Positions 1 through 64,000 of a stretch of DNA of 64,000 bases are shown in pieces. The DNA is from Schmidtea polychroa. Its lineage: Eukaryota. Where the stretch lies: positions 5,582,001 through 5,646,000 of the forward strand of contig CM097885.1 in NCBI GenBank assembly GCA_044892525.1. Reading direction: 5' to 3'. The notes below the pieces were generated by a model that saw nothing but the letters and a program-made list of their open reading frames with translations, was not told the origin of the DNA and made no database searches. Positions within the stretch are counted from its first letter, which is position 1. Each line of letters starts with the position of its first letter. Both the position numbers and the translations under genes were made by a program.

Positions 1-1191
1 CGAACGCTGACGCGTTATCGAAAAATAAATGTGGGAGATGTACACAGTGTATGGAAATTCATGAAGATGCCAAAACAGAGAAAGTAAAAACCAGATTGTT
101 GGCAATGACAGCTACTAAACATGGATTTTAATGGCAAAAAGGTAATGAAGAGATAGAACATATCAGAAAAGCAATTGATAAAAATGAGACTACAAGATTT
201 AAAATCATCGAAGATTTAATTTTAACAAGAGAAAATAAAATTTGGATTCCAAAAGTAAATAGAATAGAATTTGTCAAAGACATGCACAAAATGTTGTGTC
301 ACGCTGGATGTAAGAAGGTAATCGATTGTATAAAAGTTAATTACGATATGGAGGAATTAAATACAATCGTGACTCAATATATACAAAGTTGTGAAATATG
401 TCAGAATCGAAAAACCTTGACAACAAAAGAAAGTTGTAAAAACACAAGTGGCGGAACCGTTTGAGGTTATAGCGATAGATTTTTGTGGACCTTTGCAGGC
501 AAACATTCATGGAATGAAATATATTTTGGTAATTATAGATATGTGTAGTCGATACATTTCGTTGACAGCAAGAGCGAAGCAAGACGAAAAAAATACGGCG
601 GATACTATTGTGAAATTCTGGATATTAAAATATTTGGCATTATTCATGTTGATTATGGAAAAACATTTGAGTCTAATTTGATAAAAGAGTTGGCAAAGAA
701 TCACAATATACAGCTACAATCATAACACTAATGGTTTGATTGAAAGACAATTTCGAACAATACGAGATTTTATCAGTACATCATTAAGAGATAAACTTAA
801 GAGGAATTGGGTTGAAGTATTACCTGAAATTGAGTTTACTTTACTATTCAAAGCACAATTGGAAAGAGTCTAACAGAAGCAGTATTTGGTTTCCGAATAT
901 CTAGAGAATGGAACAATAATAAAAGAATATACAACGACGGAAGTAAAATAATGGAGGAATGCAATCAGAACAAAGAAATTTAAATTATAAAAATGAGAAC
1001 CGAATACACCGAGAATTCGATATAAATGAAAAAGTTTTAGTTAAAGTATAAGTGAGAAAAAAAGAAGACCGATATACAGGACCTTTTGTCGTTGTTAGAA
1101 AGATCCATGCAAATAGTTATAAATTTCGAGACAGAGATGGAAAAATTATAATTCGCAACGTTGAATGGCTAAAACTTTTAAACAGTGGAGA
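1..1191 (+). mobile_element. Decayed Ty3/gypsy LTR-retrotransposon pol 3' end (end of RNase H, integrase); runs off the left edge
   Basis: Frame 3 opens with NADALS (RNase H end motif). Then HKMLCHAG...CEICQ (HHCC zinc finger), PFEVIAIDFCGP and NGLIERQFRTI (integrase core), and RYTGPF (GPY/F motif). Interrupted by stops and frameshifts. Ends in purine-rich AACAGTGGAGA followed by TGTTAGGG at 1192 (PPT/LTR-start-like). Confidence 0.85.
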
Positions 1192-1699
1192 TGTTAGGGA
1201 TATTTAAATAACTAATTTATAAATAAAATATATATTGTATTATAAGTATCAAATATTATTATGTAGTACAAGTACAATAAGTATTAATGCTGGCACGTAT
1301 AATTATCATTATCATTAAATTAATTAATTCGCCATTTAAATCGGTTGTTTGAATAATACCAGATTTAGGCAATCAATTTGTATTTTAATATATGTTTAGG
1401 CAATTAGACTTCAATTATTAACAATTAAGAATAAAATAAAAAAATTAATTGATTATTGTTGATAATTTAATTAATAACTTGAATTTTCAAAATAATAAAT
1501 AAAAAATTTATTATAAAAATATTTAATTAAATATTTAAATATCTTTTGTATATTGTAGAAATTCGTTTCAATCTGAAATTTTGTTGATTTGTATTTTTTT
1601 TTACCAATTTTTCTACCAATATCAATTATTACATAATCATTTTATAAAACAACAATGTAAAATATTAAGTTATTATTTTAGCGATGTTTCTTATATTTA

Positions 1700-4600
1700 T
1701 TAACTCTCAGATTGGCAGCTTGAGCTTTGCCGTCAAAGCTTTGGCCCACTCTCAATTGCTTACTCTGGCTTTACTTTCTCATAATTACCTCACTCTTATT
1801 TGTCCATTCTGACAGTCACTTCATTAAAACAAAAATATTACATAATTGACATTATTGTGATAATGAACTGCCCAAAAGTTTATAAAAATAAATATTATAA
1901 ATAAATATTCATATAAAGATTTGTCCAAAATTACATAAATCTGATAAATGTCATTTTGATCATTACAAATTGATAAATGTTTTACTGATTATCTCATCAT
2001 TTTTTGTTTCGATCTTTCATTCACTAATTTTCATTATTTAACATATAAAATAATCATGTTCATTACAAAACCAATAGCATATCAAATAATGACAATATAT
2101 AAGTATGATGACTAATTGTAATCAGCACTTTCTAATGAAATGTATTTATTATAAATATTATAATAAATTATAAATTTAAATAGTTTTATAAACAATAAAA
2201 TAATTTTAAAAACCATTTACTGCTTCATAGTCAAGCTTTTTAATAAATACAATGTCAATTGAAAAGAAATCAGTGGTAAAAATTGCAAAATGTTCTTATA
2301 ATAGATTAAATATAAATAATATTTATTAAATATATTTAAGATTTTTAATTTCATAATCATTTTATTTTTACATGTATATATTTTTAAACTCTTTCTAAAA
2401 AATATTTTATTTAAAATTTAAATTATTAAAATTAATTTAAAAATAAAATAAATAATTAAATCAAATTATTGTTAGGTAATTTCTGATGGAATATTTAAAG
2501 TTTAAATTTTAAACAAACAAATAAAATTATTATAAATATAAAATTTCAATATAATTTTATACCAAGTAAGATTTGGAATTATAATTTATTGAAATGATGG
2601 CCCGAATAATTCTCACAATTATAAATAATATTATAAAAATATTAATATTATTATTAAATTATATATTTTTAAAATAAATTGAAAAAATATTTAAATTTAT
2701 AATATTAATTTTTTTAAAAGATAACAAAATTGAAATTAAATTATTAATAAATATTAATTAATTTAAATTTTAATAAATTATTTTAAATATGAGAAAATTT
2801 CTGAAACAAAGTCGAGATTAAATTATTATTAAATATTTTAAATTTTAAAAAGAAAATAAATATTTAAATCGAATTATTGTTATGTAATTTCTGATGCAAT
2901 ATTTTAACAAACAAATAAAATAATTAAAAATAATTATTATTTTATTAAAAAAACAATTATTAAAATAATTATTAAATTATTTTAATTTTATAACCATTTT
3001 TACATGAATATATATAATCTTTTTAAAAATTATTTTAAATTTAAATTATTAAAATAAATTTAAAAATAAAATTATTATAAATATAGCATTTCAATATAAT
3101 TTTATACCAAGTAAGATTTGGAATTATAATTTATTGAAATGCTGGCCCGAATAATTCTTGGTCACAATTATAAATAATATTATAAAAATATTAATATTAT
3201 TATTAAATTATATATTTTTAAAATAAATTAAAAAATTATTTAAATTTATAATATTAATTATTTAAAAGAAAACTAAATCGAGATAAAATTATTAATAAAT
3301 ATTAATTAATTTAAATTTATTTTTATAAATTATTTTAAATATGAGAAAATTTGTAAATATTTGTTTGAATATATTTAATTGTTATTTCATATTTAACATT
3401 TGACATCCTCTCAACAATGCCTCCGAAATTTCTTACAAAATCCGAAAGGAAAACATTGGAAGAAGAACAAGATCAACAATTGATCAGTTGCATCAAATTG
3501 TCCCATAATTTTGTCAACAAAACCGAAGATCAAAGCGCACCAATGAAATCATTTGCACTTGAAAATTTGAACATGACGATCCTTGAAAAGGTTTTGCTCA
3601 AAGATTCAACTATCACAATTGAACATGGGAAAAGATATGGTCTTATTGGTAGCAATGGATCCGGTAAATCTATCCTATTCAAAGCCATTCAAATGGGCTT
3701 ATTCGACTTTCCAAAGGATTACACAATCGGAATTGTCGAAGAAGAATGTCTTGCTGATGGAACTAAAGTTGTCGAATGCTTTGTTGGTAAAGATGAAGTT
3801 GAAGATTTCATGGTGAGATTTGCTGACGTGAAAAGCAGAGCTGTCAACAAGAAGAACAAAGATGTTGAAGTACCAAAACTCGTGAAAATATTAGATGGAA
3901 TGGGATTTACTGCTGAAAAGATGAATGAGCACGTTGGTAATTTATCTGGTGGTTGGAGAATGAAGATTAGTTTGGCAACTGTTCTGATGGCTGAACCAGA
4001 TCTTTTACTTTTAGATGAACCTACTAACATGTTGGACGATAGAACTATCAAATGGCTGTCGGGATTTTTGAAAGAATGGAAGACGAATTTATTTTTCATT
4101 TCTCATGACGGAGGCTTTTTATCTAACGTTGCAACGGATTTGTTATCGATTGAAAATAAAACTGTCGTACATTATGCTTGCAAATACTACGAATGGTTGA
4201 GGAATCAAGAACTCGACAGAGATAAAGTTAGAAATCAAATCCAAGAACAAAAGGCACAGAAAGCTGAATTGATGGAATACATAAAAAAGTTCGAAAAGAC
4301 AAAAAAGAAAGAAGTCGCTGCTAAAAGACAACAAATAAAAAAGATGCCCGTCATTGATGAAAGCATTCTAGAACCGAGAGAAATCTGGAGATTTCCCGCT
4401 TGCTTGAAAATCAAGTGCGCTACAATTGAAACGAATGAAATGGGATTCAGTTTTGGTCACGCTAAAGAAATATTTAGAAACATCACATTACGCGTTCAAC
4501 CCGATTCTAAAATCTGCATCCTCGGAGACAACGGTTGCGGTAAAACTACTCTATTGAAGATCTTCATGAAAATCCTCAAACCCACCAATGGAAACATGTT

Positions 4601-5863
4601 CTTAAATGATCGAACAAATGTCGGCTACTTCAGCCAGCATTACGTCGACCATTTGGAACTGGATAAATCAGCAATTGAAATTATGCAGATCCGAGTTCCC
4701 AACTGCAAACTCGAAACTTATCAAAGTCATTTGTTGAAATTCGGAATCACAAGTGAAGATTGGAACATTCCGGTCAGATGTTTATCATCGGGACAAAAGT
4801 CAAGAGTAGCTTTCTCCACTATTTACATGCAGAAGCCTAACTTTTTGATTTTCGATGAACCGACAAGTCATTTGGATAAAGATGGAACTGAAGCTTTAGA
4901 AGATGCTTTGAGGAAATTCAAAGGAGGAGTTATTGTTGTTACTCATGATGGAAGGATGATGTCAAATGTTTGCAAGGATTTGTGGTACATCCAGAACAGA
5001 ACTGTCAGCGTTGTTGAGGACGGCTGTATGATATAAATAAATGTTTCCATAAATAATTTTGCTTTTTATTTTATTCCTCAAATTTTATACACAAATTTAG
5101 AAAAACGTCATTCTATTAAGTATCCAAATAATTAGATGTTATAATCGATAACAAGCGATAACTAGACCGATAACCAATTGGACAAGAGCTAGCTAGGCCA
5201 ATAACCAATTGGACAAGAGCTAACTAGAGTGACATCTATTTTATGAGAATACCATAAGGTTATAATCACGATTTCTTTCAATATCACTGACAAGTTTAAA
5301 TTTTGTTTTAATATTTATTTAAATAAATTAATAAAAGTAATATTCGAAATGAAACCTTTCTGAATAAACCTCGTGTTTTCAGTCGATGGATATGGATAAT
5401 TCCTAATGGAGATCTTTCAAAAGAAGCACTAAATATCTTCATTTTAGTTTTAGATATCAAAGATTCAAAACCTTTGAATCAAAGGATTTTGTAATCAAAT
5501 TAGCTTTTCAACGTCATATTGTTGATATTTCAGAGGAGCCAAAGAATCTACAAATAGAGTCAATAGAGCTCTGAATTGATGATATTGTAATTTCAATATT
5601 TAATTTGAAAAAGGATCCTATTGAAATTTGTGTCCAAATGTTTGTGAACATGCTTGATAAATGCCTTCATGATTTGTTTTCATTTCCATTACATCATTAT
5701 GTAAATCCCTTTTCGATAGTTTACATCAACATTTCCCAAACATTATATCCGTACTCTCTAAAAACAATGAATCTTTCCTCAGACTCCGTATAAAAAAACC
5801 ATAAATAATATATATTATTTATTAATAATTGTTTACTATGTTTAACAGAATATTAATGAGAAA
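1700..5863 (+). repeat. Left arm of a large inverted duplication
   Basis: Reverse complement of 10397-14026. Mirrored ORF coordinates sum to 16260 (3417+12843, 5036+11224, 5605+10655). Contains an extra local duplication (~2520-2800 repeated at ~3065-3350) that the right arm lacks. Confidence 0.95.
3417..5036 (+). CDS. ABC-F family ATPase (two ABC domains, no transmembrane domain), intronless, copy 1
   Basis: 539-aa ORF. Domain 1: Walker A GSNGSGKS, signature LSGGWRMKISLA, Walker B LLLLDEPTN, ISHD. Domain 2: GDNGCGKT, YFSQH, LSSGQKSRVAF, LIFDEPTSHLD, VTHD. Confidence 0.92.
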   Translation: MPPKFLTKSERKTLEEEQDQQLISCIKLSHNFVNKTEDQSAPMKSFALENLNMTILEKVLLKDSTITIEHGKRYGLIGSNGSGKSILFKAIQMGLFDFPKDYTIGIVEEECLADGTKVVECFVGKDEVEDFMVRFADVKSRAVNKKNKDVEVPKLVKILDGMGFTAEKMNEHVGNLSGGWRMKISLATVLMAEPDLLLLDEPTNMLDDRTIKWLSGFLKEWKTNLFFISHDGGFLSNVATDLLSIENKTVVHYACKYYEWLRNQELDRDKVRNQIQEQKAQKAELMEYIKKFEKTKKKEVAAKRQQIKKMPVIDESILEPREIWRFPACLKIKCATIETNEMGFSFGHAKEIFRNITLRVQPDSKICILGDNGCGKTTLLKIFMKILKPTNGNMFLNDRTNVGYFSQHYVDHLELDKSAIEIMQIRVPNCKLETYQSHLLKFGITSEDWNIPVRCLSSGQKSRVAFSTIYMQKPNFLIFDEPTSHLDKDGTEALEDALRKFKGGVIVVTHDGRMMSNVCKDLWYIQNRTVSVVEDGCMI

Positions 5864-6134
5864 TCTTGCTTAAATTTATTCATTGAAACATGTAAAAAAA
5901 GAATTTAATTAAGATTTTTTTCTTTGTTTAACTGATGGCATATTAAAACAAACAAAACTGCATGGAATTGTTTTTCTTATTCGACATATATAAACAGAAT
6001 CAGTGAATATTTGTAATGTATTTTATCAACAGGTTGTCAATGTATTAAAATGTAATTAATAGTATAATTAATAAATAATTATATATAATCAAATAAATAA
6101 TATTTTCGAATTATTTTAATTTGTTGTTTTAAAT

Positions 6135-8078
6135 TCAAAATTTATGCTTTCTAATGTAATTTGCCATCTTTGAGCATTCGAAACCCTTTTTCCCAAACTT
6201 GTAGTTATCATACGCCACTCCAAGATTTTCCAGTTTGGTAAACATTTGAACGTGTTTCACGGGGGGTAAATATCCTACAACGTTGCATTCCCGACAATTG
6301 CCAGGTTCAATGCCATGATTCGGCAGTTGGGTAGATGTTGGTGAATAAATCTGGAACCAGCACTGAAAATAGAAATTAATTAATTAAATTAAATAATAAT
6401 AAAATGTGTATGCATTCATGTAGTAAAACATTTGATTTCATTCATTTACAACTTACTGCTGCCAGATGTGTAATTGTGTAATTGTGTAAGTGTGTTTATA
6501 TTAATTTGGTGAGCCTAGCATGATATGAGCTTTCTCATTGGCCTGATTTGTAAGATATCAAATGTATTTATATATGATAAGTGACACAATTAAGATATTT
6601 GATAGAACTGGGTGGTCATTCGGCCAAGTTTCTGCACCTTAGAGTAAGATCCAAAGTGACTGTTATATATAATATTAATAAAAATCTAATAAGCTAGAAA
6701 TAAGTATTCCATATTTGGATCACAATTTAATTATTTTGATATTTACTAGTATATATAATATATATAACCTCGATTATTCTATCTATGGTGCTATGATGGA
6801 GTATGAATAGAGGATCATTTGATGCTGTTGATGCACAACACATTGATCCTTCGACCATATTGTGTACTTTGTTGTGCATATAAAGAGAAGTACTTTTATC
6901 CTCATTTCTCCCACAAAACCCTTCTAACGCCAAATGAAAAGCCCTACAGTTTCCCATATAATTTATCTTTTCATCTTTCACAAAATATCTGTCAAAAATA
7001 ACTCAATTTCTAAAAGGAATCAAATGATAAAATGTTACGAGCTGTGTCGGAGGACAAATTGTAGATCTTCCGTCAAAGGAAATTCCGTGGACATATATCG
7101 ACGGTTAAGAGGTGGGAACCTTTGTCTAAAGTGACACCCGACGCATTTGGAATTTCCCATTGGTGGGGAGCAGTACTCAGTCCAATTGTGAAACTGACTT
7201 CCTTTGTCGATCAGCCAGATTTGATTTATATAGTCGAATTTCCCTGTTGCACCGACATATCGATTATTGCAGACCTGGTTGAAATTATTCCGTCAAATAT
7301 TTGTAATACTGTAAAAAAACATTACTTCACACGTTTTAGCATCAAGCCAATCCCAATAAGGAATTGCAAAGTCCTTCCATTGAAACTCCTTCATTGCGAT
7401 TTTTGCTAGTTCCCTTTCCCAGTGCAACATCAAAGCTCGGTGCCAAGTAGCAAAGGAGACCGTGTTGTGATTGTAATCAAGATATCCGAAAGTTGAACAC
7501 ATTTGTCTGTTACCGAACAAAGTAGACCGGCTCGCATACCGATGAATAAAGGCAATAAATTCCTGAAAAGTCGCGTAGAGAAATATCGGGTTAACAAGAG
7601 GATCGGAATATTCTGGGCTTGATTCTTTCAAAACCAGAAATTCGCTGGGAATTTTATTACTTATCTCAAGAATACGCAAAAATCTCTTGCGTTCAAGATC
7701 TGAAAATGAAAAAATATTTCTTCGTATTTTGATAACTCGCTTGTCACAATTCTTTCCTTCCCAACCGTACCAACAGCTTTCACATGCGATTCCAAAGAAA
7801 TTTCCTTCACAATTGCACATTCGTTTAAAGAAACGCGTTGGCCAGTGCATTCTATCATCGTCTTTGAACACCCTTGCAATTGGTTCCCAGTGAGTATATA
7901 CTTTATCACAAACCCCTCTACCTACACCACCACAAGGCTTTTGAAATCCTTCCGGTATGGGACAACAAGTTTTGAGAGTTGAAGAAACGTTATGAACACA
8001 AACTTTTGGAACTAATCCTGAGATTGAATTGGTGATAATGGATCCGACTGTGAAGATTAACAGAATGGAGAGAGTCAT
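6135..8078 (-). CDS. Tyrosinase (type-3 copper phenol oxidase), 4 exons: 8078-7326, 7274-7039, 6988-6769, 6362-6135
   Basis: Signal peptide and Cys-rich EGF-like region (CNCEGNFFGIACESC). CuA region H...YNHN.VSFATWHR followed by PYWDW. CuB region HNKVHNM...NDPLFILHHSTIDR. GT-AG introns of 51, 50 and 406 bp join in frame; the protein ends ...RKHKF*. Confidence 0.93.
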
Positions 8079-8284
8079 TCCTTCTGAACATGCAAGAAAC
8101 TAGTGTAGAATTATCGCGATCTTTAGACGTACAATAACACGTTTCGGTAAGAGATTATATTCCGGTGATATCTGTATGAAATACATGCAAATGATTACCG
8201 CAAATCTAAATTGTTTTACTGATATTGCAAATTCGTGCCAAAATTGTTTTTTGTTTAAGACATAATTTCATTTAGGAATAAAAT

Positions 8285-8429
<145 letters not shown>

Positions 8430-10396
8430 CAATTATTGTCACTCATATTTAATAAAAACACTACACTGCCAAACAAACGAAATATATTTCAAGGAAAATA
8501 TCCACATCATCAGTCTGCTATCATAATCGATTATATACAGAAACAATAATAATGTAATAGTTATGATTTAATTAAATGATATAAATAAATTTGTTTCTCT
8601 TAATAAAATAAAAAAAATAAAATAAAAAAAAATAAATAAATAAAAAAACAAATAAATAAAAATTATTTTAAAGCATGTGTAATTCAATTTAATTTTAAAA
8701 TAATGGAAGAAGTATTATTACTGTTTGGGAATATACAAAATATATGAAATAAAAATATAGAAAATTACAAATTATCAAAATCAATTAAAAATTAATTTAA
8801 AAATCAATATTTACTCAGGAAAAGTGGTAACGGGTGACAAATGAGATTTTGAAGACTAATAAAAAAGTTTTATACTGATTAGAGGTTCATAGAAAGATTA
8901 GAACCCCAAAATACAAATAATTAAATTAATTAATTTAAATATCATTGAGGATCCAGTTAAACGTCAGCTTAATAGACACAATAATTTTAATAAACTGCCC
9001 AGACATCGGATTAATGGGGTAATAAATTGTTCAACCGGTTCCAGTTCAGAATAAATCAAAATTAATGGGGAAAATAATATAAAAACGAAGTTGAACAAAA
9101 CAAAAGGGCAGTTGGTCGAATAATGTAAAAGAGAGAATAAATTTGTCAAGGAGAATCAGAATGGAAAACCAAAGAAATTAGATTGAATTTTTTGATTAGG
9201 CTGACAACCATGAAATAATCAACTGTTGCATAAAGTGTATTCGATTTTTTTGAAAACAAAGTTATTTTGTTGGGATTGAAATTCTATTTACTTACTGATC
9301 GAACACGAGCAGTCGGATTGAGAGCTGATTCCTATCGACAAAACTATTAACATCTCAACATAACGAATGAAATTATTCCAATATATTTATTCATGGTCAT
9401 CGGGTAACTCCTGCAGTGTAACTTGTGCAATAATTTTGTGTAAAATTTGATTTTATTGATCTACGATAGGACAAAATTCGAAAGGGGGTCACAATGTTCG
9501 CGACCCAAAAAGTTGATATCTGATGGGAACGATATAATTGTCGCTATTACAAAAGAGCTATGATCAGTAAAAGTTCATTTTATTAAAATATTTGCTTGGC
9601 ATCAATGTTTAAACTTTATGGGAATTCCCCCCACACCAAACTACTATTTAGAATCTCATAAATATCCCTTTGGGCTAGGGGAAAATTAGCTCTTTTCATA
9701 ACTTTTCATTAAATTTTTATAAAAATTATTCATCAACTTTATATGGCAATTATCATGAGAATTATTTACTTATGACCCTGGAGCTTGGAAAATTGAAAAA
9801 TTAAATTTCTCTCACTGCCGAAAGGGATTTCTAATGGATTTTGGAAGGGAAACAAATGAATCAAATTTGGCAATTACTCGAAGAATTACTTTTTGATTTA
9901 TTTGCAACAAATCCATTATGATGACAAGAAACTATGAAATACTTGCAGAATAAAATGAGGGGAAAAGGGGAGGTGGAACTCGTTACTGTGCAGTCGAGGA
10001 AAGATAAATATTTACTTAAAATTAGGATTTACGAGGTAAATTTACGGAGTAATCTCGGCGGCGATTCGATATGTTTCGTTTTCTCTATTTAAAAACTTTG
10101 AAATATTTATTTTTGTTTTGATTAGCTTTAATAAATCAAAATTAATTTTCCTTAACACTTTTGTGTTAAATTATCTGTTATCCTTCCTGCTCAATATTGA
10201 TCGATTTTCATTTCCGATTTCCAATATCTGGTTTCCGTACCAGACTCCAGATCAATATTTTGATTTATTTAACATTAAATTTCGGCACAACCTTTAGAAA
10301 ATAGTTGATTTAACTTTGAGGCAGATTGGGAATTTATTTATCATAAATTTCATCAAATTAAAACAACATATTTCAAAAATATAAAAATTAATTATT

Positions 10397-13300
10397 TTTC
10401 TCATTAATATTCTGTTAAACATAGTAAACAATTATTAATAAATAATATATATTATTTATGGTTTTTTTATACGGAGTCTGAGGAAAGATTCATTGTTTTT
10501 AGAGAGTACGGATATAATGTTTGGGAAATGTTGATGTAAACTATCGAAAAGGGATTTACATAATGATGTAATGGAAATGAAAACAAATCATGAAGGCATT
10601 TATCAAGCATGTTCACAAACATTTGGACACAAATTTCAATAGGATCCTTTTTCAAATTAAATATTGAAATTACAATATCATCAATTCAGAGCTCTATTGA
10701 CTCTATTTGTAGATTCTTTGGCTCCTCTGAAATATCAACAATATGACGTTGAAAAGCTAATTTGATTACAAAATCCTTTGATTCAAAGGTTTTGAATCTT
10801 TGATATCTAAAACTAAAATGAAGATATTTAGTGCTTCTTTTGAAAGATCTCCATTAGGAATTATCCATATCCATCGACTGAAAACACGAGGTTTATTCAG
10901 AAAGGTTTCATTTCGAATATTACTTTTATTAATTTATTTAAATAAATATTAAAACAAAATTTAAACTTGTCAGTGATATTGAAAGAAATCGTGATTATAA
11001 CCTTATGGTATTCTCATAAAATAGATGTCACTCTAGTTAGCTCTTATCCAATTGGTTATTGGCCTAGCTAGCTCTTGTCCAATTGGTTATCGGTCTAGTT
11101 ATCGCTTGTTATCGATTATAACATCTAATTATTTGGATACTTAATAGAATGACGTTTTTCTAAATTTGTGTATAAAATTTGAGGAATAAAATAAAAAGCA
11201 AAATTATTTATGGAAACATTTATTTATATCATACAGCCGTCCTCAACAACGCTGACAGTTCTGTTCTGGATGTACCACAAATCCTTGCAAACATTTGACA
11301 TCATCCTTCCATCATGAGTAACAACAATAACTCCTCCTTTGAATTTCCTCAAAGCATCTTCTAAAGCTTCAGTTCCATCTTTATCCAAATGACTTGTCGG
11401 TTCATCGAAAATCAAAAAGTTAGGCTTCTGCATGTAAATAGTGGAGAAAGCTACTCTTGACTTTTGTCCCGATGATAAACATCTGACCGGAATGTTCCAA
11501 TCTTCACTTGTGATTCCGAATTTCAACAAATGACTTTGATAAGTTTCGAGTTTGCAGTTGGGAACTCGGATCTGCATAATTTCAATTGCTGATTTATCCA
11601 GTTCCAAATGGTCGACGTAATGCTGGCTGAAGTAGCCGACATTTGTTCGATCATTTAAGAACATGTTTCCATTGGTGGGTTTGAGGATTTTCATGAAGAT
11701 CTTCAATAGAGTAGTTTTACCGCAACCGTTGTCTCCGAGGATGCAGATTTTAGAATCGGGTTGAACGCGTAATGTGATGTTTCTAAATATTTCTTTAGCG
11801 GGACCAAAACTGAATCCCATTTCATTCGTTTCAATTGTAGCGCACTTGATTTTCAAGCAAGCGGGAAATCTCCAGATTTCTCTCGGTTCTAGAATGCTTT
11901 CATCAATGACGGGCATCTTTTTTATTTGTTGTCTTTTAGCAGCGACTTCTTTCTTTTTTGTCTTTTCGAACTTTTTTATGTATTCCATCAATTCAGCTTT
12001 CTGTGCCTTTTGTTCTTGGATTTGATTTCTAACTTTATCTCTGTCGAGTTCTTGATTCCTCAACCATTCGTAGTATTTGCAAGCATAATGTACGACAGTT
12101 TTATTTTCAATCGATAACAAATCCGTTGCAACGTTAGATAAAAAGCCTCCGTCATGAGAAATGAAAAATAAATTCGTCTTCCATTCTTTCAAAAATCCCG
12201 ACAGCCATTTGATAGTTCTATCGTCCAACATGTTAGTAGGTTCATCTAAAAGTAAAAGATCTGGTTCAGCCATCAGAACAGTTGCCAAACTAATCTTCAT
12301 TCTCCAACCACCAGATAAATTACCAACGTGCTCATTCATCTTTTCAGCAGTAAATCCCATTCCATCTAATATTTTCACGAGTTTTGGTACTTCAACATCT
12401 TTGTTCTTCTTGTTGACAGCTCTGCTTTTCACGTCAGCAAATCTCACCATGAAATCTTCAACTTCATCTTTACCAACAAAGCATTCGACAACTTTAGTTC
12501 CATCAGCAAGACATTCTTCTTCGACAATTCCGATTGTGTAATCCTTTGGAAAGTCGAATAAGCCCATTTGAATGGCTTTGAATAGGATAGATTTACCGGA
12601 TCCATTGCTACCAATAAGACCATATCTTTTCCCATGTTCAATTGTGATAGTTGAATCTTTGAGCAAAACCTTTTCAAGGATCGTCATGTTCAAATTTTCA
12701 AGTGCAAATGATTTCATTGGTGCGCTTTGATCTTCGGTTTTGTTGACAAAATTATGGGACAATTTGATGCAACTGATCAATTGTTGATCTTGTTCTTCTT
12801 CCAATGTTTTCCTTTCGGATTTTGTAAGAAATTTCGGAGGCATTTTTGAGAGGATGTCAAATGTTAAATATGAAATAAGAATTAAATATATTCAAACAAA
12901 TATTTTCAAATTTTCTCATATTTAAAATAATTTATAAAAATAAAATTTAAATTAATTAATATTTATTAATAATTTAATCTCGACTTTTTATATGTAAATA
13001 TTTAAAGTTTTTTCAATATTATTCAAAAATATATAATAAAATATATTAATGATTTAATCTCGATTTTGTTTTTTTTTAAATTAATATTATATTTATATTT
13101 AAATATTTTATCAATTTATTTTAAAAATATATTATTTAATAATAATATTTATATTTTTATAATATTATTTATAATTGTGACCAAGAATTATTCGGGCCAG
13201 CATTTTAATAAATTATAATTCCAAATCTCACTTGGTATAAAATTATATTGAAATTTTATTTTTATAATAATTTTAATAATTTAAATTTTAAATAAAATAT

Positions 13301-14026
13301 TTTTTAGAAAGAGTTTATAAATATATGCATGTAAAAATAAAATGATTATGAAATTAAAAATCTTAAATATATTCAATAAATATTATTTATATTTAATCTA
13401 TTATAAGAACATTTTGCCATTTTCACCACTCATTTCTTTTCAATTGACATTGTATTTATTAAAAAGCTTGACTATGAAGCAGTAAATGGTTTTTAAAATT
13501 ATTTTATTGTTTATAAAACTATTTAAATTTATAATTTATTATAATATTTATAATAATTTTTATAGTAATATTTATAATAAATACATTTCATTAGAAAGTG
13601 CTGATTACAATTAGTCATCATACTTATATATTGTCATTATTTGATATGCCATTGGTTTTGTAATGAACATGATTATTTTATATGTTAAATAATGAAAATT
13701 AGTGAATGAAAGATCGAAACAAAAAATGATGAGATAATCAGTAAAACATTTATCAATTTGTAATGATCAAAATGACATTTATCAGATTTATGTAATTTTG
13801 GACAAATCTTATTATGAATATTTATTTATAATATTTATTTTTATAAACTTTTGGGCAGTTCATTATCACAATAATGTCAACTGTGTAATATTTTTGTCTT
13901 AATGAAGTGACTGTTTGAATGAACAAATGAGAGTGAGGTAATTATGAGAAAGTAAAGCCAGAGTAAGCAATTGAGAGTGGGCAAAAGCCTTAATGGTAAA
14001 GTACAAACTGACAATTTGAGAGTTAA
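10397..14026 (-). repeat. Right arm of the large inverted duplication
   Basis: Reverse complement of 1700-5863. Outer end ...TTGAGAGTTAA mirrors TTAACTCTCAG at 1700. Confidence 0.95.
11224..12843 (-). CDS. ABC-F family ATPase, intronless, copy 2
   Basis: 539 aa; the only protein difference I can see from copy 1 is FSFGPAKE versus FSFGHAKE. Confidence 0.92.
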   Translation of the reverse strand: MPPKFLTKSERKTLEEEQDQQLISCIKLSHNFVNKTEDQSAPMKSFALENLNMTILEKVLLKDSTITIEHGKRYGLIGSNGSGKSILFKAIQMGLFDFPKDYTIGIVEEECLADGTKVVECFVGKDEVEDFMVRFADVKSRAVNKKNKDVEVPKLVKILDGMGFTAEKMNEHVGNLSGGWRMKISLATVLMAEPDLLLLDEPTNMLDDRTIKWLSGFLKEWKTNLFFISHDGGFLSNVATDLLSIENKTVVHYACKYYEWLRNQELDRDKVRNQIQEQKAQKAELMEYIKKFEKTKKKEVAAKRQQIKKMPVIDESILEPREIWRFPACLKIKCATIETNEMGFSFGPAKEIFRNITLRVQPDSKICILGDNGCGKTTLLKIFMKILKPTNGNMFLNDRTNVGYFSQHYVDHLELDKSAIEIMQIRVPNCKLETYQSHLLKFGITSEDWNIPVRCLSSGQKSRVAFSTIYMQKPNFLIFDEPTSHLDKDGTEALEDALRKFKGGVIVVTHDGRMMSNVCKDLWYIQNRTVSVVEDGCMI

Positions 14027-15130
14027 TCAAAAAAATAATAATAAATAAAACATTTGAATTTAATAATAATATTTATATTTTTATTTATAACTCTCACTTT
14101 GAAATTTTATATATATAATATTTATATTTCATCACAAATTGCATTGAATTTAATTAATGTATTTTGTTTAAAATTTTATTTTTTATTAAAATTTATAATA
14201 TATAATTGAAATATTAATTATAAATATTTTAATTGATTTTTTAATTATTGATGCAATGAAAAAATTGAATTTTATATATAAATAAAATTTATTTCATTGT
14301 TTTTATGAATATAAAAATATTTAATTTAATTTAATTTTGATTTATTAATCTGACATGTGAATATTATTCAGAATTGCTAAAATCTAAATTGTATATTTTT
14401 AAATAAATGTCATTTTAATAATTCATTTTTATTGTAAGAATATTTCTAAATTTTATTTTTGTAATAATTTTCAATAAAATATTTTATTCTTTTCATAATT
14501 GATTTATTTAATTTTTATTGTTTTATTTTAATTAAATATTGATTAAATTTATTTTTAAAATTTTATAATATTGTATATTATATAATATTATTATTTTTTG
14601 AAATTGGGATATTATCAAGTGAGAATTGTCAAAATTTAATGAAAATAATTAGTTAATTTGTAATAAAAAAAATATTTAATGTAATTATTAATAATATTAA
14701 AACTAAAATCAGTATCATCAAACATTGATAATGAAGATATTTCATTTTATTTAAAAATTATTTTTTCTAATTTATGTCATTTAATATTGTTAGATTATTA
14801 TTTAACAAGTCGGTTAGTTTCTGACTCTTCCTATCCGTTTTTATTGCAATCGAATAATCAAGTCGAACACAGAACACTTGATTCAATTTTTTATCACAAT
14901 TACAACTTTTCACTGTATTTGCACTTTTCTCTAGACCAACTGGCAATAATCCTTTTCAATCTAATACGATTTTTAAATTTTAACCCTTGAAGGTTTTGTT
15001 ATATTGACAATGGAAAAATTATTTATTGGGTTGAGTTCCAAATTTAATCTGAACAAAGGCAGACAAGTGCAAATTTACAGATAATCAATTAATTATTAAT
15101 TATTCGAATTACTATTTGCAAATCGAATTA

Positions 15131-15347
15131 CCGTATATACTCGCGTATAAATCGAGAAATTTACGTCAAATTTTCAAGTCAAAATAGCCACTTTGACTTA
15201 TACGCCGGTAAAAAAACGTACAAATTAATTTTTAATGAAATCATTAAACCTTTTTAAATTTTTGTTACTTCGACTTATACGCGGGTTTCCAATTTAGGAC
15301 TTAAAAACCTCTTAAAATTTACTCGACTTATACGCGAGTATATACGG
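15131..15347. mobile_element. Tc1/pogo(Tigger)-type MITE
   Basis: TIRs CCGTATATACTCGCGTATAA / TTATACGCGAGTATATACGG, flanked by TA on both sides; internal GACTTATACGC repeats. Confidence 0.85.
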
Positions 15348-15639
15348 TAGTCATAATTTTGGTGAGAAATCCACTGAAATATATGAAACATACAAATTTC
15401 TTTACAACATAAGCTGTGAATTAATTAATTAACTGGAACTTTACTTGATTGTGTAAAAAAATAGAAAAATAAAGGTCAAAGTCATGGGAAATGGTCATTA
15501 GTAAGGGGGGAATCCCAATAATATTATGGAATCTTGGACAGCAATTAGATATTGCTAGGTTTGTTAGGAAGGAACTGACAAAGGAAATCTTGTTTGGTTT
15601 TTACTTTTATTGAAAGCAATTATGGGTTTTTTTTATTAT

Positions 15640-15900
15640 TGGATTATCATCAGTAAGGATTCTGTCTGCCATGAGATAAGCTAAGTAGAAACCTATTACA
15701 AATTATCTCATTATTGAAATATCATCTCTAGCAGGAAGTGCTCTCATGAATACCTTAGTTCCAGATCTAGCGATTGTTCTCAATTTGTTGATCAAATCTG
15801 CATTTGTCATTCCGATTCCAGTGTCAATAATATTTAAAGCTCTAGCATCTTTATAGGAAATAATTTTATTTCCACAACACAATTTAATTTCAATAAACAA
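15640..15900 (-). pseudogene. HSP90: HSP90 N-terminal ATPase domain fragment
   Basis: [32 protein letters not shown]...DISIMR*FVIGFYLAYLMADR matches the Hsp90 motif DTGIGMTKADL.NNLGTIA.SGTK.FMEAL...GQFGVGFYSAYLVAD, with an in-frame stop. No further HSP90 sequence seen nearby. Confidence 0.88.
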
Positions 15901-16420
15901 AGGAAACATCTTCAATGACAATCGATATTATTAATTCCAAAAGACGAATTCAAAATAATCTATAAAATTCAAAATTCAATAATAAATCACCAAGAAAGAT
16001 TCGAAAATAATCCAGAAGACATGCGCACACAGACGCGAAAGAATCAATTATAATAATATTTCAAACAAAAACTCGCACACAGACACGAAAACAACTCCAG
16101 TCAAAATCAGATCGGTCGAAACAATACGGATAATTCCAACATAAAAAAGGAGAGAGAATTAGAAAGACAATTATAGAATAAAGGTAACTACTGTTATCCG
16201 ATTGTACAAAGTCCTGATATTTGGTGATCCACAGTTGAATTTATTTATTGCATACATTATCAGATCATTTGTGAAATATTTGATTTATTCAATATGCGTT
16301 GAGAGTTTTGTTATTTATTGAATTATCACAACTTTATTGAATATTAATTATGAAAATGATTTAATCAATTATATTGGTTGTGAATTAAAACAAAATTATT
16401 AATATTATTTAAAAGTTAAG

Positions 16421-17263
16421 TTATGGTTTCGTACAATAAATCGTCTGTTGCATCTCCACAATTAGTTTTACGTCTATCGGATAGCCTTTGCGTGACGTAA
16501 TATCTTGCATGTTGATAGTGCAGTTCGGATTTTGATCCGGGTCTTCGTTAAAATAGTCGTCAGTGAACGTTTCGTAGAGGAGTCCATTGGTATCTTGATG
16601 ATATATCCTATAAGTTACAATTAAATGTACATTTTTCCATTGTCTACTGTAAAACGATGGCAATAGCACAAGATATTCATTGATGAATTTAATTTTCAGT
16701 CCATAATCTAAACGAAATATCATGTGAAATAAATCTATGAACATTGCATTACTATTTACCGTCCGAATGGGGGTCGTTTTGTCAACCTGAATATTAGAGT
16801 AAAATATAGGATGAATAAGTCTCTCATAAAGCGTAACGTTGCCGGAAAAAGTTGTCGGACTAATTACATTTCCCCAGTAAGGGTCTTTTGGAGAAATGAT
16901 ATCCGAAGGAATTTCATATTGGGGGCTTCTCACCTTAAAGTTATTCATATTCAGTTGAAAAAATGCATGGCGCAAGTGGAAATCGAGTTTGTACCAGATT
17001 GGTTTAATTACAATATCCAAGCTAACCATCAAACAATTGTTGTAACAGTAAGTTATAAATTCGAGCCAGTGTTTATCTTTCCATGTGTACATGACCAGAT
17101 AGCATGGGAACTTTGCGACTTTTCCAATCGTAAAAACAGGGCTTGACCAGATTGTTCCCGATTGTTTTAGAGCCTCGCCAATTTCAGCTAGACTCACCAG
17201 GAAATAAAAATTGTTCGTTGGTAGAGCAGCCATGACCTGATTTAGAAATATCATACAATACAA
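16421..17263 (-). CDS. Uncharacterised ~280-aa protein (probably a last exon), possibly tandem MATH/TRAF-like domains
   Basis: Long ORF in AT-rich DNA. Clearly similar to 26515-27270 (WSSPVFTIG/WNSKVFEIG, CYNNCLM/CYNKCLM, TDDYFNEDP/TDDIFYSDP, TIYC/TLYC). A small upstream exon is plausible at ~17284-17333. Confidence 0.7.
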   Translation of the reverse strand: MYCMIFLNQVMAALPTNNFYFLVSLAEIGEALKQSGTIWSSPVFTIGKVAKFPCYLVMYTWKDKHWLEFITYCYNNCLMVSLDIVIKPIWYKLDFHLRHAFFQLNMNNFKVRSPQYEIPSDIISPKDPYWGNVISPTTFSGNVTLYERLIHPIFYSNIQVDKTTPIRTVNSNAMFIDLFHMIFRLDYGLKIKFINEYLVLLPSFYSRQWKNVHLIVTYRIYHQDTNGLLYETFTDDYFNEDPDQNPNCTINMQDITSRKGYPIDVKLIVEMQQTIYCTKP

Positions 17264-17389
17264 TGAAACCTTTCAAAAAGACCTTGTTATTATCTGGATC
17301 ATATTTTGTTCTATTCCTGAGGATGCAATTATCTGAAACGATCAAATATAATTACAAATAAAATTATATAATCTATGAAATAAAACATT

Positions 17390-18385
17390 GGATGATAATA
17401 ATGACAACAATGACAACAATGACAGTAATGACAGCAATGACAATAAAGACATAAATGTCAGCAATGACAGCAATAATAACAAGGACAGTAATGACAGCAA
17501 TGACAATAATGACAAAAATGTCAGCAATGACAGCAGTATCAGCAATGACAGCAGTGTCAGCAATGACAGCAGTGTTAGCAATGACAGCAGTGTCAGTATG
17601 ATAACAATGACAGCAATGACAAAAATGACAGCAATGTCAGCATGATAACAATGACAGCAATGACAAAAATGACAGCAATGACAGCAATAATGACAATGAC
17701 AGTAATGACAGCAATGGCAATAATGACAAAAATGTCAGCAATGACAGCAGTGTCAGCATGATAACAATGACAGCAATGACAAAAATGTCAGCAATGACAA
17801 AAATGTCAGCAATGACAAAAATGTCAGCAATGACAGTAATTACAAAAATGACAGCAATGTCAGCAATGACAGCAATGACAATAATGACAAAAATGTCAGC
17901 AATGACAGCAGTGTCAGCATGATAACAATGACAGCAATGACAAAAATGTCAGCAATGACAGTAATTACAGCAATGACAGTAATTACAGCAATGACAGTAA
18001 TTACAGCAATGACAGTAATTACAAAAATGACAGCAATGTCAGCAATGACAGCAATGACAATAATGACAAAAATGTCAGCAATGACAGCAGTGTCAGCATG
18101 ATAACAATGACAGCAATGACAAAAATGACAGCAATTTCAGCATGACAACAATGACAGCAATGACAGCAATAATGACAATGACAGTAATGACAGCAATGAC
18201 AATAATGACAAAAATGTCAGCAATGACAGCAGTGTCAGCATGATAACAATGACAGCAATGACAAAAATGTCAGCAATGACAGTAATTACAGCAATGACAG
18301 TAATTACAAAAATGACAGCAATGTCAGCAATGACAGTAGTGTCAGCAATGATAACAATGATAGCAATGACATCAATGACAATAAC
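17390..18385. repeat. Minisatellite of degenerate 9-bp units (CAATGACAG) with higher-order blocks
   Basis: About 1 kb of AATGACAGC / AATGTCAGC / AATGACAAA variants. Confidence 0.95.
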
Positions 18386-18529
18386 AAACTTTAGGGCTTT
18401 TGATGAGAAAATTTAAAAATAAGCAAATAAATTTAACAATATATTTCTATATGTAAGTCTTTCTACTTTCTGCAAATAATTTTTTAGTTTATTAATTATT
18501 TAGAAAGGAGACCCGACCAGTGAAATAGG

Positions 18530-19630
18530 CAGGAATGTTAACTAGTTGAATTGTGCAGGTCATTATCATGACTGTATAAAGATCAGAAGCGAAATAGTAA
18601 CGGTTAAGTCATTAAGTCATTCCTTTTGGTCTTTGATGGCCTAGGAGTTATCAAAATAAGAATTTCAAGGCAGAAGATTAAGCAGACCGAAGTCATTATT
18701 TTAACAGCTATTTGAAGAATAAAAAGGATTTAAGAAAAAAATTATTAATAGATAAAAGGCTAAATTAATAAAAGCAATTTGAGAAGAATTTATAGAGTTA
18801 AAGCAAATATATTTGGAACGAGTAACGAAGAATTATATTAAAAATATGAATATCATTGTTGATTTGTGCAGATGGAGCGATTAAATGTATTGAAATATAC
18901 ATTTAGAGATTTTGTTATTGATTGATTAAAGAGCACGAGGAGTCAGTAAGTAAATGGCAATTATTGTATGAATAAAAACCCAGCAGGACAATCATTCAAA
19001 ACTATAATAAAAACCAATTTATTATCGAATATTAATCATTACATCAATTCAAGAATAAATCAACAGTTAATTGATCTCATGAATTCCTTATAAAATTTCG
19101 AACATGTTACGAAAACTTCAATTGATATGGCAACAACACTAATGAAACGTCTTTTCCCTTCTACAAGGGATTCACTCATTGAGGACATCGAAGACAATAA
19201 TAATGCATTTGAAAATGTTAATCAAAATATTTCAATAGAAGAAGAATTAAAAAATCGTACTCGAAGTTTCTCGCAAATCGATCGTTAAAAAAAACTATGA
19301 CAAGAATTTTCATTATCAAAAAATAATTGTGTGTTAACCGAAAATTTAAAGCGTTTATTAGATGCTATTAGCACCATTTTCTGTTGCAAATAACTTCTGT
19401 ACGAAATCACGTTCCAGATTATCAGATAAATCTTTAAGTGCACTTGTATTCTAAATACTTTTTTTATTAATAAATATATATAAATAAAGAAATTATATTT
19501 ATTATTATTGCTATAAAATATTATTTCAATTTTTTTAATATTACATGCAAGCTCGAATGCTCGAAAAAATCTTCGAGTTTCAGCTCGAACTCGAACGAGC
19601 TTGAATGTCTCGAGTTTTTCCAAACTCAAT
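18530..19630 (+). mobile_element. Highly decayed hAT-like transposase remnant
   Basis: Fragments DLCRWS and QEFSLSKNNCVLTENLKRLLDAISTI resemble the hAT RW motif and the start of the dimerisation domain. CTCGAA-rich subterminal repeats at 19550-19628. Confidence 0.4.
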
Positions 19631-20167
19631 AATAAAATATTTCTCTCAGAAATACAATGCACATTTTGGGCAAAAATGTTAACTATTTAGGGAAAATGTA
19701 TTTTTTGTAATTAATATTAATAATTGATAAGTTGCATTAATTCCCCTTTTTTTATTCTTTGACTTTTTTGTTAAATTTCTTGATAATTCTCAACAAAAAC
19801 AAATGAATGATAAAATAACAAACCTGTATGTGCTTGGTATAGAATTTTTTTTATTGAATTAGGAGTGTAATTTATGCGACTGCCCAACTCAGATTTGTTT
19901 TCTAAAAATAGTAAATACACATATAAATACCCTGAAACAAAAAGTATCAATGCGCAATACCCCCCTCTCTTTAAAAAAAGATGGCATTTTTTCCATCATT
20001 TAAAATTTCATTATCATTATCATTATTATTATTGTATTTATTAAAAAGCTTGATTATGAATCAGTAAATATATCGATGATTTTTTGATATATTTACTGAT
20101 TCATAGTAAAGCTTTTTAATAAATACAATGTCAATTGAAAAGAAATCAGTGGTGAAATTTGAAAAAA

Positions 20168-20325
<158 letters not shown>

Positions 20326-20821
20326 CATTTTTATTATTAACTATTGTAATTTTTAGTAAAATATTTCATATATTTACATAATGAAACAAATAAATAACAA
20401 ACAACCTTGATGCCCCCAGAGAAAGAAAAATTGTAAAGAAAATATTAACAAAAATAATAAAAGCTTGAGCATCTAAATAAAATTATTATAATCGTTTTTC
20501 ATTGTCATTTGTTGACTTTATTCTGAAAATAATTTGTACATTTTGTATCAACTGTGACTGTAATTTTGTTACCCTCGGGGTGAAATTCTATACAGCAATA
20601 TTGATACAAATTTTATTAGATTACAATTCACAGTATTGTCTGAAATGACAGTTAATTGTCAAAGAATTATTATTTTTTTCATTATGGCAAGTTTACATAT
20701 TTTTTCTGTGACCAAGCTAATTTGCAATTGATGTGATTTCCAGTGTACCAGGAAAAGTATGCAATAAAGTTGAATCAGCAATGTTGTATACTTACCTGGC
20801 GCGAAGAGAAATCTTCGTGTC

Positions 20822-20874
20822 TCCTGCATAGTACTGATGAGAGCCAAAAGCTCGAAACTAGTCTACTATTGGGA
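20822..20874 (+). ncRNA. Minimal type I hammerhead ribozyme
   Basis: ATAGTA (stem I) - CTGATGA (core) - GAGC CAAAA GCTC (stem II) - GAAA (core) - C TA G TC (short stem III, palindromic ACTAGT, GUC cleavage triplet at 20861-20863) - TACTAT (stem I'). TCCT/GGGA extends stem I past an internal loop. Confidence 0.85.
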
Positions 20875-23800
20875 TTTGCACTGGGTTTAACAAAGTTTGT
20901 ACTGTTTATAATATATATTAAAGCTCCATAGGTTTTGGTGAAAATGGCATTGCAAATACATAGGTACCTTTATTTGATGTACAAAGCTACGTATGTATTT
21001 GCAATGTATATCCTGAATTGAAAATCTTGTTCATAGTTACTGTTAAAAATTATTTTTTTTATCAAATCTATTTTGAGATTTGATTGTTCATTATTGTTTA
21101 AAAATATGAAAATTAGTTTGGTAAATCAAATTATTTTAAATGAGCATTTAATTTAATATTAATTTTAATTAATTAAGTATAAATAAGATATAAAATTAAA
21201 ACATAGACATTGTATTTAATGAAACCTTAACTATAAAGATATCGTTTTTTTGATATTCACTAATTTTCGGCAGTGCATTTTTCAAGTGATTTTAAAATAT
21301 AATTTTTTTTTAAATTTTTTTTTAAATTTAAAAATATTTTTTGTTAATTAATATTGATTTGAAGCTTATCAAGAACTCCAAAACCAAATTTGAACTGGTC
21401 TCCTTCATACGTATTGGAATTAATCAGTTGGAATGACATCTAGTAATTAAGAGCAAATATATGGGCAGATACAGTAAGTAAATGTTATGGTGGTAAATGC
21501 CACCGGCAGTGCCGAAAGGGTTGAACATATGTTAAATTCTACAATTCATTGCGCATTGTATCAAAATTAAAATTATTTAACCATTAAATACAAGCGTATA
21601 TGAAACAGACGGATTTAAATGCATGATGGGACAAAAATAATCTGAAAAAGGCACACTGGTATTCTAAATATTCTAAATACTTGATGCTGTAATCTAATAT
21701 TTATGTAATTTCTATAACATATCTATTACATCATTTCCAAATTCGATCTGCTATAAGGATAAAAATGTGTCTACTGACCGATGCATACATACTTATTAGT
21801 GGCGTGTAGTCAGGACCACGGGACAAATGCAAATACATCCAGTTCTATTCACATTCATTAAAATGATTAATGTTAACACAAATTTGAGGTAATTGCACGT
21901 TGGTCTATTTTCTATGCTACTGCAAAAAATGTCACGTGAATTCGACACTGGTAACATCTATAACTTCTTCAAGGTATTCACAACGTTTTTAAACTTTTTA
22001 ATTCTCTTGAATGTCTTGGCTTTTTCTTTCTAAAACCAACTTTCGCTTTTTTAAATAATAAATAGAAAACATTTATCTGTCGAAAACTAAATTAAAATAT
22101 TTTTATTTGTCAATTCCTGTTACCTCCTTCCTTCCTCCGTTTTATTTCTTGGTATACGAGTCGCTCAAGTATTTTTTATATATTGAAAATGTTTGTTGAT
22201 TTGGTTCATTTTTTAAGGACTGTAATTCTTGAATTACCAAATTTACAATCTTAGTTTAAATGATCTGTCAAGTGATAATACAAGTTTAATATTTGACATA
22301 GAGGCCTTAATGAATATCAGAAAGGATATTTGAGATTCTACAATTACATAAATGACTTTGAGTGGTTTGGTGGGGTCAATATAAAGCCGTCGCATACGAT
22401 TTCATGAGTATATTAAATGAAAAATATTTTTTATTTAATTTTATGCCTCATTGGTAATTTTAGTGAATCTCTAGGTCAAAGTAAGGAGTATTTTATTAGA
22501 AAACTAAATCAAAAATTTACCCATATTTATAATTAAATCTATTTACAGGTTTTAATAAACATCTGTTTAATATTATAAAAAAATTCATCAAAATATATAT
22601 TATAAATATTTATATTTTTAATTTAATTTAATTTTTATTTTAGGACCTATAATTGTTTTTAAAAGTTATTTTTATTAAATGATTATTTTATTCTAAAAAT
22701 TGAAAAAATAAAAACAAAATTTGGTTAGATAAACTAAAACGTCATTTAAACAAAAATGAAATATATTTCAATGACATTGTCTTCATTATCATCAATCACC
22801 CGTGAAATGAATGAAGCAATCTAATTATGACTCAAATCAAATAAATATCTTCAATTACTGTATTTTGATTGGATATGTTTCAATTGGGATTGACACACAA
22901 TCACCAATACCTCACATAAAATCTTTCCTAATAATTATCAACATTTATCTGTAACAAATTTTCTCAATGTTGCATGATAGTTTCTAAACTCTAGGGAAGA
23001 GATGTCCTAAAATATCTAATGTATATAAGTTAAGGTGACCAGATTAAGTTAAGGCCACTGCAAAACTAGTCCACGATGTAGAATTGCACCCACTAAGAGT
23101 TTTCCTCTGCATCTGACTGAATTGTAATAGAATTTTTTATTTTGGGCTTCTGCTAAAGATAAAATTTCAAGCATTTAAGCTTTTTCAATGAAACAATCAA
23201 GGAATAGGATCTAGATTAGTTGACACGTTCTAATCCACCGGTGGTATTTTTCTGACTTAGATCTTCCAGATTCTCATTTATCTCGTTCATTATACGATTC
23301 CATTAAAGATGCAGTCTGTAAACTCTGCTTGAAGGGGTCCTTTGAGAAGAAAGACGGAGGCTTATAAAGAGGAAGAGTTAGAATTCAAATTGTGCATACT
23401 TGACTAAAGATTTTGTTATAAAAATGAATTTTTTACTATTTTGCCATCGAAGTCGCAACAAACATTCCAAACAACCCGGTAGGTGGGAAAGTTATATAAA
23501 TGAGGGTTATAAATTAATAATTTTCCGATTTAAATCATTTATTAGATGGCAGCTGCAAATTAACTCCCCAAGATTTTGTTGATAAGAAGGATGACGAGGT
23601 GTTTATTGCTGAAGATTATTTTAGATTTAATTTGGATAATAAAACTTTGATGCTTTTGTTTACACAGGTAAGATTTTTTTAAATGTATTAATGATTTGGC
23701 TAAGTGCGAACTGGGAGGGGAGGTTGTGGAGTCAGGATAATTAGTTTCCTACTCCGACTGCAGATCCATGTCCGAAATTAATCATAAATTATTAAATTTT

Positions 23801-25265
23801 AATTTTTGGTATTTAAATATAAATTTGATATTATTATCTCATATTCAATTTCGCAATTAAACCAATGTAAAAGTAAAATACAAAATTAATTATAAAAACT
23901 GTAATGTATTGTTATATTTCATTTCATTTTATTTGTTGTTTATCTTAGTTCAATGTAAGTAATAATTCTGCACGTTGCACGTGGAGGAGACTTTTTTATC
24001 TTTTTTTTAAAAAAATAAACTATAAAGCGATAATTTACCATAGTAATTCATCGCTATAGAAAATTTAACAGAAATAAAAAAATCAATAAAAATTTTAAAA
24101 ACTATAAGAAATTGAAATTATTCAAAGTTATATCTGAGAATTAAATATTATTGTAAACTGTCAAACCTTCTTAAGAAGATCCATTGAAACTATTCAAAGA
24201 TATACCCGAAAAGCAAAAATTATTAATTATTATATATTTGAAAGGCGATCAAAGATCTAATTTTCCGTTTTCACAAAAACAAGGTTGATTAATTAATTTC
24301 ATTTTAATAAAAGTTGTAGTTATTGTTTGCGTTCATTTACCTTTTGTATTCTAATTGATATCTAGCTGTACACTCGATTTATTCATAACATTCACGCACG
24401 CCAACTGTCCCAAACAGTTATTTTTGCGGAGACTCTGTTGACATCTACAATTTTCCTCTACTCAACATCACCTCTACTCAATATCTCCACGTCATTTTTC
24501 TTTTACTGAATAATTAAACTAACAAAAACAATTCGTGAGATTTGTTTTAATATTGCATTATAAATTTATCGGTTTTGAAACTTAAATTGTATTTTTTACA
24601 TATCTGTGACGGCTATGCCCCAACATAAATCATTGTTGAACGATCATTTTCTGTCTTGTAAATAATTCAAACAGATCATCTACACCCGTTTGCATGGAAT
24701 AATAACATCTATAATACAAGTTTATTTACACCAATATTTCCTGACCTTCTTTATACTATGCCCCACCGTAGTATTTTCAAATGAAGTAGCTGTCAAATTT
24801 CGATAATCAGTATTGCAAAAATAACGGTCGATGAAATTGATGTATGCATGTTGTAATATTTAGTCATGAATGAGCATATTATATTAACAAAATATATGTG
24901 GAATAGTTGCTGACGTGTACCACCTCTGAAGCGCTGTGCCCCACCTCCTAGGTGTGATACCCCATCGTGGGAAACAACGGTGTACACGAATAAATAAGTC
25001 ATCATTTCTGACAAATTTTTGCCTCAGATTATGAATTGACAAAATTTTGAATTTTTTTGAATTTTTACAATTTAATGTAAATTTGATATTTTAATATTAT
25101 TCGTTACATATTTTCATTTGATTTATGCATTTTGATACAAATGATTTAGGTTTTTAGGTTTTATATTGACTTTTTTAAGTTCATCTCTTTAAATTTGTAA
25201 ATTATAATAGCTAAATAAACTTTTTGGTATTCATAATAACATTTTTAATGAAATTCGTTTTCGTC

Positions 25266-25673
25266 TAGGCTTACCACCCGTTCGGTTTTCGCACAAATAA
25301 TTCGGTAATCAAATGAATTATTCGTTGTTCGTTTGGCACCCAGACCGAACGTTAAAATGTTCGATTATTGTATCAATTAATTAAATTCCATGTAAAAAAA
25401 TTAAAAAAAATTAATTTAGCTTAAAAATTTTGCTGAAGAAGTGATAATTCTTTCATAATAACTGATATATTTATTTAATATATTATGAAATAAAAAGTGC
25501 TAATTTTAAGTTTTTGTTTTTGTTTTTGTTTTTTCGTTTTATACATTTAATATTAATATTTAAATAAATATTATAGATACACTTATTATAAAATTGATTT
25601 TTTATTTAAATTATTATTTTTTTTAATTGGTTTGAGTGTCCGTATATCGGTCGAGAAAAAGGTGGTAACCCTA
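25266..25673. mobile_element. hAT-type MITE
   Basis: TIRs TAGGCTTACCACC / GGTGGTAACCCTA (1 mismatch); 8-bp flanks TTTTCGTC / TTTTTGTC. Confidence 0.7.
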
Positions 25674-26514
25674 TTTTTGTCAATTACTATTTTTTTGGTG
25701 GTTTTCTTGTAAACTCTAGCATAGTCAGATTAAATTCAGTAGAGTTTTCGACATAAAATTTTAAATATTTATCTATCATTGTTTCTTCAAAAAATTTAAA
25801 CTGCTTATATTTCATGCAATATTTCTACATATCGAAAGTCTATATGCAAATTTTACTATATGTTGTGTTTGTATGTTAAATTTATTTTTTCTATCACTTT
25901 TTCTACCACTTTTTAATATTGCTTTTATTCTATACAATATTAAAATTCAGCAAACAGGTAAGTTTGTATGGTTTTATAATATGAGTTTATTAATTTTTTT
26001 AATATTATAAATGCTTTTTTTTCAAACAAACATATGTATAAAAGAAGGTTTAGTTATAACATTTCTGTAAGATAGACAATTTTGTATATATTATGAATTT
26101 CGAATCATTTTTATGCATATATGTAACGTACACTAACAAATGTACTAGAATCTACCTTGATCGATCTAAGAGATTGAGTCAAATGTCTTTATGACCTCCA
26201 AGCCTCTCATGTGACAGCTCTTACCAGCTGTATATTGCGCTTGGATAAAAATCAGCTAATATAAATCAGAAGGGCTCAAACTTATCCCAAGTTGTAAATC
26301 CGCAGATGCTCAGAACCCATAAAACATATACATAAAGACGTAGCCAATACAAAATACACAGTAGGTAATGCGGTAATTCCGCCACGAATTAGAAAGTCCA
26401 GGTTTGGATATCTAAGTTATATATCCTTCTGATGAAGAGCAATTTATAATGAAACCAATCATTTATTTAATTAAAAAATTTTAAAAACATGTTTTCATTT
26501 TATCATTTTGACAG

Positions 26515-27270
26515 TTTCAATTTCCAACTTGGAACAGCAAGGTATTCGAAATCGGGTTTAGGCAAAAATTCAAAATGAGTCTTCAATTGAAAGTCAACCC
26601 AGCCCCGTCTTTAGATGTTCGGGTAAAGATCCATTGTTATAACAAGTGTTTAATGGCTCACATGATCAAGTTGACAATAATTAATGATAGAGTTGGCAAT
26701 AGTAGTTCAAGAGATTTGGATCATTTTATTTTTAATTTAAACAATCGTGGTGATATTAGTCCATGGTTTGGTGTGAACCATGAAAAGGTATTCGTTGTCT
26801 TTGGTCGCTTGTCTTATCGCTTAGAGCCGGTCAGATTGTATGGGCGTATAAGCATATTTGAATACGATGAATATAGATATTACATTGAGAATATTAAAGA
26901 CACTGATGTGCCTAATAATCAAGGAATCAAGGAGATAAGTATACGTTATTTTGGTTGTTCAACTCTCTAAATGTGTCATATAGGTACCAGACTTTCAATC
27001 GACAACATAGACCTTAATTACTTCGTTTATTATAAACCAGCACACACTTTTGGATCAAAACTTCATATGAAGGTTAGGATCAAAATGATTTCCTCACTGG
27101 ACCCCTCATTTTATATTGAGAAAGCAACAGATGACATTTTTTATTCTGATCCGAAAATAAAAGGTCCGAATATAAGTTTCAGTTATAAAGAATATTTTGA
27201 GAAAAAGGTCAAGATTACGTCAATGTTTCATTTGGAAGTACTGTCGACTTTGTATTGTTATCATGAATAA
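26515..27270 (+). pseudogene. Paralogue of the 16421-17263 gene, with an in-frame TAA at 26968-26970
   Basis: After acceptor TTTTGACAG the frame reads FQFPTWNSKVFEIGFRQKFKMSLQLKVNP... The two listed ORFs are in the same frame, split by one stop, and together align with the 280-aa ORF. Possible signal-peptide exon at ~25874-25957 ending CAG|GTAAGT. Confidence 0.65.
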
Positions 27271-27789
27271 AATGGCAGTTTATTTATTTCAATAGAAAAT
27301 TTATATTTTTCTTTGGGACAATAATGTTGATGAAAAATCAAAAAGATGTTTAGTGTGTCCTATAAATGGTAGAGTAGATTATAACGAATCGTATGAGCTA
27401 TAAATCTTTAAAATCCATTGAGAATTTTGATGAGAAATCAAAAGAATTAAAATACTTTTATTGAAGTAAAAACGTTAGTAAAGGGGTAAGTTTGAAGTTT
27501 GCCTCTTACAGCTGTCAATATTGATTTTAGTTACCAAACGTTTGTTATCTTTTATTTTCAACTAATATGGCAAATTTAGTCAAGTTTGTTTTCGTTTATA
27601 TAGAGCTACTGCAACATGTATAAATCATATCAATTATGTTTCCAATATTTCGTCTAAATAAGGACAATAAATCTTAAATTTTTTGACACCGCCTAACTAG
27701 TCGTTATTATGCATGTCAGGATCCGGAATTTCATTTTCATACTGAAATGAAATTATGCCAATTATGCCAATGCCAATTGATCTTATCAC

Positions 27790-28431
27790 GACCGATCTTG
27801 GTACGATCCTGGTGATCAACCAACAACATCAATTCGTCGATGTTTGACAGCACAAAAGCACTTTGCAACTATTTGTTGGGATGTGAAAGGAATTCTCCTG
27901 TGTAATGTATTTCATCAAGGAAAAAACATAAACGCAGAAATTTACTGCGCTCAGTTGGATAAACTCGTAGATGCGATTCGAGAAACAAGGCGCCGGTTGA
28001 GTAGAAACAGTTTTGAAAGGTTCCATTTCCTTCATTATAATGCTCAACCGCATACGAAAAGTTTAACTCAAAATAAACTTGTTGAGATCGGTTGTACGGT
28101 AATACGCATCAACCATACTCCCCAGACCTTGCCCTTTTAGACTATTACCTGTGTTCTCCTATGAAAACTCACTTCGTAAGAAAACGTATCACTTCGTCGA
28201 AGAGGTTAACGGTGATTTGGAAAAAATGGTTTGCTTCAAAACCTGCGGAATTTTTTGAAAGCGGCATAAAATAACTTCCAGAATGCTAGCGTAAAAATGT
28301 GGATCTTAAAGGTGATTTCAGATTTACAGAATTGTTCACAGTTTTGTTTATATTTCCAAATTAACTTATTGACTTTATTGGTTAAATAAATATTATTTTC
28401 TATCGGATAAGACTTTCGTTCCAATCTTATA
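27790..28431 (+). mobile_element. Degenerate mariner element (transposase catalytic region and right TIR)
   Basis: ICWDVKGIL...INAEIYCAQLDKL...FLHYNAQPH, then a frameshift to HQPYSPDLA.LDYYL (mariner YSPDLAP motif). Right end ACTTTCGTTCCAATCTTATA. Confidence 0.85.
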
Positions 28432-29770
28432 TTAGTCTTTAACTTTTCATTGATCAATCGCTCATACCCTTTTTTGAAATTTTAATTAATCTTTTGTATT
28501 TAATTTTATTTTTGAATTTTACCTCAGTTTTAATTGTGTTCGATATATTTCTTGTCTTTTAGTTCTTCTTTTTTACTCTGAGACTAAAGAGGTGACGTTA
28601 TCATTAATTGTGAAATAAGCTAACATATCTTAAATCTTGAATTTCATTGTTACTTTCACAGATTTGGAATAAGACTGTAAATCGTATTTATTCTCGAAAC
28701 TTCTTAAATAACCAAATACGAATTTAACAGCTACCACAACGAGTGTGAGCCCAAGACCCGACTACTCAAATGGTTCCGTAAAACCCCAACTTTACACTTT
28801 TTAATGACTCCAAATTTTGTTTGATATATGGAATTTCAATTACGTACAATGCGTTAAATTATTAGTCCAAAATAGTTTACCCCAAGAAACCCGTGGTAAA
28901 AACGGCGCCGACAACAAAAGTGCAGATAAAAAAGAGATATCTCCAACTAGTCCATATATTTTTTTAATCACTATATGTCTTTTTTAGAATCTAGTTATAA
29001 ATACTTAATTCACGATTCGATATAGATTTATATGTCAATTTATTGCCCGCACCGTTTTTGTCTGTGCTGTTTTGTCTGCACCTTTATTGATGGATAACGT
29101 TCAAAACTCTGATTATTATTATGATATTATTAATTATATTATACATATATTATATTCAAGGCTACAATTTTACGTGGCCATTTCATGCCTGATTCAAAAA
29201 GTGAGCCAAATATTAGTTTAAAGTGATATTCCTTAGCTTGAATTGATTTTTGATTCAAAATAAACGAAAATTGATAGGGTTGACTTCAAATATTTTATCC
29301 GGACAAGATACGAGAGTTATTAAACTGCTGGTAATGTCATCATCTTGTTGATTTGACATTAATCCATTAAGTAAATTTTTTACAAAAGTTGATTGACTCG
29401 TTTTAAATGAAAGTATGGGCAAGATTACAGTATTTATACAGAAAATACAACATAAGCTCAGTAACTGAACATAAATATTATTGGTTAGTATATGAACGTT
29501 TTAACAATGACATGTGTCTAATAAGAGCGGTTGACTAACAAAGATATGTGCAATACAAATGCATGATTAACAAAGACATAAGTAAAATTTTTTAAAGATT
29601 TGAATTGTAATATCTTATTCAATTTATATGATAAGACATTGAATAATATGTCATTCGATAGATATTTGTTTGCTCTTTTCAACGATATATAAATTTACAT
29701 GATTTGAATGTTTTCTTGAGTTTTTTTAATTTGTAAATTTTTCAATATTTTTAAATTTAACAATTTGAAC

Positions 29771-31813
29771 CGTATTCCGACAATCCGCCAACACGACAAT
29801 CCAGCAAGTACGACAATTCGCCAAACGACAATCCGCCAAATGACAATCCGCCAACACTAAAAAATTGGCCAACGCTGACATTTATAAAAAAAATATTTGT
29901 AGGTCATCATATTAAAATTAATTCACATGTACTTGTACAACAAATTTGCCTAAATAATCATTCAAATAAAAGCATTAAAATCAAATCAGTATCATTGCGA
30001 CATGTTGAATGTGAGTAGTACTCTTGTGAGCAATACCCATAGGGGGTCAAAACATCTTGTCGGATAAACTCAGAGTATATATAATAAAACGAATTAACTC
30101 ATTCAAATTTATCTTTGAATCAGTCAAATTATCACAAATTTTGATAAAAAATCTTGTTTACCTCTCAGCCAGTTAAATTGTTTAAATATTTAATTAAAAT
30201 TTTATATTAAACCAGGGGTTCTTAACCTTTTTTACATCATACCTCACCTAATATTTAATTTGATGTTCTCACCTCCAGCAGAATTATTTTTTTTAAGAAA
30301 AGATAAGAAACATAATTAGTGGTATACCAACATTACATATATTATTTTATTTTCACCATTTTAATATATTTATAAAAAAAATTATATTTAATTCATACTG
30401 TGATATAAAAAATTATATTTTATATTTAATTCATATTGAAAAAATTTATTTAAAGTTTAAAGATAGAAAATATGTGAAAAATTTAAAGAATAATTCCCAA
30501 ATTCAAAGAATATTTTTTATATAAATACTACAAAATAATAAGGCAGCATTAATGAGATGATTGTTGCTGCTTGTCGTCAATAAGATGCGAAATTCGCGGA
30601 ACAATCTTAGACAATGCTAAGCGCATGTCATGCCTGGCATCCAATCGATTTCTGGTTTTCGGCTTTACATTGACCAATGTTGAAAATGCAGATTCGCAGA
30701 GGTATGTTGTTGCAAATGGTATCAAAGCTGAAAGAGCTTTATTTGCCAAAACCGGATAAGAATCTATTTGTGAGCACCAAAATTCATCAAGATTTTGGTT
30801 GATAAATTTTTGCCTGACCATAGCCTTGCTCTGTAAATCAATGAGGTCGTCTTTTTGCATGTCAGCATCATCCAAGGAGTCTAAATTAAATATGAAGGGA
30901 TTTCGAATCCACTGATCAATTTTCAAATTGTTTTCTACAAAGTAGTTATCAAAAGAATTCATGAGATTATCCAAATGTATTAAAATATCAGTTCGAATCC
31001 AATCTGGCACCGCTTTTAATAAATATTCAGCACAGAAAATTTTTTCTAGAGATGGGAAATTTGCATAATTACCTTTTGATACGCGGTTCTTCCAAAGAGC
31101 TAGTTTTTGCTTGAAGGCTGTAATCTTCTCATTTGCATCTAAAATAGTAACTTCTGACCCTTGAAGGGAAATATTTAGATCATTTAAATGTGAAAATACA
31201 TCTGCAAGATAGGCCAATGATGCAGTAAAATTGTGAGTTTCAAACTCTCCACACAATTTATTTTCTTTCTCTCGAAGAAATGTTATTATCTCCATTTTGA
31301 GTTCCAGGACACGAGTGAAAACTCGTCCACGTGAAATCCAGCGTACATCAGTGTGATAAAGCAGCATTTCATGAGAAGCTCCAACTTCTTGGCATAATAT
31401 TTTGAAGAGTCTGTGATTCAAAGCTCGAGATCGGAAGAAATTTACAGCTTGGACAGTGATATCCATGGCAGACTTGAGTCTTTGTGGAAGAGTTCGTGAT
31501 GCCAATGCATGGCGATGTAAAAAACAATGCAGAACCATAACATTTGGAGCCCTCGCTCGTACCAATGCTCCAAAACCAGAATTTTTCCCTAATAATTAAA
31601 CAATTACTAGTTGATTCTTATCTTTCAGCGGAGAATTTATTATTAAAATTTTAAAAATATAATAAATTTAAAATGTATGTATGTTAAAACAAAAATTTAT
31701 CGACTTTTTGGCAGATTGTCGCTTTGAACTATTTGGCGGATTGTCATTTGGCGAATTGTCGTTTGGCGGATTGTCGCCAGCCTATTAATGATTTGGCGGA
31801 TTGTCGTACAACC
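29771..31813. mobile_element. MULE/Mutator-like non-autonomous element with repeat-rich TIRs, carrying nested fragments
   Basis: GACAATCCGCCAA repeats at the left end are inverted as TTGGCGGATTGTC repeats at the right end. 9-bp TSD AATTTGAAC at 29762-29770 and 31814-31822. Confidence 0.8.
30213..31592 (-). mobile_element. 5'-truncated hAT Buster/Charlie element (ZBED8/SCAND3-like transposase, C-terminal half; ORF 30549-31565)
   Basis: Motifs HCFLHRHALAS, LLYHTDVRWISRG, LAYLADVF, FATTYLCESAFS and ...QQQSSH*. One TIR CAGGGGTTCTTAACC at 30213. Confidence 0.9.
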
Positions 31814-31989
31814 AATTTGAACATCTTTTTAATTTTAAATGAAAATACATTGATTAATATGTCATTTGACAGATATCATTCTCTACTTTTATCCGATATA
31901 TGGATTATTATATTAGAACACACTAAAAAATATTTATTAAGTATTTAAAATATTTAAAATTTTACTCTGACTCCAAAGCGTATTTTATT

Positions 31990-32738
31990 ATTTCACAAAT
32001 TAACAATCCCGAACAAGATAAGCATTATTTATATTCACAATAGATCGTACAAATTGCAATTACAACCAATTAACTCTAAACCAATTAATCACACAGAGCT
32101 TATAGCGACACTGCGTGAAGAATAGCCGTTCTCGTATAATTTCTGTAACAACAATAATCACTAACCGTCAAATACTCAATTACAGTGTACGTTGATCGAT
32201 TGTTCTATTGTTTTGACTACAAATTTATTCACTCCACTTCCACTTTATATTCAATTTTACAAAAGATTCTCGGCACTCTCTCACTCAATTATTCATTATC
32301 AACCAGTTCTCTTCTGTCCTTTGCGGTACCTGAGATAATTTTGTTTTCGATTTTCTTTTTCCTTTGTATTCCCCGCTACTTCAGCCTTATCTCTAACAGA
32401 TTTCGAGATATGCCTTGTTTTTGCCTTTTCGAGTTGTGCCGTTTTTTCCTGCCATTTTACTATCTTTGATAAGCTGTCAAGATACGGCTTTTCCCATATG
32501 TTTGTTTATTTGGAATTTGAAATACCTCCTCCGTTTGTACTTCTTAATTAACAATGACCTTTGTTTTAATTTTTTGTTGGTTTTTTTTATTTGATCTATC
32601 TTTCTTTCTCATCTTTCATTTCTTTTTACGTCCTTTTTCTCCTCCGAGTTCCCATAGATCATCCCCTTTGTCATGGCGATCTTTCCCCAGGTAATTTACT
32701 TATTTATTATATTATTTGCTATTTAGGTATCCTCAACA
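31990..32738 (-). mobile_element. LTR-like repeat (probable solo LTR); related copy starts at 51404 on the plus strand
   Basis: The minus strand begins TGTTGAGGATACCTAAATA, identical to 51404, and shares ...ATGATCTATGGGAACTC. The left boundary is uncertain. Confidence 0.5.
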
Positions 32739-33371
32739 TTTCTAAGACTTATAAGTTTTTGAACTTTTGACCTTGGTGACCTAAGAACCTTGTAAGGTAT
32801 GGTCTGACATGTTCTCCATGATGGTGCCGATCTTTTAAATCATGTTTGAGCAAATCAAATTTTTTGACTCTTTGAAGGTTTTCACTCGCCCTAGTTGAAC
32901 CCTTGAAGGTCTAAATAGCACCGTAATGTACAGCACACTCGACTCTATCTATGTGGTAAAAATTGTGACCATAAAATAAAGGGGAATTCTTTAAAACGAA
33001 AAAATTATAAAAGTTCTTTGTTAAATGGACATAGCCAAATTTGTGAAAAATCCAAAATGGAGGAAGGGGGTTTAAGTTAAAGTTTGAAAATGAAAATTTT
33101 TTCCTTTGTTAAAAAATACAGAAAATTTTGAAAATAAAAGTATGACTCATTGTCTCTTTTCTTCCAAAAAGTGTGTCTCCATCGGTGACGCATTGCCTTT
33201 GTTCTCCAATGCATGACGCATCATATGGCTCATGTTCTTTCTTTAAATGGACATAGCCAAATTTCTGAAAAAATTAAAATGGCAGGAGAGGTTTAGTCTG
33301 AGTTAGACAGCTCACTTCTATCTAATTGTAATAAATAGTGTTTTTTTATTAAAATGCAATTGTAAGATTAC

Positions 33372-33480
<109 letters not shown>

Positions 33481-33664
33481 TTACAATTGAAAACTTTCCC
33501 AAACTATTTTGTAACAAATTCAATAAATAATTTGGTGAGTGTAAAAATTGATTATTGTGCACAAATTTACATGCGATCGATTTGTGAAATCCACCAATGA
33601 AAAAGCTAGCAGAAAAATTGTGAATTCAATCAATAATTTCACTGATTGACTGAACCAAAAAATC

Positions 33665-36600
33665 ATGTCACAGACACATCATTCGATATTTGAAGATCAA
33701 GCCAAGGAACTGTATTTTCTCTGTGATGAGGAGAAAAAAGGATTTATTACCAAGGAAGACATGTATCGACTAACTGACCATTTACCGTTGAATAAAGAAC
33801 AATTCGAATCGGTTTTTGATTCTTTGGATGATGATAATAATGGAAATTTGACATTGGAAGAATTCATAGTCGGTTTCAGTATGGACGATTCTAAAGGATA
33901 TGACATTTTATCCCAGTTGTCTAGGTAAATTCTTAGGAGCACCGGTCGAAATTCCCCACGATGATGATTTGGAATTCGAAGATGAGGGATCATCCCTTCA
34001 CCATGTGGCCCAGGAGCATTTGGAACATCTTATAGAAAAAATGAAAATTGTTGGATTAACCGAAGAGTAAGTTTCTTGAATTAAAGAGACATTTAAAATT
34101 TAGTAATACTTGTATGATATTTCAATTAATTTCCCCATTCTTAAAATATTATATAATACGTGGGACTACAGGTATATACAATAGGTTCTTGGGGGAGGGG
34201 CTTTCAGTGTTGATTTCCTACAACAATAATTATCACACGTGTTCCTTATATTTTGTTAATCCTGGCTAATATTCGCGCCTCCCAGTTTAGGAAACACTGA
34301 ACTAGAGCTAAGAAAAGCACTTGCACTTAATACTTTCGCTACGGGGCGCTTTTGCATAATTTGTGTCTCAGTATGGCATGCAAACGGCCGTGTGGATTTA
34401 CACGGTTTTAGTGGTTTAGTTTCATTTGTTAAATAATTTATTTTATGTATTTACATGGTAAATTATAAAAATGATACGCAAACACGTAATAATATGAATA
34501 ATAAATATCATAAAATATGCTTGTTTGTGTGGTATATTTCAAAACATTGTTGACGAACAAGATGAAACATGCCAGCGGGTCGGTACAAATAATGAATACT
34601 CGTAAATCAATATTTCACATGTTTATAACAATTTTATTAGTCTGTATCATAATTAGAATACATCGGATTCGTTTGGTTCCCGTAACAAGTAATAAAATTT
34701 TGCTTTCGTATTTATCCGACTCTCGTATTGCGGCTTCGTGCGGTTCCCGTGGCGAGAGGGTTAACCAATTAGATGTAACTCAAGTACACTCATACCTCGC
34801 TTTACGGCCTAGATACGTTCCAGGAAAGTTGGCCGCAAAGCGAAACGCCGCATAACGAATCAAATATTTTGATACAATTCCATACACTTTCACATACACA
34901 ATTCACACTTTTTTTGGCCGTATAACGAAACATTTTAGGCCGTAAATCGAAAAAGTGCCGTTATTTATTTCATAGGAGTTTGTGAAAAAAGAATTAAATT
35001 TATTTGTTAAATTATGGACATTTTTGTGCAAGCATTTACCGGAAATTAAAACTTTAAAATTTCTTATTCATGAAAAACGGACACGAAAGCATGGGATAAT
35101 AATATTGTTATATTAATAAATAACTTATCCATTTTGCACTCACGCGTTTACCTATTGCAGGAACCATGTTTATTTACGAATGGACCTTTGCTGTTAGTAT
35201 AAATAATTAATAATATAATAATTGAGACGGGGAAGAGAGAAGTTGATCTGATCAATTGCTATCATGATCCACCCAATCAAGGCATTTTATGTATCGGAAA
35301 TTAAAGAAATAAGGATAACTTACCCACTGCCAACCGTATTACTAATGAATCAAATGTTGCTTTTTCATAATTTGAATTCATTAAATTACCAATAAAATTT
35401 TAGATTATTTAACTTATATTTTAGCATTGACAATATAAAAGAAACTTGGAATCAGTTGCAGAACAGCAATGCCGAATTACTGAGCCATTTCGAAACTTTG
35501 ATAGAAACCATCATATCAGACATGCACAAAACTAAAAATGAATACAGTACATTGGAGGGGGTGCTGAAAAAGTAAATTATATAATACTTTATCCATTTAT
35601 GTATTTAAGCAAATCGAACATTTACGACGAGGAAATGAAACGACTATATGACGAAATGGATCTTCAAATAAAAGCGGAAAAAGAACGGATCTTGAACGAA
35701 GTTAATTTCACATGAACTTTAATTTGCTATATTCATAAGTCCTTAGGAAAAGAAACGAGAAAAAGAAATTAAAGATAATTTAGAAATAGAAATACGTGAA
35801 AAAGATAAACTGTATCAGGAAATTTTAAAAGATCATGACAAAGTAAATTTTAACCACGATTATTAATTATTCACCTTTTCTAGACAGCTAAAGAACTGCA
35901 AAGCTTAAGTGACATTCATTCAGAATCAAGTCAAGAGCGTGAAAGATTAGAAAAAGAAAAAAATGAACTAGAAAATAAACTCAGAGCAACTGACAAATCT
36001 CTCCGAGACTGCCAAGAATACATCGATGAACTTAACAAAAAATCAAAACAGGATCGGAGAAATCGAGCTAGAGCCGCAATCGAAATGACAGAAGGCATAG
36101 CTTTAGAACGTGAAAGCTTGGTTCGTCAACTTGATGAATTAAGGTACCAATCACTAATTGTGGCCCTAAAGAGGGCCATTAAAACATTCACAAAATTATT
36201 TAACTAGATTCTTTTGGTGTCTTTTTCGGTAACAAAATGGCTTGAATATTCGGTAAAACACCACCTTGAGCAATTGTAACTCCTCCAAGAAGCTTATTCA
36301 ATTCTTCATCGTTTCGAATGGCCAATTGCAAATGACGGGGAATAATCCTAGTTTTCTTATTATCTCTAGCCGCATTACCCGCCAATTCCAAAACTTCAGC
36401 TGCTAAATATTCGAGAACTGCAGCCAAATACACAGGTGCTCCAGAACCAATGCGTTCAGCATAGTTTCCCTTACGTAGTTTTCGATGTATACGACCTACT
36501 GGGAACTGTAACCCTGCCCTTGAACTTCGAGTTTTAGCTTTAGTTCGCGTTTTGCCTCCACTTTTTCCTCGTCCACTCATAATTATAATTAGTGTTTAGA

Positions 36601-39600
36601 TACATAATCATGTTGTACTTCGGTTATATACTTAAATAATTACTATACATTTTTTTGGAATTATTACGTTGTGGTTGTTTCAAATTTTTTACGTTGCAGT
36701 ATTACAAAATTTCCAAATTAAAATTAATATCTTTATAAATAAATATTGCTTATTCATTCAGAGAAATAAATAAACAGTTACAAGAAGAAAAAGCTAGAAA
36801 ATTAGAAAAATCCAATTTTTTATCTTCAAATGGCTCTATGGATCTTTATAAAGAATTATCAATGGCACAGGAACAAAGTGAGCCAAAAGTAATCGATGTG
36901 GCAGATTTAAAGAAAAAGCGTGGGTCAATTTTAAGCAGCTATTTTATACCTAAGTAATCACAATTTAATGTATAAGTTTTGTGATTTTTATTAGAATAAG
37001 TGTCGATCAAGTGACGCGGGAACGTTGCCAAAGCATTACATATGATGATGAAGATGTGTTAACCGATTTAGGAGTTTCATACAACGATTTCAGTTATGAT
37101 TCAATAAGAGTCGAAAATAGTATTATAAGTAGTCATAATCCGATTCAATCAACAAGTGTAGTACTTTCTCCGTCTTATCAAGAAATGGAAATTCAAACTA
37201 TAATTGACGATGAGTTTATATATTAAATTATATAAATGTATTAATGCTATATAGAGAAAATCTTGGTGAGAGATCTCCTCCTGATGGAGCGGTGGAAGAA
37301 GTTGATATTATAGTAATTTCTTAGTTCTTGATAATTTAAAATGCGATAATGTTTAATATACAAATTGTGCACAATTTTTGCAAGTCAAAGTTTTTACAAA
37401 TTTTTACAAATCCAGATATTTATTATCATTCTGCTATAAATTCGCACTTCATTTTAGACAAATTTGAAAAACTGCAGTTGTAAGGCTAAAATTTTATGTA
37501 AGATGTAATATTTAAAAAAAATTGTTATTTATAAATACTAATAAATATATCGACGTTCCTTCCAATTTATTGATTTCTATAATGTCAATCATTTAATTAT
37601 AGCAGAGGAAATTGAATAACATTTCTGTTATATGGATTTTAAAGAAATATTTTTAATTTATTCAACTGAAATGCAATGTGGAACAACATTTTATGAAGCA
37701 TGTACAAATTAGAAATACAAAGCTCTAATTAACACTGGCCTCCATTTAGAATGAATGTGACAGAAATATAATTCAACAGAAAAGCTTCTTATTTAAATAT
37801 AAGCATTTTAAGATTATAATATTACGACATTTTTGCTTTAGTTTCATCGGCACATTACCCCATCCACCTTATTGTATTATATCAAATTAATAAATCAATT
37901 TTATTTTAATATATGATTATTCACAATTTAATTTACAAAGAGTGCCCATCAACATTTGCTCAAGATCTTGATTTGATTACAGCAATCAGGCCATACAGTA
38001 CAACTTCCTCCACTATCCACCAAAAGAACGTATGGAATAAAATTTGAATATCAACAATACTTGATTTCCAAAATATATATTTTATTTATATTAAATATTT
38101 ATTAATAGTGTAATAAGGGGGAATAAACTGCATAAGTACCTATTCATCTTGAGCAGGGGTGGGCAAAAGTAGGCCCGTTGAAAAATCCCACATGCAATTT
38201 TTTAATCTCATGCGATTTTGTTGAAATCAACAGTATTAGTGTGCGTAGTGTACATATAAATAATGGACAGTATTATAATTTTGAACAGCCGTAACCATAC
38301 TACTTTAATGTATAAAACATACTCACAAAGCGCGTGGTTGGCTGACTACATAAAATTGAACGTGTGCTCATCTCAGTCTTCGAGGGATGACAGGTCACAT
38401 TACGCGTACTGTTTACACCTAACTGCGAAAGTTACCATATTTATTATAGGAATCTAAAAAGTGAGAAAATAATTAAGCATACAAACAGCACACATAATGA
38501 AAAATACATACAAACTTAATAAAGTGTTTTTTTGCGAAATTAACATTGATTAACATATAATTAACATCAATATTTTCAAATTATTTAAAAAGTTATGCAC
38601 AAAAAAACTTTTGAATCAGATTCCGACTGCTCTACCTTGAGTTTTAGAGAAAAAGAAGAAAATACATCGTAAGATTTAATTATATAATAATTAAGAATAT
38701 AAAATTTCTTTAAATTTACAAATTTTGAAGAAGGTCCTTCGATATCTTTGAATTTGCAGGAAAAAATCGTAAATTTTAATAAATTATTTTAACAAATTAA
38801 TATTTTCATAGAATTACAGAAATAGACAAAATTCGAAAGATTACAAAAACTTAAAAATATATTTTATCCATTCTTTCCTAAATGTCTTAAAAAATAAATG
38901 TTTGGTGAATACTTTATTTATTTATAATTATAAAAATATCTAACTTACATTTTTACGAAATAAATCCAAATAAGTCCAAATAAAATATCATAAAATTCCT
39001 AAAAAACACCTGAAATTTAATTATGAATGTTATATTATAAATGCTGACTAGCAATAATATTAAGAACTTGAATAATGATCTCATAATTATATAAAATCAA
39101 AATTCAAGCCCTAAAAATTACTTAAATTCAAAAACTTACCTTAAAAAGATTTTTGAAAAATTGAAAAAATGAAATTAAGTTAACATTGTCATATAATTGG
39201 TGACTCACCTCAGCTGGTGTGCACACCAACGTATATTATAAACAATGTTAACTTTCGCAGTTAGGTGTATTTTGATTTAGCACTGATCACATACTCGTCG
39301 TCATTTCTTTTAAGATCACGTTTCCCATTTACTATAAGTATTCTATTTTAACGTTTGATGTTTGTCTTTTCTTTTTAAAATTCTATTTACTATTATATTT
39401 ACAAAATGCAATATAAACATAAAAATTTAATAACTATGTATCAATATTAAATGTTTTGTAGCGTTAAGATATAAATAAATAACAAAATAAAATCTGTCAT
39501 TAACTGTTTTATTTAATGATCATTAATTTAAAATAATGCATCATATTTCTTTAAAAATTACGTGACATTTTACTGGCAAAAATTGTTCGCATGTACACCC

Positions 39601-42600
39601 AAGACAATTTCTTGGGCAGGAAAAAAACTCCACCCAAAACATTCGCGTGTGCACAGCACAGCGTAAGCGGTATAGTTATCCGGCCCGGGAGACATTTTGA
39701 AAATTTCATTTTGAACCGCACTTAAAAGTATTTGCCTACCCCTGATTTTGAGAGATAAATTTTTGAAAGAATTTTGCCAAAACTACTTCATTAATTGAAA
39801 GCGCATAAAATTTGCTATTTTCCATTTTTATCTTATTTTGTTTCTTTACTTTTTGTATCAAAGTTGTGTATCAAGCTGTTATATTGAAAATATTAATTTA
39901 AATTTATTCTTGTAAGTGTTCAATAATGAATCTGTTACACTGTTTGATCTATAATCTCACTCTAAGGTCTTTGAAAAGAAACTTACAAGAAACTTATAAT
40001 GTGTTTGAGAGTTCAGGACACGCCTCTGTTTTTGAAACTGTGGTAAGCGTTATATCAAATTTAAGAAATTATAATTTGCATTTCTTATTGCGGTTTGATC
40101 GTGAAATAATATGTCAAAGTCTTTATATAATTACATTTCATTATTTAATGACGTAATAAATATAATATTTTTAAATCAATTATAATTATTTTGAAATTCT
40201 GATTTTACAATGAGCATAGACATTATTTTACAGATATTTCAATTGTTTGTCATTATAAAATTTGCATATATTAATAGCCGTATTAATACATAATCAAAAT
40301 ATTGACATAAAATCTTTCTCTTATTAGCATTTCAAAATTTTTATCGTTAAAATTGAAACTTCAGAATGGTCCAGAAAAGCCAGAAAGAATATTTAAAGTC
40401 GTTTTCATTGGGGACTCCTCTGTTGGTAAAACAAGTATTATAAAACGATTTTGCAACAATGAATTTCGCAGTGAAGGCTTGGCTAGTACAATTGGTGTTG
40501 ATTTTCAAATAAAATCCATCAGAATCGATGCATATTTCGTGGCACTTCAAATATGGGATACTGCTGGACAGGAGCGGTAAAACATTAAAGGGGTTTGAAT
40601 GTAATGACAACGAAATCGTTTTTCTCAGGTTTCGCAGCATAACTTCACATTATTATCGGAAATCTGATGGAATAGTTATGGTCTATGATATTCTTTCCGA
40701 GTCGTCTTTGGTAAATTTACGGCAATGGATGGAGAATGTTAAAGAAGTAGTTGAAGATGAAACTGTGATATTAGTTCTGGCCAATAAATGTGATATGGTT
40801 CAAGACGAGGAAAATAGAAATCAAGCCAGTCGATTGAAGGAGATTCTTAATGTAAATAGTTTATTATCGCTATCAAGTATTCAAATGTTGTAGGTGGAAA
40901 ATGTTCTATATTTTCAATGCAGCGCTAAAACGGGAGAAAATATAAATGAAGCATTTCAGATCATGGCCAAGTGATTACATTTTTTAATTTTTAATAAATT
41001 TTTAATTATATTATGAATAATTTTTGGAGATAAAATAAATGTATAAAATAATAAAATGAAAATATTAATAAATTAGACCTTTTTGGGAAATACTTTTTTT
41101 CTTTTTCGATTTTATCTGTTGTTTTTGACGTTTTACATATAAAAGGGTGCATTTTAGGGTTATTGCGGTTTGATCGTGAAATAAAATGACAAAGTTATAT
41201 AATCACATTTCATTATTTAATGTAATAAATATAATATTTTTAAATCAATTATAATTATTTTGACATTTGATTTTACAATGAGCATAGACATTTCTTTTTA
41301 CAAATATTTCAATTGTTTGTCATTATAAAGTTTCCACTATATTTTTCAAATATCTCATGGCACATAAAACGATGAATCAAGAAATATTTTTGTCTTAATC
41401 TCAAAACAATGTGATTTAGAGGTTGCAACGTTCTTCAATGTTCTCAAGTTATTTGTCCAGCATCAAAGCGTTGTAATTTTTCAAAAAGGAATTCATAGCC
41501 AATTCTCTAAACTATGTTTGATGCATATGAAACATATGATAATTTGTGATCGTGTAATTTCATTAAATAATCCACAAAATGTTCCCTTGGATGTCCTTTT
41601 CTTTGTTCGGTTGTCTCAAACTTGAGAATGATGTTGTAATCAATATGATTATCTTCGACTATTTTTTCTGTGCGATTGACAAGGAATTGTTGATTATAAA
41701 TCACCTTGACAGTTTCTTAGTTCGATACAAGACCATTTAACAGGTTGATTTTATATTTTGTTTGTGTCATTTATAAATAATTGTAAAAATATGAGCCTAT
41801 TTACATTATTGCTGTTGATATGTGTAGCCAAATTAATTAAATAATTATTATAAATATTATTGATATTTTAATGATTAAATTATTTAAACTTTGTTTAAGT
41901 ATTTTATATATAATATATATTAAAAATTTATTAACAAATGTCTAAAATAATAATATTACATCGAAAATAATAATAATAAAATTAATGTGTTGAGTATGTG
42001 TGTAAAAATAAATAATTTAGGTTTGAAATAATAATAATAATTTACATTTGCATTACCTTTTGTTTGATGTATATATAAGGTGACCAGACGTCCCGATTTA
42101 TCCTGCATCCTGCCAAGTTTTTCAAAAGTCCCGACTTTTAGAATTAAGTTAAATTTTATTTTTATTAAAATCACTGTTTTGCATTCTAAGAATCCTACGG
42201 ACTCCTAAGACTAACATATTGCTTTTCTTACCCAGTTACATTGTATTTGTTTCTCAAATGATACACTTCGTGTTCGTACTGCGTGCTAGGAAGCTAATTA
42301 AACAAATAAATATTACAAATCTGCTACTTACCATAGAAAATTAAGGTAAGTAATTTATTTATATATTTCATAAATACATAAATTTTCTTAAACTTAGCTT
42401 AAAATACTCGTAGTCTTCAATTTTATATATTGATACCAAAAAGGGCGACGCTCTGATATGGGTCACCCGATTTTCAAAAAAATATTTAATTAAAATTAAA
42501 TTAAAATGTATAATTAAATCAATGGTCGCAAGGGTACCCTTGCGACTATTACCCTTGTGAGCCGTACCCATAGGGGGACAGAATATCTTGTCGGATAAAC

Positions 42601-45600
42601 TCTGACTATATATATTAGGGTGGGTCGAAAATTTTTTTTTTCTCCAAACATGCCTAAAAAGTTGTGCTTATGCTAGAAAATGAAATATCCCTGCAAAAGA
42701 CTGCTGTTTAAAAGGGTTTACAGGTCCCAACTTTTGTTTGTATGTATTAGTACTATCCCAGTAAAAATGCTCGCACACGTGCCATTGTAAATTCATCCTG
42801 CAAGCAGTCACACGCTTGCAGAAAGACCATTTTTGACATGCTCTATTCACAAGTCCAAGCTAACGCGTGCATGTATAGAGAGGTTAATTCACGGAAGCAC
42901 CTTCACACAAGCACTCACAAAGACAATTTCTTCTGAACAATACTAACACACACACTACAGTCAACACATAATCCACATGGATACTACTAGTCAGTCTAAA
43001 CTCAGATAATTTAATTTGTTTCGATTGGATGTCAAGTGTTTGCTGGACCTAATTAAAAAAGTTAACTTGATGATTCACTTTTATTTTGCCAGAGCTGAGT
43101 ACAGAAGAGCAGTTATGAAGGGACAGAGAAATAAGCAATTTCGCAAAACAAGAAGTAAATCACGTCATTGTCTGTTTGGTCAAACTTGTGAACTACCCAG
43201 AAACCAATTACCTACTTGTGAAGATGTGTTTCGTGATTACTGTTACAATGAGAAATGTACGCAATTTCATACTGGCTTTAACGAACAAGCAACTCTTCTC
43301 GCAAATAAGGTGAAGGAAATTTATATGAAGGCAAGTATCCCAACTGTTGAGTTCAGTAGTATTGTGGTTCGTGTCAAGCGACTAATATCAAAAGTGCGTG
43401 AATTAGAGAAGTATCCAGAATGCAAGAGGTCATCTGCCAAATTTCAAGATAAGTTAAGCTCGTTTTCCAAATTGTTTAACATATGTTGCTGCAAATGTTT
43501 TAATGATGGTGCTCGTGGAAGAAGTCAGTGTACATGCCGATTGGCCTTGAAAATTCCTACCTTAGAGTGGGAGTTCTGGATTGACCAACAAACTACCAGA
43601 AACATGAAAATCGGAAATACGGACAGACAGGAAACCTCAAAATTGAAGAGAAAACAAACGAAAAGCAGCCCTACAGGAAAAGGAAAACAAATGAAAAATG
43701 AAATAATGGACACTGAAGTTAACGATCTATATCCGACCTCAAGAAGTGACACGGAGAGTGAAGCCGCTAGTGATGAAAGTAAAGATAAGTTAGACAATTC
43801 AACAGAAAGCTCAGAGTCAAGCGTAGAAGAATGTGATGAATTTCAAAATAGAAGACATTATACTGAATTAAGTAAAGCTGTTGACAGATGTGGTGTGAGC
43901 AACAGAGACACGTGTTTGCTAGTAAACGCTTTTCTGAAAGATATGGAACTGTTATCCTCTCAAACAATCATCGATCCCGCAAAATTACGGCGTCAGAGAA
44001 AGTACTGGAGGGAGAGAGAAATTGAACAGCATTCAGCAGAAGCGAAAAACTTGATTTGCCTCGGTTTCGACGGGAAACAAGATTCCACTTTACTTCATAG
44101 AAGGATCCTAAAAGAGGAGCATTATGTGATTGTCGCCTTTCCAGGGGATACATATATCGATCATGTTGTACCTCAAAGTAGTAAAGCTGTGGATATTGGC
44201 AAAGAAATCATGTCAATCATCGTTAGCACGCAGTCCTCACTGACCCTTCAAGCAATTGTGTGCGATGGAACCAATACAAACACCGGAAAAAATAATGGAA
44301 TAATCAGAAGACTCGAAAAAAGCCTAGGGTGACCTCTACAATGGCTGATATGCTTGTTGCATGCAAATGAATTGCCATTCAGGAAGTATTTTTCAGTCGT
44401 CGATGGTGGAGAAACAAAAGGTCCAAAAACGTCATGTGGTGAAATAGGAAGCGTTCTTGATTTTGATCCAAAAGACAAGCCCGTAGTAGCCTTTATGTCC
44501 CTTCCTGGAAAGGTCGTAGATATTAGTGAAAATGTCAAGAAAGAATTGAACACTGATCAATTGTATTTCCTCAGAGTATGCTTGGCAGTCCAGAAAGGGT
44601 ACCACAACAACAAGGATGTCCCTTTTCTACAAATGGCACAACCAGGAAATTTGAATCACAGTCGCTGGCTAACGAAAGCTAATAGAATTCTGCGACTATA
44701 TATGTCCGAAACTGCTCCATCTGAACCTCTCATGCGAATAGTGAAATTTATTGTCAATTTCTATGGACCGTCATGGTTTTATATAAAGACTTACTCGTCA
44801 TGCCAAGATGGTGCAAGAAATATTTTTTATATGCTCCAACTTCTGCAGGATTTGGATCCATCAGACCAAGAAATCATCTTTCCTGTCATTCAGAACAACA
44901 ATTACTTCTCACATCCAGAAAATATACTCCTAGCTGCTGTTGGTGATGATGATGAAGAAATCAGAAAGTTTGCAACAGAAAAAATCATAACTGCAAGACA
45001 AATTTTTCTCCCTTCCGAAGTGATTCGCACTATGGACAAGAATACTGTTTTTCTTCAGTCGTCTGCTACATCATATGTTGACATGATTGACTGGACAAAA
45101 TGTAATTTGACGCCTCCCCCTCTTTTATCTCATATATTGGATCATGAATTGAAGATGAATAAGAAAATTACATTAGAACAATTTCCCTGTCATTCTCAAG
45201 CCGTTGAAAGAGCCATCAAAGATGTTTCTTCTGCCAGTTGCAAAGTGTTTGGTCACAAGTCCAGACATGGTATGGTACTACTGTGTAAAAAATCAAGGAA
45301 GGAATTGCCCAAGGTGCAAAGCAAAGCTGATTTCATGTGACTTCTTTTTATGCCCTCGCTAATACATTTCTAAACTTTTGGCTGGATGTTTTTAATAAAA
45401 AATAATTTCGAAAGTTGATTTTTGTCTTTGAAAAGGATAATTCAAATTTGGCCCTTCCTAATCACTGACGTTGTCAGGATATATTTCAATGCGGGATGAG
45501 GACACAGAATATACTATCTCAGCCCAAGAGAGTAAATAATATACTTATAAGCTCTTAAGAAAGCTACATCTAAATATGGACAAAGGCGCAAAACACATTC

Positions 45601-46125
45601 CGACACTAGCCAAATTACATTGTTTTCACACTTATGTTGAACTGCATTTTCGGAGAAAAGTTGGGAGCAGTAAATGTCCATAAATCTAAGTAAAATGGTT
45701 TGATTCGATTTTTCTATACCAAAATACAACTTTTTAACCATGTTTCCTTTCTTGAACTCAAAATTTATTAACATTTGACCCACCCTAATATATATTGCAG
45801 TAAAATCAAATTGCAGTAATACCCCAATTTGGGGGGGGGGGTATACTTCAGTTTACCCAAATTATTTTAATTATTAAATATTTTTTTGAAAATCGGGTGA
45901 CCCATATCAGAGCGTCGCCCCAAAAAGTATATCACTGGCCCTAATCTTAAAAGAAATTTTAGAAAGAAATATAAAAATAAAATTTTGCAAATATTTTAAG
46001 TTAATCAAACTGATAATATGTCAAGGAATAAAATATTATACAATTTTTTATATTTATAAATTGTACTTATGTTAAAAATCAAAAAATATTACCATATTAT
46101 TTTTATTCTATATAAAAATTTTTGT

Positions 46126-46181
<56 letters not shown>

Positions 46182-49100
46182 TATAAACTTTTTAAAATTT
46201 AAACCTCGGACCCTTTGACCTTTAAGAGTATGACCATCACAGCCCCGTACCGTGACACCTTTTGACGGGGGGGCCCAGACTCATTAAAGGGGCCAGTAAT
46301 TCTCGTGTAAACTAAGTATTTTATGAAAACAGACTAGTCACTACTCACACTTTGCACTCCGAAATGTTCAATTTAAAAAAAAGGAAAGCAAAATCGACAT
46401 TTTGTCTGAGCATTATTTTGCTACATTATTGCATATACTAGTATATAGGAAATGATTTTCGCACATTTTTTAGGAACAAACACAAAAAACAAATAGCTGC
46501 ATGTATTTGCACGACGGACAATTGGACATACAAAGACAGAACACACAGTCACACAGATTTGAAAACTAAAGGTGAGTGCAAAAGAAATTACACAGGAACT
46601 AGATCCAGAAAAAAGAAATTACGTGTGTGAGATATCGACATGACTCAAAATAGCTGCAGAACTTGGAATTCCTCTTCATTGCGTAGGCTGCGAATGCGCT
46701 CTATGACGGCATCCATAACATCACATGCTGAAGAAAGGTCCATTGCTTGACCCTGCAAGCTATTGTTGGCTGTTTCAAGGATAGTCAGCAATGAGAGCAC
46801 CATGTGTGCAATGAACTGAAACTCCACTTCATTGACTCGATGCAAGAGTCCAGTAGCTTCCAATTGAATATCAATTGAAAAGTGAGAATGTCTACTAGAA
46901 CACATCTCAAGCAAATTCACAATTGTATCATAATTAGTTGTTATTGCCTGAGTCGTCTGCAAGTGTCCTGTCCAACGATGTTCCATGAGCCGTGTCAATT
47001 TATCGCCTTGATATATGGCCACAACCTTAGGATATGACAAAAATGTGTATAAGTTTCTGCATATGTCGAAGAAGTCCCGCAGTTTTTGGCTCTCAGAAAC
47101 GGCACACACAACAACCAAATGCAACTTGTGGTTGAAGCAATGGACATACGGAATTTCTATTTGTAGACGCTCCTGAAGCAAGGCCTGCACCCCACCATGC
47201 TGTCCAGACATAACAGCGGCTCCATCATAGCATTGGGAGATTATATTTTTAGGATCCAACTGAGCCTCTTTCAAGGTTGTCAAAATTACATCTGTGAAGG
47301 CCTCTGCATTGAGAGAAATTGTTCGGGAAATGCAGATTAAGTGCTCCTGAGGTTGTCCTGCTGAGACAAACCTTATGGCAATCGACACATTCTCAGTCCC
47401 TGTTCGATCTTTGGTACCATCCACCTTCAGAGTAAAATATTCAACATCCGCAGACTTGCACTTCTTAACAATTGACTCTTGCACTATTGATGCCATTAAC
47501 GCGATAATTTCATTTTGAATTCGAGGTGATGTGTACGTGGCAATTTTGGGAATCGTTTTAATGATTCGAGCCAGCTCAGGATTTTTCTTAACAGTGTATT
47601 CGAAGAGACGTAAAAATAGACCACACGGAAGCTTATCATCCTCATCAATATCATCTCTACTGAAACTGTCACCACGAAAGGCTAATTCATTTGTCACAAG
47701 AAACTTTACAACGTCAACGATTTCGTTGACATAATAATGGTTGTTCTTCAGCTGTGTTTCATTAATCAAAGTGCAAACTTCCTCACCTTTTTCACATCTC
47801 AGCTGTTTCTCTTTCCAGCGTTCCATGGCATGGATGTGGCCAGCAGAAGATTCATGCTTTTGAAAACCTTTTCCTTTTTCTAAAGCCAATTTCCAATTTC
47901 GGAATCCTCCTGTTCTGAAAGCACTTTCGCCAGCAGAGCCGGGCAATGAAAATTTTCTACAGCAAAAGCAGAAGACTGCATCTTTCTCAATAGAGTACTC
48001 CAAATATGGTCCTCCAAAAATGAGCGTTCCCTTGAACCAAACGAAGTCTTTGGGAAATTTACATCAGTTGGCTGGCGTGGCATTTCTTCACCCAGATCAC
48101 ATTTAGTAGATGACAGAGTCTTAGCAGGTGCACAAGAAGATAAGGACATCACTGCACTGTCACGGATACATGAAATAGCAGGTACAGATGAAGGACTAGC
48201 ACAAGTTGAGGACATAGTAGCAGAGATACTATCACTGAATGAAGTGACTGAAGTCACAGAATTCTTTGGAATGACGTGGAAGAAATTCATGATACTCTTT
48301 TGTGTCGACATGTTCTAATACGATGAAAATAATGTTACAAAATATGATCAATTAACATGTCACTCTGCCATAGGAGTGAGTTGAGTATAATGACATGTGA
48401 TGTGCTCTCATTGGCCTATCTCTCTACCATCGTATAAAGACCACAATGCACCCACTCCGTGCTCTGACACTCAATCATGCCTCCATGCGTTGTTACTGCC
48501 TGTGAGGCAGGAAAGACAGACAGCACGCACCCTACCCACGCCACCGACTTCACATGCCAGTCTCTTCCAGTGAGGCAGATAGATGGAACATCCTACCCCC
48601 GTCCATACTACATAAACCTCTACATGTGCAACTCATGCACACCCATGTCAATGCATGTGTGCACGATAGCAATTTTTCTATTATCAAACATATTGAATGT
48701 AATGCAGTGATTCACATTAGAGCAACTGTTGTCGACAACGTTTGGTATCGACAATTGTTGCGCTGTTAACATTTGGTGTTAAGCAATCCTGTGAGGCTAA
48801 TATTTTAATTGTCCAGCACTACCCTTTAACGATTTGGGGAAATTTATAGACACACTCCGGGGTTCGAATTCCGTACACATCTGAGAAATTTCGCGACATG
48901 TAACATTGCTTTACTAATTTAAAAGACCTCACCACCCATTGAAAGTTTTGTTAGAGAATCTTTATTAACTTAAGAAAATGATTAAGTCTCAGTTAATTAG
49001 GATACGAGAAAGTTTTTATTTAGTGAAATTTAAAACGATGCTCCGACTTTAATTAAAAGGTTTCTTTAGGATTCGGCCCATTATATAGTGCTTATTAGAT

Positions 49101-50694
49101 CATTTATGGTACATGAATAAATGTAATTGTTTATTTCATTTTCACCTTGAAGTAAAACCATCATTTTTTATTCATGTCCGTTTTTTTATTTGGGGGGGCC
49201 AGACTTGCGTTTGGGGGGGCCAGACTTGCGTTTGGGGGGGCGGGCCCTCCTGGGCCCCCCGACGGTACGGGCCTGGACCATCATACTTACCTTTTTATTA
49301 ACTTTTGTTTGATACATGTTTTAAAAATTTGAACCTTGGACCCTTGTTTAAATGTCTTTGTTTAAAAAAAGTGATTAGTCATGCCGATGAGTCATTGGCT
49401 TTGTTCCAAAATAGATGTCTTTGTTCTGAAATGATGAGTCACGTGGCCTTGATGAGTCATCAGGGTATGCGATGCGTCATGGAGCACACTTCCTTCTACT
49501 CCGGAGTCTTAATTAATTTTTTTATTTCACTTTTCTTAGAAATTAAATCTAGCCATTATCTTCTATATATAGTCAACAATTCGGGTGACGAAATTAATTC
49601 TCCCTCATTTTGAACTTAATTTGGTACCCGAAATAACAGTCTGTTAATTCTTTTTAATGGCTCTTATAATATATTCACCAAAATCAAAATGCTTACCAAC
49701 ATCCGTTAATTTCTCTCCTTTCGTCAAACAATCTAAAATTGGAATTTTAATTTCCATAGAAATCCCCGTTCGTTTGTGATTCTTTTTTTCTCATCGAATA
49801 AAATCAATTTTGAAATTCCTAGAAAACATTTTCATTTAAATTTCAAAAAATTCAAACAATAAATTTCAAAAATAAAATAGGTTTTATTTAGATTACATTT
49901 ATAGAAAAAAAAATTTTAAATTTTTTACCTTTTTCTAATAAAAACAAAACAACTGACATTAAATTACGACAGAAACAGTTTATAAAAAAATCGTATAAAA
50001 ACAGAATTGCAGAAATGGCTCAGCTATTTATTTATTTGAATTATATCTTTATAATATATTCCGCCACTGATGAGCTATTATTAGTTTACAAAATGGAATT
50101 TTTGTGTATTTAAAAATATTAAGCACAAAGTGCAACAAATTTGCTATTTATTTTACTATTTTTCCTCCACAAATCGATATAATGAAAAATTGCCAAAATA
50201 AAATCTTAGCAAAGATTAAACAAATATTTATCGACTTCGTTGGGAATTTTGCGCTCGCTGTCCTTTCGAAAAAGATTGCGGTTTTATCGATTTTTGAGTT
50301 CCAAACGTCATTTGCGTGTGACTATAGTTTTAGATAAATATCTTAAAAGGACAGAAAATATTAGTTGGGGAATCTCTATAAATAGCTACACAATCTAATA
50401 TTGGCAGAAATAAGCACTTCTTTGTATTGCACCGTGACTGTGTTTACATAGCTTGGCATTGTTTTATTGGTAATTTCTGTGCTAACTTCCCAGTCAATAA
50501 TGTTACAAATTCTATTGATTATGTCTTTCATTTGGTTTCGGGTGAGTCATTTCCATTCCTTTTCTTCCGCTCGTCGTCCATGCAATTAATAAAGCCTTTA
50601 TTAATTCAGGAATCTCACAAGCAAGGAAAATAACGACTTGAAAACCTCCATCAAACTGGAAATCAGTAGCAAAAAAGGCTGCTGTGGTCGATAG
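33665..50694 (+). CDS. CRACR2A: CRACR2A/EFCAB4B (Rab46)-like large Rab GTPase (EF-hands, coiled coil, Rab domain). Predicted exons: 33665-33878, 33925-34066, 35425-35571, 35610-35700, 35747-35842, 35884-36143, 36762-36953, 36995-37213, 37255-37312, 40365-40576, 40629-40851, 40894-40970, 50610-50694
   Basis: EF-hands [14 protein letters not shown] and [14 protein letters not shown]. Coiled coil [21 protein letters not shown]. Rab motifs [35 protein letters not shown]-terminus KKGCCGR*. GT-AG introns with consistent phases. RASEF and RAB44 are alternative orthology calls. Confidence 0.85.
36162..36177 (-). terminator. Histone 3' stem-loop
   Basis: Minus strand GGCCCT CTTT AGGGCC followed by ACA, 22 nt after the H2A stop codon; 6-bp stem and 4-nt loop. 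Confidence 0.92.
36200..36580 (-). CDS. H2A: Canonical (replication-dependent type) histone H2A, nested antisense in intron 6 of the CRACR2A-like gene
   Basis: 126 aa, SGRGK...[12 protein letters not shown]...[32 protein letters not shown]...LLPKKT; intronless. Confidence 0.98.
38154..39744. mobile_element. Non-autonomous hAT (Buster/SPIN-type TIR), intronic
   Basis: TIRs CAGGGGTGGGCAAA / TTTGCCTACCCCTG; 8-bp flanks ATCTTGAG / ATTTTGAG. Confidence 0.8.
38416..39267 (+). mobile_element. Tc1/IS630-like non-autonomous element nested in the hAT element
   Basis: TIR CACCTAACTGCGAAAGTTA at both ends, TA on both flanks; interior homologous to 60239-61377. Confidence 0.85.
40085..41329 (+). repeat. 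Pair of ~170-bp direct repeats (40085-40259 and 41160-41329) flanking the Rab-domain exons
   Basis: Both begin TTATTGCGGTTTGATCGTGAAATAA and end ...TTGTTTGTCATTATAAA. Confidence 0.85.
42444..45919. mobile_element. Merlin-like MITE split by a hATm insertion
   Basis: ~47-bp perfect TIR GGCGACGCTCTGATATGGGTCACCCGATTTTCAAAAAAATATTTAAT; 8-bp TSD CCAAAAAG at 42436-42443 and 45920-45927. GG termini with an 8-bp TSD fit Merlin. Confidence 0.75.
42616..45787 (+). mobile_element. Near-intact hATm-type DNA transposon; transposase ~43115-45340 with a single TGA at 44330-44332
   Basis: TIRs TAGGGTGGGTC.AA / TT.GACCCACCCTA; 8-bp TSD ATATATAT. Motifs [52 protein letters not shown]. Confidence 0.88.
46128..46175. 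repeat. (TA)n microsatellite
   Basis: Perfect TA run. Confidence 0.95.
46240..49275 (-). mobile_element. hAT transposon with a ZMYM1-like (TTF zinc finger/DUF4371) transposase, frameshifted and C-terminally truncated (48311-46645)
   Basis: TIRs CAGCCCCGTACCGT / ACGGTACGGGCCTG; 8-bp TSD GACCATCA (46232-46239, 49276-49283). Motifs [61 protein letters not shown]. Frameshift near 48010; no dimerisation domain seen. Confidence 0.92.
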
Positions 50695-52233
50695 GGTACT
50701 TTTTGTGAAATATTTGCTAAGATTTATCGGGAAAATGTTGTCATATCTCTTTGTTGTATATTGGTTAACTATTTGGTATTTCGCTCGTGTTTCTGGCTCG
50801 TTGCCATATTTTAATGATAAATTATTGGTTAGATTTGATTGGTTTATATTTTCGTTTATTATAATTTTTATGCAATTTTATTAAATAAAATGAGATAATT
50901 TTGAAATTTTATTGTAAATTAGTAATGAAATTGATTGATTGGTTGATTGTGCGTGCGTGCGTGTAGGTGGGTGGGTGAGTGAAAGGTGATTGCACAATTG
51001 ATTAAGATTTCTAAATATATCGCTTGCATATGTTGAATACTCACAATTCCTAATAATTTGTTTTAAATTAACTTTTGATTGTCTTTTAATTAGCAGAAAG
51101 GGAAATCAGGAGTGCACTTGTGACAATCAACTAATTAGATAAATTTTTGAAATCAAATCTGTCACACGGCTTATGACAGAATGATAAAGATTGAACTTTA
51201 CACTATGTAACAATTTATGATCGGTTTCTTCAGGTTGAGGCAACGAAACAATGTTAAGCTCAAAATTGTTTGTGATTAGTTATTAGTCTTTGTAATATTT
51301 CGAGTCGTATTATTTTCTCCAGTGACTTACAGCAGGGGTTGCCTCTGTGTTTCATTTATTTACTAAAGGTCCTAGTCGATTTGGTGATATGTTATTTCTA
51401 TTTTGTTGAGGATACCTAAATAACAATTGAGAATTAAATAAATAAAATTAGCTGGTGGAAGATCCTCATGATCTATGGGAACTCAGAAAAGAAAGCGGAA
51501 GAGGAAGAAAACAAAAGGTATCAAACATGAAAATAAAAACAAAGGTCAGTACTAATTAATATAATACCATAATTTTTCAGAAGGCATCGTTTGTTATCAA
51601 AAGCTGTTGCAATACAAAAAGTACAACGACATAATCAGAGGGCCCAAAAATTCCAGAATAATAGATCAAACTTAACGACAGTCAAACGTGTTAATTATAC
51701 GAGTATACATAAGATAAATAGCAATTAGTGCAATCAGATATCCCAATAAATTACATAATGCAGGGATATATCTCTCGTACTTACAAACAATTATATTCTT
51801 TACGGGGCCTGTGCGAGCCCTTTTTGAACTTTTTTTGTCAAAATCAGAACTTTGAAAGAGATTCATGAAAATGAAAACAATTTATTATAGCATTTAATTA
51901 TTACAAGCAGTGCGCATTTTAATTATCTTTCAAACAAAATTATAAATAAAATACACTATTGATATGATTTTTTTGTCCTATTGAGCACTAAGTTTGGGCA
52001 CTGTTTCCAATCGTATGTAGATATACAGAAGTTAAGAATATAAAATAATTCTAATATTTATTTACAAAAAATGCTTGCTGCATCAATGCTACCAGGTAAT
52101 TAAAGAAAAAATGTTCAAGTTTAGTACTGTGTAACTCAATAACGTTTAAATCAAGTTGATTTTCTAGAGGAGTCACTGAAAGGCATAAAGAATTGTAATA
52201 ATATATTCTGCAAATATTATAACTGACCTTTTC

Positions 52234-52737
52234 TTATATCGTCTTCACTGTTTCTACCTTTAGTACTTTCAAGAAATAATCATTTGTCCTGGATGGTATC
52301 GTTTCATTTGAATCATTTATGTACTTTTGCAAGTCTTCCAGGATGTCTTCTGTAAATGTCATGCTAAAATGAACATCAATTGGAAATTTTTTCATTTTGA
52401 ATTGTTCTTGGAATATTTTTTCGGCATGAAGTTTTTGGTAAAATATTTTCATAATATCGTTGTGCCATAATCTATCTGCAGTAATCACTTCTTTGGAATA
52501 AATTTTGGGAGTTATCAAAGGTTTAAAAGGAAAGAAAGGATCGTTTTGCTCGTCATCATCAGCATCATCCTCAAATAGCGGTTTAGAAGAGTGTTTTTCA
52601 AATGGTTTGATCACTAAGCGGAATGGTTCGTCCTCGTTATAACAATTCAATGTATATTCTGATTGCACCTTTGGAGCATAGGTTATTAAGATTCCAAGGA
52701 ACAATAAAATCGTAATATTCATAATTTTATTCAACAT
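52234..52737 (-). CDS. First exon of an uncharacterised secreted protein
   Basis: N-terminal hydrophobic signal (ITILLFLGILITYA..QSE). The ORF runs into a plausible donor (AAG|GTAGAA) near 52258; a possible further exon lies near 51866-51783. Confidence 0.55.
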   Translation of the reverse strand: MLNKIMNITILLFLGILITYAPKVQSEYTLNCYNEDEPFRLVIKPFEKHSSKPLFEDDADDDEQNDPFFPFKPLITPKIYSKEVITADRLWHNDIMKIFYQKLHAEKIFQEQFKMKKFPIDVHFSMTFTEDILEDLQKYINDSNETIPSRTNDYFLKVLKVETVKTI

Positions 52738-54576
52738 AATTTAACAACAATTTCTGATTTTAATAAAATATCAGAATATTTAAACGAAAATGAGAAAAAA
52801 TCGAAATATATTTCAAGGAAATGATTCTCATCATTATTCTGCCATCTCAATCATTGTCAAATACTATATACGGAAACGATTTGTTTTATGATGTAATCTG
52901 GGGATTGAAATATGCTGGGTAGTCCGATATTGGATAAGGTTGCATTTCAACAGTAGTTAATGTTTTGCAGAATCTACTCTTCCCTTCATATTTAATGATA
53001 ATTGGTAGCAACTGGTTGATGATATCACTGCGGGGTCTCCTTGTGTTGATTTACCGATTTTCTTACAAAGTTAGAGAATAAGAGTTCTAACTTTCTATAA
53101 AGTCTTAGATATATGAAGGTAAATTGATGGTATGCTAAAACATTAATTAAAATAATGGATAAATGAAATGAAAATATGTGCCTACTAATATAAAACAAAA
53201 TTTAAGTTTAAAAGCTAATTAAACTTACTTTTAATTGAAAAGAATTTGAGAGACAAATAAATTCATAAATTGAATGAAACTAACTGACTATAACTCCCTA
53301 ACGCCGAGGCTAAAGATAATCGTGCGAAACAAACGTGGATATAAAAGAAAACCAAATCAAATTGACTCAATTTATTAACAAAATATTATCCAAAGAATAA
53401 ACCAAGTGTCAAAAGGAAACAGAAGCCAAATAAACTTAAACTATCTTGCCAAGCAAATAAACTTAGAAACCAGAAAACAGAAATAAAGAAGTCGAAGAAT
53501 TTATAACGAAACATTTATAACATCGATCTCTCCCTCAACAATATAAAATTTAAGATCTCAGTACCAAAAGATTCTTCGCCAGTCTTATTTATCTATAAAA
53601 CTGTCTGACAACAATAAAAAAATATCAGAGGAAACTCAAACCGTGGAATTGTACGAAAGGCCAGGACATATTAGAAATATTAGAGATATTAATTCACCTG
53701 GATACAAAGAGATTCCTCGGCCATCTATTAGTGAGCAAAGGACTGATTGCAATATAAAGTGCGTATCTATTTTATTGTCTTTTTAAATAGAAGTTGTAAT
53801 TTTAAAGTATTGTTCTTTACACTCATTTGATTATTGTAATATTTTGTAACTTACATACATTCACCCCAGCTGTCCCGAGACAGTTTATTTACTGGTGACT
53901 CGACTGGGCTCTTCAAATCTCTATTACATACGCAATCCTACATCAATTATTCAAATAAAAAACAAATATAAACCAACGAATACTACAACAAACGTCAATA
54001 AAAACGATTATACTTACAAGTATATTTGTAATTACATAATCATATGCTCGGAATTCAATAAAATTTATTAATCTTTATAAAGTTAATTAAACACTTTCAC
54101 AATATAAGTTACCTAGATGATATTTTTCTGATATTTAACAGTAGGAAGTATGTTTTACCATAATTGAATTGTATGAATAATTTACATAGGAAATTAACTT
54201 GAAAATTTCGTTTTTTGATTTACTAATTGAAAAGGAAGAAAGGCATTTTGAAACATAAATTTATTAAAAATGTTTTTGCGAAACTAAATATAAAATAAAT
54301 ATGATAAATAGTTCGATCTATCGTTATTGTAAATTTATTAATAGAATACATCAATTGACTAAGCTACTTCATATTCAAAGTCATTATTATAGCGAATGAT
54401 ATATGAAACTGTTGATACTTCGCTTGCTGTACTTTCATTTAATAGGGAAAGTAATGTAATGGATATGATTGATGATGCTCAATTGAATAGCACTGATAGC
54501 AATAATGCTAAACCTGATAAAATAGGTTAAAGTGATTTGTTTACTTCTGCTGGTTCTATTATAGTTTCACTGTTTT

Positions 54577-54835
54577 TTGAGAGCTTTAAAAAGGTTAGAA
54601 AAGCTATTTAAAAACATTGGAATTGCCAATGTTAAAATTATTTCAAAGTATTGTAAAATTCGTGCTATATCTTTAACACATTTTTTTCAAAGTTATATTA
54701 TCGTATATCGTTTTACGTGTAATGGGTGTTATACCATATACATTGAGGAGACTTCACGTTATCTTTGTACATGAGTGCAAGGGCACACCCGATTGAGTGA
54801 AAATACTAATATTATTGAGCATGATAAGGCATGCA
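54577..54835 (+). mobile_element. Penelope-like retroelement GIY-YIG endonuclease remnant
   Basis: IVYRFTCNGCYTIYIEETSRYLCT*VQGH matches the PLE motif VY.F.C..C...YIGET.R.L..R..EH; degenerate. Confidence 0.75.
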
Positions 54836-55243
54836 AGTCAAAAATATATTATCAAATATTTATTTTCAAAATATATTTCAAAATTAAATTTAAAAAAATG
54901 CTGTTCCTTTATTTATATAAATAAATTACCATTGTTATTTAATAGTTTATTTTTTAGTGTAATAATATATTTTAATGGTAATTTTTCAGTTATTTTGTAA
55001 TTAGTTTTCATAGTTTTGACTTAATAAGAATTTTTAAAAATAGAATTTCTGATGTATTTTTTTTAGTTATTACTCAACACTTTGATTATTTTCTCAATGT
55101 GTTTTAATTTAAAGTTAGCAATTTTAGCACAAATCCTACCAAAAACAGAAATTAACTACAAAGAACTTAAACATGTTTATAAGGAATGATTAATGATTTA
55201 ACTATTCGAAAAATCCATAATTTCTTTTTTACATTTAAAATTA

Positions 55244-55682
55244 GGGAGCATCCATTAAGGACGTCTCCCAAAAATATGCACTTTTTGACCCTCCTCCCTT
55301 TGTCCCTTTTCTGGAGGACCCCCACCCCCGGGGACATCCCTCCGTAAATAGAACTCCCCTATTTTCAGACGAAATTTGGAACATAAAATTATAATATTAG
55401 GCAGATTATTGTTTAAGCTTTAGTAAAAATTGTCCAAATTTAAAAACAGAATCCATTTTTTAAAACAAAATTAATAAAGCTAATATAGGCATCTGTCTTT
55501 TAATTAGTAGCCTAAATTATTTCAGTCTAATGTTTACTCGTCCTCCCATGGTGATTGGGTAGATATTAGGTTTAGTCTGAGGATGTCCTAAGCACTTGGA
55601 CCCCCACCCCATTGTCCCCATATGTCCCCCTGTAGAGACCCCCTCCCCTCCCTCTTATGGGACGTCCCTAATGGATGCTCCC
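55244..55682. mobile_element. PIF/Harbinger-type MITE
   Basis: TIR GGGAGCATCCATTA.GGACGTC at both ends; 3-bp TTA TSD. Confidence 0.88.
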
Positions 55683-56109
55683 TTAGGCCCTTATGTTTTG
55701 TCCTTATTTTTATTTAACATTTGTTAATTACACACATACACACATGTATTATTGGTTAGTATTTTATATTATTGAAACTTTGGTGTATCTGTTGTGTTTG
55801 TGTGTAACATTAGAAAAAAAGAGAAAATAACACCAAATTATAAAACATGTAAAGTAAAATAATAATGAAAGCAAAAGTATGACACGAAACAAAAATAGAT
55901 ATAGCATAAAGAAATAACTAGAAGTAGGCAAATTCGAATTAATAGTGATTGAAGAAAATAGTAACTGGAAATGGAAAAGGTTTTCACAAAATAAAGTTAA
56001 AAAATGAATTAGAAATCAAAACTGTAAGAAACACTAGAATATCCTATAAAAATGGCGAAATCTAACATAGCGCCTACATCAACAACAACTAAATATATTA
56101 TATTGAACA

Positions 56110-56400
56110 CTACACTGTTCTTCGGATCTAAAATCTTTACAACTTCCTGTATATTTTTCTTAATAAATTCAACTTCGGTATATCAACGTTTTGCACGAGC
56201 AATATTCCAAGATATAGCAAAACTAGCCTCGGTCGAACTTTTAGCTTTTGTACTGAACGACAACAATACTGTCTTTTGATTACATTATGTAAAGTACAAC
56301 AGACGAAGCATCTCATAAATTCACATCCCTGTTTGTAGCTCAAAGTTTGAAAGTAAATGACATCCTTCCTCGCTCTTCAAATCCCTATCGGTTGATTCCG
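56110..56400 (-). mobile_element. Decayed hAT (GTF2IRD2/Buster-like) transposase fragment
   Basis: The minus strand reads STEASFAISWNIARAKR*YTEVEFIKKNIQEVVKILDP, preceded by a CFVC (zinc-finger-like) fragment. Confidence 0.65.
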
Positions 56401-59400
56401 TATGATTTGTATTGTCCGTCAATACAATCCGTGCTTAGCGATAGGATTTGCAAAAAATGTCATGCTGCGCAGCCACTCTGTAACTCACAAGCAGGAATTA
56501 ATTATTCTACCTAAATGCATTAGGCCACAAAGAGTTGCTGCACGTTGGCAACGTGAACTAATGGTTATAATCGCGAACGAAGAAAATGGAAAGTGTGGAA
56601 TGAGGATAGAGTAAGAAGAGCTTGATCTGAATGGAATATCTATACCACAGGATGAACAGATCTGTTAAAAAATTAAATAGAATTACAATAATTCGAATTT
56701 GTTTTACTGTATCAATGCATTCACACAAAAATTAGGGTATATAAGCAGACTCATTTAGGTCATAATATAATGTGTAATTTTTGATAGATCACATTTTACT
56801 AGATTAGAAATTGAAATCGTATTTTTAGAAGTAAGGAATCGTATTTGAATTATTTTCATATTATGATGCTAATTGAAGGGCTTTATCATTGTTTTTGATT
56901 TATGTTTTTCCATTTTTGCTAAGCGAAGTTACTTTCAATGAGTAAACTCATAATATTTTTTGGCTCACAGCCACCAACATAAATTGCAATACACTAAAAT
57001 AATGGAGCAGTTCATCTGGATAGTTCACACTGTAACTCTTTGTGCCCAATGTGGTCGATAATTAGTGAAGGGTGTCTACAAGTGGAAAGCATCCGACAGG
57101 TAAGACGAGCAACTGCGAAACGTTAACGGGTAAGATTTAAAATTAAATAGGAAGATAGGGATCTGCATCAAGCTTTTTAGTTTGTGTGTAGCTCCAAAGT
57201 CTTATCATATAACACTACGGGTTCGTCACAATGGTGTCCGGTGGGCCGTGTGTGGTGAGCAGATTTTATTTAATCAACTTCTAGCCCAGCCAGACTTTAA
57301 AATTTACATTAAAAAATCAACGAATTTTATAAATAAGACACTTAGAGCTTGTTTCACTAATGTTCAGTGGGCTATGAGTTGCAGCCAAATAAAATATCAC
57401 CCCACTTAATCTCTCATCCGAAGACAGCTAAAGGGACCTAAAGACGAAAATTGTAAACCTTCACTCGAGTTTTCATTCAATAAACTGGATTTTTAATAAA
57501 TTTTAGAACTCACGCGTATGAAGCCATGCTGACCAGATCATCATCTATTCTTTATTATCGGCGAGGAATAGAAGGTCCAATTTAATTACCGATGATGATC
57601 GTAAACGTATTATTGACCAGATTCATATAAACTTAATCAGTTAAAATATGCCAAACTACCAAAATTAATACCACTTTGGAAAAATTGAAAGACGCTTTGA
57701 GCGTTGATTTACATCTCGGCACTCCAGATGTTAAGATTTACAAAATTAAATCGTATAACTCATTAATTCTATTTCCCCATGAGGCACAACTTAATATACA
57801 TTCACTTTAACCGCATTAAGCGTTCAGTTCTCACAATAGTCTTCAAATCTAGCATCCCAACATTGGGTCCAAAAGAGCAAGACGTATCACACATGCATTA
57901 CAAAGTAGAGCCGAGTCACGTAATACATATCGACTGGGGAGGAATAGACCTAGGAGAAACTAAAATATTTGTTTAAATTTTTGCTTTTTCGAGTACTTTT
58001 GAATATAAATTCGAGATGACAAAATTTATTTTCCTTTTTACTTGGACAAATATCCTGCCTAATTTTATTTCTCCAAACAGTCATAAAGGCTTGGTTCATT
58101 CTAATTAAATAGATATTTCCTTTGTAGTATCAGACCTACTTCCTCCTTGCAAAGGGTCTCAACCAGACATAAAGGCAACATTAAGGAGATCAAGAATTGC
58201 AAAAGCTAAGGAAATGCAGAGTTCCTTTAATCCATTTTACCTTTATTAATTCAGAAGAATTTTTTTTGTCTTTTTTTATTTATTAAAATTTTTTTGTAAT
58301 GTCAATTTGCTTTTTTTGAATATATTACATTAGGAGTTCTCAAACTTTCGGCTACCGGGACCCAATTTTTTAAGTGCAAACGTCTCCAAACCATCGCACA
58401 GGTAAGGCATAGCGGAATTGATAGAATGACACAAAGATCTTAGTCACAATATTTCACGAGTTCATTATTTGCTGATAGAAAAATTTACATTTATTCAGTG
58501 TCTAAAAAATATGTTTATTATAACATTGGTTAGCTTCAAAAGCGGAAAAATCGTCTTGGATCAGTCAAAATCAGGACTGTAGTTACCCACATGATTTAAA
58601 CATTAAAAATAACTAAAAGGACGGAGAAAAAGATATTCTATTCTAATTATTGGGATTACGTGACATGAAAAGCTCCTCTAAAATCAGGTTCCTTTATGAA
58701 TCCAAATCATCTTGCGACACTTAACATGGCTAATAAGATTTCTAAATAGTTGTAAAATTTGTTCAATAATAATAACAGTCATAATAATAATAATGGTGGG
58801 TTACAGGTGTCCAACTTTTCACCTTGTCGTGTTGTTTCCAGCGTAACCCAGAATACAATAGCGTGTTACCACTTGATACCCGTTGAGTGATCAACATTGG
58901 TGATGTATCAAGGGTTTGAGTACCAGCAAAAAGTTAGCATACCACCGTATACTATAATTTTCAGATACTCCTGTGGGTTCGCGGACTACCGATAGAATGC
59001 ATGCGTCCGACTCCCTAATCCATCGACTTCATCGCTATAGTGATGATTACTTTACTCCAAGAGTTGATTAATTATAGACCAACATTATTTATTTCTATAA
59101 TTGTCGCACTACTATATAAAGTTCATGACCCATTGTTCTGGGTCTGAATCGGTTTGAATACACACATACATTCACATCTACACACATACATATATACATA
59201 AAATAATGATGATTGAATAAAATGCATCATTTTAAAATACCACTATAAAAGAAAATAAAGTTTGGATAACTTATTTATTGACTAGTTATATACTAAGGTT
59301 ATATACTAAATAATATATAGTATTGAAATTTCAAGGTGTTTTGATTTGTTTAGATACATTGATAATCTATAATAATTTATTAAATTATGAAATTATTTGC

Positions 59401-60238
59401 ATTAGGTAGAAAATGTTTTCGTATTCGATTTTCACTTTTATTATTTCTTCATTTTATTCTTGCGGTCAAATCACTGCAAGTAAGCTATTTTTTATTTTAT
59501 TCTGAAAATTGAAACTGGGTTCCATGTCTTTAAATATGGTTTAGATTTTTGCAGGTCACATTTAAATTATATCTGGATTTTGTTTTAAGTTTAACATTTC
59601 GTCGATGCTGTGCATATTTTCACGAGTTTTCTAAAAACATGTGAAAATCAGGACTTTGGTAGAACTTTTAAATTTTCCTTTTGGTCAGTTTGGAAAGGAA
59701 ATTTTTTTATACATACACAACTATTGAAATAACTATTTTATTGACTGGCTAACAGATTATTCCTACTGCCTAGGAAGAAGAATTAGTGTGTTGTTGATGA
59801 TTGGCATTTTCCGTTCTAACAATAAACTACGGTGACACTGTTCCAGCACATAGGATCTGTCATCTACTATAACAACCAAACCGTTAATTCTATGGATTTA
59901 TACAAATATATAATACAAATTACAAATCGACACACACATACAATCAACAGTCTGTTACGTGAGAAAATGTTGCACATCGACCATTCCCTTCGTCGGTGCA
60001 CCCAAGTTAGACACTCCATACAAAATCTGCCACACACACATACCTGGCCTGCACACTAGTATCGAATGACGCTGGAAAGTGGTTTCATATTTTAACTTAA
60101 CATTCTCGAAATTCACAGATTATTGCACACCAAACTATGAGACACCGCACATGCACACATACATGCCCTTTACATACAGTAACGAGGGCATTTAAGTTTA
60201 ATGATTGACCCAACACGCGTGTACCAAGATGCCTTCTA

Positions 60239-61377
60239 CACCCGTTTCCACAATATAAGAGTTTCTATAATCTAAAAAAAAATCGATAAAATTATATTAT
60301 AGCAACACACAAACTTACCTGTGTGCAAAAATTTAATGTTCCGAATGTAGAAAGTTTTATTATAGGAATTGAGAAAGTGACAGAAAAATAATTTTACATA
60401 CAAACACAGCACACATAATATAAAATACACGCAAATTTAATATAGCTTTTTTTGTTCCGAAAGTAGAGAGTCATTAACATACTGTTAACATATCATTAAT
60501 TTAAAATTATTAAAATTCATGGCTGAAAAAAATTTGGATTTTGAATCTGACAACTCAACTTTGAGTTTTTGAGAAATGGACGACAAAACATCGTAAGATC
60601 TATTTATAAAATATTTTTGAAGTTAATATTTCTTTAGATTTTCAGATATTTCTTTGGAGACATTTCCATTTTGCGAAGGTGAAGATCTGACAATGTAAGA
60701 ATTTTTTTATTTAATTACAAATAATTAAAATATTTTACAGCATATCAGATATTTCTAGTCAAACGCCTTTGTGTGAAGATATTCAACAAGTTCCATCGAC
60801 ATTTTTGGAATTGAAGAAAAAAATTCGAAAATCGTAAATTTTAATAACTAAAAAAAAAATAATATTTTCAAAGAATTTCAGAAAATGACAAAATCCGTCT
60901 CATCAATCCATATGAAAATGGAGAAAATTATAAAGATTTTGGAAGATTACTGGGAATCTCCAAAAAATCGATTGGAACCATTATTTCTTAAAAAAATAAA
61001 TGTTTTTGGTGATTATTTTATTTCTTTTTAGTTAAAAATATATATAACTTACATTTTATTGAAATAATTCCAAATTCATAACATATCATAAAATACCTAA
61101 AAAAGCACCTGAAATTTAATTATCAATATATTATAAATATATTATAAATGCTGATTACAAGTAATATTTAAGAGCTTGAATAATGATCTCATAATTATAT
61201 GAAATCAAAATTCAAGCCTTAAAATATACTTAAATTTAAAAAACTTACTTCTAAAACCATAAATAAAATTGAATTGAGAATGAAAAAATGAAATAAACAT
61301 TCTCATAAATGGTGAGTCATCGATAGATGAACACACCAACATGTATTATAAAGACTTTTAACATGTGGAAACGGGTG
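60239..61377 (+). mobile_element. Tc1/IS630-like internally deleted element
   Basis: TIR CACCCGTTTCCACA at both ends with TA flanks. Internal HTH-like peptide RISENDKIRLINPYENGENYKDFGRLLGISKKSIGTII. Confidence 0.8.
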
Positions 61378-62526
61378 TAGTAGATGTGTGCCTGCGGGAG
61401 ATCTCTTGTTCAAGTAAAGTTTGATGATTTTTCCGGCCAAATCGATTCAGGTAATCAGAAAACTGGTGTGTATGTAATGTTGCATATAAATCTAGATTGA
61501 TTTTCAGTTGTCGCAGCATTCTGATCAGTCAGTCTTACCTTATGGATCGTACAGTAAAATGAAATCGGCAACAGGGAATGGCATGGACGGTGAACAGTTT
61601 AATGGAGGTTCTCATGCTCGTATGAATTAGTTTACCAAGAGGCTCTATCAACCAATGCAAATGTACTCCAGTTGTCAGAAGTCATATGCGCCCAGGACAC
61701 ATCTTTTGGGAATTTAAACATCTATGCAGAGAACAGACAAGAACAATACAATCCAGTTCCAACAATCATCGTGATTTGACATTTTATAATGACTTAATTG
61801 ATTTTAATTGTGGTTTAATGATGCATATTATTGTATCGGTGTACACTTATTTATTTTTTGTTTGTGCATGTTTATTCATTCTTGTTATGCACATATAAAA
61901 TATATACATTTAAAAGAGAAATTTTTAATACAAAAAAAAAGATTTTAATTATTAAATTGCAATCATAAATAAAAAAAAACAGCTTGGGAAAATAGAGTAA
62001 CAGCTCGATCTGAGCGAGGCGGCTTACTAAAGAAAATAATCTAAATAAAATAATTCTAACAATAACGTAATAATATATTTTTAAAATAATAAAATAAAAT
62101 AAGTAAATAAAAATATAATTGTTAATATTGCATAAAACATATTTATTTAATTCAGTAATTTTAGCTAGGTAGAAAAACAACATACGTAAAAACATTTATT
62201 TTATTTTAGCAAGCCTAAATAACATATTTATTTATTTTAGTAATTTTAGCAATAAAAATAAGTATAAATAGCGGTTAAAAAATCATTTTCTTCGCCCAAA
62301 AATTTACCACTTACACATAAACTAAAAATGGAAAGTCCTTACTAGTTTTTAATATAGAACAAGACACGACAAAAACGATCAACAATAGCACGCAACATAA
62401 TACGCAAGTAGAGGGATAGCGGCCCACTAAACCCGCGGCCCACTAAACCCGCGGCCCTCTGGGACAAAGACATACCCCACCCCCGCCATTTAAATTTTTT
62501 TTCAAGGTCAAATTTTAAACAAAGGC

Positions 62527-62705
62527 ATATGACTCATCAAGGTCATTGAAACAAAGACCATGACTCATCCGATGACTCACTCAAGGTCACATGGCTCATC
62601 CGATGACTCATTCAAGGTCATATGACCCATCCGATGACTCATTCAAGGACATATGACTCATCCGATGACTCATTCAAGGTCATATGACTCATCCGATGAG
62701 TCATG
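62527..62705. repeat. Tandem ~30-bp repeat (ATATGACTCATCCGATGACTCATTCAAGGTC)n
   Basis: About five units, preceded by a GCGGCCCACTAAACCC duplication at ~62419-62457. Confidence 0.9.
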
Positions 62706-62872
62706 CTAAATTTTTTAAAATTTAAATTCTCAGAGTTCCCGCCAATGGTTTTTATTATTTAATAGCTCATTCGAAAGGTATTTGAATGGTGAGTATTTGA
62801 GACCATCGAAGGTCTATGGAGGTTCAATAACCTTCAAAGAGTTCAATGGTATTGGTTACACTCAACATCTCA

Positions 62873-62873
62873 C

Positions 62874-62946
<73 letters not shown>
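62873..62946. repeat. Compound (ATT)n/(TA)n microsatellite
   Basis: Read directly from the sequence. Confidence 0.95.
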
Positions 62947-62950
<4 letters not shown>

Positions 62951-63083
62951 CTCCGAGTTTATCCGACAAAATATTTTGTCCCCCTATGGGTAATGCTCAC
63001 AAGGGTACTGCTCACAAAGGTACTGCTCACACTCAACAAGTCACAAGGGTATTATTAAACAAATCAACAAAACATACATTTAT

Positions 63084-63584
63084 TTAAACAATAAAATAAT
63101 GTAAAATTAGCAAAGGTAAACTAAATATTGATGTACTAGTATTCGCAGCAATATTGTTTGAAATTGGTAACGTTGAATTGATTTTCAGATATTCTATTGA
63201 TCCTTTGATTGTTTCAATTTCTCTTACTAATAATTCGATCTTTTTTAACAAATAATCATGCTTCTTATCAATAATTTTCATATTCTTTTTATTTTCAACA
63301 ATAGAGTTATTGAAAACTTCAATATGATCGATCAATTTAATTTTTATATTTTGTATATATACAAATGATAGTTCATAACTGTTTTCTAAATTCTCCAATC
63401 TTTGAGATATTCTTTTTCCTGGATGCTTTGACCATTTTGGTTTGTCGAGAATATATAAAATATCCATCAACTTGGCTGTATTCGGACAAACACATATTGA
63501 TTTATTAAAAGACTCCACTGTTATTGCTGTATTGTGTGAGCACACACTCGTTATAATAATTAGCAATATGAATATAGTTTTCAT
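63084..63584 (-). CDS. Uncharacterised 166-aa protein with signal peptide, coiled coil and hydrophobic C-terminus
   Basis: Starts MKTIFILLIIITSVCS; heptad-like region (LLKKIELLVREIETIKGSIEYL); ends IFSLPLLILHYFIV*. Intronless; AATAAA overlaps the stop codon. Confidence 0.55.
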   Translation of the reverse strand: MKTIFILLIIITSVCSHNTAITVESFNKSICVCPNTAKLMDILYILDKPKWSKHPGKRISQRLENLENSYELSFVYIQNIKIKLIDHIEVFNNSIVENKKNMKIIDKKHDYLLKKIELLVREIETIKGSIEYLKINSTLPISNNIAANTSTSIFSLPLLILHYFIV

Positions 63585-64000
63585 GGTGTATCAAATCAAA
63601 ACCTTTCTTTTACATTTATAGTCTATCAACCAATCAAAATCATACGGTATTAGTATAAATAAAACATCATATTTTAAATTATTGTAGAAATGTCTCATAA
63701 TTACATCATTAATTTTTAAATCATCTTTAAATTCATTCATTACGGAAATCTTGAAATCACAAGCATTCAAATTCAAACATTCTGTGTCAACAATATACTT
63801 ACTTAAACCAAATTTATGGCTCCTAGCAACTCCCTAGAAACTGGAGCCTCCCCTTTTAGCTGTTCGCAATCTTTTTGCATGTCATCCTGTTGAATCAGCT
63901 CTCCTGGATAAATATTTCATTCAGTTTGCTCTCGAGCGAGCGTACTTGTAGCTTCAGCGCTCGGATCTCGAGTTGATCTTGCTCCGCCTGGATCTGGAGT

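Follow-up and report, generated by a model that had tools for sequence, protein, structure and literature searches.

A small gene-bearing palindrome with layered arm identity around a tyrosinase gene in the planarian Schmidtea polychroa

Introduction

Primate X and Y chromosomes carry gene-bearing palindromes, the arms of which, as described in PMC8327919 and PMC8600007, are kept alike through arm-to-arm gene conversion. DNA transposons of the piggyBac superfamily are reported to have terminal inverted repeats of mostly 4–24 bp, the longest being 528 bp, with 5' ends reading CCCTT, CCCTC, CCCAT or CACTA (PMC10813416). Flatworm genomes are described as frequently rearranged (PMC11410931), and the evidence for gene conversion in flatworms has been termed tentative (PMC13309565); a literature search over open main texts, including the latter two, found neither the present locus described nor any ABC-F palindrome reported from planarians. 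Here, we describe a foldback structure of 12 327 bp in a stretch of 64 000 nucleotides of the S. polychroa genome (the window; coordinates are counted from its first base) and weigh the processes that might have produced it.

Results and discussion

Architecture of the palindrome

The structure comprises two inverted arms of 4164 bp (left) and 3630 bp (right) separated by an unduplicated spacer (Table 1). Alignment confirmed the twin-arm foldback proposed in the initial annotation, including its ABC-F pair and intact tyrosinase gene, and the end sequences given there, TTAACTCTCA, are indeed read at both outer ends. Since similarity outside 1700 and 14026 is no higher than in controls, the outer boundary appears to be fairly placed: 24 of 50 bases match without gaps against a shuffle mean of 20.3, an equally high count being found in 151 of 1000 shuffles, and in a second test 23/248 and 76/248 controls were equally high. 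The 534-bp difference in arm length mostly reflects a rearranged, AT-rich block 5' of the left ABC-F gene, within which a segment at about 2490–2800 recurs in tandem at 3031–3352 (self-blastn).

Table 1. Features of the palindrome, in window coordinates
Feature	Coordinates	Strand	Basis or remark
Left arm	1700..5863	+	self-blastn, global alignment
Right arm, inverted copy of the left	10397..14026	-	self-blastn, global alignment
Spacer, 4533 bp, unduplicated	5864..10396	.	
Outer rim, TTAA then CTCTC	1700..1759	.	50/60 bases match 14026-13967
AT-rich upstream layer	1760..3416	.	about 96-97% identity where alignable; indels and left tandem duplication
Left ABC-F gene, intronless, 539 aa	3417..5036	+	His at residue 348
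3' part of the putatively homogenised core	5037..5863	+	826/827 identical to 11223-10397
Tyrosinase gene, 478 aa	6135..8078	-	four exons: 8078-7326, 7274-7039, 6988-6769, 6362-6135
Possible relic of older arm homology, 55 bp	6092..6146	.	reverse match to 10396-10342
Partner of the possible relic	10342..10396	.	begins at first base inside right inner junction
(TA)70 microsatellite	8288..8428	.	5' of tyrosinase, near spacer middle
Right ABC-F gene, intronless, 539 aa	11224..12843	-	Pro at residue 348

The inner centres, as computed, are 114–228 bp distant from the (TA)70 run, which may be a matter of chance. We considered and rejected a palindrome centred as a whole on this run, in which the right half of the spacer would contain the decayed remains of another tyrosinase: the best tblastn match had E=0.78, and DNA similarity along the diagonal did not rise above that of shuffled sequences.

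Genes of the arms and the spacer

Both ABC-F frames are open and identical at 1619 of 1620 bases, the exception being an A/C difference at 4459/11801. Their single differing residue compares with 15 differences between the left copy and its nearest relative, P0003 (97% identical, as a comparison of protein sequences), which shares Pro348 with the right copy. The predicted protein contains two PF00005 domains and a PF12848 linker, lacks transmembrane domains and retains in both halves the motifs that we take to be Walker A, Walker B with its catalytic Glu, and the H-loop. Its best relatives of solved structure are ABCF1 and Arb1, and among the best 120 matches all those that carry both a name and a subfamily label are ABCF3 proteins, at about 33–41% identity. 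Relatives at 97%, 52% and 53% identity cluster together with good support at the end of a long stem, consistent with an old lineage; in a FastTree phylogeny of 97 rows, none of them a named ABCF1 or ABCF2, this four-member group sits on a stem of 1.26 outside the named ABCF3 group, a placement that carries a long-branch warning. An N-terminal domain was found neither in P0001 nor in the six frames of the window, a search upstream for a missing N-terminal exon found none within the window, and the domain is weak in relative P0004 (15.6 bits versus 8.8 for the best shuffle, 484 of 500 having been scored). In yeast, Gcn20 binds Gcn1 through its N-terminal part. Metagenomic candidates (three loci from 106 stretches) are 24–31% identical and were set aside as lying outside this particular lineage. 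Judged by sequence, the arms carry a host gene of ABCF3-like type that is old, divergent and without the N-terminal domain, and its two near-identical copies probably function as a soluble ribosome-associated ATPase.

The spacer gene is predicted to have three introns (51, 50 and 406 bp), all with GT-AG borders, splicing of which yields an open frame that contains PF00264 and is collinear with four relatives. Among its five matches, the two named ones (Fasciola and Paragonimus) are 51% and 45% identical. The predicted protein resembles these flatworm tyrosinases in length and has six histidines in two sites (179, 204, 213 and 368, 372, 395), which we assume to be the copper sites and which would retain the histidine pattern presumed for such enzymes. 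These features identify the predicted product as an intact, flatworm-type tyrosinase of the type-3 copper class. The planarian yolk-gland tyrosinase is described as an egg-capsule tanning gene (PMC5544531). Seven short frames elsewhere in the spacer contain no Pfam families; broken frames at 5339–5790, in the 3' part of the core, form three pieces with no Pfam family below E=0.02, and their best score in an Atlas search, 0.77, was counted as blank.

The initial annotation had also suggested that read-through of the convergent ABC-F genes could produce dsRNA, a proposal that finds no support in the sequence. An AATAAA overlaps each ABC-F stop, at 5036 in the left arm, and three more follow within 330 bp (5322, 5330 and 5363), and more than 5 kb of additional transcription would be required before an ABC-F transcript met the other arm.

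A transposon or a duplication?

The initial annotation offered two readings, a giant-TIR or composite element and a palindromic segmental duplication. Under the former, the locus would be a non-autonomous DNA transposon inserted at TTAA, with ABC-F in its arms and the tyrosinase as enclosed cargo. TTAA is present at both outer ends (1700–1703 and 14023–14026), where homology ends, the upstream part of the arm includes a dispersed repeat (2215–2370, again at 20091–20243 by self-blastn), and a unique region between long inverted repeats is also described for Teratorn (PMC6431247). However, TTAA reads the same on either strand: any inverted duplication that takes in one displays two, and the pair counts as a single observation. 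In the end regions, moreover, 11–12% of positions lie within 2 bases of the start of a TTAA, so that one is to be expected there by chance. At both ends, TTAA is followed by CTCTC and not by CACTA, CCCTC, CCCTT or CCCAT (PMC10813416), and the outermost 60 bp, which would need to match for a transposase, are the most diverged, the first mismatch falling 7 bases past TTAA. No transposase frame lies inside 1700–14026: the frames of at least 200 aa belong to the ABC-F pair and to exon 1 of the tyrosinase gene, and no transposase family was detected in 10 shorter frames, which is compatible with a non-autonomous copy. Other than TTAA, no target-site duplications were found at the outer edges. The piggyBac-type reading is thus not supported, and we regard it as highly improbable. 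The same slim odds apply to its fullest form, a non-autonomous fold-back element of 12.3 kb, ending in a non-canonical TTAA-CTCTC and bearing in each 4-kb arm one complete and old translation-factor gene, which would have captured a reproductive tyrosinase, been mobilised in trans and been able to flip its cargo. If true, a flatworm ABC-F lacking the N-terminal domain would be spreading as transposon cargo; the locus would be surprising only if mobility were proven.

The duplication reading fits, and the preferred reconstruction, to which we assign a probability of roughly 0.68, is an older local inverted segmental duplication, that is, a gene-bearing palindrome, the core of which was recently homogenised by arm-to-arm gene conversion.

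Layered identity along the arms

The geometry given in the initial annotation stands, but the arms are not uniform, ranging from 83% to 99.9% identity along their length, a layering that it had missed and that points to gene conversion. All these identities are comparisons inside one assembly. The rim is the most diverged part (83%), whereas the core, bounded by the start codon and the inner edge, has 2 differences in 2447 bp (99.9%); identity above 99% is confined to this core, with 83–97% elsewhere. The contrast with the upstream layer (16/667 differences, rim excluded) is significant (Fisher p=2e-9) and persists for the non-coding 3' part alone (1/827, p=2e-5), the upstream block being more AT-rich (82% versus 73%) and possibly faster to change. 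The ABC-F copies show no synonymous differences, against 7.6 predicted from the upstream rate for some 318 synonymous sites (P about 5e-4), so that the uniformity of the core is not accounted for by selection on the protein. Lower identity, with 3 mismatches over 75 bp, persists until 2 bases 5' of the ATG, which suggests that the older duplication extended to the gene, and at the inner edge the match is 100% as far as the last base (5863/10397).

These layers can be accommodated by the following sequence of events. A block of about 4 kb, made up of an old ABC-F gene of the host together with the DNA 5' of it and 0.8 kb 3' of it, would have been copied in inverted orientation to the far side of the tyrosinase gene; the arms would later have diverged, yet continued to pair and to swap sequence by conversion. 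Indels could have acted as conversion barriers and so produced the rim, the upstream block and the core. The sharp inner edge may correspond to a 228-bp indel that halted conversion and stranded about 55 bp of older homology. A crossover between the cores would invert the tyrosinase spacer without loss; such a flip, which the initial annotation had also proposed and for which primate palindromes offer an analogy (PMC8327919), is plausible.

The stranded homology would be the possible relic, which overlaps the tyrosinase stop codon and aligns with its partner over 45 matches, 7 mismatches and 6 gap columns, at an offset of 228 bp (5864–6091). The 60 spacer bases next to the right junction align with 6092–6146 better than 248 of 248 composition-matched controls do, and from the first base; this is one of four junction tests, and the possible relic is 90% AT. 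In a search of the whole spacer, locally shuffled spacers score up to 49 versus the observed 45, which makes the relic unexceptional, and other scoring schemes do no better. The 228-bp segment itself was considered as an inserted element and rejected, since by eye it has neither terminal repeats nor a duplication.

The sharp edge also bears on a different history, in which the gene and the 0.8 kb beyond it were written into the other arm by a single recent copying event, begun at a break or template switch within older DNA shared by the arms upstream and ended at a new junction, the inner edge; in a variant, the copy was brought in from a third copy elsewhere. Identity of 100% to the final base and a step in identity that falls at the ATG are what such an event would leave, and human fold-back duplications are described as having a spacer and short inverted sequence at the spacer boundary (PMC3907307). 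Yet the identity layers number more than two, and a possible relic 228 bp from the junction is not expected from clean priming. We consider single copying unlikely, its two variants taken together. Mechanistically, it differs little from one long conversion tract.

Could the core instead be an assembly artefact, with one ABC-F copy written twice or two diverged copies merged in the core consensus? The 99.9% identity of the core invites this explanation, which is nevertheless very unlikely: the outer 727 aligned bases contain 26 substitutions and one 24-bp indel between the arms, larger rearrangements lie further in, and, of the two core differences, that at residue 348 makes sense as an ancestral and a derived state. 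A missed-adapter fold-back would lack a unique spacer of 4.5 kb and such differences between arms. In favour of the preferred reading, words sampled from 3360–8250 occur at shares of 0.86, 0.85 and 0.53 in two further sequencing studies of the same coded organism, which covers the left core and the tyrosinase gene and is silent on two copies or their adjacency. Study P1 was left out of this count as a possible source; 7 of the 24 listed rows, all of them stored as contigs, reach a share of 0.5, and 12 with shares of 0.06–0.20 (organisms B and C, and one unlabelled) were not counted as evidence. No RNA run containing the sampled words was among the rows listed.

Comparison with known systems

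Taken together, these observations make an ordinary inverted duplication of a gene, with mutually overwriting copies, the most likely identity of the locus, rather than a giant jumping element. It resembles the piggyBac superfamily in having TTAA at both outer ends, and Teratorn, as described in PMC6431247, in that long inverted repeats flank a unique region; unlike either, it has none of the listed end motifs, no matched short terminal repeat and no transposase or viral genes. Its arm genes share with the ABCF3/Gcn20 subfamily, as characterised in PMC6723617 and bioRxiv 10.64898/2026.09.19.752920, two ABC domains, the PF12848 linker and the lack of a membrane domain, but differ in the missing N-terminal domain, an arm shorter by about 25 residues, an altered linker and the lack of a C-terminal tail, and the tree does not place them inside ABCF3. 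Of secondary interest is the protein itself, ABCF3-like but strongly divergent and devoid of the N-terminal part, and intact in two copies.

With its small size, its arm genes and its layered identity, the palindrome would be a tidy invertebrate example of concerted evolution, a known process, and a handy marker for rates of inverted-repeat conversion and inversion in flatworms. Unlike the palindromes of primate X and Y chromosomes, it has arms of just 3.6–4.2 kb, exceeds 99% identity over 2.45 kb only and resides in an invertebrate genome with no known sex-chromosome link. It nevertheless shares with them inverted arms, a unique spacer, intact arm genes, a core above 99% identity and room for inversion of the spacer.

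Geometry of the palindrome

Self-comparison of the window revealed one large inverted repeat, a palindrome in which two arms, each carrying an ABC-F gene, enclose a tyrosinase-bearing spacer. The palindrome is a real feature, and the coordinates and sizes of its arms and the length of the spacer, now fixed by alignment, agree with the initial annotation. Both outer arm ends carry TTAACTCTCA; similarity outside 1700 and 14026 does not exceed the control level (23/248 and 76/248 controls reach the same score). The LTR remnant stops about 275 bp short of the left arm and thus did not set the outer arm boundary. The difference in arm length comes mostly from a block upstream of the left ABC-F gene that is AT-rich and rearranged; within it, about 2490-2800 is tandemly duplicated at 3031-3352. 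At least half of the sampled words of 3360-8250 were found in seven of the 24 runs listed, from three studies (two excluding the possible source study); these runs back the existence of the left core (ABC-F start codon to inner arm edge) and tyrosinase rather than that of the second copy or the junctions. We regard mis-assembly as quite improbable.

Features of the palindrome and the surrounding window
Feature	Position	Strand	Details
LTR retrotransposon remnant	1-1423		integrase zinc-binding domain at 132-464
Likely LTR	1192-1423		232 bp; ends TGTTA...TAACA
Left arm	1700-5863		4164 bp; by alignment
Dispersed repeat, in both arms	2215-2370		81% to 20091-20243
Left ABC-F frame	3417-5036	+	intronless, 539 aa
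31-bp tandem repeat	5151-5228		within homogenised core
Broken coding-like frames	5339-5790		no known family; within homogenised core
AT palindrome	5801-5822		perfect, 22 bp; 41 bp short of inner edge
Spacer between arms			4533 bp; by alignment
Right arm, inverted	10397-14026		3630 bp; by alignment
Right ABC-F frame	12843-11224	-	intronless, 539 aa
Imperfect inverted repeat	15129-15349		about 220 bp, MITE-like
Hsp90-like fragment	15730-15900	-	broken; HATPase_c_3 E=0.0018
Orphan frame	16421-17272	-	no Pfam family
Minisatellite	17400-18380		9-bp unit, about 110 copies
Dispersed repeat, 20-kb site	20031-20243		copy at 20091-20243 forms short hairpin with 20031-20069, broken by (ATT)n run
Orphan frame	26512-27270	+	no Pfam family
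Mariner-type and hAT-type transposase remnants	27781-28140, 30549-31595, 46645-48063
EF-hand / coiled-coil / Rab-type gene	33650-40893	+	in pieces
Histone H2A frame	36200-36595	-	intact, intronless; antisense among the pieces
Long frames	43010-45340	+	440 and 335 aa, one stop between; no Pfam family

Layered identity of the arms

Identity between the arms is lowest in the rim, the outermost 60 bp (50/60, 83%). The outer 727 aligned bases contain 26 substitutions and one 24-bp indel (16/667 excluding the rim) and the 75 bases preceding the ATG contain 3 mismatches, whereas only 2 differences occur in the 2447 bp that run inward from the ATG as far as the arm's inner edge. This core has significantly fewer differences than the upstream sequence (Fisher p=2e-9), as does its non-coding 3' DNA alone (p=2e-5), and synonymous differences number 0 at about 318 synonymous sites, against 7.6 expected (P about 5e-4). 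Neither a single duplication with even decay nor protein selection can account for this pattern. The higher AT content of the upstream block (82% versus 73%) could speed its change, but hardly about twentyfold.

Of the two origins offered by the initial annotation, the evidence favours inverted duplication over a piggyBac-like element. We propose, with a probability of roughly two in three, that an older inverted duplication formed both arms, that gene conversion between the arms would then have overwritten the core, and that indels would have limited the conversion tracts. A close rival, albeit an unlikely one, is one recent re-copying event; fold-back duplications are described as carrying a spacer whose edge bears a short inverted sequence (PMC3907307). 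The 60 bases immediately inside the right junction align, beginning with their own first base, to 6092-6146 (45 matches, 7 mismatches and 6 gap columns), at a 228-bp offset from the inner junction. This match beats 248/248 controls, and 278/278 in a second control run; locally shuffled whole spacers score up to 49 versus 45 observed, and the other three of the four junction tests were negative. It may represent older arm homology stranded behind an indel.

Crossover between the 2.45-kb near-identical cores could flip the spacer, as initially predicted and by analogy with primate palindromes, for which spacer inversion is described (PMC8327919). Formation of dsRNA through read-through of the ABC-F genes, also predicted, is possible but unsupported: AATAAA overlaps each ABC-F stop, with three more within the next 330 bp. 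ATTAAA lies about 15 bases past the tyrosinase stop.

ABC-F and tyrosinase genes

Each ABC-F protein carries a pair of ABC domains together with the PF12848 linker, and a single base difference between the copies specifies His or Pro at residue 348; since Pro is found in the 97%-identical relative P0003 and in most ABCF3 rows shown, the change sits in the left copy. The best 120 matches include two close relatives (P0003 and one at 52%), the rest being animal ABCF3-type proteins of about 33-41%; a search of all 50% representatives yielded one further relative, a 53% fragment. These three and the window protein form a fully supported group whose stem is very long and which falls outside the named ABCF3 group, a placement subject to a long-branch attraction warning in a set with no named ABCF1 or ABCF2. 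The ABCF3 N-terminal domain is absent from the window protein and not encoded elsewhere in the window, and the relative P0004 retains a weak trace (15.6 bits versus 8.8 for the best shuffle; 484/500 shuffles scored). Compared with ABCF3, the arm subdomain is shorter by about 25 residues, and the nucleotide-binding motifs are intact. Together, these sequence features identify the ABC-F of the arms as an old, divergent, ABCF3-like host lineage.

In yeast Gcn20, the N-terminal part is the region that binds Gcn1. With this domain missing, the window's ABC-F may have lost the link to GCN1, with which human ABCF3 has been found to associate (bioRxiv 10.64898/2026.09.19.752920). By analogy with its family, it is most likely a ribosome-binding ATPase (PMC6723617).

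The tyrosinase has four exons separated by GT-AG introns (51, 50 and 406 bp), and its open 478-aa predicted protein contains all six expected histidines and is collinear with four relatives; two of its five matches are named, both from flukes. A decayed second tyrosinase was searched for in the spacer and none was found. Egg-capsule tanning in a planarian is reported to require yolk-gland tyrosinase (PMC5544531). The window has spliceosomal introns and a GC content of 30%, and an AT content above 70% is reported for planarian genomes (PMC11410931). Together with the fluke matches, these features point to a flatworm, probably planarian, origin of the window.

Transposon question and other features

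The arm homology does end at TTAA, and long inverted repeats flank a unique region here as described for Teratorn (PMC6431247), in line with the initial suggestion of a giant-TIR or composite transposon inserting at TTAA. However, since TTAA is self-complementary, an inverted duplication that happened to take in a single TTAA would carry it at each end, and the pair counts as one observation; in the end regions, a TTAA starts at most 2 bases from 11-12% of positions and at most 5 bases from 22-23%. The CTCTC directly following TTAA at the arm ends matches none of the four animal piggyBac end motifs listed in PMC10813416, where most terminal repeats measure 4-24 bp and the longest 528 bp. A Pfam scan of reading frames recovered no transposase frame within the palindrome. 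Functional transposon ends are well matched, the opposite of the rim, and we consider a mobile element very improbable. The mariner-type and hAT-type remnants, none piggyBac-like, all lie >13 kb from the palindrome.

Elsewhere in the window, the histone H2A frame is probably nested in an intron of the EF-hand / coiled-coil / Rab-type gene, and the Hsp90-like fragment is probably a pseudogene piece. The two orphan frames look related by eye, with CYNxCLM and TDDxF stretches in common, and the frames at 43010-45340 possibly encode a transposase of an unmodelled family.

Comparison with known palindromes

Literature searches, including a term search in the main texts of two planarian genome papers, turned up no report of this locus; gene-bearing palindromes as a class are already well known. 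Among them, primate X and Y palindromes are described as undergoing arm-to-arm gene conversion that homogenises their arms (PMC8327919, PMC8600007), as we propose for the ABC-F palindrome.

Follow-up and report, generated by a model that had tools for sequence, protein, structure and literature searches.

An internal U1 snRNA-like fragment in a hammerhead retrozyme family of Schmidtea polychroa

Animal non-LTR retrozymes are non-coding tandem repeats with units of 150-450 bp and less than 50% GC, in which each unit contains a type I hammerhead ribozyme and forms a highly self-paired monomer; in the available parts of PMC7229834 and bioRxiv 10.64898/2026.07.22.740005 they occur together with Penelope-like elements, and platyhelminths are named among their hosts. 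Hammerheads are also found in Penelope-like repeats; according to PMC4209133, their short helix III is palindromic and functions in dimeric form, and the repeats combine a fixed 3' end with 5' truncation and inversion. Newt satellite 2 consists of tandem type I hammerhead units, again with a palindromic helix III (PMC2837043, PMC7229834, both in excerpt). A fragment of a spliceosomal RNA in a non-autonomous retroelement is described for SINEU, a group of crocodilian SINEs with U1- or U2-derived heads; a template switch was proposed for its origin and no promoter was found, as far as the accessible part of PMC4494074 goes.

The family presented here, known from its DNA sequence, resembles the retrozymes in hammerhead type, unit size, base composition, self-pairing, lack of coding capacity and the co-residence of Penelope-like elements. 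It differs from them in that it contains an internal 16-19 nt piece of the host's own U1 snRNA and in that no target duplications were found. In the text available of the two retrozyme sources the term 'snRNA' occurs once in PMC7229834, in a reference, and nowhere in bioRxiv 10.64898/2026.07.22.740005. With SINEU the family shares a U1 5' sequence that became fixed in a non-autonomous retroelement; unlike the 5' heads of SINEU (PMC4494074, part of the text), the piece is internal (monomer positions 257-275), very short and located beside a hammerhead in a tandem, Penelope-type element, and the 5' ends of two among 55 copies lie no more than 6 nt away from it. Like the Penelope-like hammerhead repeats, the family has a fixed 3' end, 5' truncations, inversions and a palindromic helix III, and the microsatellite tails are those of a local Penelope-like family, L239; unlike these repeats, as portrayed in the consulted part of PMC4209133, the family is devoid of an open reading frame, has a canonical helix I of 6 bp and helix II of 4 bp instead of the minimal form, and lacks longer stretches of homology to L239. 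In the openly accessible full-text literature no description of a U1 piece in a hammerhead retrozyme was found. The U1 fragment is an unusual and probably real feature of an otherwise ordinary retrozyme.

The locus lies in a stretch of 64,000 nucleotides (the window; positions 5,582,001 to 5,646,000 of contig CM097885.1) of AT-rich DNA from a 781-Mb assembly of Schmidtea polychroa. A reading of the letters alone, the original prediction, had pointed to a cassette in which the 12-mer ATACTTACCTGG, taken as the U1 5' sequence, is followed by a 10-bp hairpin with a GAAA tetraloop and by a hammerhead. We find the 12-mer at 20788-20799, the hairpin next to it and, directly behind, a complete type I hammerhead (Table 1). 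With at most one mismatch ATACTTACCTGG matches once in the window, with 0.17 matches expected and at least one in 16 of 100 shuffles; judged inside one window, the enrichment of the 12-mer alone is only modest. What had not been seen is that the cassette lies within a 378-bp repeat of high copy number, that the U1 match extends to 16-19 nt when the host's own U1 genes are used for comparison, and that an inverted arm upstream is predicted to pair with the 12-mer.

Table 1. Features of the retrozyme copy in the window (positions are those of the window).
Feature	Position	Strand	Evidence
5'-truncated copy of the retrozyme monomer (157-378 of 378 bp)	20688-20909	+	94% to the L027 monomer; sole copy in the window
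Doubtful promoter remnant: 10 nt that match, in reverse orientation, the -67 motif of one host U1 promoter	20717-20727	-	Post hoc p 0.01-0.07; forward profile test negative; pairing of overlapping bases with the 3' tail also predicted
5' arm of the stem closing the hairpin A / hairpin B / hammerhead junction	20739-20747	+	Predicted to pair with 20877-20885
Upstream arm of hairpin A, nearly complementary to the U1 piece; resembles a donor on the plus strand; predicted to mask U1 nt 1-12	20748-20766	+	Folds; 3 polymorphic positions among copies
Probable U1 snRNA-derived segment, nt 1-19 (monomer 257-275)	20788-20806	+	Identity of 16/16 nt with host U1a genes, of 18/19 with the tandem U1 type on C4 and with an orphan U1-like start
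Hairpin B, capped by a GAAA tetraloop, with U1 nt 11-19 as its 5' arm	20798-20821	+	Predicted length 10 bp if the RNA begins at 20788 and 8 bp within the whole copy
Type I hammerhead with an extended stem I, the core, a stem II of 4 bp and a short palindromic stem III	20822-20874	+	Predicted cleavage after 20863; presumed active
3' arm of the closing stem; contains the 'U1A-like' letters, predicted paired	20877-20885	+	Folds
Fixed 3' end of the family; resembles the 3' end of the Penelope-like element L239	20899-20909	+	50/54 non-duplicate loci reach monomer position 370 or beyond

A first look at the genome gave 2,019 candidates for the cassette region, with the best at 93-95%. Exact 14-mers taken from the U1 piece and from the hammerhead occur 1,518 and 1,956 times genome-wide (controls: 0 and 3), and the copy number of the family amounts to about two thousand. 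Head-to-tail dimers and trimers of the unit were seen, and most sampled copies are truncated singles. The sample consisted of the first 60 loci of the U1 14-mer list, with the locus of the window excluded; all 64 U1 14-mer sites in it belong to the family and 63 have the hammerhead region behind them. Removal of six segmental duplicates left 54 loci, at which adjoining pieces of the family are inverted (17), direct (14) or absent (27). The 3' ends that were scored (n = 64) continue into (AAT)n/(ATT)n in 21 cases, into the next unit in 21, into (AT)n in two and into other sequence in 20. The 5' ends are spread: two of 55 lie at monomer positions 251-252 and none later, with no pile-up at U1 +1, which is a weak test for RNA starts since the templates were probably cut monomers. 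A target duplication was found at none of the 25 single copies tested, by a test that excludes pure A/T repeats; a duplication of more than 4 bp is an optional feature of retrozymes. By its testable sequence features, namely one type I hammerhead per unit, tandem non-coding units of the appropriate size with less than 50% GC and a highly self-paired monomer, the repeat is a non-LTR retrozyme. The four runs compared consist of contigs. In one possible RNA run a contig spans the junction between units, as a circular RNA would give but also a tandem transcript or DNA, and run X2, which may be DNA, covers all 30 bins evenly including the junction, in contig depths that are no measure of abundance.

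Descent of the piece from U1 is supported by more letters than the 12-mer itself. The element is identical to the host U1a genes over 16 of 16 nt and agrees at 18 of 19 nt both with a U1 type arranged in tandem on C4 and with an orphan U1-like start; past the match, identity falls to 2-6 of 21 and no further alignment is obtained. The match begins exactly at U1 +1, the start falling on position 257 of the 378-bp monomer. An exact run of 16 compares with a maximum of 14 in 60 shuffles and with an expectation of 6e-8 per monomer. Letters +13 to +19 agree at 4 of 4 positions with U1a, at 6 of 7 with the C4 type and at 7 of 7 with the orphan, for which we roughly estimate a chance of 0.01 over all paralogues. 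The letters past +12 are an independent check, since they lie outside the earlier observation and are not predicted by the donor consensus. On these grounds it is highly probable that the piece descends from U1. The original prediction was also right in that the rest of U1 is missing: no similarity was detected beyond nt 19 (p 0.055-0.995 in 36 of 36 comparisons), the Rfam U1 model (RF00003) does not match the cassette even at E values up to 10, and stem-loops I-IV as well as the Sm site are absent from the element. A diverged full-length U1 is rejected by the lack of similarity past nt 19, and identity as a U1 gene by the absence of the full U1 fold and of the Sm site.

The genome contains several U1 types, at least six of them divergent (L031, L034, L035, L040, L041). 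Several differ within the 5' end that reads splice sites, and on C4 a long tandem array with a period of about 1.77 kb is built from two types in alternation. The orphan U1-like start (L033:679-701, minus strand, and downstream; G000:C1, around 80.769 Mb) is a single copy in a cluster of U1 and U5 genes. Its body is not recognised by Rfam and may, by eye, retain helix H and a decayed Sm site; we consider this locus a degenerate U1 paralogue that is perhaps close to the donor lineage.

The hammerhead of the window copy is composed of stem I (20828-20833/20864-20869, 6 bp plus extension), the core (20834-20840), stem II (20841-20853) and a very short palindromic stem III, with a GUC cleavage site. 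In PMC4209133 such an architecture is given as the usual form of type I hammerheads in animals, one that cleaves as a dimer. No Rfam model reaches its gathering score on the cassette; the best hammerhead model, Hammerhead_HH9, gives 24.4 bits (E 0.00088) with a gathering score of 52, below the threshold for membership in this Rfam family. Another core that resembles a hammerhead, with a perfect stem II of 4 bp, is present at G000:C1:174223318-174223406; it has no relation to the retrozyme family.

From cleavage site to cleavage site the monomer is predicted to be strongly folded (z = -8.4; none of 100 shuffles as stable; 69% paired). In the modelled folds of the whole copy and of the monomer, nt 1-12 of the U1 piece pair with the upstream arm of hairpin A, and nt 13-19 provide the 5' arm of the GAAA hairpin; in the whole copy the unpaired probability of nt 1-12 is at most 0.13 at 11 of the 12 positions. 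Opening of nt 3-11 would cost 13.4 kcal/mol in the whole copy, 7.5 kcal/mol in the fragment that ends at the cut and 2.9-3.2 kcal/mol in RNAs that start at +1. A perfect duplex with a splice donor would gain -14.0 kcal/mol, about equal to the cost in the whole copy. By these opening costs a guide would exist only in an RNA that begins at +1. Sequence variation lends the fold modest support. The frequent variants (n = 49, many of them alignment gaps) are unpaired in 21 cases, pair-keeping in 22 and pair-breaking in six, and eight frequent one-sided changes preserve pairs. Two-sided covariation is nearly absent (three of 27 pairs, one sequence each, among 26 selected copies), and the alignment fold recovers only four pairs of hairpin A. 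Frequent variants occupy four sites on the partner arms of the U1 arm and none on the U1 arm itself, where about 0.75 would be expected in 19 nt, a difference that is not significant in a copy sample chosen on the 14-mer; this may hint at constraint on the U1 letters, in counts that are small and partly biased. The heptamer TTTGCACT, for which a likeness to the U1A loop had been noted, is present as read, but the likeness to a loop is lost with its predicted pairing to 20739-20747. Mimicry of the U1A loop and of the 70K loop is rejected, both sets of letters being located in predicted stems.

Remnants of an endonuclease in the flanks of retrozyme copies led to a young Penelope-like family with 11,997 candidates. 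One member, L239 (G000:C1:111246100-111249750), has an intact frame of 873 amino acids with a reverse transcriptase domain and a GIY-YIG-like C terminus, terminal repeats of 738 bp and its own minimal hammerhead. The 3' end of L239 is followed by (AAT)n, and its final letters are nearly the same as those of older retrozyme copies. Beyond these last few bases no homology was found between the retrozyme and L239, the one Penelope family examined (best match 15 nt, E 0.17). Matches to the Penelope family are present at eight of 90 retrozyme loci; six of the eight are not adjacent to the retrozyme, and at two of the 90 the elements are joined at distances of 1 and 17 nt. At L030 an inverted retrozyme piece runs directly into Penelope sequence of 96% identity, a junction that a template switch inside one insertion would give. 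The retrozyme thus has a co-resident active Penelope-like family, with which it shares the target and the 3' end and forms chimeric junctions, and most likely it is moved by such an element; since no longer homology connects it with L239, we infer rather than observe the partnership. The chimeric junctions add support at the sequence level for the mobilisation of retrozymes by Penelope-like elements. The possibility, raised by L181, that the U1/hammerhead piece is native antisense coding sequence of a Penelope element was rejected, as the intact L239 lacks the piece and L181 is a chimera.

We propose, with a probability of about 0.55, that the repeat is a non-autonomous non-LTR retrozyme mobilised by a Penelope-like element, in which a fragment of U1 was captured by a template switch and became masked. 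Tandem units would be transcribed, and the hammerheads, probably acting as dimers through the palindromic stem III, would excise monomers of 378 nt, which may circularise. The reverse transcriptase and GIY-YIG endonuclease of the Penelope-like element presumably copy the monomers with the fixed 3' end as starting point, (AAT)n/(ATT)n tracts being frequent targets, and this copying would leave the 5' truncations and inversions. An ancestral element could have gained nt 1-19 of a host U1 through a template switch of this enzyme, for which the available part of PMC4494074 offers a precedent; an internal U1 piece needs two such switches, one onto U1 and one back. The piece would then have been built into the fold of the monomer, and its predicted pairing, nt 1-12 upstream and nt 13-19 downstream, makes it a masked passenger, not a working guide.

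Among the other explanations is promoter capture, in which insertion of a hammerhead element near position +19 of a U1 gene could have brought the external snRNA promoter into the tandem unit; transcription by Pol II from +1 and the first cut would then yield a capped, U1-headed RNA of 76 nt (20788-20863) as a by-product, and the next cut would free the monomer. Newt satellite 2 has an snRNA-type promoter and can serve as a precedent. The match starts exactly at U1 +1, as this route demands, but the same start is equally expected from reverse transcription up to the U1 cap. In an RNA starting at +1 the 5' end is predicted to be open (2.9 kcal/mol). Host snRNA promoters have a weak common motif near -70, and the element contains, in reverse, a 10-nt match to this motif of one host promoter (p 0.011-0.017 for three copies and 0.074 for the young copy); the match was noted post hoc, however, and is also reached by seven of 56 overlapping control windows. 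In the forward direction the element does not match a profile of 12 promoters of host snRNAs (scores -5.0 and -5.5; p 0.73 and 0.82), in which the motif is itself weak, and the upstream region does not align with the flanks of U1 genes. An inverted copy of the U1 piece occupies bases -40 to -22, and the letters around -65 are predicted to pair with the 3' tail. One contig of run X3 starts exactly at U1 +1; it was discarded, as the common variant at place 1241, 30 nt further downstream, would cause a 31-mer branch to begin at this very base. Taken together, promoter capture appears unlikely. Its fuller version, in which the retrozyme acquired the front of a U1 gene with the promoter and its arrays yield both the capped 76-nt RNA with an open donor-reading end and a monomer or circle with the same letters locked in a hairpin, is quite unlikely. 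If it were true, a mobile element would release from hundreds of loci an antisense RNA that mimics U1 and is able to compete for 5' splice sites, and this mimicry would be switched on or off by the start position of the RNA. The sharp U1 mark at a known position permits a direct test of how retrozymes are transcribed and built: 5' ends at +1 would explain the transcription of the family and imply a U1-like by-product that could disturb splicing, whereas without them the family would still clearly exemplify the capture of a spliceosomal RNA fragment by a Penelope-type enzyme, in an element that masks a potentially disruptive antisense sequence.

The two remaining explanations are those of the original prediction. 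One regarded the cassette as a small RNA of about 90 nt that combines a donor-binding guide with a ribozyme; in a functional RNA of this kind the ribozyme would form the 3' end or cut targets in trans. This explanation gains from the constancy of the arrangement, in that homologous copies keep 12-mer, hairpin and ribozyme together instead of losing the first two: among the first 50 listed of 1,064 matches, anchored by their flanks, a count by eye gives an exact 12-mer in 34 and a recognisable one in 48. No subfamily variant affects the U1 arm, and the 76-nt form is modelled as a single-stranded end beside a helix, as in U1. Such retention is, however, about what neutral decay of a young family gives, and the cassette has turned out to be internal to a retrozyme monomer in which the U1 letters are predicted to be masked and the U1A-like and 70K-like letters to lie in stems, with neither an Sm site nor any other part of U1. 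Nor was the layout found in a second family: one pattern run against the genome gave 18 matches, by eye 15 mutants of the family and three unrelated sequences, and thus no sister family, and of the 118 loci among the matches listed in a metagenome scan none had hammerhead geometry, with the copy of the window passing as positive control. We therefore regard a functional guide RNA as very improbable. The simpler suggestion, a consensus donor for a minus-strand transcript, accounts for 11-12 nt of the match and leaves the host-specific agreement at +13 to +19 unexplained. Read on the minus strand the 12-mer is a perfect donor, introns do occur in Penelope repeats (PMC4209133, excerpt), and the 12-mer might alternatively serve to mask, by complementarity, a donor that the upstream arm carries on the plus strand, this arm being donor-like with a GT in 10 of 50 copies (position 222); a scan over many repeat families could also meet a 12-mer by chance (5e-5 per monomer). 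Among 13 matches listed, contigs from three possible RNA runs, no loose end was located at the donor. An origin without U1 ancestry is already weakened by these results and seems to us distinctly improbable.

The surroundings of the element within the window include an imperfect palindrome 40 bp beyond its end (20947-21009) with weak matches to miRNA models on both strands, and a 9-bp tandem array of about 110 copies at 17400-18380. Pieces of hAT and DUF4371 transposases and a decayed remnant of a Penelope endonuclease are located at 30549-31595, 46645-48063 and 54688-54846. Two frames of 555 amino acids in inverted orientation (3369-5036, plus strand; 11224-12891, minus strand), the first of which encodes a two-domain ABC ATPase, flank a tyrosinase exon at 7293-8099. 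Histone H2A is encoded at 36200-36595 and a Ras-family exon is found at 40513-40893. The sole Rfam match of the window at gathering score is a mir-753 precursor at 61165-61226 on the minus strand (81 bits).

Follow-up and report, generated by a model that had tools for sequence, protein, structure and literature searches.

A high-copy, retrozyme-like hammerhead repeat of Schmidtea polychroa with a stretch identical to the start of U1 snRNA

Hammerhead repeats are known from many animals, and the presence of such a ribozyme is in itself ordinary. The canonical animal type I hammerhead has been described as a 6-bp helix I, a 4-bp helix II and a palindromic helix III of 1–2 bp (Cervera and de la Pena, PMC4209133), and canonical type I motifs sit in self-paired repeats of 150–450 bp (PMC7229834). 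Solo monomers of retrozymes are described as common, dispersed and a known by-product, and eight of nine Xenopus retrozyme dimers that were tested did not cleave (bioRxiv 10.64898/2026.07.22.740005). The transcription of non-LTR retrozymes is barely addressed in the literature as represented by these two reports (PMC7229834; bioRxiv 10.64898/2026.07.22.740005), and the source of the promoter of U1-headed retroposons is a stated open question (PMC4494074).

The locus analyzed here lies in a 64,000-nucleotide stretch of S. polychroa DNA (referred to as the window), where a hammerhead motif at 20822–20874 had been singled out as a solo pseudo-LTR, a retrozyme monomer or a domesticated ribozyme. 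We conclude that the locus is probably a solo copy, and a truncated one, of a non-coding retroelement that is short, very abundant and of the non-LTR retrozyme type. The hammerhead repeat also contains a tip identical to the first 16 nt of a U1 snRNA.

The hammerhead motif and its surroundings in the window

The following features of the motif were read from the sequence.

20822–20874, + strand: canonical type I hammerhead ribozyme, cleavage predicted between 20863 and 20864
20828–20833 and 20864–20869, + strand: stem I, 6 bp (AUAGUA/UACUAU)
20834–20840, + strand: hammerhead core CUGAUGA
20841–20853, + strand: stem II, 4 bp (GAGC/GCUC), with the loop CAAAA
20854–20857, + strand: hammerhead GAAA
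20857–20862, + strand: palindrome ACUAGU containing stem III (2 bp, A-U and C-G, with a 2-nt loop)
20822–20825 and 20871–20874, + strand: distal helix of four pairs, lengthening stem I across a small internal loop

All core bases of the hammerhead are present at 20822–20874. The original prediction was accurate as to the core (CUGAUGA and GAAA), the 6-bp stem I, the 4-bp stem II and the short stem III with its palindrome, and the motif layout agrees with the cut that it placed after C20863. It had called the ribozyme "minimal"; since 20822–20874 corresponds to the canonical definition of PMC4209133, that label is wrong. A structure-aware hammerhead scan of both strands of the window matched this locus alone, and none of 60 simulated windows gave any match. 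The bare pattern CTGATGA..GAAA..TC was not significant, its three matches in the window being reached by 25 of 100 shuffles. An Rfam search, proposed earlier as a check, gave a full-length alignment with Hammerhead_HH9 (RF02275) that included the core and the extended helix I at 24.4 bits (E 0.001–0.005); this score is below the gathering score of 52, and the search at gathering level returned no match at the locus. The 53-nt motif folded alone was not significantly stable (z −1.73, with 13 of 200 shuffles as good). Pair probabilities in stems I and II were 0.93–1.0, except for the core-proximal pair of stem I (0.34). The lowest-energy monomer fold is an inactive form in which the start of the core pairs with stem III, and two ACUAGU palindromes could form a 6-bp duplex (−4.8 kcal/mol), as the dimer model requires. 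In sequence and structure, 20822–20874 is a real hammerhead of the canonical type I, for which cleavage is predicted.

No reverse transcriptase (RT) domain was found among the 18 ORFs of at least 120 aa that were scanned, of 22 listed in the window, in agreement with the earlier statement that no retroelement ORF adjoins the ribozyme. The Penelope remnant noted 34 kb away corresponds to a broken frame with a GIY-YIG-like pattern (54565–54924); this Penelope-like remnant has no Pfam match, and the Atlas placed it at 0.94 with a cluster in which 10% of the members carry GIY-YIG (Platyhelminthes the commonest phylum in two of five rows). We treat it as a lead that Penelope-like elements exist in the genome. 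The repeat described below as carrying the hammerhead is itself non-coding, with only short overlapping frames of 64–67 aa, and no RT plus GIY-YIG frame is present at the hammerhead locus, where the repeat is not itself a Penelope element.

Several other features of the window were recorded. A MITE-like inverted repeat (20031–20178) overlaps a piece that recurs at 2200–2302 and 13400–13502 (88–90% alike), and an (ATT)n run occupies 20168–20339. A 2,554-bp inverted duplication (3310–5863 and 10397–12950) has 100% identical arms, each with a 555-aa frame for a two-domain ABC ATPase, and either arose very recently or is an artefact of assembly; a tyrosinase-like frame (7293–8099) lies between its arms. 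The Rfam mir-753 hairpin has a second copy, 86% alike (61165–61226 and 39060–39147), and other shared repeats lie close by, pointing to an origin of the hairpin from a transposon; mir-753 is, we assume, a planarian microRNA family. Two abutting frames of 440 and 335 aa (43010–45340) had no Pfam match, and the 440-aa frame matched eukaryote clusters at 0.95 (commonest Arthropoda) with low recognition. A weak HSP90-like fragment (15703–15927), a DDE transposase remnant (27781–28274), two hAT-type or DUF4371 frames (30549–31595 and 46645–48063), a histone H2A frame (36200–36595), a Ras-family exon (40513–40893) and a 9-bp tandem array of about 110 copies (17400–18380) were also present.

The high-copy repeat and its predicted fold

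Contigs from four of 24 listed runs were aligned to 20401–21150; freshwater and sediment runs, which had small shares, were not among the four. Run X5 is DNA from a study other than that of the best-matching runs, and X10 comes from a second organism (organism B); none of the listed runs is recorded as RNA, which for X8 and X9 is a guess, and contigs cannot reveal RNA ends. Contig depth, loose ends and folding together delimit the following feature.

About 20688–20909, + strand: fragment (~222 bp) of a high-copy non-coding repeat, resembling a retrozyme unit

Contigs fitting the repeat numbered 3,620 in X5 (632 of them only partly), 296 in X8, 7 in X9 and 37 in organism B. The hammerhead therefore belongs to a multi-copy family that is shared with a second organism, and its earlier description as a single copy holds for the structure-aware scan of the window and fails for the genome. 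Summed X5 depth was 0.29–1.15 million over 20701–20900 against 61.6 on the left flank, a thousands-fold difference; summed depth is not a count of copies, and the overlap among short contigs could raise it about thirty-fold; we infer hundreds to thousands of copies. Coverage in X8, X9 and X10 was confined to 20676–20925. The repeat is low in GC, as is the window (about 29%). Within the window, no further copy of the fragment was found, nor any similarity to the remnant region near 54.6–54.9 kb.

The junction between the left flank and the element is crossed by an X5 contig (record 9, 20401–20717, three differences), and it is thus no assembly artefact. On the right side, X5 coverage was absent over 20926–21025. 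An imperfect hairpin of ~60 nt lies just downstream of the element (20947–21009); it is single in the window, uncovered in X5, had sub-threshold microRNA-model matches only, and is possibly a small inverted-repeat insertion.

Loose ends of X5 contigs cluster at 20688–20703 and at 20909–10. The sequences before 20688–20703 agree with one another (0.56 in one of the four X5 rows and 0.74–0.79 in the other three), indicating that the family extends leftward. Those behind 20909/10 have median lengths of 130 and 131 nt and low agreement (0.52–0.57). In X9, record 28 (322 nt, depth 81.7) runs 163 nt past 20909, and records 25 and 26, which differ from each other (depth 30 and 64.5), extend further to the left, by 34 and 36 letters; together they make up a bubble that shares 30 nt with record 28. 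The repeat family thus runs beyond both ends of the window copy, which is a fragment. Contig geometry hints at a unit of ~380 nt, assuming that the unseen tail of record 28 returns to the bubble. Solo copies do exist, as the longest X5 pieces continue into other sequence for 561 and 1,370 nt. Tandem units were found neither in the window nor as a tandem junction in the contigs of the four runs, where the only joint that goes back is 108 nt long and at single-copy depth. No target-site duplication was detected around the copy, where the only direct repeat (7 nt) lies 100 nt outside the left end, an end that is not sharply defined, and the copy has no poly(A).

The predicted fold of the element is a four-way junction made up of a closing helix, hairpin A (20748–99), hairpin B and the hammerhead.

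20723–20747, + strand: closing helix, 5' strand, pairing with 20877–20901; of its 25 positions, 18 pair as the window copy stands and 21 once the family-majority letters are put in
20877–20901, + strand: closing helix, 3' strand; majority letters at 20887 and 20889 restore Watson-Crick pairs
20800–20819, + strand: hairpin B, closed by a GAAA loop and situated between the U1-like tip and the ribozyme (from the fold)

Six folds of 186–222 nt gave z scores of −4.9 to −6.8, and no shuffle of 100 was as good in any of them, whether linear or circular; the values were −4.86 for 20688–20909 and −6.8 for 20720–20905. The two-strand fold gave an uninformative duplex. Inside the element, 22 variant rows were recorded, 16 of them at paired sites, where 10 keep or restore the pair and 6 break it; three of the favourable ones (20728, 20887 and 20889) are majority letters that repair private mismatches of this copy and were scored in a hand-set helix register. 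The majority letters at 20887 and 20889 account for 99% of X5 depth and 100% in X10, and the majority variant at 20818 in hairpin B converts G-U to G-C. Among variants at paired sites with at least 5% of X5 depth, nine of ten keep or restore the pair. Pair-breaking variants, apart from that at 20748, are rare in X5, and those at 20747, 20759 and 20831 each come from one contig of organism B. In the unphased contigs, no two-sided compensatory change was demonstrable, and few variants are listed in the hammerhead core of the family. The element is predicted to fold as one self-paired RNA, and its common variants mostly keep the pairing.

These data bear on two other views of the locus. A domesticated ribozyme serving the host, one of the three readings first offered, would be consistent with the intact core and with the left junction being common to the sample of another study. 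However, the family is high-copy, the copy is truncated and differs from the family majority by private changes that break pairs (20728, 20887 and 20889), and no host gene is tied to the ribozyme; domestication is therefore extremely improbable and finds no support here. Of the readings first offered, the retrozyme monomer fits best, with the amendment that the copy is a fragment of a unit. The other view takes the repeat for a pseudo-LTR belonging to an autonomous Penelope-like element, the copy for a solo or truncated terminal repeat, and the ribozyme for a device that trims the element transcript. Pseudo-LTRs are described as carrying type I hammerheads (PMC4209133), 24 of 57 Xenopus retrozyme families match known elements, with 21 of 22 Penelope-like (bioRxiv 10.64898/2026.07.22.740005), the family goes on beyond both ends, and a GIY-YIG-like remnant is in the window. 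Pseudo-LTR hammerheads are, however, usually minimal and variable as described in PMC4209133, whereas the one found here is canonical with few listed core variants; the fragment is not similar to the remnant region, and long-range self-pairing across the ribozyme better suits a unit-length RNA. We regard the pseudo-LTR as unlikely.

The stretch identical to the 5' end of U1 snRNA

The original prediction had overlooked both the 222-bp folded unit and a 16-mer, 34 nt upstream of the hammerhead core, that is identical to the beginning of U1 snRNA.

20788–20803, + strand: 16 nt equal to the 5' end of U1 snRNA (the splice-site-reading arm and the start of the first helix), 16 of 16 with U1 gene L047
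20748–20760, + strand: splice-donor-like arm masking the U1-like 12-mer, as the 5' arm of hairpin A, 20748–20799 (from the fold)

The U1 reference set consisted of 20 loci from genes contaminating prokaryote assemblies; 11 of them are distinct, and Rfam confirmed each of the 11 that were scanned. These loci (L035–L054) are animal-type U1 snRNA genes, some in tandem arrays, inside prokaryote genome bins, that is, host contamination. The prefix in common with the 11 distinct genes was 12–16 nt, the maximum being reached with L047; the first 12 nt of this identity were imposed by the search pattern, and the same 12 nt match the Rfam U1 consensus. None of 5,000 shuffles reached 16 nt and three reached 15, and one of 288 window tiles reached 16 nt, presumably the tile containing 20788–20803. 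Positions 20788–20799 are the only exact ATACTTACCTGG in the window. The identity starts exactly at U1 +1 and continues five bases beyond the donor-pairing arm. Beyond nt 16, nothing significant was found when the element was aligned over the whole length to each of the 11 U1s without their first 12 nt (p 0.25–0.81), the Rfam U1 model did not match the element at E up to 10, and no stem-loop I–IV or Sm site was detected. Resemblances to the U1 3' end (p 0.42) and to U1 loop II (p 0.06), both noticed after the fact, were rejected. Identity as a U1 snRNA gene was likewise rejected, as the 5' splice-site recognition arm alone is present, with stem-loops I–IV and the Sm site missing.

A family-specific core pattern had six matches, none with the U1 tip or the flanks, and a joint U1-plus-hammerhead pattern gave 18 matches in metagenome contigs, 2 in viral contigs and 14 in prokaryote genomes, none of the 34 with a 4-bp stem II, and these matches were set aside as chance. 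Type I hammerheads with a stable stem III and unrelated flanks were read by eye in two viral contigs (L058:601–624 and L060:601–625).

In the fold of the whole unit, 10 of the 11 positions 20788–98 are paired with a probability of 0.87–1.0. If the RNA instead started at 20788, its six leading bases would be largely unpaired (pairing probability 0.02–0.16) and the following five partly paired (0.52–0.98). No variant is listed for 20784–20817 in the four runs, and the partner arm has four variable sites (20748, 20750, 20753 and 20759), numbers too small to prove a constraint on the tip.

An exposed start of this kind is what a U1-headed, SINE-like cassette would produce, in which an internal snRNA-type promoter starts a capped RNA at 20788 with its U1 guide exposed and the ribozyme processes or destroys that RNA. 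The identity beginning precisely at +1 and the predicted exposure of the first six bases point in this direction, as do two of seven X9 contigs that join unrelated sequence just before 20787 and the snRNA-type promoter of newt satellite 2 (PMC2220036, citing Coats 1994). However, the element lacks the CACC motif that 6 of the 11 fetched non-host U1 genes carry at −58 to −61, and the base before +1 is T where all 11 fetched U1 genes have C, with the caveat that schistosome snRNA promoters are reported to be highly derived (PMC2770079). Furthermore, the part upstream of the tip is as deep in X9 as the part downstream, hairpin A pairs straight across +1, and neither an Sm site nor any other U1 part was detected. 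A depth step at 20767–20778 was not counted as evidence of a start site, because mismatches of this copy could cause it. Such a cassette, which would be compatible with the retrozyme-type origin favoured above, seems quite improbable.

The 16-mer may also be viewed from the other strand, where it reads as a perfect 5' splice donor (CAG/GTAAGTAT). It would then derive not from U1 but from a minus-strand donor, or would simply complement the plus-strand donor-like arm, as a relic of an intron-bearing ancestor, the repeat otherwise being as we propose. The partner arm is indeed donor-like, the window holds two other 9-nt donor-type matches, and Penelope introns are reported to end at helix I (PMC4209133), with an acceptor-like TAG ending at 20831 here. 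Nevertheless, the identity runs five bases past the donor-pairing arm, no listed joint in X8 or X9 on either strand has GT..AG ends at the donor-like sites, and the plus-strand arm has GG, not GT, in most copies (79% of X5 depth). As an explanation of the 16-mer taken alone, a donor relic is possible and less favoured; as an account of the entire locus, it is very improbable. We lean towards capture of the tip from U1 RNA.

Proposed cycle, meaning and comparison with known systems

For the retrozyme-type element that we favour, a cycle can be proposed by analogy with the retrozymes of coral, mussel and axolotl (PMC7229834). Master copies would be transcribed as multimers, from which the hammerheads would cut out unit-length RNAs of perhaps about 380 nt; a host ligase may circularise these units, and a Penelope-type reverse transcriptase may copy the circles back into AT-rich DNA. 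The captured U1 tip would then be paired off by hairpin A, keeping an abundant RNA from competing for splice sites. The window copy has one ribozyme and only part of the unit, and by the same analogy it could cut a passing transcript but could not release a unit or make a circle; it is probably a dead end. In a more tentative and rather unlikely reading, the family could be a circular-RNA retroelement into which the start of a U1 snRNA gene has been captured. Since the unit RNA would be excised and closed into a circle, the snRNA promoter, normally external, would travel inside it, and new transcripts would begin with an exposed U1 guide, hidden again by the donor mimic once the unit is closed. 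If this tentative reading were true, the family would represent a naturally occurring chimera of U1 and hammerhead, present in very many copies, that could titrate splice sites or exploit them for targeting.

The U1 +1 sequence inside the unit offers a sharp test of retrozyme transcription and of the promoters of U1-headed retroposons. Splicing in planarians, animals with good RNAi and RNA resources, could be affected by an abundant RNA that combines a perfect splice-site guide with an arm masking it. If the 16-mer were a donor relic, the finding would reduce to one more hammerhead repeat of a known family type. A U1-identical tip inside a hammerhead repeat was not found in the papers searched on hammerhead ribozymes, U1 snRNA, SINEs and Penelope-like elements; further surveys or Repbase may list the family.

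Among described systems, the minimal hammerheads of Penelope-like pseudo-LTRs share the type I topology, the palindromic stem III and a proposed action as dimers (PMC4209133), whereas the present motif has full helices I and II plus an extension, and no RT/GIY-YIG frame adjoins it. Schistosome Sm-alpha and Sj-alpha (PMC2770079, PMC2220036) are also flatworm elements, SINE-like, with type I hammerheads that have tertiary contacts and hammerhead hits numbering in the tens of thousands; they are reported to have an internal Pol III promoter, and the present repeat is likened to them by description, not by sequence. SINEU (Kojima 2015, PMC4494074) is a short retroposon with a U1-derived 5' part, the transcription of which is posed there as an open question. 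However, as described in that report it is restricted to crocodilians, has a poly(A) tail, is mobilised by Tx1 and has no ribozyme; here, just 16 nt match U1, they lie inside the unit, and at least 100 nt of family sequence precede them. Identity with SINEU was rejected, the copy having no snRNA head at its 5' end and no poly(A) tail.

The closest likeness is to metazoan non-LTR retrozymes (PMC7229834; bioRxiv 10.64898/2026.07.22.740005), with which the repeat shares a canonical type I motif, lack of coding capacity, low GC, multiple copies, self-pairing and solo copies beside longer units, and to which it is likely to belong. Retrozymes have tandem units, circles and, in some cases, target duplications, whereas the present family is known from a solo fragment and contigs alone; the main texts of the two reports mention neither planarians nor an snRNA-derived part. 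Newt satellite 2 (PMC2220036, PMC6155905, PMC7229834) resembles the repeat as a hammerhead repeat with a weak stem III, an extended helix I and a link to snRNA-gene transcription. In the accounts cited, the newt repeat has an snRNA-type promoter and no U1 RNA sequence is mentioned, whereas in the planarian repeat the tip of U1 RNA itself is present and the promoter is putative.
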